Assembly (NCBI RefSeq): GCF_006345805.1
Contig: NC_043015.1
Location: 5,828,001-5,892,000, forward strand
DNA: 64,000 nucleotides
Direction: 5' to 3'
DNA from: Octopus sinensis
Lineage: Eukaryota
In this document: positions 1 through 64,000 of the stretch, in pieces
Numbering within the stretch: the first letter of the stretch is position 1
How the letters are laid out: the number at the start of each line of letters is the position of its first letter
Translations under genes and position numbers: made by a program
Notes under the pieces: generated by a model
What the model saw: the letters and a program-made list of their open reading frames with translations, nothing else
Told to the model about the DNA's origin: nothing
Database searches by the model: none

Positions 1-490
1 TCCAAAACAGCTTTCTCATATCTGATCCTTCAAGCACACGTCGATATATATATCTGTTCACGAACATAATTACCAAGCAGTCATTACAAGACGACATGTG
101 AGCTATCAGTTCTAGAATACTTATAAACTAAATCCAGTCAAAATAAATTACAACGAGCGGCAAGATACAAGGAAGATAAGGATTCTGAAAATACTTTACA
201 TTCACTGCTTATAGTTCGCTAATTCTGATTCTATTTCGATTGATTTAGTTTCATCAAATTTAGATGAGGACAGCGGACCAGTCGCATTTCGTTACGTCAA
301 AATATACAAGATAACTATTTTTTATAACTAAATTTGAACATCCCACCACACATACATATACAAACACACACATGTATACACATAAGGAAGCTTATATATA
401 TAAATGTATATATATATATATACATATTACATACACACACACAAACACATATATATTATATATATATACACATGTATGTATGTATATGTG

Positions 491-835
491 TGTGCGTAGT
501 AAGTAGCTTGCTTCCCAACCTCATGCTTCTGGTTTCAGTCCTTGTGCGTGACACCTTGGCCAAGTGTCTTCTAATATAGCCTTGGACCGACTAAAGCCAT
601 TGTACATATATGTATATATGCATTTGTGTGCCTCTGTTTGTACCACAGCATCGCTTTACACCCGATGTCGATGTGTTTACGGCCTCCGTAACTTAGCGGT
701 TCAGCAAAACAGACCGATAGAATAGGTACTAGGCTTACAAAGAATAATTCCTCGGGTCGATTTGTTCGACTAAAGGCGGTGCCCCAGCATGGCCTTAGTC
801 GAAATAACTGAAACAAGTTAAAGAATAAAAGAATA
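491..835 (+). mobile_element. tRNA-derived SINE, family A (diverged copy)
   Basis: Head aagtagcttgcttcccaacc...caccttggccaagtgtcttcta, central TA/TG tract, body gtaacttagcggttc...gtcgatttgttcgactaaaggcggtg, tail tgaaacaagttaaagaataaaaga. Homologous to about 10 other copies in the window. Confidence 0.85.
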
Positions 836-2759
836 TATACACATATTATATATATTATATATTATATATATATTCATAGATAGATAAAAACTATACACTA
901 TATAAATGAGAATATATGCGTGTATATATGTGTGTATATCGCACAAAGGATTTGAAACGGTGCTTTCGCTAGAAAAACGGATTTGGTTTCCGAAATATGT
1001 GTCTCAACGAGAATGTTTACGATTATTAATAATAAGAAATTACTTGCTACGAGAAATATCTCAACTTTCAGATCACCAAATCTACCTCTGTCTGATTCTC
1101 TTTCTCTCTCTTACGATTTCACTCCCTCTCTCTGTGTATATACCGCACTCACTCTCACTCTTTGACTATTTAGGCATATGTCTCGCGCACGCTCCTCTCC
1201 ACCCCTTTTGATAATGACATGTAATGATTTACTTACATTTTATTGAAAACTTCGTCGTTTTAATTTTCTTGCTTTCATTTTGTGATAGACATCTATCACG
1301 CAGAAAATGCTACCTTCTAAATCCTGTTTTAGCATTGGGTAAAAATTATTAAACTTTCAACTTCTGTTACATTTTTTGAAAATTTTCTGGAATCACAAAA
1401 TCGAGTTCAGCTTGAAAACTTATATCAAGATATGAAGTTTGAAAATTCTCACTGAATTTCAAAATTTCAACATCCATGACACCAAAAGAGAAGATCCCCT
1501 CTCTCTATCTGTCAATCTGTCTTTGTTTTTTTACACTTTACTCATTGTAAACTTCTCCCTCTTCATATATTTACACACACTCCCTCTTTCTTAGTAAATG
1601 CACACTGATCATACTGAATGTTTGTGTGTCAGTTTATGTGAATGCATGTGTGTAAAGTATTTCATATGTGGTGACATTGTTGAAAGACATTCACAAAGCA
1701 TGAGCGGTGAGCTCATGAGACACCCGGTACATAAGATGAATCAGTTAGATGCTGTGCACAAGAGCCTCGTTCGTACAGACTTGGGAGTCACGTTGAATTC
1801 AATTCAATATATATATACAAGCAAAAGACGGTGATGAGTTGTCAAACTTAGCGGTTCTCAAAACAACTTGTTCAACCGTCCCATAGGCCTCCCCTTTGAG
1901 AAACAGTGATTTAACCTAAATTTGAGACACCAGCAACAGAAGAAATAAAGATAGACATTATCTATTCCAAGAAAAACAATTTTACAAATGCACGTTCCCA
2001 CAGCTTTATCGATCGCATTCTCACCTGGAAACTCCCTCTCTTGTTCTTCACCCTTTCTGGCTTTCTCTCCCACCCTTCCCTATTATTCTCCTCTTCCTTT
2101 CACCGTTCTCTCTCTCTTACTCCTCCTCCTCCTACCTCTCGTCACTGACACGTGACCAGAGGGAAGCCATCTTTCCGACTGCTATCTTCAACGAGTCATA
2201 ACGAGTCATAAGCTGTCTCCTCAATGCGTTCAAAATAATTTTCCCATCGTCTTGGCTTAATAGCCGTCATTTTTTGTTTTTACTGTGTTATTCTCCTTGT
2301 CCTGTCTTTTACTGTTTTTTGTTTCGTGCATTGCTTCTACTGTCTTGTTTTGTTTTTATTGTCTTGTTCTTGTTACTAATTTTACTCCTCCGCAAAAAAT
2401 CCCAAATTTTATTTAATTTGCTTTGTGGGAAGGACTGTTTCAACAAAGCCGTGTCTTGTCCTTAACCTCGAACGCGGAGTAGACGAAACAGAGACAACTG
2501 AAGAAGGGGACTATTCCTTGTGTTGTATGTCTTGTTTCTCTGTTTTTCGTTGTTTGAAAATAAGTTCGTTTCCATGGTTTTGTTTTTATGTTTTCGTTTC
2601 TCATTGTGTTTAACGTTTTTTTGGTGTCCTGTACCCATATGTGCATGTATATATACATATAGATGTAGGTATGTACATATATGTATGTATATATGCATAT
2701 GTTTATATATTATTTATGTTATTATATGATCGAACGCCACGCATCCATTTCCAAGTTAG

Positions 2760-2836
<77 letters not shown>

Positions 2837-2838
<2 letters not shown>

Positions 2839-3126
2839 ATGCGCAATGTCCCAGTGGCTAGGGCAGCGGACTCGCGGTTTCGGTTCCAGACCGGGCGTTG
2901 TGTTTATTGAGTGAAAACATCTAAAGCTCCACGAGACTCCAACAAGGGGTGGTGGCGATCCCTGCTGTACTCTTTCGCCACAACTTTCTCTCACTCTTTC
3001 TTCTGTTGGCCTGCTCGCTTAGCCAGCGGGGTGGCGTCCTTTTAAGGCTAAAACAATGCGTAGCGCATTGTGACCAGCGATGTGTAACAGCATCTGATAG
3101 CCTGGTCTGTCACGTGATCACGTGAT
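2837..3126 (+). mobile_element. tRNA-derived SINE, family D (partial deletion in the head)
   Basis: Colinear with 60747-61046. A-box-like tgtcccagtgg; 3' end gtcacgtgatcacgtgat. Confidence 0.85.
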
Positions 3127-3443
3127 ATATAATTATATATATATATATACTTTACCGGTATCACTCTTTAGAAAAAGATTGTCAAAATTAACACGTAAAA
3201 GTTTGGTTGTGTTAATTATTGGTTGTCACAAAATGCTACAATACATATATACAGTCTTTGGTACCAAGATCATGTTAAGGACATAAAAAAGTTGAACAAA
3301 TTCATTAAAATATTGGGCACAAAAGATTACAACATAAATTTACATTCTCTTGTTACTTTTGACTATCTTTTTCTAAAGATTGAAACCGGTAAATTAAATA
3401 AACATCTTTTAAAATTGCATTTTCAAACCTTCTTTCGTGTGTG

Positions 3444-3521
<78 letters not shown>

Positions 3522-3540
3522 TGGGGGTTGTGTGTATGTG

Positions 3541-3751
3541 TGTGTGTGTCTGTGTTTGAGCTTGCCCCCGTCACAGCTATACAACAGGTGTTGTTCCCAT
3601 AATTTAACGGTCCAACAAAAAATGAGCAATAGAAAAAAATCCTGGCTTCAAGAAATAAGGGTAAGTACAGGGTGGATTCGTTCGATTAAAATCGTTCAAA
3701 GAATGCCCCAGGATAGCTGCAGTACATTGAGAACTGTAAATGATAAAAGAT
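3541..3751 (+). mobile_element. Degenerate 3' half of a family A-type SINE
   Basis: gtgtctgtgtttg...ggattcgttcgattaaaa...aaatgataaaaga resembles the family A 3' body and tail. Confidence 0.5.
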
Positions 3752-3798
3752 ATATATACACACATGTAGGCAGGTAGACAGATAGATAGATATATAGT

Positions 3799-3847
<49 letters not shown>

Positions 3848-4847
3848 GGATAGATAGATAGATGGATAGATAGACAGATAGATAGATAGATAGTCTTTTC
3901 AAACCTCACAGGTTCAATATCTAATATATTGATTTCATTTTCCTCGGTATTAAAGATAAATACTGTAACTATGCAGTGTCATAGCAATCCTCTGTCTCTG
4001 TGTCTCGTTCTCTTTTCCTGTTTCTACTCTCTCCTCTCTCAATTTATCTATGTCTATCTCGTTTGTTACAAGATAGTTATCATTACTTTTTATATAACAG
4101 CCGCGAAATATATTTTTTCGGCATATTCATTTTATCGACTATATTTTTTCTCGCACCGGCATACAACGCATTCAAATTTTTTTTCTCACTTACCTCTGAG
4201 AATAAATTTTCATTACATACTTACTTTTATTAAGTTCACCTTTTTCTTTCTATTTTTATATAGTCATGTATTATTATTATTTTTCTTTTTTTGCCTCTCC
4301 TTCATTTAATCGTTCAGTTTTAAATTTCCCACGAGCAATCAATACCTATGCTTAATTTAAGCTAATTACTTCCTGACTGTTTAAGTAAACTTGTTAAGAA
4401 AACTCTTGTTTTCTATATTTTTCTGTGTTCCAATTTAATTTGCTACGATAACTTGAATTTCAATTTTTTTTTCATGTTTTATTTCTGTTCTTTTTTTTTT
4501 TTCGTTATTTCGATTTTTTTTTTGTATTTCAGATCATAGCCCCTACATTGGTTGTTCTGAAAATCCTCTTCAGATTTTTAATTAATTAAATATATGAACT
4601 TCTTGTTTTGTTTTTCTTAATTTTCTTCTTTTGGCAATTTAAAGAGAGGAGGCTCTGCTCTTTAATGTGTTTTGTTATGATTTCGAGAAAAATTAAATGG
4701 CTGTAGTTATCGTTTCACCCTTTGTGAGTGAGTGTGTGTGTCAGTGTGAGTGAGTGTATGTGTGAGTGTGTGTGTGTGTGTGTACGTAGATATATGAGTA
4801 TATATAAATGTGTGTGTGCGTGTATGTGTATACATATATATATACAC

Positions 4848-4879
<32 letters not shown>

Positions 4880-5057
4880 GGATAGATAGATAGATAGATA
4901 TATTGATAGATATATTTATATACATATTATATATGTGTATATATATATTATATATATGTATATATATGTATTCATATATATTTGCATATATATGCGGATG
5001 CACATTACGTATTTTCGCCTGCTTGTGTGTGCATATATAAAGACACATACACGCACG

Positions 5058-5127
<70 letters not shown>

Positions 5128-5508
5128 ATATATATATACTGATTTCCTGTTATGTTTCATTCAATCAGTATTTGTTTTTGTGTCTAACATCGATAAGTGA
5201 TAGGGATATATAATATGTATGGGGATTAAATGATCCAATTTGTTCAATGCCGGCTATTTTAATGGAAATACCAACGCTTTTTGTTCTATTCTGTTAATTA
5301 TATTGGTGTCATCAGGTGTCAGATAAATTGATTAAATATTTATGGTACACCGACATTCTAAACAGTGATTGTCCCTGAAATATTTCATGGAAATCTGTTT
5401 CAAAGTGCTTCATTATAAGGTTTCCTCTGCATACATACTGACACAAACTCTCTCTTTCTCTGTCTCTGTCTGATTATCTGTCTGTCTCTCTCTCTCTCTT
5501 CATACACC

Positions 5509-5554
<46 letters not shown>

Positions 5555-5558
5555 TCTC

Positions 5559-5614
<56 letters not shown>

Positions 5615-5617
<3 letters not shown>

Positions 5618-5712
5618 GAAATCGCACACACATAAAGACATATCAGTCTCTTGCTAACATAATTTCATCTAAGATACTTTTTTTTGTATTCATATATCAC
5701 CATTCTCGCTTT
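5615..5712 (+). repeat. 98-bp segment, copy 1 (identical to 8188-8285)
   Basis: cccgaaatcgcacacacataaagacatatc...caccattctcgcttt follows a (CT)n tract in both places, with no differences seen. Confidence 0.9.
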
Positions 5713-5969
5713 CTCACTCTCTCTCTCTCCTTCTCTCTCTCTCTCAATATACTGTATATAGACACACACATCTATAGTTTAATGAATAATGTATAGATAA
5801 TTTACTACATGCGGTTATATAGTACAATAATCACATGTACCAATACGCATTGATACACGCGTATATACATACCTACACGTATCTATGTATTCACGTATAT
5901 ATGTATGCATTTATGTATTTATCAATGTATGTATATATGCATGTATGTATATGTATGTGTGTGTTTACG

Positions 5970-6032
<63 letters not shown>

Positions 6033-6033
<1 letters not shown>

Positions 6034-6230
6034 AGCACTCCGTCGGTTACGACGACGAGGGTCCCAGCTGATAAGATCAACGGAACAGCTTGCTCGTGAA
6101 ATTAACGTGCAAGTGGTTGAGCACTCCACAGACACTTGTACCCTTAACGTATTTCCCAGAGACATTAAGTGTGACACAGTGTGACAAGTATGGCCCTTTG
6201 AGATAGAGGTACTGCTCATTTTTGCCAGTT
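6033..6230 (-). mobile_element. SINE family C, 3' portion
   Basis: Non-coding, GC-richer block (minus strand ...cacttgcacgttaatttcacgagc...cctcgtcgtcgtaaccgacggagtgc) abutting a (TA)n tract. Resembles an abundant octopus SINE from memory; single copy here. Confidence 0.6.
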
Positions 6231-6611
6231 GTATGTATTTTGGCGGCGCCATTAACTCAATTAATCAAATCATCTCTCAATATTATACCAGGTGAAATAC
6301 TAAAAATTTATTAGGTGCAAGTTTATTAAAATTTTCACACGAGTCCCGTAATATATTGTATGACGGTAGAATAGAACAACTGCTCACACCCGTAATATTA
6401 GATCAGTTCACCAGAGAATTAATTAGGAATATAATTTACTGGCATAAGCACTCCTTGGTCAACCGAATTGGAAACTTAATTCTGGTATTTCGAAATGTGC
6501 TAGGAGATAAAGGGAAAGGAACTAGAATAATTTTCATATCAAATTATTAATCGTTACTTTCGAATATGTTTAGCAGCTAGATCGGAATTTTTAGAAGAAT
6601 ACTTCTTGATG

Positions 6612-7183
6612 TTTTTTTCTGCTCTAGGCACAAGGCTCAAAATATTGGGGGAAGAGGCCAGTCGATTAGATCGATCCCAGTACGCAACTGGTGCATAATT
6701 TATCGACACCGAAAGGATGAAAGACAAAGTCGACCGTGGCAGAGTTTGAAATCTGAACGTAAAAACATACGAAATACCTATTTCATTACTACCCACAAGG
6801 GCCTAAACACAGAGAGGACAAACAAGGACAGAAAGACAGATTAAGTCGATTATATCGACCCCAGTGCGTAACTGGTGCATAATTTATCGATCCCGAAAGG
6901 ATGAAAAGCAAAGTCGGCCTCGGCGGAATTTGAACTCAGAACGTAGCGGCCGACGAAATACCTATTTCTTTACTACTCACAAGGGGCTAAACACAGAGAG
7001 GACAAACACACGGGTTAAGTCGATTATATCGACCCCAATGCGTAACTGGTACTTAATTTATCGACCCCGAAAGGATAAAAGGCAAAGTAAACCTCGGCGG
7101 AATTTGAACTCGGAACGTAACGGCAGACGAAATACGGCTACGCATTTCGCCCGGCGTACTAACGTGTCTGCCAGCTCGCCGCC
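6612..7183 (-). mobile_element. SINE family B, head plus three tandem body units
   Basis: Head ggcggcgagctggcagacacgttag at 7183. Units about 6962-7183, 6778-6961 and 6612-6777 each contain gttc(t/c)gagttcaaattccgcc...gcctttcatcctttcggggtcgataaat...ggggtcgatataatcgact. Confidence 0.9.
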
Positions 7184-7212
7184 TTTAATCGTTCTTAATA
7201 TTACAATAGAAA

Positions 7213-7434
7213 GAGGTGGCAAGAGGGACAAAATGCTTAGCACGCCGGAGAAAATGCGTAGCAGCATTCGGTCTGTCTTTACAGTCTGAGTTTAAATTCC
7301 GCCGACTTCGACTTTGCCTTTCACACTTTCGGGGTTGTAAAATATTACCAGTTGAGTACTTGGGGGTCAATTCATTCGACTACTCCCTTCCCTGAAATTT
7401 GCTGGCCTTGTGCCAAAACTTGAAACCAGTATTA
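7213..7434 (+). mobile_element. SINE family B (head-to-head with the 6612-7183 copy)
   Basis: aaatgcttagcacgccgg...aaattccgccgacttcgactttgcctttca...gctggccttgtgccaaaacttgaaacc. Confidence 0.85.
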
Positions 7435-7450
7435 CAGCTGAAAAAAACAC

Positions 7451-7645
7451 CGGTGATTTGGCAGAATCGTTAGTACGCCGGGCAAAATGCTTAAAAGCAT
7501 TTCGTCCGTCTTTATCTTCTGAAATCAAACCTCGCCGAAGGCGACTGTGCCTTTCATAGTTTTGTGGTCGATGAATAAAGTACCAATGGAGTACTAGAGA
7601 CCATGTAATAAACTTACCCTCCGCCTACGATTTTGTTGGCCTTTT
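7451..7645 (+). mobile_element. SINE family B, diverged
   Basis: ggcagaatcgttagtacgccgggcaaaatgctta...gactgtgcctttcat...ggtcgatgaataaagtacc. Confidence 0.75.
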
Positions 7646-8097
7646 GCTGGATCTTTTCCCTTTGAACGGCAGATCGAGAAATTTTCCTGTTTTGCAGCTA
7701 TTATCGGAAATACTTTTTTGCCCACATCCCCATATAATTTCTTCATTTTTAACAGCCTTTTGTCCGTCTTTATCTTTTGAAATCAAACCCTACCGATAGC
7801 TGTTGTTGACAAACAACGGCAGTAATTTTATTCAGCTGAATACACATCTTGATTGGTTGAAATTACCGAAATACGACTACTTTAACACGAAATAAATATA
7901 AACTTTTCTGAACAATACTAAGAGTAAAAAATGTTTCATATGACACATTCTACCAGTGTCTGCAGTTTGAAAGTGTTTAGCTACAAAAAAGCAATTTTTC
8001 TATCTGCCGTTCATAGGGTAAAGAACCCTTTTGCGGAAAACATGCTTATAAGAATTTCGAACGTTTTTACGTTCTGACTTCATATTCCTCGGAGGCA

Positions 8098-8187
<90 letters not shown>

Positions 8188-8190
<3 letters not shown>

Positions 8191-8285
8191 GAAATCGCAC
8201 ACACATAAAGACATATCAGTCTCTTGCTAACATAATTTCATCTAAGATACTTTTTTTTGTATTCATATATCACCATTCTCGCTTT
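8188..8285 (+). repeat. 98-bp segment, copy 2 (identical to 5615-5712)
   Basis: Direct base-by-base comparison. Confidence 0.9.
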
Positions 8286-8340
8286 ACCACAAAGTTTAAG
8301 GCCTCGTGCTTATAGCAGAGATGAATATTACAGCAGAGAA

Positions 8341-8714
8341 GAGGCGGCGAGCTGGTAGCATGATTAACGATATTTCGTTCGTCTTCATGTTTTGAGATCG
8401 ACTTTGCCTTTCATAATTTCGAGGCCGATTAATATAAGTACGATTTCAGCACTAAGTTCGATGTAAGAAACATGACTCCGCCAACCCTCGCGAATTGGCT
8501 GGCCTCGTGCTAAAGTTTGAAACCAATAAAACAGCAGAGGAAAACTGCAAGCTGTCAGAACCGTCACAGCGACGGGCAAAATGCTTAGCGGCATTTCGTC
8601 CGAGTTTACGTTCCGCTGGCGTCTACTTTGCCTTTGATCATTCGGGGCCTATGAAATAAGTAGTAGCTGAGTGCTGGGGTTGATGTAATCGACTTATAGC
8701 CTCTCCTAAAATTG
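8341..8714 (+). mobile_element. Two adjacent diverged SINE family B copies (about 8341-8528 and 8545-8714)
   Basis: ggcggcgagctggtag...tcgactttgcctttcat; gggcaaaatgcttagcggcatttcgtcc...ctggggttgatgtaatcgactt. Confidence 0.7.
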
Positions 8715-9915
8715 ACAACAGAGAGACATTTTCAACGCACATAACGACATTCATTGCAAATGATTACGTAAACTGAACATTCTGCCCTAATATTCATAAA
8801 CTGACCCCGCCCTAGTCTTTCATAGTCTCTAATATCATCTCTTGTGTTTTGCAAATCTGTGTCGCGTTGCAAGTTTCTTGAATACCTTATCTGAATTTGT
8901 GAATAAGAATTGAAATTATATACGACAATAAAATCAGCTATGATCTGATGGATCTTTTGTTATAATTAGTGAAATTACTTGCTCAAGTATTCAGTGCGCC
9001 TGTATTTTGGAATAATGTTCATAGGTGTGTAAGAATCTCAGACGAAAATGAGTGGAGCTCGCACAATTTTCTACTGTATAAATATTACTTTCAGGTTATC
9101 AAACCATTTGAGATTATTGAGGCCTCAATTTTAAACCTCCTCCCCCAAAATCTACTATGAAGATAAATGATATTATACAGTCGCAGAATAGGCTGGTTAA
9201 AAGTACAGAATTTAAGACGATGCAGATAACTGATAAGTAAAAACACTGAAAGAAATGAAGTGATACGTTCAGTAGTCTGGTCGAGAACAGAGAGAAAAAA
9301 GAAAGTAAGAACGGAAAGAAAATATTAAATGGAAGGAGACAGGAAAAAGTGTCATCGTCGCGACTAAATGAAATCATACAGATCAAATGAAGATTGGAAG
9401 TTATAAGCCGATGATGCAGAAATCCAACAGTAACTGCATCTCGCTAATCTATTTTATGAGACACATGGAATATCCTTAATGTCCCATGACTGTTTTGTAT
9501 AGACGGTAGTATTAAAATAGATTATACACATATATAGACAGTAGAATTAATCTAGATTATATATATTTTCCATTATTAGGAAAAAATTGTTTGTATACGC
9601 ATCCTGAAATCGTAATGTTCTCATGCTCGTATTTGAAATCTGTCATTTAGAAGCACATACTCGTACACACACTAACGCACACACATGCACACACAAACGC
9701 ACACAAGCCTACAGACTCATACAATATACTGACAGACACAGAAAGCTGCACACAAGTTTGTAGGCACACAAGCATATCTGAACATCATTGCAATATAGAT
9801 ATATCTATGTGTACACACTAAGACACACAAACACACACACATTCATGCACATGCATATATATGGCTCTGTAGATATATGTGCATGCATACGTATTTATAT
9901 ATACATATACACAAA

Positions 9916-9947
<32 letters not shown>

Positions 9948-10271
9948 CTCACACACAGAGGCACATACGTGTATATATATATTTACATTTATACATAATA
10001 GTTATCGCCAAGCTAGCATGACAGTCCAGAAAATACCCCGAAACTAGTCTGTGGTTGTTGAACCAGGAAGGGCAATTTGCTGACGTTCCCTATTCGAAGG
10101 TTGTAAGAGATACAGTTTCGTGTGTCACATAACTAGCTAGAGGCGATGGACTCTTGGAGGTAATCAACGGCAGCATTCGTCCTATTTTTTCTGAACTGCC
10201 ATGTTAGCTTGTTGATAACTATTAATACCCAGTACTGTAGACATAGTCTCCTTTAGAAAGATATTAGAAAA

Positions 10272-10323
<52 letters not shown>

Positions 10324-10568
10324 AACACACACATACACTCAGACTCGAATAAAATGCTAATACATTTATACGTACATATATATCTATAACTTTTTCTATA
10401 TGTATGTATGTATTTATCTGTCTATTTATCTATCACCATCTCCTTCTCTCTCTTTCTCTCTTACTCACTCCCTCTATCTCTCTCTACATATATTTTAGCA
10501 AAACAAAGGGAAACATTATTTACATTATTTACATTTGACTGATATTTTTCCTCATCTTTTATGTTGTT

Positions 10569-10615
10569 AACACAACGTTTCAACTGATATACCCTCAAGG
10601 TTTTCATCAGGTGTC
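10569..10615 (-). ncRNA. Minimal type I hammerhead motif (core intact, stem II degenerate)
   Basis: GACAC-CTGATGA-aaaccttgagggtatatcagtt-GAAAC-GTT-GTGTT. Stem I GACAC/GTGTT; self-complementary ACGT stem III. Confidence 0.6.
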
Positions 10616-10778
10616 TTGTGGAAATTTCGAACCCGGGTTCTCATTCCTATGGTGTGTTTCGATGTTGTTGTTGTTATTATTATTATTATTATTATTTATT
10701 ATTATTATTATTATTATTATATTATTTATTATATTATTATTATATTATTAAGTATTATTTTATTAATATTATTATTAA

Positions 10779-10839
10779 GAATCGAACAGGGAATCTTGGG
10801 GTAGGTAGTCCGCACTCTTAACCACTACGTCATATGCCC
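10779..10839 (-). promoter_or_regulatory. tRNA-like internal Pol III promoter (A box TGACGTAGTGG, B box GTTCGATTC)
   Basis: Minus strand reads GGGCATATGACGTAGTGGTTAAGAGTGCGGACTACCTACCCCAAGATTCCCTGTTCGATTC. Confidence 0.7.
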
Positions 10840-10861
10840 AAGGGAATATGGCTAATAATAA

Positions 10862-10892
<31 letters not shown>

Positions 10893-10958
10893 AACCACAA
10901 CAGCAACAACATCGGAAAATACCTTAGGAATGAGGACCCGGTTTCGAAATTTCCACAA

Positions 10959-11004
10959 GACACTTGATGAATGCTGGAGGTTATCTCAGCTGAAACGTTG
11001 TGTT
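10959..11004 (+). ncRNA. Minimal type I hammerhead motif, C3 changed to U
   Basis: GACAC-TTGATGA-atGCTG-gaggttatct-CAGCt-GAAAC-GTT-GTGTT. Confidence 0.55.
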
Positions 11005-11243
11005 AACAACAAACAAAATGAGGACAAATATCCGTCAAATGTAAATAATGTAAATAATGTACATAATTCCCCATCTCTTAAATATAGAACTGAAAGGGAA
11101 AAATATCCAATATAATTTGAATTAGAACTGAGCCTATCAGTTATCTAAATAGAGCAGAAGTATATATATATATATAATATATTACATATATATTATAATA
11201 TATATAATATATATATATATATAGATATAATATACATACATAC

Positions 11244-11309
<66 letters not shown>

Positions 11310-11979
11310 CATATATATAGGTATATACATACATATATATATATATATATATTATAACATGTTATTGCATAATTTCATACATAGTTAATTAAAAGTTTTA
11401 AAAGTAATGACTTAGCCGTTTCTCCGGATGGTGGAACTGAAAATTGGTAAACATGCTATACCTTCAGATCTAAACTTAGTCCAAAGTATATATATTCCAG
11501 TATAGGTAGATTAAGTTACATTTTGCTATTTCTGTTTCCTCCTGAAGAAATGGGTGGCTCATCATGTTTAATTTGCTGAACTATGGTTCGTAAATTCGTA
11601 ATCATACACTGATCATAGTTTCACTCAATAGAAAGAGCCGTTGAGAAGAATTTATAAATTCTATGTGAAATTTATGTTTTCTACATCGTATGCAAAAAAT
11701 TTTAATCTCAGTTACCTTTTTGTGAGATTCTGTATATTTATGCCAGCTCATTCCACCAGGATTTACAGCATTGTAATGATGCATTGAGGTTTAATGATGT
11801 GTTATTTAGTGACATCTTAAATACTGAGGGATTATTTTATGAAGCTTATGCAACCATTCCTTCTCTCTCTCTCTCATATATATCTGTCTGTCTGTCTATC
11901 TATCTACCTACTTATCTTTCTGTCTATCTATCTATCTATCTATCTATCAATCTATATATCACTTAATATACCTAACACC

Positions 11980-12015
<36 letters not shown>

Positions 12016-12163
12016 GTAAAAGCAATTAAGATTCAAGTGAGTTCTGTTGAATTCACATGAATGCGGTACTTAACTTAGATGCACCAGAAATCTATATGCT
12101 GTTAACCATAAGATAATGCGGGGTGATTATAAATAACAAAAAAGCAACAAAAATGGACCAATA

Positions 12164-12252
12164 TTTCGGTACAATAGTTTCGTACGAAGATAGCTTTATT
12201 AAGGCTGCAAATATTGCAGTAAATATAAGTGACCCGTACTCATCAGCCGAAA
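12164..12252 (-). ncRNA. Type I hammerhead motif, intact core, enlarged loop II
   Basis: TTTCGG-CTGATGA-GTACG(gg...tt)CGTAC-GAAAC-TATT-GTA-CCGAAA. Stem I 6 bp, stem II 5 bp plus 2 G.U pairs, GUA triplet, predicted cleavage after 12170. Confidence 0.75.
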
Positions 12253-12335
12253 AAACATCTGAGTTCTCCAAACTATCCCTGATGTTTCAGGAGTGTAACA
12301 TCACCCCCTTAGATTTTTGGAGAACTCAGATGTTT

Positions 12336-12424
12336 TTTCGGCTGATGAGCACGAGTCACTTATATTTACTGCAATATTTGCAGCCTTAATAAAGCTATCT
12401 TCGTACGAAACAATTGTACCGAAA
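12336..12424 (+). ncRNA. Type I hammerhead motif, intact core, enlarged loop II
   Basis: TTTCGG-CTGATGA(12342-12348)-GCACG...CGTAC-GAAAC(12407-12411)-AATT-GTA-CCGAAA. One stem II mismatch; predicted cleavage after 12418. Confidence 0.7.
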
Positions 12425-14122
12425 TATTGATGTCCATTTTTGTTGGCATTTAGTTTCTAATGTGCATATATATATATATATACATATATATTTGTGTGTG
12501 TGTGTGTGCGTAATATAATATATATATATATATATATATATGCATACACACATATATACATACAGATTTATCATTCACACATGCACACACACACACGCAC
12601 CTATATATGCATGTTTACATGCATATCTAAATACATATATATATATTATATATATATATATATTTTGTGTATGCATATATTTGTGTATATATGCATACAA
12701 ACACATGCAAACACACACACATAGGTTTACATGCTTGTATGTATACATATTAACATCTTGCAGAGCCCTCTTTCACAACCTGAAGAGCAGTCGTTTATTA
12801 TTGGGTTTGCGTGGGAATAAATAGAGAGTAATATAGCCGTGGGAAATATATCTAAAAATTATACCAGTTTAAGGTAGCATCTCAGGACATGCAACGATTT
12901 CTAAATCGTAATATACCTAACTAATACTGAGCCAGTGAACGTGATTTAGCGACAAACTACCAGCTCCGGATCAAGTAGAACTGATTCGCAAAATATGCGT
13001 TTTTTAAAAGGAAGTAACAAATCTGAGAATCGGCTATAATAATGTAGTTTTCCAGACTTATTCCTATGAAAGTGTGATATGAAAAAATAAATTGCAAGTT
13101 AAAGACGCTTAAAAGTCGATAAAACTGTGTATTTTTAGCCAAAGCAACACAGAAATTTTATTCGTCTAGCGGAGCTGTATCAAATTTAACGTTGCACCCT
13201 TTGAAATTTACAGCTTAATACCTGTGAAATGATCTGTTAATGGTAGGTTTCTAAAAAAAAAAGAGAAATACCTAATAAAATTAACATGTATTATCTTATT
13301 GTTTCTTTTGTCTCTTCATTGATTATATTTTTTTGTTTTTATTTGTTATATTAATATTTTTGTCCGCGTGTGTTTACTTATTGCTTACTTCAGCATTATG
13401 TATACCTCCATATATTTGTGTATATCATTCATCATCATCATCATTGTTCGACCGCGGTTGAGACTTTCAGAGTCTTTTCAAATGGCTAATAATGTGTGCG
13501 CGCGCCACTACTACACACATTGGAAAGCATTGTACAACCAAGTACTAAAGAAGATATTTCCTCCTCCATGAAACAAAGCTGTTCCCGCTGGACGTCAACC
13601 CAGTATTTCTAAGCTACGGATTTATTGTAAGGTTATCTCCCTAGATAGATTGCCTTCACTACGGCTAAGAAGCCCTTTCTACCCCATTAATACATAGTGT
13701 GTGTGTGTGAAAATAAGGCGTATGCCTCCAAAACTTCAAACCTGAGTAACGCTTCGGTTTCTAATTCAAATACAAAAATTATTTTTTCTTCCCCACCTTA
13801 AAAGACCGCTTAATTCTAAAGAAACAAGTTTGATCATGCCAATATAAAAATTAAGCCGCTTTATCTCCTCTTCCTCAAAATAAAAAGAGAAAAAATTCCT
13901 CTTTCTGCTCTCCTACATGGTAAAACCCACAGAATTTTTATATATAAAAACGCCAAGAAATTTAACCTTAAACCACTTTTTGATACACCCGATAACAGAA
14001 GAAAATGCTGCAAAATGTAGATAAAATGCAAATAAAATATATATATAAATAATCAACAACATTCTAAATACGTTATTATTCTAAATATACAAACATATAT
14101 ATATACAAACATATATATATAT

Positions 14123-14310
14123 ATTCTTTTATTCTTTTATTCTTTTACTTGTTTCAGTCATTTGACTGCGGCCATGCTCGAGCACCGCCTTTAGTCGAGC
14201 AAATCGACCCCAGGACTTATTCTATCGGTCTCTTTTGCCGAACCGCTAAGTGACGGGGACGTGAACACACTAGAATCGGTTGTCAAGCAATGTTAGTAGG
14301 ACAAACACAC
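14123..14310 (-). mobile_element. SINE family A, 3' half with an internal deletion
   Basis: ttcttttacttgtttcagtcatttgactgcggccatgct...gaaccgctaagtgacggggacg. The segment between the two cttattct repeats is missing. Confidence 0.85.
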
Positions 14311-14345
14311 ACACACACAAACACACACACATACACACAAACAGA

Positions 14346-14377
<32 letters not shown>

Positions 14378-14443
14378 CATTTACATACCTACATATACAA
14401 ACTCATATATATATACATCTACATCTACATATGTAAACATACA

Positions 14444-14486
<43 letters not shown>

Positions 14487-14906
14487 TATATATACACATA
14501 TATATATATATATGAATGTATATACATACATACATATACATACACACACACCATATAATATATACATACATATTTATGAAAATTACACATTTGCACGTGT
14601 GTATATTTTACACACACACACAGACACACAGCAGGGTGCAGAAGTAGGTATGCAGTATCACATACCTACAGTATGTTACAGTATTTTATTCATTATAATT
14701 ATTAGCACAAAATATTGCTTAGCTTCATTTTTGACGTTTTCAATGTCCTTAACATTTATACATTCATCATATCTATAATAATAATTTTACAGTAAATTTT
14801 GATTTTTTAATGAAAATAAGAGTATTAAATGTGTTCCTGTTTTCGTAACTGAATACCTTCTTTTGCACCGTTCTACATATACAGACATATATATGAGTGT
14901 ATTGTA

Positions 14907-15718
14907 TCTCTCTATATATAAACGGCATTTGTCTGTCTGTCTGTGTGTCTGTGTGTGTTTTGTCAGGTTGTACCCTCACCCTGACCACAGCTTTCAACCG
15001 ATTCTGATGAAACTTGACACACACATAGCCCAATGTCATAATTCAAATCTAATGCAGCGAAACTTTTGAAAAGTTTCGCCAGTTCTGAAAACAATCGATA
15101 ATTTCGACATGGGGTCGAGAATCTAAGCTTTTTATATGCAACACATTTTCTGTTGTAGTTTTCGCAACTTGCAATCGATTTTCACCAAACTCATGGTGAA
15201 GCTTAATGTTACCCGAAGAAACTTAATTCTGACGTTAGTTTTCCATGCAATACGTTACCATTGGAAAAAAATCGATAAAATCATGCCATTTTGGGAAATC
15301 GCGTTTAAATTCAGGATGACATATTTTCAACAATATCTTTCACAAATTAGCAGGAATTTTTTTTTTTAATTCACAGCCAGCATCATGTCTGCTCCAAGTA
15401 GCTATATGGCCCTTTTTATTCCAATGGGATACTTTATTACTGGAAAAAATCGGTTAATTAAATCATACGTGACACACATAGCAAACCGATTTGTGTATTA
15501 AACACAAACGACAGACTGTCTAGGGGACGCAACTCGACCTTTTTATCGCCCAAAGGGACAGCTAGGAACATCGTATACACAGAAGTATTCGAGTGAAGAG
15601 AAGACATTGCAACTTACACATGCGCCTTCGTTCCCTAGAGGGAAATGACTAGATTGGGATTAGTCGTTGCCTACTAAGGGCACTTACATACCTGGGCAAC
15701 GCCGGGCTATGCTGCTAG
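14907..15718 (+). mobile_element. Non-autonomous Helitron-like element (812 bp)
   Basis: Starts A|TCTCTCTATATATAAACGG followed by (TCTG/TG)n. Ends with hairpin CCTGG-GCAACG-CCGGG, 8 nt, then CTAG|T. No TSD; the empty A|T site is visible in the paralogous segment at 19790/19791. Confidence 0.88.
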
Positions 15719-16055
15719 TTCTATATAATTTTCAATAAATGTTATACTCAGATGTGCATGGGAGTGTATGAATGCTAAGTGAAAGGTGTTCAGTCAGATT
15801 ATGCTATCATAGAAGAAATTTAAGATGAGGCGCTTTGTATATGTTTATGCATATCTGTTTATATGTATTTATATTTTATTTGTCCTGAGAATTTTCTCTC
15901 ACCATATGTTATATATCATGTGGTCTTAACTTTAATACTCGAAACTATGAAGGCTTAGTGCAAAGAATTAAATATTTAGTTAGTTAATGAAGGAATTATG
16001 CAGGCACTCAGTATTTTTATTATATGTACAGATACATATATGTTGTTTGTGGTAT
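15719..16055 (+). repeat. About 335-bp direct duplication, copy 1 (interrupted near its left end by the Helitron)
   Basis: Colinear with 19791-20123 with few substitutions. The left 13 bp (tgagtgtattgta) lie at 14894-14906. Confidence 0.9.
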
Positions 16056-16097
16056 ACATACACATATAAATATATACACGCACATAACGATATATGT

Positions 16098-16166
<69 letters not shown>

Positions 16167-16167
16167 A

Positions 16168-16463
16168 TCTTTATATTAAAAGTGAAGTTGTGTGAGTGTC
16201 TGTCTCCTACGATTTAGATTCCTCACTACTCCCACATTTTGCGGTGCAGTTTAACCAAAAGCGGGTATCTTATAGTCGTGACTCATATCGAGCCCTTTTG
16301 GGTATTAGCGTGCGTCTACGATGAGTCTACGATTTAAAAAAAAATTACCATCATTTTTTTCCCATTTTTAATGCATTTTTTGCTAGTATATAAGTAACTC
16401 TCTGAAAATGCTTATATAGTTATTTCCCTTACAAACCCGAGCAACGCCGGCCGATACTGCTAG
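16168..16463 (+). mobile_element. Second non-autonomous Helitron-like element (296 bp)
   Basis: A|TCTTTATATTAAAAGTG...CCCGAGCAACGCCGGCCGATACTGCTAG|T. The 3' terminus matches that of the 14907-15718 element; the interior is unrelated. Confidence 0.8.
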
Positions 16464-17056
16464 TATATATATGTATGTGTGTGTGCATGTATATAAAAGT
16501 ATATGTGCGTGTATATATATATAAATATATATATATACACACACACATAACACATAACCATATATATGTATATATACATAATATACATATATATTTGTAT
16601 GTTTGTCTGCATGTATATATATACATACATAAACACATAAGTACATATATACCCATATATCAATAATTATATACACATACACAGTCTGGTTACATTCATC
16701 AATATAAATGTGCACGCTTGCCTACGTCATAAACAAACATCGTCGTAAACATAGTAATAAAACAACGGGGATGCAACATTTCAGGATTGTGAGTCCGGAT
16801 TCGGCCCGGAATATTATTGATTTACTCACGGAGTCATCCATCTTGATTCAAAAATGGTATGTGTTGGGCTACGGCCTCTAGGATTAAGTTGATAACTGAT
16901 GACACAATGACATTCACATTTATTATATTAGAAATGTTTAATTTGGGGGAAATTTTATTACAATTACAGGGTATTTCGTATATATGTTGGTGTGTATATA
17001 TATATTTATATATTTATATATATACATATATATATACACTATATATAATATATATA

Positions 17057-17095
<39 letters not shown>

Positions 17096-17120
17096 TATAT
17101 ATATATATATATATACATTC

Positions 17121-17494
17121 TAACCAACCACATTGTTCGGTTCAGTCCACTGCGTTGCATCTTGGCAAGTGTCTTCTGCTATAGCCCCGGGCCGACCAAT
17201 GCCTTGTAAGTGGATTTGGTAGAGACGGAAACTGAAAGAAGCCTGTCGTATATATCTATATAATATATATATATGTATTTGTGTGGTTTGTGTTCTGTGT
17301 TTGTCCCCCTAGCATTGCTTGACAACAGATGTTGGTGTGTTTACGTCCCGTGACTTAGCGGTTCGGCAAAAGAGACCGATAGAATAAGTACTGGGCTTAT
17401 AAAGAATAAGTCCCGGGGTCGATTTGTTCGACTAAAGGCGGTGCTCCAGCATGATAGCACTCAAATGACTGAAACAAGGAAAAGACTAAATGAG
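17121..17494 (+). mobile_element. SINE family A (head truncated)
   Basis: ccaaccacattgttcggttcagtccactgcg...gacggaaactgaaagaagcc...(TA)n...tgactgaaacaaggaaaag. Confidence 0.88.
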
Positions 17495-17520
17495 TTTATA
17501 TATATACATGTATATATGTA

Positions 17521-17754
17521 TACTCTTTACTCTTTACTCTTTTACTTGTTTCAGTCATTTGACTGCGGCCATGCTGGAGCACCGCCTTAATCGAGCAACT
17601 CGACCGGGAATTATTCTTTTGTAAGCGCACGTACTTACTTATTTATCGGTCTCTTTTGCCGAACCGCTAAGTGACAGGGACATAAACACACCAGCATCGA
17701 TTGTCAAGCAATGCTAGGGGGCCAAAACAGACACACAACACACCACACATATAC

Positions 17755-17810
<56 letters not shown>

Positions 17811-17974
17811 ATATATATATAATATACAATATATTATTTTTTTTTCAGTTTCCGTCTACAAGGCTTTGGTCGGCCCGAGGCTATAGTAGAAGACACTTAC
17901 CCAAGGTGCCACGCAGTGGGACTGAACCCGGAACCATGTGGTTGGTAAACAAGCCACTCAGCCACTCCTGCGCC
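17521..17974 (-). mobile_element. SINE family A, near full length, possible TSD tatatatgta
   Basis: Head ggcgcaggagtggc at 17974, tail (agtaaag)n at 17521. tatatatgta occurs at 17511-17520 and 17975-17984 (low complexity, so the TSD is tentative). Confidence 0.9.
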
Positions 17975-18270
17975 TATATATGTACGTATTAAAGAAAGCA
18001 AAATATAAAACAAAAATGACAGTATGTTGGCAACAGGAATTTTTGTGAAAGCGACATGGTTAAACAAAGTTGTACATCGTCTCCTTCTTTCACTCACATA
18101 CTCACTCTTCCTCGCTCTTTTTTTTATTACTCCCACTGCTACCATGAACTCTGCTACTTTAAATATAACGTCATCAACTCTTCCCAAATTCCTTTCTCTC
18201 TGTTTCACACCATGTCTTCTTCATCCTCTCTTTTCGCCACCACCCTCAACGTCTCTATGCCTACTATTAG

Positions 18271-18391
18271 TCGGGGTCGATAAATAAAGTACCTGTTTCG
18301 AACTGGGGTCGATGTAATCGACTTAATCCCTTTGTCTGTCCTTGTTTGTCCCCTCTATGTTTAGCCCCTTGTGGGCAGTAAAGAAATATAT
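18271..18391 (+). mobile_element. SINE family B, 3' fragment
   Basis: tcggggtcgataaataaagtacc...ctggggtcgatgtaatcgacttaatccctttgtctgtcc...gtgggcagtaaagaaata. Confidence 0.85.
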
Positions 18392-19777
18392 TACTCTCAA
18401 CTCATGTTAAGCAACAGAATGAGTGTCATTGAATAGTAAGAGAGGGGTGTTCTAAGTGCGACACACTGACACACAGAAATTAGTTTTCGCATTTATTATA
18501 TTAGATGTATATACACACTGATAATTAAGAATACTTTATGTGAATATTATGTCTATGATTTGATGCATCGTTTAGTTTTTGCTTACGTTTTGAAATAGAT
18601 ATAATGTTTCATAATAAATAACTATGCAAATAGCTTATACTTCAATAAATTTTACTTATTGACATAAAAGTGTATGAGTACCACAGAATAAATGTAGAGA
18701 CATAGATTAGAGATTATGCCGAAAATAACTAGTCTCGTTCATAAGGTTAGGGAAAATTTTTGAAGCTGAATGGTCTAGACTGTTGAACTAAATGAAGACT
18801 TAATTATCTTTATTCATTCATCTGTTTCATTTCATTTCATCTTATCATGTAACCTTATACCATGTGCCAAATATTCACAGCTTTAAAGAATTTAACTCTG
18901 ATGCAACTCATTAATGATAGAGATATAATTCTCCATGAAATTACGGTGGTAAGATATAAATATTGAAACGCATTCGCGTATGATAGGAAAATTACCACGA
19001 TTTAAAATCCATTAACGAGAAGAATTTGAAAGCGATGAATGATATCACATCATTGCCATGTGTATACATAATTCATTGTTATGTGTACACTGCTTTTTTT
19101 TAAGCAATTGTACAAAGAAAAAGTAAAGCAGCACTATACAAGGAAATATATAAGGAGTAGTTGTAAGGAGTAAACGCAGAAAGAAATAAGGAGTAAACGA
19201 AAGCGAAATTAGAGATATGACAAAATATAAATAAAAATGCATATAAAGCAAAACAAAGAAAAGTGAGAAATGTGAAGATTCATAATTTCCTTCTTTTACT
19301 GGAAACAGACTCTGGACTGCAACCATACGTGTCTTTTCCATAGAGTCGCGTAGTATAGCAGAGCGCAATTTTTCGATGAAGCTGTGGAGACGATACCGTA
19401 AAATACGAAATGCAATGTGGTGTGTGCGGTAAAAAAATACATTATAGGAATTCAATGCCCCGATTTAATTATTTGAATGTATCAGCGTATTTTTAGCCAA
19501 TTTTCAAATATACTTTTTAATCTATATGGTATGTAGAAAACCAACAATATCACTAAAAATGTGGCTAGAATATCTAATTACGATTATCAAAGTCATCTGC
19601 TAACAAGAAAATGGCTGCGGCTTTTTCTATTATAATGAGAAATTTTATTAATTTCAGAGGAAATGTATGAATAATTTTATATTTTAGGTGTTGTAAGCAT
19701 ACGTACATATATATATGTATACGTTATACACACATACACATACACTTACACACACACTATTTATGTATATATGATTT

Positions 19778-20123
19778 TGAGTGTATTGTATTCTATATAA
19801 TTTTCAATAAATGTTATACTCAGATGCGTATGGGAGTGTATGAATGCTAAGTGAAAGGTGTTCAGTCAGATTATGCTATCATAGAAGAAATTTAAGATGA
19901 GGCGCTTTGTATATGTTTATGCATATCTGTTTATATATATTTGTATTATTTGTCCTGAGAATTTTCTCTCACCATATGTTATATATCCTGTGGTCTTAAG
20001 TTTAGTACTCGAAACTATGAAGGCTTAGTGCAAAGAATTAAATATTTAGTTAGTTACTGAAGGAATTATGCAGGCACTCAGTATTTTTGTATTATATGTA
20101 CAGATATATATATGTTGTGGTAT
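19778..20123 (+). repeat. About 345-bp direct duplication, copy 2 (uninterrupted)
   Basis: tgagtgtattgta|ttctatataattttcaataaatg...caggcactcagtattt...gttgtggtat. Confidence 0.9.
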
Positions 20124-20944
20124 CAAATCTTAGAGTATATCTTCTCTCTGTTCTGACACTCACTAATCACCTTTAATACATTAAAATGTAATATGCAACG
20201 TGCTATATATTTGACATCATGATTCTAGGTGTATGAATCCTAGTTTCTTTTCGAAAATATAAGAATTAGAACAATTTCTTCTACGGCAATTTTCATAATT
20301 TGTTTCGTATCTAATTATGGTCGCTTTGAATAATGTTTGAGATGTGTGCCTATACAAACACACAATGTAAGATTGGTCAGGCCGACGCCGATTAAATTTG
20401 CTCCTATTAACAGGTGAGGAGTGTTTGCTGAAACCAAGCAGAACGAAACTTTACTTGTAAATGAAGCAAAAAATATAAAAAAAAGATGAACCTCGAATAA
20501 GGTTAACAAATGTAGCGTAATTATGAGCGCTTACGCAGGAATACCAGACATAATGAGCGACTGCGTTGTAGATGCAGGGGTGTTCCATCATGTGAAAAGC
20601 GAGTATCATTCCGTTTCTGATGACCGTGACCACTGACTGACGTGAAAGGTTATTTGTACGCGCTTCAGTCACTAAACTTTTATTGCATGTAGTGCAAAAC
20701 ATTTGAACAATTAATAGACACCAAATATTTTCAATGAACACAATGTTATTTGAGATACTGAGACATTTCTGTACTTTTTGTAATTCTGTAAAATTACCAC
20801 GAAAAGGTGGTAATTTTATACTTGCAGTGCAGTGGAATGCAGTCGTATTTCTCTGAGCACTTGCACTGACTCATTCATTATATTTTGGACGTGATCCCGT
20901 TATCTAAGAAATCTTCATAGCTTGTCTCAACTACACGACTTCTA

Positions 20945-20996
<52 letters not shown>

Positions 20997-21093
20997 ATCC
21001 TCTTCCCTTCTTTCCTGAGCATCCAATAATACTATATTTGTTCTACGTCCTAGCATTGTTGTGGTTTTTGTGTTTTCTTGTTTGGATTAACTT

Positions 21094-21136
<43 letters not shown>

Positions 21137-22090
21137 CTATATATATATTATATATATAAGTACATATATAAGTATGGATATATATAGATATATATATTAC
21201 AATAAATATATATGCGTATTTATATGCAAGCACACACCCACGCACACATATAATTACGTACATATGTAACAATTTCTTTCCAGTCGGAAGTTTCATGCTG
21301 CAATAAAAGTTTTATGCAAAGCTGATTGGCACGCATGTCACGATAAAATATTAGAATGAAGAAAGAGAAACAATAATCAAAATTCATCTTTTTTTATTAA
21401 GAAACATTTATTTCAAAGAAATCATCTACCGTTCCAGAGAAATTATAATAAAATGGTTCCTTCTATACAATAATCACTTTTCTGAAAGGGGGAGGGCACG
21501 GTCTTAAGGTGTGTTTCACAAACGTGTTCATTTGAGAAAATCCGTTATGTTATTCATTCTAAATTTAGGTTGAAAATGTCCCACAATTTGTGCTCACTAA
21601 AAAGAAGGAAAACATGGAACTAAAAATGTTATGAATAAACTGATAGAAAACTGAGATTTAGTTCTATACTGATTTATAATGCTTTTTTTTTTTTTTGCTT
21701 TTCAATATTTTTTTTAAATCTTATGTTCATGAATATTTTAGATGTCCGTCAAACACAATCTTTAAATTGTATTTCCTACGCAATGTTTCAACCCCATTCT
21801 GTTTAATGGAATAGACGTACGTCCATTTGATTTGAAAGAGATTTGTATTTTTAAATTAAATTTCACAATCATTGTTTATTAATTCTTTGATTGTATTAAG
21901 TAGAAGAAAATGAATTAAAAAAATCACATTTTAGTTAAATTTTATTTAATTTGGATTACAAAATACAGCAGCATGTACTGTTGGGATATTTGCTGAAAGT
22001 GTGTTTACAAACACACAGACACTCCCATACTAAATACACTCAAGTATACATATGCATATATATAATATATAAGAATATATATATATATAA

Positions 22091-22127
<37 letters not shown>

Positions 22128-23149
22128 ATATGTATGTATATATATATATACATTCATATTACGTATATATGAGTATGTATATATGTGTGTATGTATAAAG
22201 TAAACATACATATGTATGCAAATATAGTTATATATATACGCACACACGTACCTAGATACATACTTATACAAGTATGTATGTGTGTGTATATATACATATA
22301 TGTATATGTAAATAAATATAAATATATGTATATATACATGTATATATATATACACATGCATAAGGAAACATTATTGCAAGTAATCCATCATAAAAGTAAA
22401 TGTCATTGATGTTAGAGAATTTTTAGTCCATGTATGTATAATTTGCTATATGTTAAAAATTATTAGTAAATTATTAACATGAAATTAAACTTAGCGTTAA
22501 AAAAAAAAGAATAACAAAAGTATAAGCAAAAAAAAAAAATTATATGCTCACTCTGCTTTACCTAATTTGCATTTTCTTTCCACATGACACGTTTAAAGGC
22601 AGACATTGTGTTATATCTTAAGAACTACCTAGTTTGAATGTGAACACAAGCAGACTTTGAAATAAATCATTAGACTTTATTTTGTATTTCATCTTATTGA
22701 CTCCCTCCCCGTATAAAATTAAAATGTTTGATGATCATTCATGAGTCGAAAAACGGGAAAAACGGAAAACAAAATGGATGAACCCACCAACATTTCGTAT
22801 GATCAGCAGCTATAACATTTGAAGATCAGAGATTAGTCGAGTATATAACAGTGCACAATAAGTGTATTTTTTTGTTTGTTTTGGAGGGGGAATGGGCGAA
22901 ATAACAATTTTTTTTTTATATCTTACTTTTTGATTTTCATTTTTACAAAGCAAACAGTTTTTAAATAATATTTATAACTTTTCAACCAGTTTCACCCAGA
23001 TATATCGTGATAAATAATTATAATTTATATAACGAAAATAACTTCTGCCTTTATTTATTGATATACTACGAATTTGTGTACTGATCATTTCGTCGTTAAT
23101 ACTCACGTATATATATGTATATACTGAATGACACCCTATACATAGATAA

Positions 23150-23268
23150 TGCATATATACATACATATGTATATATATGTATATATATATATATATAATA
23201 TATATATAATAATAATATATATATATATATATATCCATATATATATCATACATATAATATATATAATC

Positions 23269-23299
<31 letters not shown>

Positions 23300-23342
23300 A
23301 TATATATATGTTATAATATATATATATATATATATATATTAT

Positions 23343-23394
<52 letters not shown>

Positions 23395-23410
23395 ATATAT
23401 ATATAAGTGC
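23150..23410. repeat. Long (TA)n-rich tract, representative of dozens of TA/TG/CA tracts across the window
   Basis: Directly visible; source of the [12 protein letters not shown] pseudo-ORFs. Confidence 0.95.
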
Positions 23411-23728
23411 ATACATATATGTATGTAAGGAAAAGAGCCGATGAATCATTCTCTCAATAAATATAGTTTACCGCCTTTTGTATATGTATAAATGACTACA
23501 ATTCCATCCATAAACTTCTACACATACACACCCTACACACACACATACGTATATCAATATATCAATACTCACAAAAACATATATGTGCGTATATATATGC
23601 ATATATTTATATACAAACTCACACACAAGCACACACAGAGGCACACACATGCATACATATATATATATATACATACATTCATACATATTTATATATATGT
23701 ATTTGAATATATATATCTATATATATAA

Positions 23729-23768
<40 letters not shown>

Positions 23769-26131
23769 CATGCATGTATGTATGCATGTATATTCAATTA
23801 CATATGTATATTGTGAAATTATAATTCATAGAGGCTATGGATGTAATATGAACTAAATTCAAGCGACCATTCAATATAACAGTTTATAACATATTTAGTT
23901 TCCTTTATCATAATAACAACGATAATAATAATAACAACAACGATAATATTAATAGTAATAATTATCATTAATAATATTATTGTTATCATATACAAACGGA
24001 GTACACGATATGAGGAGGAAATATTTATTTGCTTTTAATTAAATTCTATTCAAAATCAGTAGCACTTAATTCAATAAGAAGTTATGCGCTTGTGAACTGA
24101 AGCCTCGTCGATTTCCCAGTAATATTTGCTATGACGCATGACAGGTAATTTTATAATAAATACATGTGTCATTGTAACCATGAGGATGATTACCATCGTC
24201 AGCACCCACTTGACTTGTTTTCCTTATCATCATTATCAGGCTCATCATCAACTTTAACAACATTATCATCATTAATAAGCGTAGGGTCGATATTGTAGTG
24301 TTTAATGCGAAATTTTCCATAATTAACTAGGATGTGTGTATTGAAATAAAAAAATAAAAAATCAATGCTTGTGTGTATGTGAGTGTGTGTGTTTGTGTGT
24401 AACGATGTTTGCTATTGGGTTCATATAAGAGGAACAAGAATGACTCTCTCAAATCTTGACTCACAATATGGTAACATTGTTTGAAGATCTCCCAATATTT
24501 TTCCTTACGTATTTAACGGCATTAAACCCTTAAAATCCATTGGGGCTTTAATTCCCTTCACACAGACACATAAGACACATACACACGCACAAGCCACACA
24601 CACATGACACACACTACATACATACATACACAATCAGCATATATATATATACATATATATATGATGTTTTGTTTCTATATATATATAATATATATATACA
24701 TACATACATACATATATAGGTATTTATATATGTGTATTAATATCATAATATGTAATATATATGTGTATATATACATATGTGTGTATATATATATATATGC
24801 ATATGTATATATGTATATATATATATATATGTATATATATATAATATATATATATATATAATTATAGATATATATATATATATATAATATATTGCTTCTT
24901 TAGCAACTTTGATCAATGAGGAACATTATATAAAGAATATGATTTTAAAGCTGTTAATTTTTTTTATCTTAACATCGTTTGAACATTTGACACATACCCA
25001 CTCCTGTATAATATGTTCTTATATCTCGTATATATTGACTAGAAGCTTCTTATATCCTCGCGGAATATTTTATGGACTCGTATGCGCGCTACCACATAAA
25101 GTTATGTTAAAAAGTATGAGCGTTCAACATAGTTTGTTTTTTACATTCTTCCTACTTTAATTATAAATCATAGTTTAATTATAGCCTGCCTACTATTATG
25201 CTCATTATATCAATCCATTGAGTTATTAGATGTCAATATTATTTACCATTATAAAATTTAGCTATAATAATAATTACATTATGATACTATCATGATATTT
25301 TCAAGCAAAAATTTACTTGGTTACCCATATATTTATTCCAATGTTTTATTTTATATAGAAGTCTGATGGTATAATTTATCTTAAATTATATGAATTATAC
25401 TTTTAGCAAATTATCTCCATAATTTGTTCCACCTTAAGAAACAAACAATATTTTCACCAATAAACTCCCTAAATAGTCTCTTTACGCACGGAGGATATAA
25501 AATACTGTTCTAGCATTAGTTGAAAGAAGATATTTATTCCACTTTAAATATCAACACCCAGGAATCACTATGTCTGCTCACCTCTTGCTCGACGATCATT
25601 GGCCCTACTTGAGAGTAGATTTCAAAACATTTTGATACTCAATTCCTCTTAAACACGTAGGGTAGTTATTTGATTTCGTTATCGATATTTGTTATTTTAG
25701 CTAACGCGCATCTAAAGTTAAAAAAACTAGAAGAGATATACATATATTGTACTCACATTAACGGCAAAATGTAAAGTAGTTCGAAATGAGCGTCGAATCC
25801 AACAGATACGCTTGTTTTGCCGAAAACCTCAACAAAACATATTACGTTTTCTCCCATATATCATTTATCTCACCTGTTATGAAATAATTATTTGACATTA
25901 TTTATACGTACCGATTTTAATATCCTTTTTATTTGATGATTTCTATGGTATTGCCTGATATATTTTTATTGCAATTTTCATAAGATTATTGAGGCACATA
26001 CCATAATTGTCTCTTAATGGTTTTTAAAACTTGATTTTTGCATGTGTCCAGCGACAGTCTAACATCGTTATGTGTACATTATTTATATTATTTACATTTG
26101 ACGGATAGTTGTCTTCATCTTTTTTGTTGTT

Positions 26132-26177
26132 AACACAACGTTTGGGCTGATATACCCTCCAGCCTTCATCAGGTGTC
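26132..26177 (-). ncRNA. Minimal type I hammerhead motif, G12 changed to C
   Basis: GACAC-CTGATGA-a-GGCTG-gagggtatat-CAGCC-CAAAC-GTT-GTGTT; stem II is a perfect 5 bp. Confidence 0.6.
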
Positions 26178-26327
26178 TTGGGGAAATTTCGAAATTTGTT
26201 TCTCATTCCTAAGGTATTTTTCGATGTCGTTATTATTATTATTATTGATAATAATAATAATAATAATAATGATAACAACATCGATAAATAACTTAGGAAT
26301 GAGAACCCAGGTTCGAAATTTCCCCAG

Positions 26328-26373
26328 AACACCTGATGAAGGCTGGAGGATATATCAGACGAAACGTTGTGTT
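26328..26373 (+). ncRNA. Minimal type I hammerhead motif, all core nucleotides intact
   Basis: AACAC-CTGATGA-a-GGCTG-gaggatatat-CAGAC-GAAAC-GTT-GTGTT. Perfect stem I, one stem II mismatch, predicted cleavage after 26368. Confidence 0.7.
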
Positions 26374-26739
26374 AACAATATGAATACAAATACCCGTCAA
26401 ATGTAAATAACGTATATAATGTAAATAATGTAAATAATGTACATATCTCCTCAGTTCTTAAATATAGAACTGTATTGTTTTCTCTTTTAGATATTTCAAC
26501 CTATGATATGTACAATAAGGTTATCATTGAACTTAATTGCTTTTGCCAGGTACTTAGTGCTCAATTAGTGCAAAATTAGAAATAATATGAAACGCAGTTA
26601 CATATGTTAATTAAACGATCACCTGCCGAAACGTGTATTATCATCTTCTTAGTCATTATATATATAAAGTATATAATAATCCAACACACTTCATTATGTA
26701 ATTCACATACCATGACTGCATCACTTATTATTATTATTA

Positions 26740-26809
<70 letters not shown>

Positions 26810-27031
26810 CGCTCTTTAGTGTGCCAAATGTCTTTATTCAAAATGTCTTCATAGTCTCTTGAGAAAAAAAAATTGCCAAATACTTGGTTGCATTCAGTGA
26901 GGTATGTTAATGCGGAAATAAATAAAACATTAGAAGGAATTATCGGACGTTATTGCCGAGGCATTTGACACAATTGCATTCACAATATCACTAGTCTTTA
27001 TGTAAATACCTATAGTTTGTATTCACAGTAT

Positions 27032-27093
<62 letters not shown>

Positions 27094-27208
27094 GACATAT
27101 ATATATATATATAGATATATAAATATATAAATACATATATATAATATATAAATATATATATATACATATATACATGTTCGTGTGTGTATGTACGCGTATG
27201 CGTCTGTA

Positions 27209-27253
<45 letters not shown>

Positions 27254-29045
27254 TATATATATATATATAATATATATTATTTATATACCTATATAATATC
27301 TATGTATCTATCTCTGCAAAACACTTAGTAAATCTTGACTGAAATCTTTGACATTTCAATTCTGGTTTCAAACTCGGCGTGAACAGCTCTACATTTCTTC
27401 CGTTATGAAATTGTATAATCAGTACTTTACGAAACACATGAGTATATTTAATCACGTACACAAATGATCGTTGCACAATTTGGAAGTCAAAAGACATGCC
27501 CGTAAACTATATTTTGTTATAGTTCCTTTATTTTCTGTCATGAATTTCTGCATAGTTACCTCTTGGATATTTTTGACGATTTCAACTACTTTAGTTTAAA
27601 TGATTTGAATTATATCTCGTAATGTCTACATTCAATGCATATATTTTCTCTTTTCATCAGAATGCTTCATTCACATCATTTTATATGATAATCATTTTCA
27701 CAGATGCACATTTTCTGAATGGATTGTAAATATTTGATATTTTTGTATCCCCTATGACATTTTGAGGCTGGAACTCATAGGGTTAAAAAACTTTGTGTGA
27801 ATGTCTAACAACATTCTTCCTTTGTGTAATGCCTAATATCTGGGGAATATTTGTATATATATATATAAGACGTTTGTCGTACATCGCCTATGTATCGAAT
27901 TATCCAGCAACTAGTCACCGATGTTGTAATCTGAAAGCTGAAGGTGAGATAGATGTTGGCATCAGCGAATTCGCAAATTTACGAGAGTAGTTAACTTATT
28001 TAATGATGCTGATTACAAAGATGATTAAGGAGGCGTTATCGTGCTGGTATTGGTTCAGAGCGCACATAGTGTAGACAATGTCGCTTATAGCTATTTATTC
28101 ATTGCAGGCCCTTCGATACATCATATATAACATAGTTATTTCAAAGATTATGCATTCGCGCATGTATACTTTTATGCATGTTACTATGTTTATTAAATAT
28201 ACAGTGGCTAATATATTTTTATTGCATTGTTTTTTTTCATTTCAAAATTCTGTTCGAATTATGGGTTTTCAAATGTTTGCTTTTTATAGGAAATTATCTG
28301 ATAAACAAGTGCATTTACTTTTAAATTATAGTTTGTTAGATACTTGACATGGAATTAATTACTGAAGGAGAAACTCTGATGAATAGAATCAATGCTGTTC
28401 CATATTTAATTTGAGTATTTCAACAGAATTCAGATTATTTTGCAAAGAATTGTGGGGTTTGTGTCTAAACTAACTAGATTGACAGATATATTAAAGAAGA
28501 GTTAATATGAGGTATGATTGCTTTCGCTTTATCTGAAATCTAAAACAATAGCATAACATTGGAAGTGATTATATAAGTACAGGCTCCTTACTTCAACAAA
28601 ACCACCTAAATCATTAATTATTTAAGAGTATGTCCAGCAATATCTTCCCAATTAACTCAGCTAATGAACTCAAATCTTATTCTTCCAATTCTCTAATTGT
28701 ACAAATAAACGATTAGTTTCAGATAAATTAAAAGGACATTGTCACAGATAACAATACACCGGTTGCTAAACAAAAATGAATATAACGTTTAGAATAGCAT
28801 CACATTTTTGTTTAATAATAAAGAGAATTTCAACGACGTTTTAGTTACTTAGGAATCAACCAGTTAAACGCTTAGAATAAAAACAAAACTGGGTAGGAAA
28901 ATAAAGCAAGCACTTTGATCTTCAACGATATATTATAAATATGTATATTTACAAATTTCGTTTGGTAAGCTCTCTGGCTGAAAGCCTGTAAATATTTTAA
29001 ACGAAATAATGATACCTATGTGTGTGTATATATATGTATATATAT

Positions 29046-29104
<59 letters not shown>

Positions 29105-29147
29105 TATATAGGCAGACAAACATATGCATGTACACAAACACACACAC

Positions 29148-29180
<33 letters not shown>

Positions 29181-29631
29181 AACACACAAATACACACACA
29201 TAGATGAATATGAATTTAAGTAATACACAAACACACACACACATGAATAAAGAGCATCTCGCAACAAACAAAGGTATTTATTGTTTTTTTCGTGTCATTA
29301 AATTCAAACGAAACGGATGTGTTAGTGAGTTCAAATTTATATCGATATATGAAATAACAATTCTTCATATTTTACAGTTCACTTATATTAATGATTTGTT
29401 GGTGTTGAAATAATTCTTACAATTCTAAATTAAAAACACTTCTTTCACTAAGTAATATACAGCCAAATATCTTAACATTCTTGGCTTAATAATTCTGCAA
29501 GTATACCTTTGTGTCACTCTATTAGTCAATAAGAAAACAAATATTAATATTTTTTTTACATTTAACATTTTTGTGTGTAAATTCAAATTAACATTCCGAC
29601 GACACTGGTATCATCCACCCTACATTAACTT

Positions 29632-29666
<35 letters not shown>

Positions 29667-30589
29667 TTAAAAACATACATACATTATATATGTATATAAT
29701 GCATTTTAATAGACACGTTTTTCATTCCTTAATACATGTATTTATAGACACACACATATATATATGTTCAGATATGCGAGGGAGCACACACACACACACA
29801 CACACACTCACACTCTCTCACGCACATATATATGCATATGTTTACATATGTGTATGTCTATATTAACATATACAAATAGGAATTTATGTTTATGCCTGCG
29901 CATATATATATATATATATATAAACATATATATGTATATGCCTGCACATATATATAATATTATATATATGTATGTACATATATATTATACATTATATATA
30001 TATATTTATATATATATATGTATAAATTATATATGAGTGTATGTAGGTAGATACTTATGTATTTTTTCAAAACTCTCAAAGAAAATGATGAACCAGCATT
30101 TAATTTAAATTTTAAAATGTCACTCCTGATAGCGTATGCTGTGCATAAAAACGCATTCTTATCATCAAGAGAAAAGAAAACAAAAGGAAAAATATATAAT
30201 CATGTGCATTTTCTTGACCCCACCCCCTTGGTTTTTCTTCCAAAAAAGATCATGATTTTTCGTTGAAAGTGATTGTTGTAATATATGCGACAGAAATGTT
30301 TGTCAGTTCGTACAAAGTGAAAAAAAACAGTACCTTTTTCTTTTCTTTTAGTTTCTGTTGTCAAAGTTTTAAATTCTATATCTGTTATGTTGGCATTCAA
30401 TATTTATCTACACTTTTGCTTACTTTTCGAAGCGTTCATAAAACGCAACAGTGTGATATGCGAAATATAAATGTTATTATTATTGTTTTTTTTTCTCTCT
30501 GTTGGACGTAGTTCAACTAAGTCTTACACTCACACATGCTACACAATTATGCACGCACGTTCACACATACACACATATACCACATCCAG

Positions 30590-30629
<40 letters not shown>

Positions 30630-33040
30630 TATATATATATTGTATATGTATATATTATATATTATCTATATATGTATATGTATATATATGTATATATATA
30701 TATATATATAATGAACAGATAATGGGAACAGCAGTTTATTCAGGGAGAAAAGTTTTCTCCATTTTATACAGCATCACACTGTTATCATTCATTTACGGAG
30801 TCGACATCCATAAGAATATTAATCCTGGTGTATTGAATGAAGCAGTTTTGTGTAATTCCATTTAGTTTTTCTATTTTCATTTATCAAGACATTATATATA
30901 TAAAAAAAGAAAGCAACGTAATAGAATTGTCTGTTTTTCTTTCAAATTCGTATTTCTTATCCAGTTATCATGAGATACTTTCAAAAAGAATTATCGATTC
31001 AAGAATTCTTCTTACTCTTAATGTTTATAATGATTCAATCTTTGGTGGAATTTTAATATTTTTATTTCTGTCTTTGTCTTTATTTATTTATTATTATTTT
31101 TTTGTTTTGTGAGTGGATATTAAGTTTTCACCTTCGGAGAAAAATTCTTGATACAATAAAATAACGCAGCATCATTTTATTCCATTCTAATGATCATGGT
31201 TCGCATTTGGTTTTTCCTTAAATGTTTCAGATTTTTTTTTTTTGGACGACCATTTTAGCCAAAGGATTAATAATATCATGACGTAGAATATGTTTTTTTA
31301 TCTCTCGAAGAAATAAATCTGTTTCCTACGTGATTTTCAACGCATTGGCAATAGTTATGTAATCCAATCACAGATAACTGCTTTTTAATTTTTTTTAAAA
31401 AAATAGGGATTTTGATTCTATCAAAGAAAATCACTCAATCATTTAAGCAAAAAATGAAAGAAAATAAGAAAGAAAAAATTAAAAACACACTAAGTCCAAA
31501 TAATAACTTCAGAATTTTTTGTTTGTTTCAGCATCGATGTCAATTTGGCTTTACATATTATAAAGCCATTAGTGGCGGGTAGTTTTGCATTTCACTCATG
31601 CCTTATAAAATTTAGCGATACACATTTATAATTCATTTTTTTTTCTTTCAATCAACGCAGTTACAATTGATATTTGGAGATATTGTATATCTTGTATGGC
31701 AATGAAATAAGTTACAATCGAAACCTTGATACGTGAAAAACTACGTATAAATCGATGTTTATAAAACAGATTTGACTCTCGTATATTTCTATTCATACTT
31801 GTAACAAACCAAAATAACCTACATTGAAAGTAGTCATGTGAAGTTTACACATATATATATATATATATATATAATATATATATATGTTATATGTATTATT
31901 TATATATATACATACATATACGTATTATACATACATATATATATGTAATATATATATACATATATGTATTAATATATATATATATATATATATAGATATA
32001 TATATATATATATAGATATATAATATATATTTATACATATGTCTATTAATTTATGTATATATATATATGTTTATGCATGTGTATTATGTATATATGCCGA
32101 CATGTCTTAGGCAAAATTAAAATAACTAAGTAAAATTATATACGTACATACTGGTATACGATATATATATATATATGTATATAGGAATATAATTATATAT
32201 ATGTATATATATAGGAATATAATTATATATATATATATACATATACACGTATACATAAATAGATGTATATATATATATATGTGTGTATACACAGCCACAC
32301 ACTCACACAAACACACACATATATATATTCATACATACCAAATGTGTTACATAAATGACTAAGATTTTAATATTTTTCTTTTCTTCCACTATATAAAATT
32401 CCATATATGAAATATAATTTTCCTAGAAGGAAGATATGTTAAAGCTAATGATTTAGAACCAGGTTGTAGCCAATAAATTGTAATTGAACAGGAGATTAAT
32501 GAATGCAGTTCGTGTATTCCTTATAAATTAATATTTTCAGCAGTTTGAGTTGATGAATATGTTATTGTGTGTTTCACAATTTTTGCTTCAATGCAAAAAT
32601 CAACATTTTCAAATTTAATCCTAGAATATCACCTACATGTAATTAGGCATTTTATAAAACCATTCATTCTATTGTAAAAATTTACAGAAATAATATATTT
32701 CGATTTTAAAAGACTTGTATTCCTCAAGAAGTAAATTGTCATTAATTTGAACGTAAAATATTTTGGGCTTCAGAATACATACATACGTACATACATACAT
32801 GCATACATACATCATACATACATGCATACATGTATATATATATATATATAATATATATATGAATATATAATATATAATATATATATCCATATGTATATAT
32901 ATATATACATATACATATGTATATATGAATGTATATATATATATATATATATACATTCATATATACATATATATATGTATATATATATTCATATGCATAT
33001 CTATATATATATATATACACGCGCATGTATTTATACATAT

Positions 33041-33086
<46 letters not shown>

Positions 33087-33251
33087 GGACATGTATATAT
33101 ACATATGCTTAATAGTCATATATAATATATATGTACATATATGTATATATATATCAATGTACATATACATTTATATATATATATATATATATATATGGAT
33201 ATATGTGTATGTATATATATATATGTGTATATATATATGTATATATATATT

Positions 33252-33298
<47 letters not shown>

Positions 33299-33639
33299 TG
33301 TATGTATAATATATTATATGTATGCTTGTATATGCCCACAGATAATATTTTATTATTTCATCTAGTCACTGAGAGTTTTCTTGTAAAATTTCAATTGCCA
33401 TTATCTAAATTTTGAAAATAATCATTTTCTAATTTTATTTTATTCATTTTACATTTCTCCAAATTTATTTTCTGCGTGACTCTTGCCACAGATATATTCT
33501 GCTTATTTCTTCGCTTTCTCATTTCATAAGGCATTGTAAAATTTCCATCAAAATTTCGTTTAAACCTTAATTTTGTTTTCGTCAGTAAAGGACATTAATC
33601 GATCAGCATTATTTTATTATTGTTTTTTTTATTATTATT

Positions 33640-33950
33640 GTCATTGTATTTATCATCATCATCATCATCATCATCATGACTTTCAACACTTCCTCCGACA
33701 TTATCTTTTATCTGTCAAACCCTTTCTCCTTTACCTTTATAACCTTATATTCATTAATATCATCATCATCAACATCATTATCATTTTCATATCTCATCAT
33801 CAATATCATCATCATCATCGTCGTCATCGTCATTTTCCTCATCACCATTATCATTATTATTATGAATAGTATTGTTGTTATTATTAAACATTAATCACCA
33901 TCATCATCATCATTATCATCATCATCATCAACATCATCATCAACTTTCCA
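33640..33950. repeat. Degenerate (CAT/TAT)n triplet tract, probably within the neuroligin 3' UTR
   Basis: Visible catcatcat/tattat runs 270-580 bp past the stop codon; the UTR end cannot be located from sequence. Confidence 0.6.
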
Positions 33951-34221
33951 TCTGTGATATTTCAAAATTGAATCCAGTTCTTATATATCGTAAGGAAATG
34001 TATCCAGCACGTTGATTCCACTTAAGAAACCACATGTCTCCAGCCCGAATGACATATTATGGTGTGCTTTATAAATACATTAACTGCCCAAATACATTTT
34101 TGTTAACCTATTCACACATATAAATGGTTATAATTGTTTTGTGAAATAATTGGTAAATCTTTCTTGATTGTTTATAGATGTTTTTTTTTGTTATGTCTTT
34201 CTTTAAAAATAAATGCAGCAC

Positions 34222-35198
34222 TCACACTATCGTAATAGCATTATTTGCCTGGTCAATACCCGATGATCGATGTGATTTCTTGCCTGATTCCATGGAATCT
34301 TTAGATTTTATAGCATTCGGTATGACCTTTCGAGATGGCGAACTTCCTTTCGTAGGATGGTCAAGTGTGGAAGATGGAGTATTTGATGCCCTGTGCAAAG
34401 GTGATGAAGACGTTGTTGGCAATGCGCTATATGAATACGCTTGCGAAGCGGGTATTTTGCTAGGATTTTGTTTACTAGAATTATTTGATGGATTATTATG
34501 TTGAGCCTGCCTAGTAGGTGATGATTGCGTCGGGGGTGTTGACATTAAACTAACGGTTTCAGGGCCTCCTATACTACTTCCACCCATTCCTCCACCCATA
34601 CTTCCGACTCCAGACACACCACCGATTTTGTTCGACTCCTTCTCAATCTTCCTTGATAATTTGATCTCGTCCATATCGTCTTTTTCTCGTCTAGATTTTT
34701 TCATACGTTCTCGCTGATAATAAACACCAGCAAATATGAGTATGTTGAGGAAGAGTAATGAGCAGCCGACAGCCACAGTGATGCTGAGAGGAACGATGCT
34801 TTCTCCTTCTTTAACAGCCGAAGAAGAATCTCTCTGTGAGTTTGTACCCGTTGTAGTTCGTCGATCGTCCATCGCGTAATCTGGGGTAGTCCCAGTTGAG
34901 AGATCGTTTGCGTACTCAACATTGTACCCATTCGCTGACGGTGTTGATGGACCACCATTTGTAGAAGGAGAATGCGATTTGGGTGGAGGGGTAATGGGAG
35001 GGACAGGAGGAGGAGAAGGGAAGACATCCGTAAAGTGAAAAAGCCTATCCGGCTCATCGTATGTACTCATGTTATTTGAGTTGTCTAAGCGATGATGTTC
35101 TGGACTGCAGTTATCTGGTTTGTGAATTTTCGGAAGTAATTCTAACCACACAGAAATTTTTTGTCCCCGGTAATATTCTTTCACATTTGGACGCCTTC
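34222..35198 (-). CDS. NLGN: Neuroligin, terminal coding exon: dimerisation helix, Pro/Ser/Thr stalk, TM helix, cytoplasmic tail with PDZ-binding motif
   Basis: Acceptor ttttcttttttcttttcgttgcag|GA AGG at 35198. Translates (G)RRPNVKEYYRGQKISVWLELLPKIH (cf. [26 protein letters not shown]). TM segment LSITVAVGCSLLFLNILIFAGVYYQRER is neuroligin-diagnostic. Ends NAITIV-TGA (34224-34222). The ORF-track GTG start at 35184 is not a real start. Confidence 0.96.
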
Positions 35199-35319
35199 CT
35201 GCAACGAAAAGAAAAAAGAAAATTGATGTAAACTTCTTAAAATAGGTAAAATACGCTTGCTATAAACATGCACGCACGCACACAAATGTAGCCATTGTGC
35301 ATGTGTATCTGAATACATA

Positions 35320-35724
35320 TACTCTTTTACTCTTTTACTTGTTTCAGTCATTTGACTGCGGCCATGCTGGAGCACCGCCTTTAATCGAGCAACACGACCC
35401 CGGGACTTATTCTTTTGTAAGCCCAGTACTTATTCTATCGGTCTTTTTTGCCGAACCGCTAAGTAACGGGAACATAAACACACCAGCATCGGTTGTCAAG
35501 CACTGCTAGGGGGACAAACACAGACACACAAACACACACACGCAAATATATATATATATACATATATACGACGGGCTTCTTTCAGTTTCCGTCTACCAAA
35601 TCCACTCACAAGGCTTTGGTCGGCCCGAGGCTATAGTAGAAGACACTTACCCAAGGTGCCACGCAGTGGGACTGAACCCGGAACCATGTGGTTGATAAAC
35701 TAGCTACTTACCACACAGTCACTC
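35320..35724 (-). mobile_element. SINE family A in the last neuroligin intron (sense to the gene)
   Basis: actcttttactcttttacttgtttcagtcatttgactgcggcc...ccaaggtgccacgcagtgggactgaacccggaaccatgtgg. Confidence 0.92.
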
Positions 35725-36618
35725 ATATATTTTTAAATAGGTAGACACATACAATTACGTTTTACGAATAGATATATGTGCCTACATGCATGTGTTTATT
35801 ATACACGCACACAAACACATACACACACAAGTATGAGTGTGTGTGTGTGTGTGCAATTAAAACTCATTAAATTTAGTTCGAGCATGCAACAGCTCATATT
35901 TACTTATTAGGCATTCAATCATTAGACATTTTGAATGAGAACTTGCTTCTTTACAATTATATAACCTCTGAGTGCAGGTTGGGCGTGAACAACATATTTT
36001 CGTTCTTGTATAATAAAATTCCCACTTGCACTCAGCCGATATGCATGTCAAAATACTCTTATACGTTAATTTTTCTCTCAGATGCTGTTAGCAGATTCAT
36101 CCATATCTGTAATCATAATGCTCGAGTGTACTTAAATGTCAGAATACTTCAAATATAGAGGATATTGTACATCAGAGTACTTCAGTCTAAGTTATCATTT
36201 ACGGTTTGAGCATCTATCTCGAACTGGAATTTATCTAAAGTTAACATTATAAATACTTTACAACTAAACTTGTGGCAATAAATTATTGCAAGCAAAAATG
36301 TAAGAATTTTTAATTAAATAAGCTGTTTTATGAAAATTTTATGTGGTTAAATATTTTCTCGAACAAGTGAATGTAAATAGTCCCTTAAAATCTCTTACAC
36401 TTAATATTCTACTTGTCTTGTAAAAAATAAGCTGAAACTTAGCTTAAATGTGTTACTAATAAGTATTTTCGGATCTTTATGGTTTTCATCACTGTTTACA
36501 ATTATGTTTAAAGGAATTTTTTAATGTATCATATAGATCTAAATCTTGACGCTCGATCCGAATTTGTTATTCATTTATTCCAGAAAAAGTTTGAAGAAAT
36601 TTTACACACATTCAAATA

Positions 36619-37067
36619 GGCGCAGGAGTGGCTGTGTGGTACGTCGCTTGCTATAGGTGCAGGAGTGGCTGTGTGGTAAGTAGCTTGCTTACCAACCACA
36701 TGGTTCCGGGTTCAGTCCCACCGCGTAGCACCTTGGGAAAGTGATTTCAACTATAGCCTCGGGCCGACCAAAACCTTGTGAGTGGATTTGGTAGACGGAA
36801 ACTGAAAGAAGCCTGTCGTATGTATGTATATATATATATGTATGTGTGTATGTGTTTGCATGTCTGTGTTTGTCTCCCTAGCATTGCTTGACAGCCGATG
36901 CTGGTGTGTTTACGTCCCCGTTACTTAGCGGTTCGGTAAAAGGGACCGATAGAATAAGTATTGGGCTTACAAAAGAATAAGTCCCGGGGTCGAGTTGCCC
37001 GATTAAAGGCGGTGCTCCAGCGTGGCCGCAGTCAAATGACTGAAACAAGTAAAAGAGAGTAAAAGAG
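36619..37067 (+). mobile_element. SINE family A, full length with a duplicated 5' head (antisense to the gene)
   Basis: ggcgcaggagtggctgtgtggta at 36619 and again at 36656; B-box-like gggttcagtccc; tail gtaaaagagagtaaaagag. Confidence 0.92.
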
Positions 37068-37284
37068 ATATGTTTAAAATTTCATAATTTTCCATCCGAT
37101 CAGGTAACAGGGCGTTCGCTGTCTCTTCCATCATCGGTGTTTGGGGGGGGGGGCATCGACTTGTCAAAACATTGCTACTTACATCCTACAAGCACACACA
37201 TACTCAGAGTTTTGAAACATAGTCTGATTTTTCTTTTCAGCGTTGAATGTTTACCATCCCTCTTCCATTGTACACACACACACA

Positions 37285-37332
<48 letters not shown>

Positions 37333-38117
37333 CACATTAACATGTTCCATAAACGCACATAATTAACCACATGTTTTACATACACGTACATATATATTCA
37401 CAGAGCTGAAACGCCCCCACTTCCAGATTGCCATTACCCCTTCTTTCTTTATTCATTTATCACCCCTTCCTTTATCATTCATTCAAATGTTGTGACGAAG
37501 AAAAACACAAAATTATTATAGTAAGAAGATTATCTTTCTCGTATCTCTTTCTCTCCCTTCTGTGCATATGCAGCACCTTTGTTTACTATGGAAAAAGAGT
37601 TTTTCGCCACGGTGATGTGTAAAATACTCACTTGTAATTGGCTAAAATACCCAAATTTTGAAAATTGTAAGAGCCAATAACTTTTTTAATTATATGGATT
37701 TATATAAAAAATAAATTTTATTTTCATAATTAGTACATAAAACTTAATCCATATACCAAATTTGAAAACAATCGGAACAAAATTGTAAACTAGACGTAAA
37801 CTACGAATATACAGTGAGATTCATTTTAACGTTAATACTGAACTTTTATTTAAGCCAAACAATTCTTACACGTCATATTATTATATTTCTGTAATGAAAT
37901 TTACTTTTAAAGTGAGTTATTTATTTACTTAAATGTGTTTCTATGCAACAAAATACAAATTTGAAGGAATTGGATTTTTCACAGAATAATTCATAATGGT
38001 ATGCGGTTAGTTTCACGCAATACGTTTAAGGATGCTTATGTTCCATCTCGCTTTTTCTTCTTCAAAATATTAAGTAATCCCTTATGCATACGTAGGATGG
38101 GCGCGCATGCAAACAAA

Positions 38118-38182
<65 letters not shown>

Positions 38183-38703
38183 GCTAAATATCGGTCACTT
38201 GACGGCAAGACATATCTTGGAACAATTTTTGAAGTATTTTGCAAGCAACATCGTGCAACAATTTTGTATGTGGCATATATGTTACAGAGTTCAATTCTGT
38301 AATAGTATACTGATCAATACTTGAAGAATAAGAAAAGATGCTTTGTATACTCATGTGAAGAATCTAAACATTTTCTATTCCCTATCGTCTATAGATATTG
38401 TATACAAACGCGATCATATATTTGATCATTCAAGTTTCTGATTGTATGCCGATGCATTTGTGAAAAGAACCATTCTAAGTAAACCAGTTATGGAAGTCCG
38501 TACACGTTTTCATGTATAAGAAGCAAATTTCCACAAACATAATATTACTTACTAATAAGGGAAAAACAACGGAACAAAAGGTGTCTACTGAATATCATAA
38601 TTCATCATACACTATCTGAAATGCAGTTAGAATTGTCAAAGCTGATGAGGTCGCAGAAATAACTTTACCAGAAAACAAAAAGAACACTTGGAATACAGCT
38701 TAC

Positions 38704-38819
38704 CAATATGTATATACTTCTGCTCCTCCTCTTCGTATTTTGGCCAATTGAGGTCCATGAAACGATTAATCACTCTTCCGCCATGAACCGATTCTTGTTT
38801 TACAGGTTTATTGGGATCT
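38704..38819 (-). CDS. NLGN: Neuroligin, penultimate coding exon (116 nt)
   Basis: Acceptor tctattttcag|A GAT CCC, donor ATT G|gtaagc. Translates (G)DPNKPVKQESVHGGRVINRFMDLNWPKYEEEEQKYIHI(G), colinear with vertebrate neuroligin GDPNQPVPQ...NRFEEVAW.KY...QLYLHIG. Phase 2 in and phase 1 out match both neighbouring exons. Confidence 0.95.
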
Positions 38820-40006
38820 CTGAAAATAGAAATATATTCGGAAGTGATTTATATTAGTAATAAATATATAGGTGGCGTTAAAAAAAACCCAGAAACACTG
38901 CAGTATGTACACTAGATATTTAATGACCTGATTTTAAATTTATTGTGTAATTCATGTCATCTGTTCGCTTTGAAAAATCCTCTTCTAAATTTTTGAGAAA
39001 TAGACATTTTATTCAACACTTGGATACTTTTGCTAATGCCTATATCTATGTCCAAAACTCTGGCAGGGGAAATTAGATGTGTAGCGTGAAGTGAGGAAAT
39101 ACTTACCGATAATAAAAGAATTTTATTCACAGATAAACAAAACAAATTAAAATTTAAATGAAAAAGTATTTTAAAACAATATTTCATATATTCATATATT
39201 CATATAAAAGTAAGCATAAGTAAATATTCTTTGCTTGAAACATTGACAATTGTATGCTAACTTGTATAAACACAATTTTTAATGCATATTTGACTTCATA
39301 TCGAAAGTGCATCATCATATTTTTATTTACTCTAAAGTGCACCGTGGAATCTAAAGCAATATAATTGAATTAGAATACAGGCAATATGAAAGCAAGTCTA
39401 TTAATTCACTGTCCTCAACAACCATATTTTTAACCACATTGAATTTCTCATTATTCAAGAAAGACACAATAATCAATAGCATATATTGATTTCATAAATT
39501 AGAACGGTACCAAGAATTGATGGGAGACGTACTTCGTCTATTTAATAGAGCCTGCAGGGAAAATAAACGAATTTGGTACCGAAGAAACTTGAAGCTAGAA
39601 ATAAGTGGACCTAACAACCTAACGCAAGTGGTAAGTTTCGCACATAAACACGGATATACATAGAAGCGTATAATGAATTGAATGGACCCTAATACATACT
39701 CAATTTATGAGGTTTAATTTCCTCACACTTGGTACAGAATATTTTGTTATTTTGTTCGGCGCTCTGTTACAGCTACTATTCAGCTAAGAAAGATTCGATA
39801 GAAAAATATATACAAGTTCGAATAAATACAAGTTACACCATAAAAAAATATCCATACATAAACACAGACAGTTATACATATATATATATAAGTGCTTGTG
39901 CATGAAACTTTCAGTATTTAAGTCACTTTGTCTCTTCTACCGATTGCCAATGAAAAATGTACCTACTTATATTTTGAGCCATATTGACTTGTGTGCATCA
40001 CCCCCT

Positions 40007-40046
<40 letters not shown>

Positions 40047-40082
40047 AGAGAGAGAGAGAGAGAGAGAGATAGATAGATAGAT

Positions 40083-40146
<64 letters not shown>

Positions 40147-43000
40147 TGTATCGCTTTTTTTGTTTACAAAAACTTTAAAACGGAGAAGCACACTCTAAGA
40201 TGTAGAGCGGTCTATATTCATTACTGGTGAAGACTTGTTTATAGGTTTAACCTAGGTTTCTCGCTATAAAAATTATCTTTATGGCGTATCATCAGATCCA
40301 AAGACTTGTTGGCTTATGGCCCCTTTAAAGTATGGAAGGGGGAAAGGAACCGGATATAAGCAAAAGTTGTTATCTCCCTGTTCTGGTGGTCATCGGATTC
40401 TGGCCTTGTCGTTCTCTTTTAGCTACGACACATGTAGGCTGTGAGGGTAGAAAGTAGGGAGTTATCAACAGCGCCAAGTGTAGCACCACCTGAATCAACA
40501 CCATCGCCAACACCACCAGCAGCAACAAAAGCAACAATGATAGCAGCAAAGATTCCAAAGGCCGAGTATTCCATCAACGGAGATACCTCAATCTGACGAA
40601 AGTTCCTCCTATGTATGAGTATGGATTGACATTTGGATAAGGAAATACTGAAGCAGTCGAACATGTGCTGAGATTACAGACATTTTATGTCTAAATGCTG
40701 AAGATTCACATATAATAAAATTTTCATTTAAACTTAATTTAAATGTCTAGAGTAGAAGCGAACGGATGAAAATAGATTGGACTATTTCAAACAAATTACC
40801 TAAAATTTACAGTTTTAAATATATATTTGTATTCATAACATTTATTTGCTATGGACTGGGGAAAAGGGATTCACCCATTAGTTTGCAGATCTCCTTTCAC
40901 CGGTGAGGTTCACGCTGTTAATGCAAATCGATGTATTGTTAAAGAAATACATTTATTTTTTCCCCACAATAGAATACAGTCTTTCAGCAATTCGCTTCAT
41001 ATGAATCATAGACGAGACATTTTATTGTTCAAACATCTTTACAATCATTTAATTGATAGTGAATTAAACTGTCCGAAAAAACAAATCAGATACAAAAAAA
41101 AGCGACAAGGAACATAAAATTGGTAGAAATTACATCTGCGTGAATAAAGTTTACACGAGCGATATCATATTACAAACGAAAACTTTATATTTCGTTTCCA
41201 CGTATTTGATATTTACAAACATCAATAAACCAAAAGCTAATGAGGATATAAATTAACGTATCAGATATCTGATTCGCGTAAGCTAACACTCTAACGACTA
41301 AATATTTTCAGTCCTTGTTTAACATGAGAAACAAGGAAAAATATATCTGACTCACATACTCACATACTACAATCTGACGATCAAACAAATATTCGAAATA
41401 CTAGCGTAACTGTTTAGGATGCAGTTCCATTTTTACATCGTAGCACAACTTTTTATATTGCATTTTTTTAAAACCCGGAGGATCATGCTAATGAACAAAG
41501 TCGCTGTATGTCTCATTCTTATTTTACTTAATACCTGAATCTCTAATTGAATAGAAGGACTTTATTTGAAACAAACTTCGTACGTATGTCTGGCAATTTA
41601 CTTGACTTTGTTTAATGGACTTTCAATGCTCAGAATTGTATTTCTCTTGTTTTTGTATTCTCTGTTATCAAGCTTAAACTTTTTCACGGCCCCTGCGTTT
41701 ATAGAAGCAAGACTTCTTCTTTTCGCGTTGTGCATACAAGATGAAGGGTACTAATTACGAAGGTTCGAATTCTCAGGGGTTCTGGAATCAAAGTGGACTG
41801 ATGTTTATCCGTATTTATATCTTGTCCTTTCGGATATTTGTTCCACACGTCTTTAATGGTTCCATGCAGAGAAAAATCTCTAAACAACTACCAGGCCGGC
41901 CATATGGAGACCTTGGCACTTATCTCCATTTTCGATAAAAACACATAACAATACACAAGACGTTAGGGTATCTTTGGATAAATAAGTATAGAGATCATAG
42001 GAGGGAACTTAGAGGAAAATCATAATTGTTGTCTCCCTTGCATTGGGCTTCCATCCTGGATACAACACGCATAAAAGACGTCCAGTAGCATAACCTAATG
42101 TTGGTTTCTCTCAGGGTTCATGCCGAAAGTGTAGGCTATATGAGAACATAACATATTTGAATTATAACTACTTCAAATTATATTACAGTGCTTTATGTTT
42201 CAGAAAATAATAATCTCTCTCTCTCTTTCTCTCTCTCACACACACACACACACACATGGATATATGCTGTAATTTGGTGTGCGCACATAATTTGTATGGA
42301 TGTCCATGCACATACTTGTATATTTATATTTATGAATTTGGACATGAACGATTATTCTCACATAAAAAAGATTAAGGAATCAATAAATCTACTGTGAACA
42401 CAGTTGATTTCAATAATGGTGGAAGAATGCTAGAGAAACTGCAATTATGCTTTTTTTCTATAAGTTATCTCTCTTGATCTTTATATTTATCTTGAAATCC
42501 CGTACAATCTCTTGCAGCTTCGTGTATTCTCATCCAAGATGGAGACAAGTATTACCGTTTCCATGTGGCAGGCTTGGTCATTGGTGAGTTGTCTAACATG
42601 AAGCCAAATAAAATGAAATATATAGGTGTGTATATGCGTGCGCGCGTGTGTATGATTCGGTGTCACATTATTGAATGTGCTTTGTTTATGCATTGGCTCC
42701 AAGAGAGTCACAGAAGGGAAAAAAATCTCTGTATGACACTAAATACCTAAAATTGAGCGTGATGAGAATGATGGATATCGATATTTCCTTGTCTTTGCAT
42801 CTTTTCGAGATAACTGTAATTGCTGGTTTGAGGAGTATATACATAGAGTGCACAGTCTATCCGCTGAAGTGCAATAACGGGACACAAATAAACGAACAAA
42901 TGTTCGTCATATCTGTCATTGGTGTTTGTCTAAAATGGACGGTGTATGTGGTTTATAGTTAATCTGTCTAGCCTTGTCTTTGTATTATGTTAATCTTTTT

Positions 43001-43192
43001 TTCTTTTACTTGTTTCGTTCATTGGACTGCAGCCATGCTGAATAACCACCTTTTAGACAAAGAAATTGACTCTAGGACTTATTCTTTTTAAGCCTGGTAC
43101 TTATACTATGGAACACTTTGCCAAACCACTAAGTTACGGGGACGTAGACACGCCAACATCAACTGCCCATTGATACACACACACAAACACAT

Positions 43193-43245
<53 letters not shown>

Positions 43246-43344
43246 ATATACACTACGGGCTTCTTTTCAGTTTCCGTCACCAAATCCACTCACAAAGCTT
43301 CGGTCAGCCCGAAACTATAGTAGAAGACAATTGCCCCAGATGTC
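43001..43344 (-). mobile_element. SINE family A, diverged and head-less
   Basis: ttcttttacttgtttcgttcattggactgcagccatgctg...cgggcttcttttcagtttccgtcaccaaatccactcaca. Confidence 0.82.
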
Positions 43345-43920
43345 AAGCTTGTATGTGTTATATGTGTACCAATCATATTCTGAACGTGTTAGATTTTAGT
43401 AAATATTTGTAGAATCACGTTACTTAGTCGAAAACTTTTCTTGGATGATTATGTCGACTTTAAGTCTATTTATTTTTGATTGAGGCAGTTTGTCATATTT
43501 ATTTATATATTGCAGTATTTTGCTCACTTATAGAATGGTCAATGAACTGAAGAACGGCAACCAATTTCAGAAATAATTATAAGACAACCAAGATACAAAA
43601 ATCGATTCACAGAGAAAATAAAAGGAAAACAGACTAAAGATTTATTAGAAAATAATATAAAATTGGCGGATGTCATTCGTAGTCAATGCTGTATTTAGAA
43701 AACATTTGTAATCAGCTAATAAAACAATTAACATTAGACAAAAGAACATGATTCAATGGTAGAAAACCTGCGCAAATAAAGCTGACAGTGCACTTGAAGA
43801 CTGCAGCTACGTGAAACTTGGGTCGCTAGAAGAAATTAGTTTTAAATAAAGATTTAAACAGTATCTCTTCCACTGACTCACAATGAAACATCTCTATGTA
43901 TCTTAATCGCTCTTTCTCTT

Positions 43921-43970
<50 letters not shown>

Positions 43971-43975
<5 letters not shown>

Positions 43976-44148
43976 GAATTTACAAAAAAATACAACAAAG
44001 GATGGGTGTGTGAGCAAGAAACATATGTATTAGTTTAACGCTCGGAGAGTGAGAAAGTCTTTTACGTTTCAAGCCTATGCTCTTCGACAGAAAGGAACAC
44101 AAAAATAAACAGCGAGAGAAAATAGGAAAAGGTTTAGTGGCTAACGAT
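43971..44148 (-). mobile_element. Repeat with a hammerhead-like fold (variant core CUGUCGA), probably Penelope-related
   Basis: Minus strand 44094-44059 reads CTTT-CTGTCGA-a-GAGC-atag-GCTT-GAAAC-GTA-AAAG. Homologous to 61981-62089 in the opposite orientation. Confidence 0.55.
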
Positions 44149-45342
44149 ATATGCACATTCGCTAGTTAGTGAGGACAGGAAACAAATCGTAGTCGACATA
44201 TTTCGTTTGGCCTTATTGGCACATAAAACGCGTCTATCTCAACCACACTTTGAGGGCGGAGTGAAATTCAAAATAGCTTCTAGGCCTATATTGGTCAGCT
44301 CACCTAACGTGGTATTAATGTTGTCGAAGAAATCCGAGCAATTTCGTTACTTTTAGACTTTTAAAAGCTTCTTTCTAAAACCTATGGATCTTAAAAATCT
44401 TCGCTCCCTACATTGTCACGGTCAGTTAATCTTGTCTACTTTGACAATATCTTTTCAAACATTACATGCTACAATATTTGCAACCATAAGTCTACAAGCC
44501 TAAAACCAAACTCCCAACATGTAACTGTCAGAATTTCCCTTTACGAGGATCATGTATCTCAAATGTTGTAGTCTATACAGCTTCCCTTACACAATTCAAT
44601 AGCATTATAAAACATTACACGTGCAAGACATCTAATCACATGGTCCCGTGACGAAGCAGGTTTAATCAATTTTCAAAACTTTACTTTAGCACACACATGG
44701 TGTCTTGCATGGGTGAAACTAACAAAAAAAGAATAGAAGTCTATATGTATTAGCTCTCAACGACTGTTGGTAATATATTCAGTTTTAATATATACTTAAA
44801 TATAGTATCGATATTTTCCAATCTTCAATTAAGTCGTGAAGTATGCCAAGAATCTTTTATTAATATTCCATCTATCGTTCAATTCCTTCCTTCATTCTTA
44901 ATATCATCCTCTTGTAGCATCTCTCTTTCATTGCATTCTCGCTCAATAATTATATCATCCTTTCAAAACCAATGTTCAACTTCCCTTGTTTTCTAAACTA
45001 CGGAAACATTTTATACATAGATGTTTCATCTTATTATTCAAAGCATTCTTTCCATTTATTATTTATTTATTAATATTTTTTTCTGTATGATCTTCGATAT
45101 GTTTCTCATAAAGTAAATTTATATAAATACTGTACGATAAATTTTGTAACCTTTGTAATTTCCATATGAACTCTGAACCGACTCAAAGAAAATTCGCAAC
45201 ACATATTGGTGTATGAAGCCCTTCACTCTCTTTCGCACTCTACGCGTATATAAACACGTATGTTTATATATGTGTATATAAGTATGTATATATATATATA
45301 TACATGTATTGATATCTATCTATCTATCTATCTATCTATATA

Positions 45343-45380
<38 letters not shown>

Positions 45381-45396
45381 TATATATATATTGATA

Positions 45397-45429
<33 letters not shown>

Positions 45430-45479
45430 ATATCTATATATATATATATATATATATCTATATATATATATATATATAA

Positions 45480-45530
<51 letters not shown>

Positions 45531-45531
45531 G

Positions 45532-45585
<54 letters not shown>

Positions 45586-46712
45586 CACTTTCTCTCCCCA
45601 TTAATTTATCTATCTATCTATTTATCTGTGTGTATGTATATATGTATAATAGACAGGGATATAGGCCGAGATACAGAATAATAGAACAACTACATCTAGA
45701 CACGTACACACTTGCGCGCGAAGATGCGTATTCATATAATTTTATATATGTATGTTTAAGACCACTGCTCCCTGTTACCGTGCTGCTCACACAAATACAC
45801 ACTCTGTTACACACACACTTGCGCGAACGCACATGCTCACACATACACACAGATACTTCATTCTCTTACACTCTCCTGTCTTAGAAAGGAATTTTTCTTT
45901 TCCCATTCCCTTCCGGTCATCTGAAAATGTAACTGCATGTGAATCGTTGTCGATTTTGTTTTCTTCCATGTTCCTTTAATCCTAGACTTTCCTCTGAGTC
46001 CTGTTTCTGAAGAATAGCTCTGCTCGAAACGTAAAAACACCTTTCTTTCCTTGCCTGAGTGTCTGTTAATACTTTGCAAGTACCACATCCTCGCGTTGTT
46101 GTTTTTTCCTTGCATATTTATTCGTCTTTTTTTAGATCAATTATATATATATATATATACAGATATTCACAGGGAGGGAGAGAGACAAAAAGAGAGACAT
46201 AAATAGATACTATGCTCATATATGGAAACTATAATGTACTTCTATGTATTTCATACACATAAATGTATCAAGAAAGCTGTTTGTCTTGGAAGATATTGTA
46301 CAAACTACACTGGCAGATGACTTGCTCAATGTGATACGCTTGAATCCTTCGATATAAACTGTTAACTATTTGAAGCAGTAAAGTCACTGTAGCAGAACTA
46401 TATCCTACCACTAATGTGTTGAAGTACTTTTATGCTTTGAAATATTTCTAAGAGAAATTCTAATTGATTATTCTACAATAAACCATCAGGAACAAAGGAA
46501 TATATAGTAAAAGTGTAAGAAAAACATATAACGGAAGCTCATAAAATGGTAAACGCATGTATGAAGGATACATATGCGCATACTCGAGTATGAAAAACTA
46601 CAGGAAAGAACGCACATGCACGATGATGTTTATGCATATGAACAAACAACGTCAGTTAATATAATACACACTCACACACATACATAAATATATACCTACG
46701 TACCGTATGTAT

Positions 46713-46749
<37 letters not shown>

Positions 46750-46757
<8 letters not shown>

Positions 46758-46900
46758 GTATGGATAGGTATGTATATGTATGCATAAATATATATCTCCA
46801 TATATCCATATATATATATATATATATATGTTTATATAATGTATGGATAAATATATATATATGTATGCATAAATATATATCTCCATATATCCATATATAT
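46750..46900. repeat. Tandem duplication of an about 75-bp AT-rich unit
   Basis: ataatgtatggata...gtatgcataaatatatatctccatatatccata occurs twice. Confidence 0.7.
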
Positions 46901-46975
46901 ATATATACATACATATATATATGTGTGTATGTATTGATATATAAGTATGAATGTATGTATGTATAGATATGTTTG

Positions 46976-47021
<46 letters not shown>

Positions 47022-47399
47022 AGAAGTAGTAGAAGAAAGAAATGGAGTGAAAGGGAAGGGAGAGTGTAGGTGCGCATGTTTATTGGTAGCTTTATTCGTA
47101 ATTTTGTATTTACTTTCACAATCAATTTACTAAATATAAACTTATGCATATTCATTTATACATACATAAAATTGTATTTGCATATATCCACATACACATG
47201 CACACATATATATGCGCATATATTTATATGTGTGTTTGTGTGTAAGTGTGTCAAAGGTAAGTGTGACCCCTAGCGCGTATGCTAGGGTACCAAGCGTATA
47301 CATATACTAGATGAAGAGTATACATATACTAGATGAATCGTATTTATATCAACACATTAATTGTCTACCTACCAGCCTACCTACATACCTACCTACTTA

Positions 47400-47464
47400 C
47401 TTACATACCTACGTACCTATTTACACTCACACGTATATGCGTGTATATATATTATTATGTATAT

Positions 47465-47508
<44 letters not shown>

Positions 47509-47770
47509 TATATATATACTCGCATTCATATTTATTTACGTATATATATATATATTTATATATATACACACACACCGACATATATATATATACTTTCCTA
47601 CCTACCTATTTACACTCACACATATATGCGTGTATATATATCATTATGTATATATGTATATATATTATGTATATTTATATATATATATATATACATATAC
47701 TCGCATACATATTTATTTACGTATATATATTATATATATATATTCACATAGACATATAGACATATATATA
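47400..47770. repeat. Tandem duplication of an about 190-bp microsatellite-rich unit
   Basis: tacctatttacactcacac...tgcgtgtatatata...actcgcat(t/a)catatttatttacgtata occurs twice. Confidence 0.75.
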
Positions 47771-47846
47771 TATTTGTATTTACATAAATATGTGCACACA
47801 CGTTGATATATGCATATATATGCGTATATGTATATATATATTATAT

Positions 47847-47905
<59 letters not shown>

Positions 47906-48569
47906 TTGAGACTACTTATATGCAGGCTGCTCTTCATTGGACTAGAAAATACGATATTGTGTTTACAGAGAAATGACAATTGCATCGTGTTATACAGATC
48001 AAAGAAATGGATGCATTCTTGCGTGCGAGCATCAAGTAATCTCTATTGATAACGGATGAGTTGCTTCATCTTTATTTTTCTTGTGGATTATAAAGTATTT
48101 ATCACTTGTGTCTTTGAAACCAACCCCACCCTCCATTCGACGAAAAAATAATCTTAAGCATAACATAATTATGAACATAAAGAAACAGAATCAAACGAGA
48201 GTAAAATTCGGCAACTATAAAAGCAATGACCAAACTATTGGACAATGATAGATAGATAGATAGGTAGATAGATAAATACATACTTCCATACATACAAATT
48301 TTTTTTTGTATCGTAGAATATTTGTGTGTGTCCGTGTGTATTGCTGTTTGTCTGTGCCTTAGTGTGTGTACATTATGTGTGACTTTTCTTTTGCTACACA
48401 CTCGCACATACTTCCATACATAAATGCACTCTAGTACTCCTGCGTATATCTACAGACCTTTGTATAAATGTAATTTTGTTTATGCTTGTTTTTTAATCTC
48501 TTGAAATAGTATCTAAATATGGCTTATGTATGCTTCTATGCATATATTTCTTAAACCGCTTTTTAAACC

Positions 48570-48639
48570 TTTCTATCTATCTATCTGCCTTTCTATCTAT
48601 CTATCTATCTATCTTTCTATCTATCTATCTATCTATCTG

Positions 48640-48724
<85 letters not shown>

Positions 48725-48780
48725 ATATCTATCTCTCTATATCTCTCTCTATCTATCTATCTATCTATCTATCAATCTCT
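48570..48780. repeat. (CTAT)n tetranucleotide microsatellite (representative; others at 3780-3890 and 40070-40145)
   Basis: Directly visible. Confidence 0.95.
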
Positions 48781-48794
48781 ATACATACATATAT

Positions 48795-48843
<49 letters not shown>

Positions 48844-49486
48844 CTCCCAAGCTAGATCCTCGTAGGCAGTTGATTTTGGAATTTACTCTAATTCATTATA
48901 ACAATCTGTAATATGACATTTCCAATTGTCTCTCAATAATAGTTTCCAAATATGGAAACGGTATTTCCATACTACATTCTATGAATGCTTTTCAATAAAC
49001 GTGTCTTGGCTTATTTATGCTGAGTTCAATAATCCTGCTTAATCATACCCGCCGAGTAAGAAAATGCATGAATGATCACAGGTAGCCAATTTAAATGGGG
49101 GCCACAATTCCATGTTAAAATAATTGGGTATAGTGTGTCCATACGGAATCCTGTAGGATTTTTAACATACTGTGTGACAAGTGTCATTTTCCAAAGATTA
49201 GAGAGACAGAGATATAAGAAAACTTGGGTAGAATAAAACTTGTTTTGAGCCCCTTGGGTAGGGTATTACTGCAATTCAATCGTCATTTTTCTCAGTTGGT
49301 ATTTCAAGCGGATTGTCCCTGAAAATTACTTAAACGGTGGTTGCAACTATTGAATATTCACTTCGCAAATTAAATGTAATAATATCTAACTCAGTAGATC
49401 TGAAATTCATTGATAGAAGTCCCTTGATATTCATGTATGTATATGTACTTCTGTGTATGTTTCGTTGTGAGTGGATGCTATAATTC

Positions 49487-49874
49487 GACGGTGTGGCTGC
49501 GTGGCAAGAAGCTTGCTTCCCATCCTCATATTTCCAGTGCCAGTCTAATTGCGTGGCCCCTTGGGCAAGTGTCTTCTACTATGGCCCCGGCCAACGAACG
49601 CCTTCTGTGTGGGTTTGGCAGATAGAAATTGAATGGAGTCCGTTGTGTGTGTGTTTGTGTGTGCCTGTGTGTTTGTGTCTTTTTCCCACGAACGTTTGAC
49701 AACTGGTGTCGGTATGCTTATCTCTCAGCTACATAGCGGTTCGGCAAAAGAAACCGACAAAATAAATACAAGGCTAAATAAACAAAAGTACTGGGTTCGT
49801 TCATTCGACTAAAAATTCTTCGAGACGGCGCCTCTTCATTGCTTGCAGTTTTAATGACTGAAACATGTAAAAGA
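49487..49874 (+). mobile_element. SINE family A, old subfamily
   Basis: ggtgtggctgcgtggcaagaagcttgcttccca...ccttgggcaagtgtcttctact...gcggttcggcaaaagaaaccga...aatgactgaaacatgtaaaaga. Confidence 0.8.
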
Positions 49875-51125
49875 TCAATGAAGGAACATGTAAACGAAAG
49901 GAAAGTCGATGAAAATGCTTTCGAAGTACAAATATCATGTAATGTTTCTTTCATCCAAGTTTTACTTTCATAAATGCAATGAAACGATAGTTGATCCATT
50001 GGTATCTATAGGCAATGAATTTTTAGCTCACAAATTATGATACGAAATATAAAAGATATAAGAGTTTAAGTTAAAAGCTTGTTGCAGTCTTCAGTACTAC
50101 GAGGACTATTTCTTACTCTGTGTCTTCAGCGTATCTTAGAGAAATTAAAAATATGAATATTATAATTTAAATGAAGATAGTTGAAGGACAGTTTTTCGTC
50201 AAATTCCAACAATGCAGTTTAATCAGGTTTAAGATCAAAACCTCTCCATGCTTGACTACCTCATCTGTTTGTTTATTTTGTTTAGGTGTAGTATATTTAG
50301 GTATGTACTATCCATCGAGTCTTCCTTTATGAAAGACAGGAGGGTTATATAAAAGTGCGTATTTATCTACTAGTTTTATTGAGTCGAGTGGTAGAAGGTT
50401 AAATTTTTTAGTCTTGCTGTGTTACGAAAAAGATTTTTGATTAAATCTCCTGTGTCCTCTTACTAAGATATCGTTTTTGAATACCAGATTCGATGTGAAG
50501 TAACCAATAAATATTCATTTATTGAGAATGAGAAATGCATTCGAACGCTGAATCCCCATGGAACATTCCCAATTACTCTACAATAGTTAGAGTTCACGTT
50601 TCTGTTATCTCTATTTATATCTGATGCGCAGTTAACACTGATGTTGCTGGTCGGAAAACAATTTAGAAGTAATCTATACAAGCTGAAGCAGAATATATCC
50701 CTATAAATATACCAATTGTTTGTAATAATACCATTTAATCACTTTAGTGCTCCGAACACAAAAATATCTAAAACTGCTATCCACACTCGGTAAATTTTCA
50801 CAGTATAAAGCCTTTGTAAGAAATCCCATTAACACATATTTTCTCACTTTTCTCTATATAACAAGTTTATGCTAATATAATGTTAAATCTCATTGCCAAC
50901 TTCATCAATCATTCTGAAAACTCGGCGTACGCCTATCTTATATTTCTACCAATATTAATAATGCTATAAAGCATACATTATCTCTTCTCTCTAGCATCGG
51001 TGCCTCATAAAACTTGTCTGCAGCTTGTGTATTTTGGCAGAGAATACCATATATATATATATATATGTGTGTGTGTATGTATGTATGCGCGCGTATATAC
51101 ATATATATATATATAGGCATACATA

Positions 51126-51226
<101 letters not shown>

Positions 51227-51276
51227 CGCACACACAATCCCTCTCTGTCACTGTGTGTGTAGAACACACGCATATT

Positions 51277-51339
<63 letters not shown>

Positions 51340-51737
51340 ATGTGTGTGTGTGTGTGTGTGTATGAATATCGAACAAATACGTACAATGTAGATAAAATAT
51401 AATAATATTCTCACAGTGGATTTTACACTAAAATATATTGTACGTTCATTAAGCTGACAGTTATTTCCATGATAGAAAACTACAGGGAGATATAGTGTAT
51501 GGTCAAGTCTTTTAAAATCTGGTTGCTGTGAGTAAGCTTGACTTAAATTTGCAATGCTTGCTTGCACAGTGCAGATTGTGAGCCATGGTAAATGGCATTG
51601 ATAAAATGAAGAGTGCTGGTACTTTGCGATTCCTGTATAAGTATTCTGTAACCAATTTGGTGTTCAAGTGTAGTTGTAGATGCATCCTAATCGAGGAGTA
51701 AGTTCATTTTAGCTATGACTATTTTGTTGCTTTAGAT

Positions 51738-51999
51738 TGGCATATTTGGCATAGATTGGCATATCTCGGTCATATTATGCGGAGAAAATCTCTGGAGAAG
51801 GACATCATGCTCGGAATGGTCAGTGGCAAGAGAGGAAGAGGCCGACCAAGAACTCGCTGGCTTGACACCATCAAGAGAGATACCGGAATGGACATAGCCA
51901 GTCTGAAAGAAGCGGCCCATGATAGAACTGACTGGAGGACACTGATCCAACGAGTGACCGAGAATCGACTTCGACTGAGCGGTTAGAAGAAGAAGAATA
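51738..51999 (+). mobile_element. 5'-truncated RTE/BovB-clade LINE with a 14-bp TSD
   Basis: ORF ...YLGHIMRRKSLEKDIMLGMVSGKRGRGRPRTRWLDTIKRDTG...DRTDWR.LI..VTENRLRLSG* is the characteristic RTE/BovB ORF C-terminus. An (AAG)n tail directly follows the stop. ttgttgctttagat occurs at 51724-51737 and 52000-52013. Confidence 0.92.
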
Positions 52000-52849
52000 T
52001 TGTTGCTTTAGATGTCCAATGTTCTCCATGAACTTACATATCGTTATAACGTCTATGAGGTTGTTCGTTCATCCACTGAGGAGTATTCTTGTTGTTGAGT
52101 ACCTGCTAGTATTGTCAGTACTTTTTCTGTAGTATTTGCTTGTACGAAAGACAAAGCTCTATGTTTCAGCAGTTGCATGCCGACTCCAATTCCTCCTTAA
52201 ATATTCCCCATAAATTTCCTGCAAACGTACCCACGTACTTCTAATAGAAATGAATTTTTGTAATGATCATTTTTAGAATTATTGAGTAGAAAAATCGTAA
52301 AAAACCGGTACAGGGAATACCTATACCTGAGGTGTTTCATTGCGCCTGCTTATGATCCTTGTTTAAAATTTGTGTGTGTAACATTCCAGCATACAGAACT
52401 TGGAAAGGAAAGATATCGTGCACATGTTAGAAATTGCCATTAATAATTTCAATAGAGAAAATTATTTATAACATGCAAAGAATTTCACTAATTCTTAGGG
52501 AACCGAACAGTTAATTATAAATCCCTCCAGTTGTTGACTTGTAATTGATTTTATTCCAAACAAGCAAGAATATTTTCGATACTCTAACAGATCAGATTGT
52601 AGACGTTGATTTTGACAATGCATCACCTTAATCTGTAGATGACAAAATTCCATCAATTTTGGGAAAGTGTTAGTCTTTTAAAATCCTCTCTGTTACTTGA
52701 TTTGTACATATCTAACAGACAACAGCGAAGTTGCCTTCTCCATGATGTGAATTCAAGAAACATAGATCGAGAACAAATACCAATTCTGCAAATCCGCGTC
52801 TCTCGAAATATAGGTTTCAAATTTTGGTATAAGACTAGCAGATTTGGTT

Positions 52850-53031
52850 GTTTGGCTAAGGCCACACATTCAGACATCGATCCCAGTGTTCAACTGTTAC
52901 TTATTCTATTGAACGGAAAGTATGAAAGGCAAAGTCGACCTCGGAGGAATCTGAAGTCAGAACGTAAAGACGAACGAAATGCTGGTAAGCTTTCCGTCTG
53001 GCGTGCTAAGGATTCTGCCAAGCTGGCCCCT
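52850..53031 (-). mobile_element. SINE family B, diverged
   Basis: gaaaggcaaagtcgacctcggaggaatctgaagtcagaacgtaaagacgaacgaaatgc...ggcgtgctaaggattctgccaagct. Confidence 0.8.
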
Positions 53032-53382
53032 TAGCGTCTCTTGAAATAATAGTAATTATTTCTAATCTAATTTATGTACATCACTAGCAATTTCGAAGAA
53101 GCTGAGCTGATACTTATCTAAAAGAGTAAAATGTAAAGTTGACGGCATAGGTACTTGAATTCAAAACGTAAAGTACCGGAACATATTACGGAAGGATACT
53201 TTGTCGAAGCTCTAACCATTCTGCCAATACAACAACTCAATTTCTAGCAGCGGAAAAACACTATGCATTGTGATAGAAATAACAAATGCAAAATGGAAAT
53301 ACCAAATACGAAGTAGAAATACCAAATACAAAATTCAGCCAGTTTCTCAACAATATGTAGAGACAATACTTAAGTGTAGTAT

Positions 53383-53597
53383 TAATTGGTTTCAAAGTTT
53401 GGCACTAGCTCAGCAATCTCAGGGAAGGGTAACTCGGTTAAATGAACCCTGGTACTCAACTGGTACTTACTTTATCGAATCCGAAAGGGTGAAAGGCAAA
53501 ATCGACTTCAGCGGCATTTGAGCTCAGAACATAAAAACTTGACGAAATGCTCTGCACATTTCGCCCGGCGTGCCAACGAATCTGCCAGCTCGCTGCT
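53383..53597 (-). mobile_element. SINE family B
   Basis: actcaactggtacttactttatcgaatccgaaagggtgaaaggcaaaatcgac...atttcgcccggcgtgccaacgaatctgccagctcgc. Confidence 0.82.
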
Positions 53598-54548
53598 TTA
53601 AGGAAGTATTAATTAATAATTAATAATTAAAGTAAATTATTTCTCTAATATATTCTGGCACTACTAAGAACGAAGTTTTTATACCTCCTGAAGCACTGTA
53701 GGTTTCTAGGGGTAGGATCAATCATAACTAGGTCAACTGGCTTCCGAAAGAAACTATTTCACTAACGTTTGCTAGAACTACTGAGATCGAATATTCAATA
53801 ACTTCCGATTTCTGTGCCATTTTTACATTGGTGTTTAAACCATTAAATTAACCACACGAAAGAATTGATCTATAATCAATACCATTGAAACCATTACTAA
53901 CCCATTTTATTTTTCCCGGCTATATTAGCCAATATATATTTTCTTAAACGTGATAATATTAGCTTCACTTTACATCAAGCAGAAGGAATGACCAGGAATT
54001 GTTGCTAGAGATCTTTTACTCTTTAATAAACGTATATTTTCCTAAACGTACATCCAAAAATAACTTGATTTGCTGTTTCTTTACGATCTCCTCGTTGGTT
54101 ACAATTATCTGAGATGTCAGTTTGAATATTTCTCATCATCTGATGCTAGCAGGAGAATGTCATTTCTCATATTTTCAACGTAATATTCGCAGTTGTAGAT
54201 TTTTGTAAACAATCATTGCTAGTCGTTCTACATTGATGAAATATTGAGCGTGTAAATCACAACCATTTCCTACGAATCATGCTTTCCCGTGTATTTTCAA
54301 TACTACCTCTGCATTATGATTCCGTTTAATAATTCGAGAATACGAACTATGTTGGAAAGAGAAAATTATCAAGATATTTTATCTAGTTCTGATTCATATA
54401 TACTATATTAAATCTATTAGTTTTGTCATATAATTGTGTGAAACAATATTATTTAAAGCATGACATAATTGCTCTTCCTCCTCCTCCTCCTCCCCCTCCT
54501 CCTCCTCATCATCATCGCTATCGCCGTTAAAATTATGACTTTTATCGC

Positions 54549-54747
54549 TATTCTTTTATTCTTTTACTTGTTTCAGTCATTTGATAGCAGCCATGCTATT
54601 GCACCACCTTTAGTCGAACTAATCGACCCTAGGACTTATTCTTTGTAAACCTAGTCCTTATTCTATTGCGGAGCCGTTAAGTTACGAGGACGTAAACACA
54701 CCAACATCGGTTGTCAAGCGATTGTGGGGGACAAACAGGGGCACACA

Positions 54748-54806
<59 letters not shown>

Positions 54807-54969
54807 ATACGATGGGCTTGTTTCAGTCTCCGTCTACCAAATTGATTCACTAGTTTTTGGTCGGTTCGAGGCTATAGTAAACACTTGCCTAAGTTGCCTC
54901 ACAGTGGGACTGTACTCGGAAACATATGGTTGGGAAGCAAGCTTCTTACCACTCACCCACGCCTGCGTC
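54549..54969 (-). mobile_element. SINE family A
   Basis: ttcttttattcttttacttgtttcagtcatttga...ggttgggaagcaagcttcttaccactcacccacgcctgcg. Confidence 0.85.
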
Positions 54970-55201
54970 TATGTTTAAGATATTTTGTTATCACTGGTTC
55001 CAAATTTTGACAGAAGCCCAGCACTTTTGGCGGTTGTGGGTAAGCCGATTACATTGCCTCCAAGGCTAATTATTCTGCCAACTCGCCGCTCTTCAAAACG
55101 CGAAAGTAGTTTTGAAATATTGTTCTCTTCAGAAAAGGCTGAGTTTTGCTAATAAGTAACAACAAAAAACATCAACAAGTCAATAACAAGAAGTAAATAT
55201 A

Positions 55202-55764
55202 TAGGGTTGTCCGGAAAGTTCGTGGCGATTTTTAAAGGAAAGAAAAAGGTTAATAAATACATGCCATTGCATTTTTAATCAACCAAATATGAATCATTTT
55301 GTTGCACAATGCGTCTCCATCTTTCCTTTAACCTAAAAATACTCTCTTCCCAGAATTGAGATGGTTTCATGGCAAAAAATTCAACAAAGTATCCTTTTAC
55401 GTCATCCAAACAATTGAAATTTTTACCATTAAGACTATTCTGCAGAGACCTGAATAAGCGGAAATCCGAAGGAGCAATATTTGGTGAATATGGAAGGTGG
55501 GGTAACATCCCAGCCGAGCTGCAGCAACTTTTTTTCTGGTTCCCAAAGCATCAAATGCCGAAAATAAACTTTCTTATCTTCCATTTTAAAGGGTTACAGA
55601 ATTAATACAGGTTATAGGAACATAAACCTTTTCCCACGAAGGTAGCTTAAACTGTGCTCTAAATGGAAGTGTAGTCAAATCCTATTTTATAGACTCAACC
55701 ATGTTCTAAAATAAGTCGAAAGGTAAGCTACTATAAATCGGCAATAACTTTCTGGACAACTCAA
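55202..55764 (-). mobile_element. Internally deleted mariner (Tc1/mariner) transposon, 563 bp, with TIRs and TA target duplication
   Basis: TIRs TAGGGTTGTCCGGAAAGTTCGTGGCGATTT and TTGAGTTGTCCAGAAAGTTATTGCCGATTT; TA at 55200-55201 and 55765-55766. ATG at 55584 begins MEDKKVYFRHLMLWE, fused to the frameshifted C-terminus ...LPHLPYSPNIAPSDFRLFRSLQNSLNG...RWRRIVQQNDSYLVD* (YSPDLAPSD-type motif). Confidence 0.92.
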
Positions 55765-55999
55765 TATTATTGCGACACTTATTAAATCGACAAAATGTTT
55801 AGCAGTATTTCGTACTTCTTTAAGTTTTGAGCCCAAATCCTGCCAGGTTTGAGAATGCCATTCATCCTTTCCTGATCTGTGAAGTCGGATTGGACAGTTG
55901 AGGTTAATATAAGCGACTCCTCGCTCCCAAGACATTTGATGACTTGTGCCTATTGTAGAATGGATTATTTTGATTCATCTTATTAATGAGGCAAATAAC

Positions 56000-56180
56000 A
56001 CACTTATCAGCATTTCTTTTTATGTTTTCATTTGAAATACCACCGAGGTCAACTCTGCATTTTCTTCTCCCGGAAAACGATAACATAAAGAACTGTTCAA
56101 GTACTGGGGTCATTGTAATGGAATAACCAACCAACCCCCACTAAAATTGCTGTCCTTGTACCAAAATTAGAAAAAATATT
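56000..56180 (+). mobile_element. Highly diverged SINE family B copy
   Basis: tttgaaataccaccgaggtcaactctgc...gtactggggtcattgtaat...aaaattgctgtccttgtaccaaaattagaaa. Confidence 0.55.
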
Positions 56181-58627
56181 TGTTACAATAGTCTCATTTT
56201 TCCACATTGATTTTTGTGATTGCTTTTCAAGTAATTCATGCTTGTCAACTATTACTAATTCATGTTATATTTATTTCTAAATATATTTTGCCTAAGAATA
56301 TTGTTTTTATTTTTGGTTTTATATGTTTTCTTTTTCTATGTGGGATTATGAAATATTCATTTAGTATATGATCTGTTAACCGTCAAACAGTATTGTTAAA
56401 CCCAACAATTATATTTATATATCAAATTATGAGATACAATAATGTCTCCCTTGAGAGTATATATGACGAACTATTATGTTAACCAAACATAGTAAAAGTC
56501 ACTTCCTTTTTATTGTTTTTTGTGTGCTTCCAACGAATGAATTTGTCAGAAAAAAATTCCGAAAGATAAGTTATTTTCGCTGCGTAAAATGGATTAAACA
56601 ATTTACCAATAAATAAATAACTAAACAAATATATATATAAAATAAATTGTTTGAAAAAATTTCTTTTTCTATTTTGAACAACCAAATATTTTCAATGAAA
56701 TTTCGAATGTATTTAATGAATAGATGACAAATGATATAAAATTGTAAATGCTGATTTCTGATAGTATTTTAAGGCGTAAATTAATTACATTCGCGAATTA
56801 AAATTTATTTCTATGTCTAGAAAATGTAGCAATTAACAAACTCTGTCAGTAGTGAAAACATTTTAATTTGAGTTGGAAAATAAATATGATTTCATCGAAA
56901 AGAGATTAGGATAGATGTTACTGAATTCGAAAGAAGAGTCAGTAGGTAAGCTGAAGAGCTTTGCAGCAAAGTATAAAATTTGATGTAACATCTATGTGTA
57001 ACCATACATCTCTCGAGCCTTTAGAACACTACAATTAGCAGTGAAGAATAGGGAAATGATAACCGGTTTTATGCGTCTGGTGTTTGAATATTTGTGTTGC
57101 TTTATTTCCCTGGGAAGTCTACATGGTGATATGGTCAGTGATTCAAGTATTTTGTCTTATCGGAAAAGTTTTAACCGCTGTTAATCTGCAAAGGTTTCAT
57201 GAGTAAAAGTAACAGCAGAACTATAACGTTATTTACAAATGTAAATTTATGCTTTTGTACAATTCTGTATCAATAAACTAATGTTTGGAAAAGAAAGACT
57301 AATATGAGAACTGAATGGAAATATTGAAAAGTGAGCTTGCAACTATGACTGCTTCGTATACGTCATGCGGTGTACACCATAGAAGCCTCTTTGTCAGTGT
57401 GTTGTCATTGATCTCAAAGCAATTAATACTGTTGACAAATGTATTTGTCATTTATAGAACCGACACAACATGTAAATATGTGAGTATGATGTGTGTGATT
57501 GAGTATATATGTTGTCTATGAGTACAGTCTGCAATTTGCATATTGAAATTGCGTGAAACTTCAGTTGTACAAGTAGCTAGAGCGTAACAAATAACATCAA
57601 CTCCAGTTTCCGGTTGAAAAGTTTTTGTTTTACAATGCAGCTGTGTTTTTCCTTGTTTCCGTCCGCCGTCTCTTATGCAATTCCATCGATCATTGATGCT
57701 TAGATGTTAGAGAAAGCAACTTGTAAATAGTGTGTCGATAACATATTTCAAACTTCCATACAAATTGATTATAAAGCGGCAGTGGTGCGTTAATGTGTTA
57801 CCCATAGACACGTTTCTGCAGATGTGCCGGAACAAAAGGGAAGCGAATAGCAGATAAGTTTAATTTGAAATGTCAAATTAATGAAAAGGGAGTAATCAGA
57901 CGACTGATACTTCGCTGTATGTATTTAGAATGACATTACCAAATTACATCCGATGTTAAAATGTTTGTCGTATAATATACCTTCAGGGAAATGCATATAG
58001 TCAATTTATCTTACCAGTGCAAACAAAGACTACATCGTATTAATATAGAGGTAGATATTTAATATAAATACTTAATGATAAAATTAACTAAGCGTAATGT
58101 TTGCAAATGAGAGTGATAATCAGCTGAAACGAAAGAATGAGGAGACCCGGTAACAATATTCCAAAGGAGAATCAGACACTTAAACTTTAGAGATTATTCA
58201 ATGCTTTCTGCTAATATAAATACAAAAAGTGTTAATACAAAAGGATAATTAATTTCCAGAATTATTCAACATATCGCACGAATTGCTAAATTTATAATAA
58301 ATAGTGAAGGAGTCAGAGAATTGTCTAGGCATATGAAAGTGATTGAAATAGTTATAGCTAGAAGAAAACATGCGCATGTATATGCTGTTTGTGTATAGGT
58401 TTGTGTGCGTGCGTATAAATATATATTTATAGACGCAAATTCAACATATGTATGTGTACATGTACAGATACATAATTATATACGTATAAATACTTATTTC
58501 TCATGATTACGTACGTATAGATACTTATATGCGCGTGTGTGTGTGTGTCTATGTATGCATGTATGCACCTATGTGTATCCATACGCGTTTATGTGCGTAT
58601 GTATAGTTTCGTGAAACAAAAGTTTTA

Positions 58628-58670
58628 TCTCGGGACTCAAGTTTCATGCATGTGCACTCTTCAGGCGAGA
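58628..58670 (-). ncRNA. Type I hammerhead motif on the neuroligin sense strand (intronic)
   Basis: TCTCGC-CTGAAGA-GTGCA-ca-TGCAT-GAAAC-TTGA-GTC-CCGAGA. All core positions present, GUC triplet, stem III 2 bp plus a 4-nt loop, stem II closed by G.U, stem I 5 bp after a C/C mismatch. Confidence 0.65.
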
Positions 58671-59246
58671 AACTGATGATCGCATCGCCCTGAGACTGGA
58701 GTTCACTGTAAGATCTTTAACACATTTGCTTTTGGGTGTTTAACACATATGAATCATTAAGAATCAAATATAAAATTGTTTTAGCATGTAAACAGCTATC
58801 AAATTAGGTGTTTAAGACATAACGAAGTGATGTATGGAGTATTTTGCAGGAGCGCCTTCGTGACTAATAGAATCTTGACATATTTTAAGGTATTCTCAAA
58901 TATTTTTTGTTATATTCTGTATTCCCAAATATTTATGCATGAATGTGTAATTTAAACTTTCCGTTTTGAAAGTTTGGGAATGCAAGGATTGATCGAATAA
59001 TTTTCAGTACCTAATATAATATATAAACTTTGCTGTATGCATTAAGGGCAAATTCTATTCGCTTGTAAATGCAAATTCTAAACAATCCATACACAAACAC
59101 ACCTACACACTCAAATATAAAATTATATATATCAGAAAATCTACAGACTTTATATATATATAGTTTATGTATGTGTGTGCATATATGTCCGCGTTATCTA
59201 CATGTTTATACATACCTGGACACACATAATATATATATATATATAT

Positions 59247-59321
<75 letters not shown>

Positions 59322-59806
59322 GTACACACCCACATAATGAAAGGAATAGTTATCGAAATTATATCTTCACAACTTATTACACCAATCCATCAAATTGGCG
59401 GCGAATTAAAACAAGGCGAATTTATATATACAAACACTGATACATATTTATACACGTAAGAGCACCTATCGTACTTAGTGAAGTTTACATTCACAATATA
59501 CGCATACGAACTATCGAACAAGGATATTGGGAATTCGTTTTATTGCTTAGGATATCTAATGGTAATATCTCGGATCCTATCATATACATAGGAAAGGAAT
59601 ATCACTACGATGTGTACAGATAATTGAGATAAAATGTTTAATACAAACCTTACCAACACCGCAAGGAAATACAAGTGTGTCACGCCTATACATTTATGTT
59701 CTCTACTAAATTTTTCTTTCATATAAAGGAGATAATAAATCAGTCAAGACAAGAATACGATAGTTTCATTATAACATTTCTCAATGATACTGCAAACGTA
59801 CACATT

Positions 59807-59849
<43 letters not shown>

Positions 59850-59886
59850 GCATACATACACACACATACATGGCATTATAAATTTA

Positions 59887-60296
59887 CGCAGGCGTGGCAA
59901 GAAGCTTGCATCCCAACCACTGCATACCAACTTCGATAATTGACTTCAGCTGTAGCTACGGGCCGTCCAAAGCCTTGTGAGTAGATGTGGTTGATGGAAA
60001 CTGAAAGGAAGCCTACCATATATATATACAACTTATAAAGAAGGGCAAGAGAAACAATTCTAATGCCAAATATGCCGAAATATACACTTATTCGTCAATA
60101 ACCATATAATTTATCACTATATGGTTATTATGGATAAACTATATGGTTATTAACGAATAAGTCTATATTTCGGCATATTTGGCATTAGAATCTTTTCTTT
60201 TGTCAATGTTTATAAGTTGTTTATGAAATTTAACCTTTAAAGGTATTTTTTTAATATGTTGGCCATTGATAAAGATTTTTTCGAAAATTTTAATCC

Positions 60297-60331
<35 letters not shown>

Positions 60332-60511
60332 TATATTTGTGTGTCTTTCTGCCCTCCACCGTTTGACCACCGGTGTTAGTGCGTTTACGCTCCTCGGCAA
60401 GAGTACCAGACTTTAAAAGATGTGCTGGGGTCGATTCACAGGACAAAAAATATTCAAGGTGGTGCTCCACAATGGCCGCGATCTACGGGCTGAAACAAGT
60501 AAAATATAAAA
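59887..60511 (+). mobile_element. Diverged SINE family A split by an insertion in its central (TA)n
   Basis: 5' half 59887-60017 (ggcgtggcaagaagcttgc...gatggaaactgaaaggaagcc); 3' half about 60335-60511 (...ggtgctccacaatggccgcg...tgaaacaagtaaaa). Confidence 0.7.
60028..60220. mobile_element. MITE-like foldback (about 85-bp imperfect arms)
   Basis: acaacttataaa...ttctaatgccaaatatgccgaaatata...aataaccatata is mirrored by tatatggttatt...tatatttcggcatatttggcattagaa...tttataagttgt. Confidence 0.75.
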
Positions 60512-60746
60512 GGCTCACACACACACACATGCATACACACATACACATATAATGTTGCTTGCGAGATCTATCGAGAGTTCTACTGTTAATGTTAACATGG
60601 CAATCAGTACAATCTGGTGCATGGGTGGTTCGTCTTTCAATAAATGGGCGCTAGTCTTGCCTGCTGAGAAGGGTTGCTAGAAACCCAGCAGGACTAAAAA
60701 GAAGAACTGTTAAAAAGCAGGATTACCTTTATGCATGTTCAACGTA

Positions 60747-61046
60747 TGGAGGCACAATGGCCCAGTGGTTAGGGCAGCGGACTCGCTGTCGTAGGATCGC
60801 GGTTTCGATTCTCAGACCGGGTGTTGTGTTTATTGAGAGAAAACAACTAAAAGCTCCACGACGCTACGGCAGGGGGTGGTGATCCGTGCTGTAGTCTATC
60901 ACCACTCTTTCTCCCTCTCTTTCTTCTGTTGGCCTGCTCGCTTAGCCAGCGGGGTGGCGTCATTCAAAGGCTAAAACAATGCGAACGCATTGTGACTATC
61001 GATGTGTAACAACGCCTGATGATCTGGTCGGTCACGTGATCACGTG
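60747..61046 (+). mobile_element. Full-length tRNA(Arg)-like SINE, family D, with a 12-bp TSD
   Basis: A box TGGCCCAGTGG, anticodon-loop-like ACTCGC (TCG), B-box-like GGTTTCGATTC. atgttcaacgta occurs at 60735-60746 and 61047-61058. Confidence 0.9.
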
Positions 61047-61980
61047 ATGTTCAACGTACACTACCGGGAGTGATGCAGCTGTCACCTTTTGTTAAAGCAA
61101 GTCTCATGGAGAAGGCCACTCTGATATAAAACCAGATATTAAGGAATGGCATGGGATATTTTGGCGATATTTTGGTTGCGCCTGAAATCATGGCAGTCAG
61201 AAATACCTGACTCTTCGACCCATATCAGTATTGACTGTCTTGTCCTAGCTTGTCAGGAGGGTGGGAAGGCTGTGTCAGGTAGTGTGCAAGTTTTATTTGA
61301 CTTAAAGTTTTGGTCATCAACTGCGGAACGACTTTCCATTGACCAGTGGAGTAGAAGTAGAGCGCCACAGGGTCAAAACCGGATGAAGCAGAACTCATCA
61401 TTATAGTTGGCATTTGCATGGGCAATGGTCAGTGGTGTTCTGTCTGAGTCACAAATAGGCATAAATGATACATACATACATACGTGTGTGTATGCGTGTA
61501 TGTGTGTGTACGTGTGTGTGTGTGTCTAAGTATTTGGACTAAAGGGTATAAGACAATTAGCGTGCTGAGTGAAGCACGTTCGCAGCTTGGGCTACCTAGT
61601 GTCTTCCATGGCTGGGGTACAGAACCGCTGGACCTACGTTAAGAATTCCACATTGCTAATGGAAGTAATAATAATTGATGAAAGAAACGGAAGATAAATT
61701 TAGCACAGAGTCTTTATTCAGTACAACGATCGTCTCGACGCATCCTGCAGTTGTCCGTTATGAGTAGGAATTTGTGCATCTAATTGTATTGCATCAATCT
61801 ATGCAGTTTGTGTCACATCAGGTACACGCATAAAGAAGTGAATGCCCCGCTAGATATACTGAGATTTCCTTAGCATGTTGTTCGTCATTGCTGTATTTTG
61901 GTGATGACCGACCATAGTTGTCCGTTGGTATACAACATAGAATTATTATTATTACTTCTCACTCTCTCTTTATATATATA

Positions 61981-62187
<207 letters not shown>

Positions 62188-63869
62188 TTTATATATTATA
62201 TATATTTATATTTATATATGTATGTATGTATTAGCACAGAATCTCACATACTTAGATGTATACAAATATAAGAGCCTATAGAGTCGCACAACGTTTAACA
62301 AGGTCGTTTTACTTAATTTTTTTCAATTGTTTATATATAGTGTATATTCACTTTAGTTTAGTTAATTATTCACATTCGGGAGTAATCATTATTATTTTTT
62401 GTCAACTTCCTTATCTTTTTCACCACTGATTTTTTTTTTAATGTTGCTAATTTTGCATTCATTATTGTATTTATTATTTTACTGTTAAAATTGAAAAAAA
62501 GACTGTCTAAAAAACTGTTCAGATACATCTATCGCCCATCTACCGCCTCTCTTGTCATCAGTACATATATTTAAATCTTTCCTTGCAACTTAGGGGCTGT
62601 ACTACATACATTTAAAAGCACTCAGATTAAATTAAATGAGAAAGAATCATAGAATAGTATAGACATTCGTGTAATCGGTGTGTTAACATGTAAGAGGAAG
62701 TGAAAAAATATATAGTTTCAGTGGTGTAACCAAACAAATGAAGAACGAACAAGACATGACTTTTACTCCATACTGGATAAAGTTGAGTAAATTAGATTTT
62801 TCGAAACAGGTGTTACCGTTAGAGCAATTCCGGTAGGTTTTTATTCATTATCCTTCAAAAGGAGATGTCGTAGGGTGAAGTGCTGTTACGTAATTTCTTT
62901 TTAACCTTATACCTAAGTTTCCTTTCAACGCTTAAACGTTTTACATGATGAATTTTAAATTTTATTTTCTCAGTGTATATAATGCTGATTTTTCCGACAT
63001 ATTTTGTAACCAGCATTACAGACTAATTGAAGAATGGTGCCTTTAACTGTACCAAAATGCATTTATGCGAAACATGGAATAGCAATATAGAGTTTATTGC
63101 TCATGTAATATCATTAAAGAAACACATTTCCAGCAGTAGAGACTATTTTAACAATAGTTTTTATGACTATTTAGTGAATAGATAATTCAGTAAGCTTGGT
63201 TAACTATTTCACTAAAGCAACACATGCCATGAAAAACATGTGCTTTTAAAACAATAATCGTGTTTATTCTATGAGGTAAGATTGCACACAAACTGAACGC
63301 ATATATTATTCAAGAGAATTCCGTTGTGAGGCTAAATCATCGACTGAGGCGGCATGTGGTAATTGTATTTAATTAAAATAGACACCATCTACTAATTGAA
63401 AACTTTGGCACTCAGAGAACAATTTTCCGTAAATGTCTTTATATTTAGCATTAGTTATGTTCCTGATTTTAAAATCTCACAGAAAGCACAGATGACTCGC
63501 ACTTTTCCATCTGCATACAATTCTATGACGCATAAAACATTTATATTTCTGAACATATATTCACCTGTGTATTGCGAATTGCAATTTATTTTATGTGGCA
63601 AGGGTCATTAATAATAAATGGAATACGCAGCGCATATGTGTGTATGTATATGTATGTGTGTGTATGTATGTGTATGTGTGTGTATGTATGTATATTCACA
63701 CATATATATTTCTACGAGCGCTCTCACACAAATAATTAAATATTTGTTGATTAGTGATTAAAAATTTTCTTCCTCTTCTACATTTGAACAAAATTCGAAT
63801 ACAAATCATGTTTATAGTTTACAACATCTTTTAAAAATAAAATATCTATTAGTTAAATTGTCTACTTAC

Positions 63870-64000
63870 CCAGATTTTGCAAAATTCGTCCAGTAACGCA
63901 TCACTGCTTCACTTAGCATTCGTTCTGACTTCGAATACGATGACGTGCTAAAAGGTTGTATGCCGTCAACTAAGGGAGCCCCGAAAATATACGGAAGCTC
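63870..64000 (-). CDS. NLGN: Neuroligin, internal coding exon (end of cholinesterase-like domain); runs off the window edge
   Basis: Reverse complement translates openly as ELPYIFGAPLVDGIQPFSTSSYSKSERMLSEAVMRYWTNFAKS-GG, matching the neuroligin/cholinesterase motif E(V/L)PY(V/I)FG...YWTNFAK(T/S)G. The donor is GG|gtaagt at 63870/63869 (phase 2). Not in the supplied ORF track. Confidence 0.95.

What the first reader, a model, noticed from the sequence alone, without database searches (positions are those of the whole stretch)
58620..58675. Near-canonical solo hammerhead on the sense strand of the neuroligin 25-kb intron
Seen in sequence: CUGAAGA, GAAAC and GUC in the correct order with three stems. 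Unlike the minimal family, stem III has a real 4-nt loop, so it could fold as a monomer. Stem I can extend past a 3-nt UAA bulge (AGTT with AACT), the geometry that permits loop II/stem I tertiary contacts in fast type I hammerheads. Deviations are a G.U at 10.1 and a C/C mismatch at the base of stem I. It lies about 5.2 kb after the donor, is necessarily transcribed with the gene, and is not part of a palindrome or any repeat I recognise. Intronic ribozymes in neural genes are established in vertebrates (for example the HDV-like CPEB3 ribozyme and conserved amniote intronic hammerheads); a functional cephalopod analogue is inference.
Basis: partly seen in the sequence, partly recalled or inferred. 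Interest (0 to 1): 0.72.

Follow-up and report, generated by a model that had tools for sequence, protein, structure and literature searches.

The report
Lone, flawed hammerhead-like motif in intron
A 56-base stretch inside a long intron of a neuroligin-like gene really does spell out a type I hammerhead ribozyme, but it is defective at key positions, scores below the family threshold, and is more likely a dead retroelement copy or a chance match than a working gene-regulating ribozyme.

Summary
On the minus (sense) strand, 58675..58620 carries CUGAAGA, GAAA, A15.1-U16.1 and GUC in type I order, with helix I (5 bp plus a C/C mispair), helix II (4 bp, starting G.U) and helix III (2 bp, UUGA loop). 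It lies 5,194 nt into a 25,050-nt intron of a neuroligin-like gene. It is the only such match in the window. Chance expectation is 3e-5 to 2e-3 per window, or roughly 1-90 per 2.5-Gb genome.

- Rfam Hammerhead_1 gives 19.1 bits against a gathering score of 34.
- The C1.1/C2.1 mispair is a published rejection criterion.
- The short helix III is the canonical metazoan type I form, which cleaves poorly as a monomer and normally needs a second copy. None is nearby.
- Predicted folding gives helix III a probability of 0.0, and in ≥100-nt context an upstream complementary arm takes over helix I.

Conservation and copy number could not be tested, because no related genome is reachable with these tools. 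The window also holds three copies of a minimal, Penelope-type hammerhead-like repeat.

Best reading: a decayed solo copy of a retroelement hammerhead (about 0.5). Chance is about 0.33. A host-functional intronic ribozyme is under 0.1.

The parts
58620..58675 (-). Complete hammerhead-like type I motif (56 nt). The Rfam Hammerhead_1 alignment covers 58670..58628.
58665..58674 (-). Helix I 5' strand: extension AGUU (58674-58671), UCUCG (58670-58666), then C2.1 (58665), which is mispaired with C1.1.
   Evidence: (NC mark on this pair)
58658..58664 (-). Core box C3-A9: CUGAAGA.
58646..58657 (-). Helix II: GUGC / ACAU loop / GCAU. Four pairs, the first being G10.1.U11.1.
   Evidence: pair probabilities 0.90-0.99 in isolation, about 0.1 in context
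58634..58645 (-). G12 A13 A14, then helix III (A15.1-U16.1, C15.2-G16.2, loop UUGA), then C17 at 58634, with predicted cleavage 3' of it. ACUUGAGU is self-complementary if two G.U pairs are allowed, so it could form the intermolecular helix III of a dimer.
   Evidence: the model aligns it as <<<<>>>>; helix III pair probability 0.0
58621..58633 (-). Helix I 3' strand: C1.1 (58633), CGAGA (58632-58628), UAA bulge (58627-58625), AACU (58624-58621).
58673..58702 (+). Upstream arm (in the transcript) of a weak inverted repeat with 58635-58664: 20 of 30 complementary, 8-nt spacer. It starts with CTGATGA on the + strand. It is the predicted folding competitor of the hammerhead.
38820..63869 (-). The 25,050-nt intron of the neuroligin-like gene that holds the motif (GT donor at 63869/63868, AG acceptor at 38821/38820).
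58394..58600 (.). Degenerate TG/TA microsatellite-like tract that directly follows the motif in the transcript. A second such tract lies at about 59090-59340, so the motif sits at the 3' end of a roughly 490-bp non-repetitive segment between two microsatellites.
   Evidence: sub-threshold mir-297-like hits are low-complexity artefacts

Best explanation
This is a solitary, mutated copy of the canonical metazoan type I hammerhead, the kind carried by non-LTR retrozymes and Penelope-like retroelements. It sits, by accident of insertion, in sense orientation in the neuroligin-like intron.

It is transcribed as part of the pre-mRNA. I judge that it cleaves little or not at all, for four reasons:
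- The pair next to the scissile bond (1.1-2.1) is a C/C mispair.
- Helix II opens with a G.U wobble.
- The two-pair helix III is of the type that needs a second copy to build an extended intermolecular helix III, and no second copy is nearby.
- An upstream complementary arm, transcribed first, can sequester the core and helix II.

It is then removed with the intron and has no host function.

Shown: the motif, its architecture, its rarity under shuffling, its sub-threshold score, the predicted misfolding, and the presence of other hammerhead-like repeats in the same window. Inferred: the retroelement origin and the lack of activity.
For: The architecture equals the published canonical metazoan type I: helix I 6 positions, helix II 4 bp, helix III 1-2 bp with a 2-4 nt loop (PMC4209133). 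[quoted passage not shown]

With that architecture fixed, chance gives only 3.4e-5 per window. All 13 core positions are intact, and Rfam Hammerhead_1 is the best family hit in the 86-nt search (19.1 bits, E=0.013).

The same 64-kb window holds three copies of a different repeat with a minimal hammerhead-like layout, CUGAUGA...GAAACGUU^GUGUU, whose helix III is reduced to the ACGU palindrome. Two of them form a 120-nt head-to-head palindrome. If these are minimal hammerheads, which I did not test, this genome carries hammerhead-bearing repeats.

The motif sits at the 3' end of a roughly 490-bp non-repetitive segment flanked by TA/TG microsatellites. These are a preferred target of some Penelope-like clades (PMC8557442). 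Local G+C is 0.43-0.45 against about 0.30 around it.
Against: No second copy, tandem unit or related flank exists anywhere in the window. No reverse-transcriptase or endonuclease reading frame is evident by eye among the ORFs of the upstream 4.4 kb, and none of the eight ORFs scanned from across the window matched Pfam.

The motif shares nothing beyond the core with the minimal repeat family. Genome-wide copy number, the decisive test, could not be run. The two metagenome scans found nothing, but a known multi-copy repeat of this window also found nothing, so that collection simply lacks this lineage.

I found no paper showing that cephalopods carry canonical type I families. The stems sit just at the minimum values of a descriptor, as chance hits do.
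Confidence: 0.5

Rival explanations
1. Chance match. The hammerhead consensus carries little information, and this is ordinary intronic sequence that happens to satisfy it. It has no evolutionary link to any ribozyme.
For: The Rfam score is 19.1 bits against a threshold of 34. Rescaled by hand to one family, the E-value corresponds to about 2e-3 per window and about 90 hits per 2.5-Gb genome. A descriptor at the candidate's stringency expects about 24 per genome. Every helix is at or near the minimum length, with a mispair and a wobble at the two core-adjacent pairs. The isolated 60-nt fold is unremarkable (z = -1.28). There is no repeat copy in the window. [quoted passage not shown]
Against: Within one window the match is rare: 0 of 400 and 5 of 8,000 shuffles, or 3.4e-5 when the published canonical helix lengths are required. 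The compact helix II (12 nt) and helix III (8 nt) match the canonical metazoan form, whereas the five shuffle hits had looser spacings. If the window's three minimal copies are genuine hammerheads (not tested), this genome holds hammerhead-bearing repeats, which raises the prior for a relic.
Confidence: 0.33
2. A host-retained, self-cleaving intronic ribozyme. It would be a cephalopod or mollusc counterpart of the amniote intronic type I hammerheads, cutting the nascent neuroligin-like pre-mRNA after C 58634 and so modulating its processing. It might be helped by protein chaperones or by pairing between two transcripts.
For: It is in sense orientation in a long intron of a neural adhesion gene. 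The core is fully intact. Helix I has a bulge five to six pairs from the core, and helix II has 4 bp, the layout that permits loop-loop contacts in type I ribozymes. There is precedent: type I hammerheads conserved in introns of amniote genes such as RECK are thought to be domesticated from retroelement ribozymes (PMC6155905).
Against: The C/C mispair lies next to the scissile bond, and there is a G.U at the most conserved helix II pair. Helix III has a predicted probability of 0.0, and a competing upstream hairpin is transcribed first. The score is sub-threshold. No partner copy is available for dimer formation. In vertebrates, non-LTR retrozymes, the tandem elements that carry type I hammerheads, are excluded from introns, which suggests selection against them in genes (bioRxiv 10.64898/2026.07.22.740005). 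There is no conservation evidence at all.
Confidence: 0.07
3. The relevant unit is the imperfect hairpin 58635-58702 (a small-RNA precursor or the inverted ends of a tiny element), and the hammerhead resemblance of one arm is incidental.
For: 20 of 30 positions are complementary with an 8-nt spacer. This hairpin is the MFE fold of the 81-nt and 181-nt contexts. The + strand fold has z = -2.2.
Against: The sense-strand fold has z = -0.31, with 68 of 200 shuffles as good. The alignment shuffle test gave 124/1000. There are no Rfam hairpin hits at this spot.
Confidence: 0.05

Closest known systems
Canonical metazoan type I hammerheads of non-LTR retrozymes and satellite-like repeats (Rfam RF00163: schistosome, newt/axolotl, cave cricket, mussel and coral repeats)
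   Same: Type I topology, an intact 13-nt core, helix I of six positions followed by an internal bulge, helix II of 4 bp with a small loop, and helix III of two pairs capped by a tetraloop that can pair with itself in a dimer. It is the best Rfam family hit.
   Different: It is solitary rather than in 170-450-bp tandem units. It has a C1.1/C2.1 mispair and a G10.1.U11.1 wobble. Loop II is 4 nt, where the model consensus has 6. It scores 19.1 bits against a gathering score of 34. No family copies are known.
Minimal hammerheads of Penelope-like elements (Cervera and de la Pena 2014)
   Same: Retroelement-borne, weak helix III, a tendency to head-to-head inverted arrangements, and association with microsatellite targets. 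Three hammerhead-like copies with this minimal layout lie in this same window (10610, 26172, 26333).
   Different: The candidate has a real, if tiny, helix III hairpin and a short 4-bp helix II, where minimal hammerheads have no helix III and a 7-8 bp helix II. It has no sequence similarity to the window's minimal family outside the core, and no Penelope-like reading frame or pseudo-LTR is nearby.
Amniote intronic hammerheads HH9 / HH10 (RECK, CTCL/C10orf118, DTNB introns)
   Same: A type I hammerhead in the sense strand of a long intron of a protein-coding gene, presumably derived from a retroelement.
   Different: Those are defined by deep conservation and demonstrated self-cleavage. Here neither is known, and the motif has defects next to the core.
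HDV-like CPEB3 intronic ribozyme
   Same: A self-cleaving-ribozyme motif in an intron of a neural gene. This is an analogy of setting only.
   Different: It is an unrelated fold and catalytic core, and it is conserved across mammals. There is no structural relationship to this motif.

Membership tests
Hammerhead ribozyme, type I (Rfam RF00163) | Invariant core: C3 U4 G5 A6 N7 G8 A9, G12 A13 A14, A15.1-U16.1, H17 | tested here: met
   CUGAAGA 58664-58658, GAAA 58645-58642, U 58635, C 58634.
Hammerhead ribozyme, type I (Rfam RF00163) | Three helices around the core with the open end in helix I | tested here: met
   Descriptor scans and the cmscan alignment over model positions 1-45 of 45.
Hammerhead ribozyme, type I (Rfam RF00163) | Score at or above the curated gathering threshold (34 bits) | tested here: not met
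   19.1 bits. It was not reported in the whole-window gathering search or the 501-nt E<=10 search, and appeared only in an 86-nt search.
Hammerhead ribozyme, type I (Rfam RF00163) | Standard pairing directly next to the core at 1.1-2.1 and 10.1-11.1 (rejection criterion of Perreault et al. 2011) | tested here: not met
   C1.1 (58633) / C2.1 (58665) is a mispair, flagged by cmscan. 10.1-11.1 is G.U, a wobble at what the paper calls the most conserved pair after 15.1-16.1.
Hammerhead ribozyme, type I (Rfam RF00163) | Loop II / helix I bulge tertiary contacts | not testable with these tools
   A UAA bulge and an ACAU loop are present at suitable distances. No covariation data or 3D modelling of RNA is available here.
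Hammerhead ribozyme, type I (Rfam RF00163) | Site-specific self-cleavage | not testable with these tools
   Only thermodynamic prediction is available. The hammerhead fold is -5.1 against an MFE of -12.2 kcal/mol, helix III probability is 0.0, and helix I is 0.0 in >=100-nt context.
Non-LTR retrozyme / Penelope-like element hammerhead | Occurs in tandem or inverted multi-copy units, or in pseudo-LTRs flanking an RT-endonuclease frame | tested here: not met
   Within the window there is no second copy or tandem unit, only a marginal 30-nt inverted arm. No RT/EN frame is evident upstream, and the eight ORFs scanned had no Pfam match. A solo relic is not excluded by this.
Non-LTR retrozyme / Penelope-like element hammerhead | Many related copies across the genome | not testable with these tools
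   No genome of this lineage is reachable. Metagenome scans gave 0 for the motif and 0 for a positive-control repeat. Exact ORF look-ups found nothing. The nearest protein relative is only 71% identical.
Domesticated intronic hammerhead (HH9/HH10-like) | Sense strand of an intron of a conserved gene | tested here: met
Domesticated intronic hammerhead (HH9/HH10-like) | Conservation at the orthologous position across species | not testable with these tools
   No orthologous intron sequence is available.

The most novel reading that the evidence does not exclude
A retroelement-derived type I hammerhead has been retained in a cephalopod or mollusc neuroligin-like intron and cuts the nascent transcript, perhaps conditionally, through chaperones or pairing of two transcripts via the self-complementary ACUUGAGU helix III. 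That would be an independent invertebrate parallel to the amniote intronic hammerheads.
Probability: 0.04. Interest if true: 0.7.

Novelty: new member of a known kind. Interest (0 to 1): 0.25.

Why it matters
If it were active and conserved, it would be the first intronic hammerhead tied to a synaptic adhesion gene outside vertebrates. That would suggest repeated domestication of retroelement ribozymes for pre-mRNA control. As the evidence stands, it matters mainly as a calibration case: an intact hammerhead core with three nominal helices is not enough. The pairs next to the core, the strength of helix III, the folding context, the family score and the copy number decide the matter. Here the four that could be tested count against activity, and copy number remains unknown.

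Tried and rejected
- Rfam at gathering thresholds over the whole window found nothing. Rfam at E<=10 over 501 nt gave only low-complexity miRNA-like hits on the neighbouring TG/TA tract, which I treat as artefacts.
- A first attempt at a Markov-chain null simulation timed out. I replaced it with dinucleotide shuffles.
- I searched JGI metagenome contigs for the motif (CTGAAGAGTGCNNNNGCATGAAACNNNNGTC) and got 0 hits. A positive control with the window's multi-copy minimal repeat also gave 0, so the collection lacks this lineage and the negative result says nothing.
- Exact look-ups of two ORFs next to the motif in public assemblies found nothing on record.
- I considered searching translated spurious ORFs in the 5.8-billion-protein database to find paralogous copies. 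I dropped this because the closest relative of the neuroligin-like exon is only 71% identical, so neutral DNA would not be recognisable as 20-45-aa peptides.
- I tested whether the + strand CTGATGA (58673) marks an inverted, decayed second hammerhead. The arm identity is 20/30, but the alignment is not significant and the tails do not align. There is no GAAA within reach. Rejected as evidence.
- I looked by eye for Penelope-like RT/EN frames among the ORFs upstream of the motif and scanned eight ORFs from across the window against Pfam. Neither found anything.
- A paper giving quantitative data on 1.1-2.1 mismatches was not found in the library. The EMBO Reports paper on intronic hammerheads is not held.
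Full report
What is there. The minus strand of 58675..58620 reads C-AGUU-UCUCG-C-CUGAAGA-GUGC-ACAU-GCAU-GAA-A-C-UUGA-G-U-C-C-CGAGA-UAA-AACU-U. In hammerhead numbering:
- C3-A9 is 58664-58658.
- Helix II is 58657-58646: G10.1.U11.1, U-A, G-C, C-G, with loop ACAU.
- G12-A14 is 58645-58643.
- Helix III is A15.1 (58642)-U16.1 (58635) and C15.2-G16.2, with loop UUGA.
- C17 is 58634.
- Helix I is C1.1 (58633) opposite C2.1 (58665), which are unpaired, followed by five pairs (58632-58628 with 58666-58670), a UAA bulge and four more pairs.

Gene context. The 320-aa ORF at 35184..34222 (minus) has mollusc relatives with a carboxylesterase-family ectodomain. A full-length member of the best cluster (P0067, 893 aa) matches Pfam COesterase at 4e-145. 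The ORF also has what looks, from the translation, like a hydrophobic membrane-spanning segment, and it ends in TIV. I read that from the sequence; it was not tested. tblastn of P0001 places exons at 63901..63869, 38818..38702 and 35199..34225. The splice sites are GT at 63869/63868 and AG at 38821/38820, with a Gly codon split GG|A. The intron is therefore 25,050 nt, and the motif starts 5,194 nt after the donor on the sense strand. 'Neuroligin-like' is justified. I did not verify 'cephalopod': the closest protein in the database is only 71% identical and comes from an unnamed Logan transcriptome, SRR27666087.

Is it more than chance? It is the only hit of a type I descriptor in the window on either strand. 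I made three estimates.
(a) A descriptor set at the candidate's own stringency gave 5 hits in 8,000 dinucleotide-preserving shuffles. That is 6e-4 per window, or about 24 per 2.5-Gb genome.
(b) A descriptor fixed to the architecture published for canonical metazoan type I hammerheads expects 3.4e-5 per window, about 1.3 per 2.5 Gb. It required helix II of at least 4 bp in 11-14 nt, helix III of 6-8 nt in all, and helix I with five of six pairs.
(c) The Rfam covariance model is the only estimate not tuned to the candidate. It gives 19.1 bits and E=0.013 for 86 nt, two strands and 4,227 families. I rescaled this by hand to one family, which gives about 2e-3 per window and about 90 per 2.5 Gb.
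So the match is surprising in one window, but such matches are expected somewhere in a genome-wide scan. The size of the scan is unknown to me.

Quality as a hammerhead. Rfam found nothing at gathering thresholds in the window and no hammerhead at E<=10 in 501 nt. Only an 86-nt search returned Hammerhead_1, at 19.1 bits against a gathering score of 34, with the innermost helix I pair flagged as non-standard. Perreault et al. [quoted passage not shown] The candidate fails at 1.1-2.1 and has a wobble at 10.1-11.1.

Helix III and the monomer claim. The literature says the opposite for exactly this geometry. [quoted passage not shown] The candidate is therefore not unlike the known families: it has the canonical metazoan type I layout. 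Its ACUUGAGU segment is even self-complementary if two G.U pairs are allowed, and the Rfam model aligns it as a loop-less <<<<>>>> helix, which is the dimer form. But the motif is solitary. There is no second copy within the window.

Folding. In isolation (56-60 nt) helices I and II are predicted with probability 0.7-0.99. Helix III gets 0.0. The hammerhead secondary structure is worth -5.1 kcal/mol against an MFE of -12.2, and the fold is not better than shuffles (z = -1.28). With 100-300 nt of context, helix I falls to 0.0 and helix II to about 0.1. The cause is that 58673-58702, which is upstream in the transcript and so made first, pairs with the core, helix II and helix III segment 58635-58664. 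That inverted repeat (20 of 30 complementary, 8-nt spacer, with CTGATGA on the + strand arm) is marginal as a feature: about 0.2% of shuffled positions reach 19/30, the sense-strand z is -0.31, the + strand z is -2.2, and the alignment shuffle gave 124/1000. It still matters as a competitor. Nearest-neighbour predictions do not model the hammerhead's tertiary core, so this evidence is suggestive and not decisive.

Surroundings. The motif sits at the 3' end of a roughly 490-bp non-repetitive segment (about 58600-59090) bounded by TG/TA microsatellite-like tracts. Local G+C is 0.43-0.45 against about 0.30 around it. No RT/endonuclease frame is evident upstream, and none of eight ORFs scanned from across the window matched Pfam.

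Elsewhere in the window there are three copies (83% mean column identity over 199 columns) of a repeat carrying ...ACAC-CUGAUGA-(about 21 nt)-GAAACGUU^GUGUU... They lie at + 26333, - 26172 (where GAAA has mutated to CAAA) and - 10610. Two of them form a 120-nt, 89% complementary head-to-head palindrome. Helix III there is reduced to the ACGU palindrome, which is the 'minimal' hammerhead layout described for Penelope-like elements. If these are hammerheads, which I did not test, the genome carries hammerhead-bearing repeats, but the candidate shares nothing with this family outside the core.

Comparative tests. None was possible. Metagenome scans returned 0 for the motif and 0 for the window's own multi-copy repeat, so that collection lacks this lineage. 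Exact look-ups of neighbouring ORFs returned nothing. The closest relative of the coding exon is 71% identical, too far for intron alignment. A literature search found no description of hammerheads in cephalopod genes. One paper notes that Penelope-like Naiad elements exist in Octopus and squid as old remnants and lack canonical hammerheads (PMC8557442).

Weighing. Chance gives 3e-5 to 2e-3 per window. Retroelement hammerheads reach thousands to more than 100,000 copies in some animal genomes: about 5,000 in a mussel and 126,247 in axolotl. The window's three minimal copies, if genuine, would add to that prior. Published experience is that hits with core-adjacent mispairs are mostly mutated repeat copies. 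On that basis I put a decayed solo retroelement hammerhead at about 0.5 and pure chance at about 0.33. An incidental hairpin gets about 0.05 and a host-functional ribozyme about 0.07.

If the ribozyme were active, established knowledge says it would leave a 2',3'-cyclic phosphate on the upstream fragment and a 5'-OH on the downstream fragment. The effect on the mRNA would depend on how fast cleavage is relative to splicing. In vertebrates, non-LTR retrozymes are depleted from introns, which suggests that such insertions are usually selected against rather than co-opted.

Verdict. The motif is hammerhead-like with the canonical metazoan type I layout, but it fails two membership tests (the family threshold and core-adjacent pairing). 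It is probably inactive as a lone copy. Interest is low to moderate until copy number, conservation or cleavage is measured.

Noticed in passing
window 26127-26378 (CTGATGA boxes at - 26172 and + 26333) and about 10463-10653 (- 10610): Three copies of a repeat (83% mean column identity) carrying a minimal, Penelope-type hammerhead-like motif: ACAC-CUGAUGA-(about 21 nt)-GAAACGUU^GUGUU, with helix III reduced to the ACGU palindrome. The 26172 copy has GAAA mutated to CAAA. The two copies at 26 kb form a 120-nt, 89% complementary head-to-head palindrome with a 12-nt spacer. Helix II pairing is poor, and CUGAU can pair with AUCAG inside the unit, so activity is doubtful. Rfam reports only spurious miRNA-like hairpin hits here.
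   Followed up: partly
window 60024-60224: A 92-nt inverted repeat, 88% complementary, with 17 nt between the arms. It could be a foldback or MITE-like element in the same intron. Not characterised.
   Followed up: no
window 55275-55508 (-): A 77-aa ORF (…LPYSPNIAPSDFRLFRSLQNSLNGKNF…) that reads to me like the C-terminal part of a mariner/Tc1-type transposase. Pfam gave no hit at E<=0.01, so this rests on my own reading only.
   Followed up: partly
window 51756-51986 (+), 6864-7289 (+), 52639-53034 (+): Short ORFs with basic motifs such as …RGRGRPRTRWLDTIKRDTG… and repeated …RPRRNLNSER(S/N)GRRNT…, which suggest decayed retrotransposon or SINE-like copies scattered through the introns. There were no Pfam hits.
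   Followed up: partly
window 58400-58600: Sub-threshold Rfam hits to mir-297, mir-466, mir-1277 and similar families (best 35.6 bits against a gathering score of 90) fall on a degenerate TG/TA microsatellite directly 3' of the motif in the transcript. They look like low-complexity artefacts.
   Followed up: yes
whole window: Very dense TA/TG/CA microsatellites (the many 'YIYIYI…' and 'CVCVCV…' ORFs) and 32% G+C. The nearest database relative of the neuroligin-like exon is only 71% identical and has no taxon name, so the source species appears to be absent from the protein collection.
   Followed up: partly
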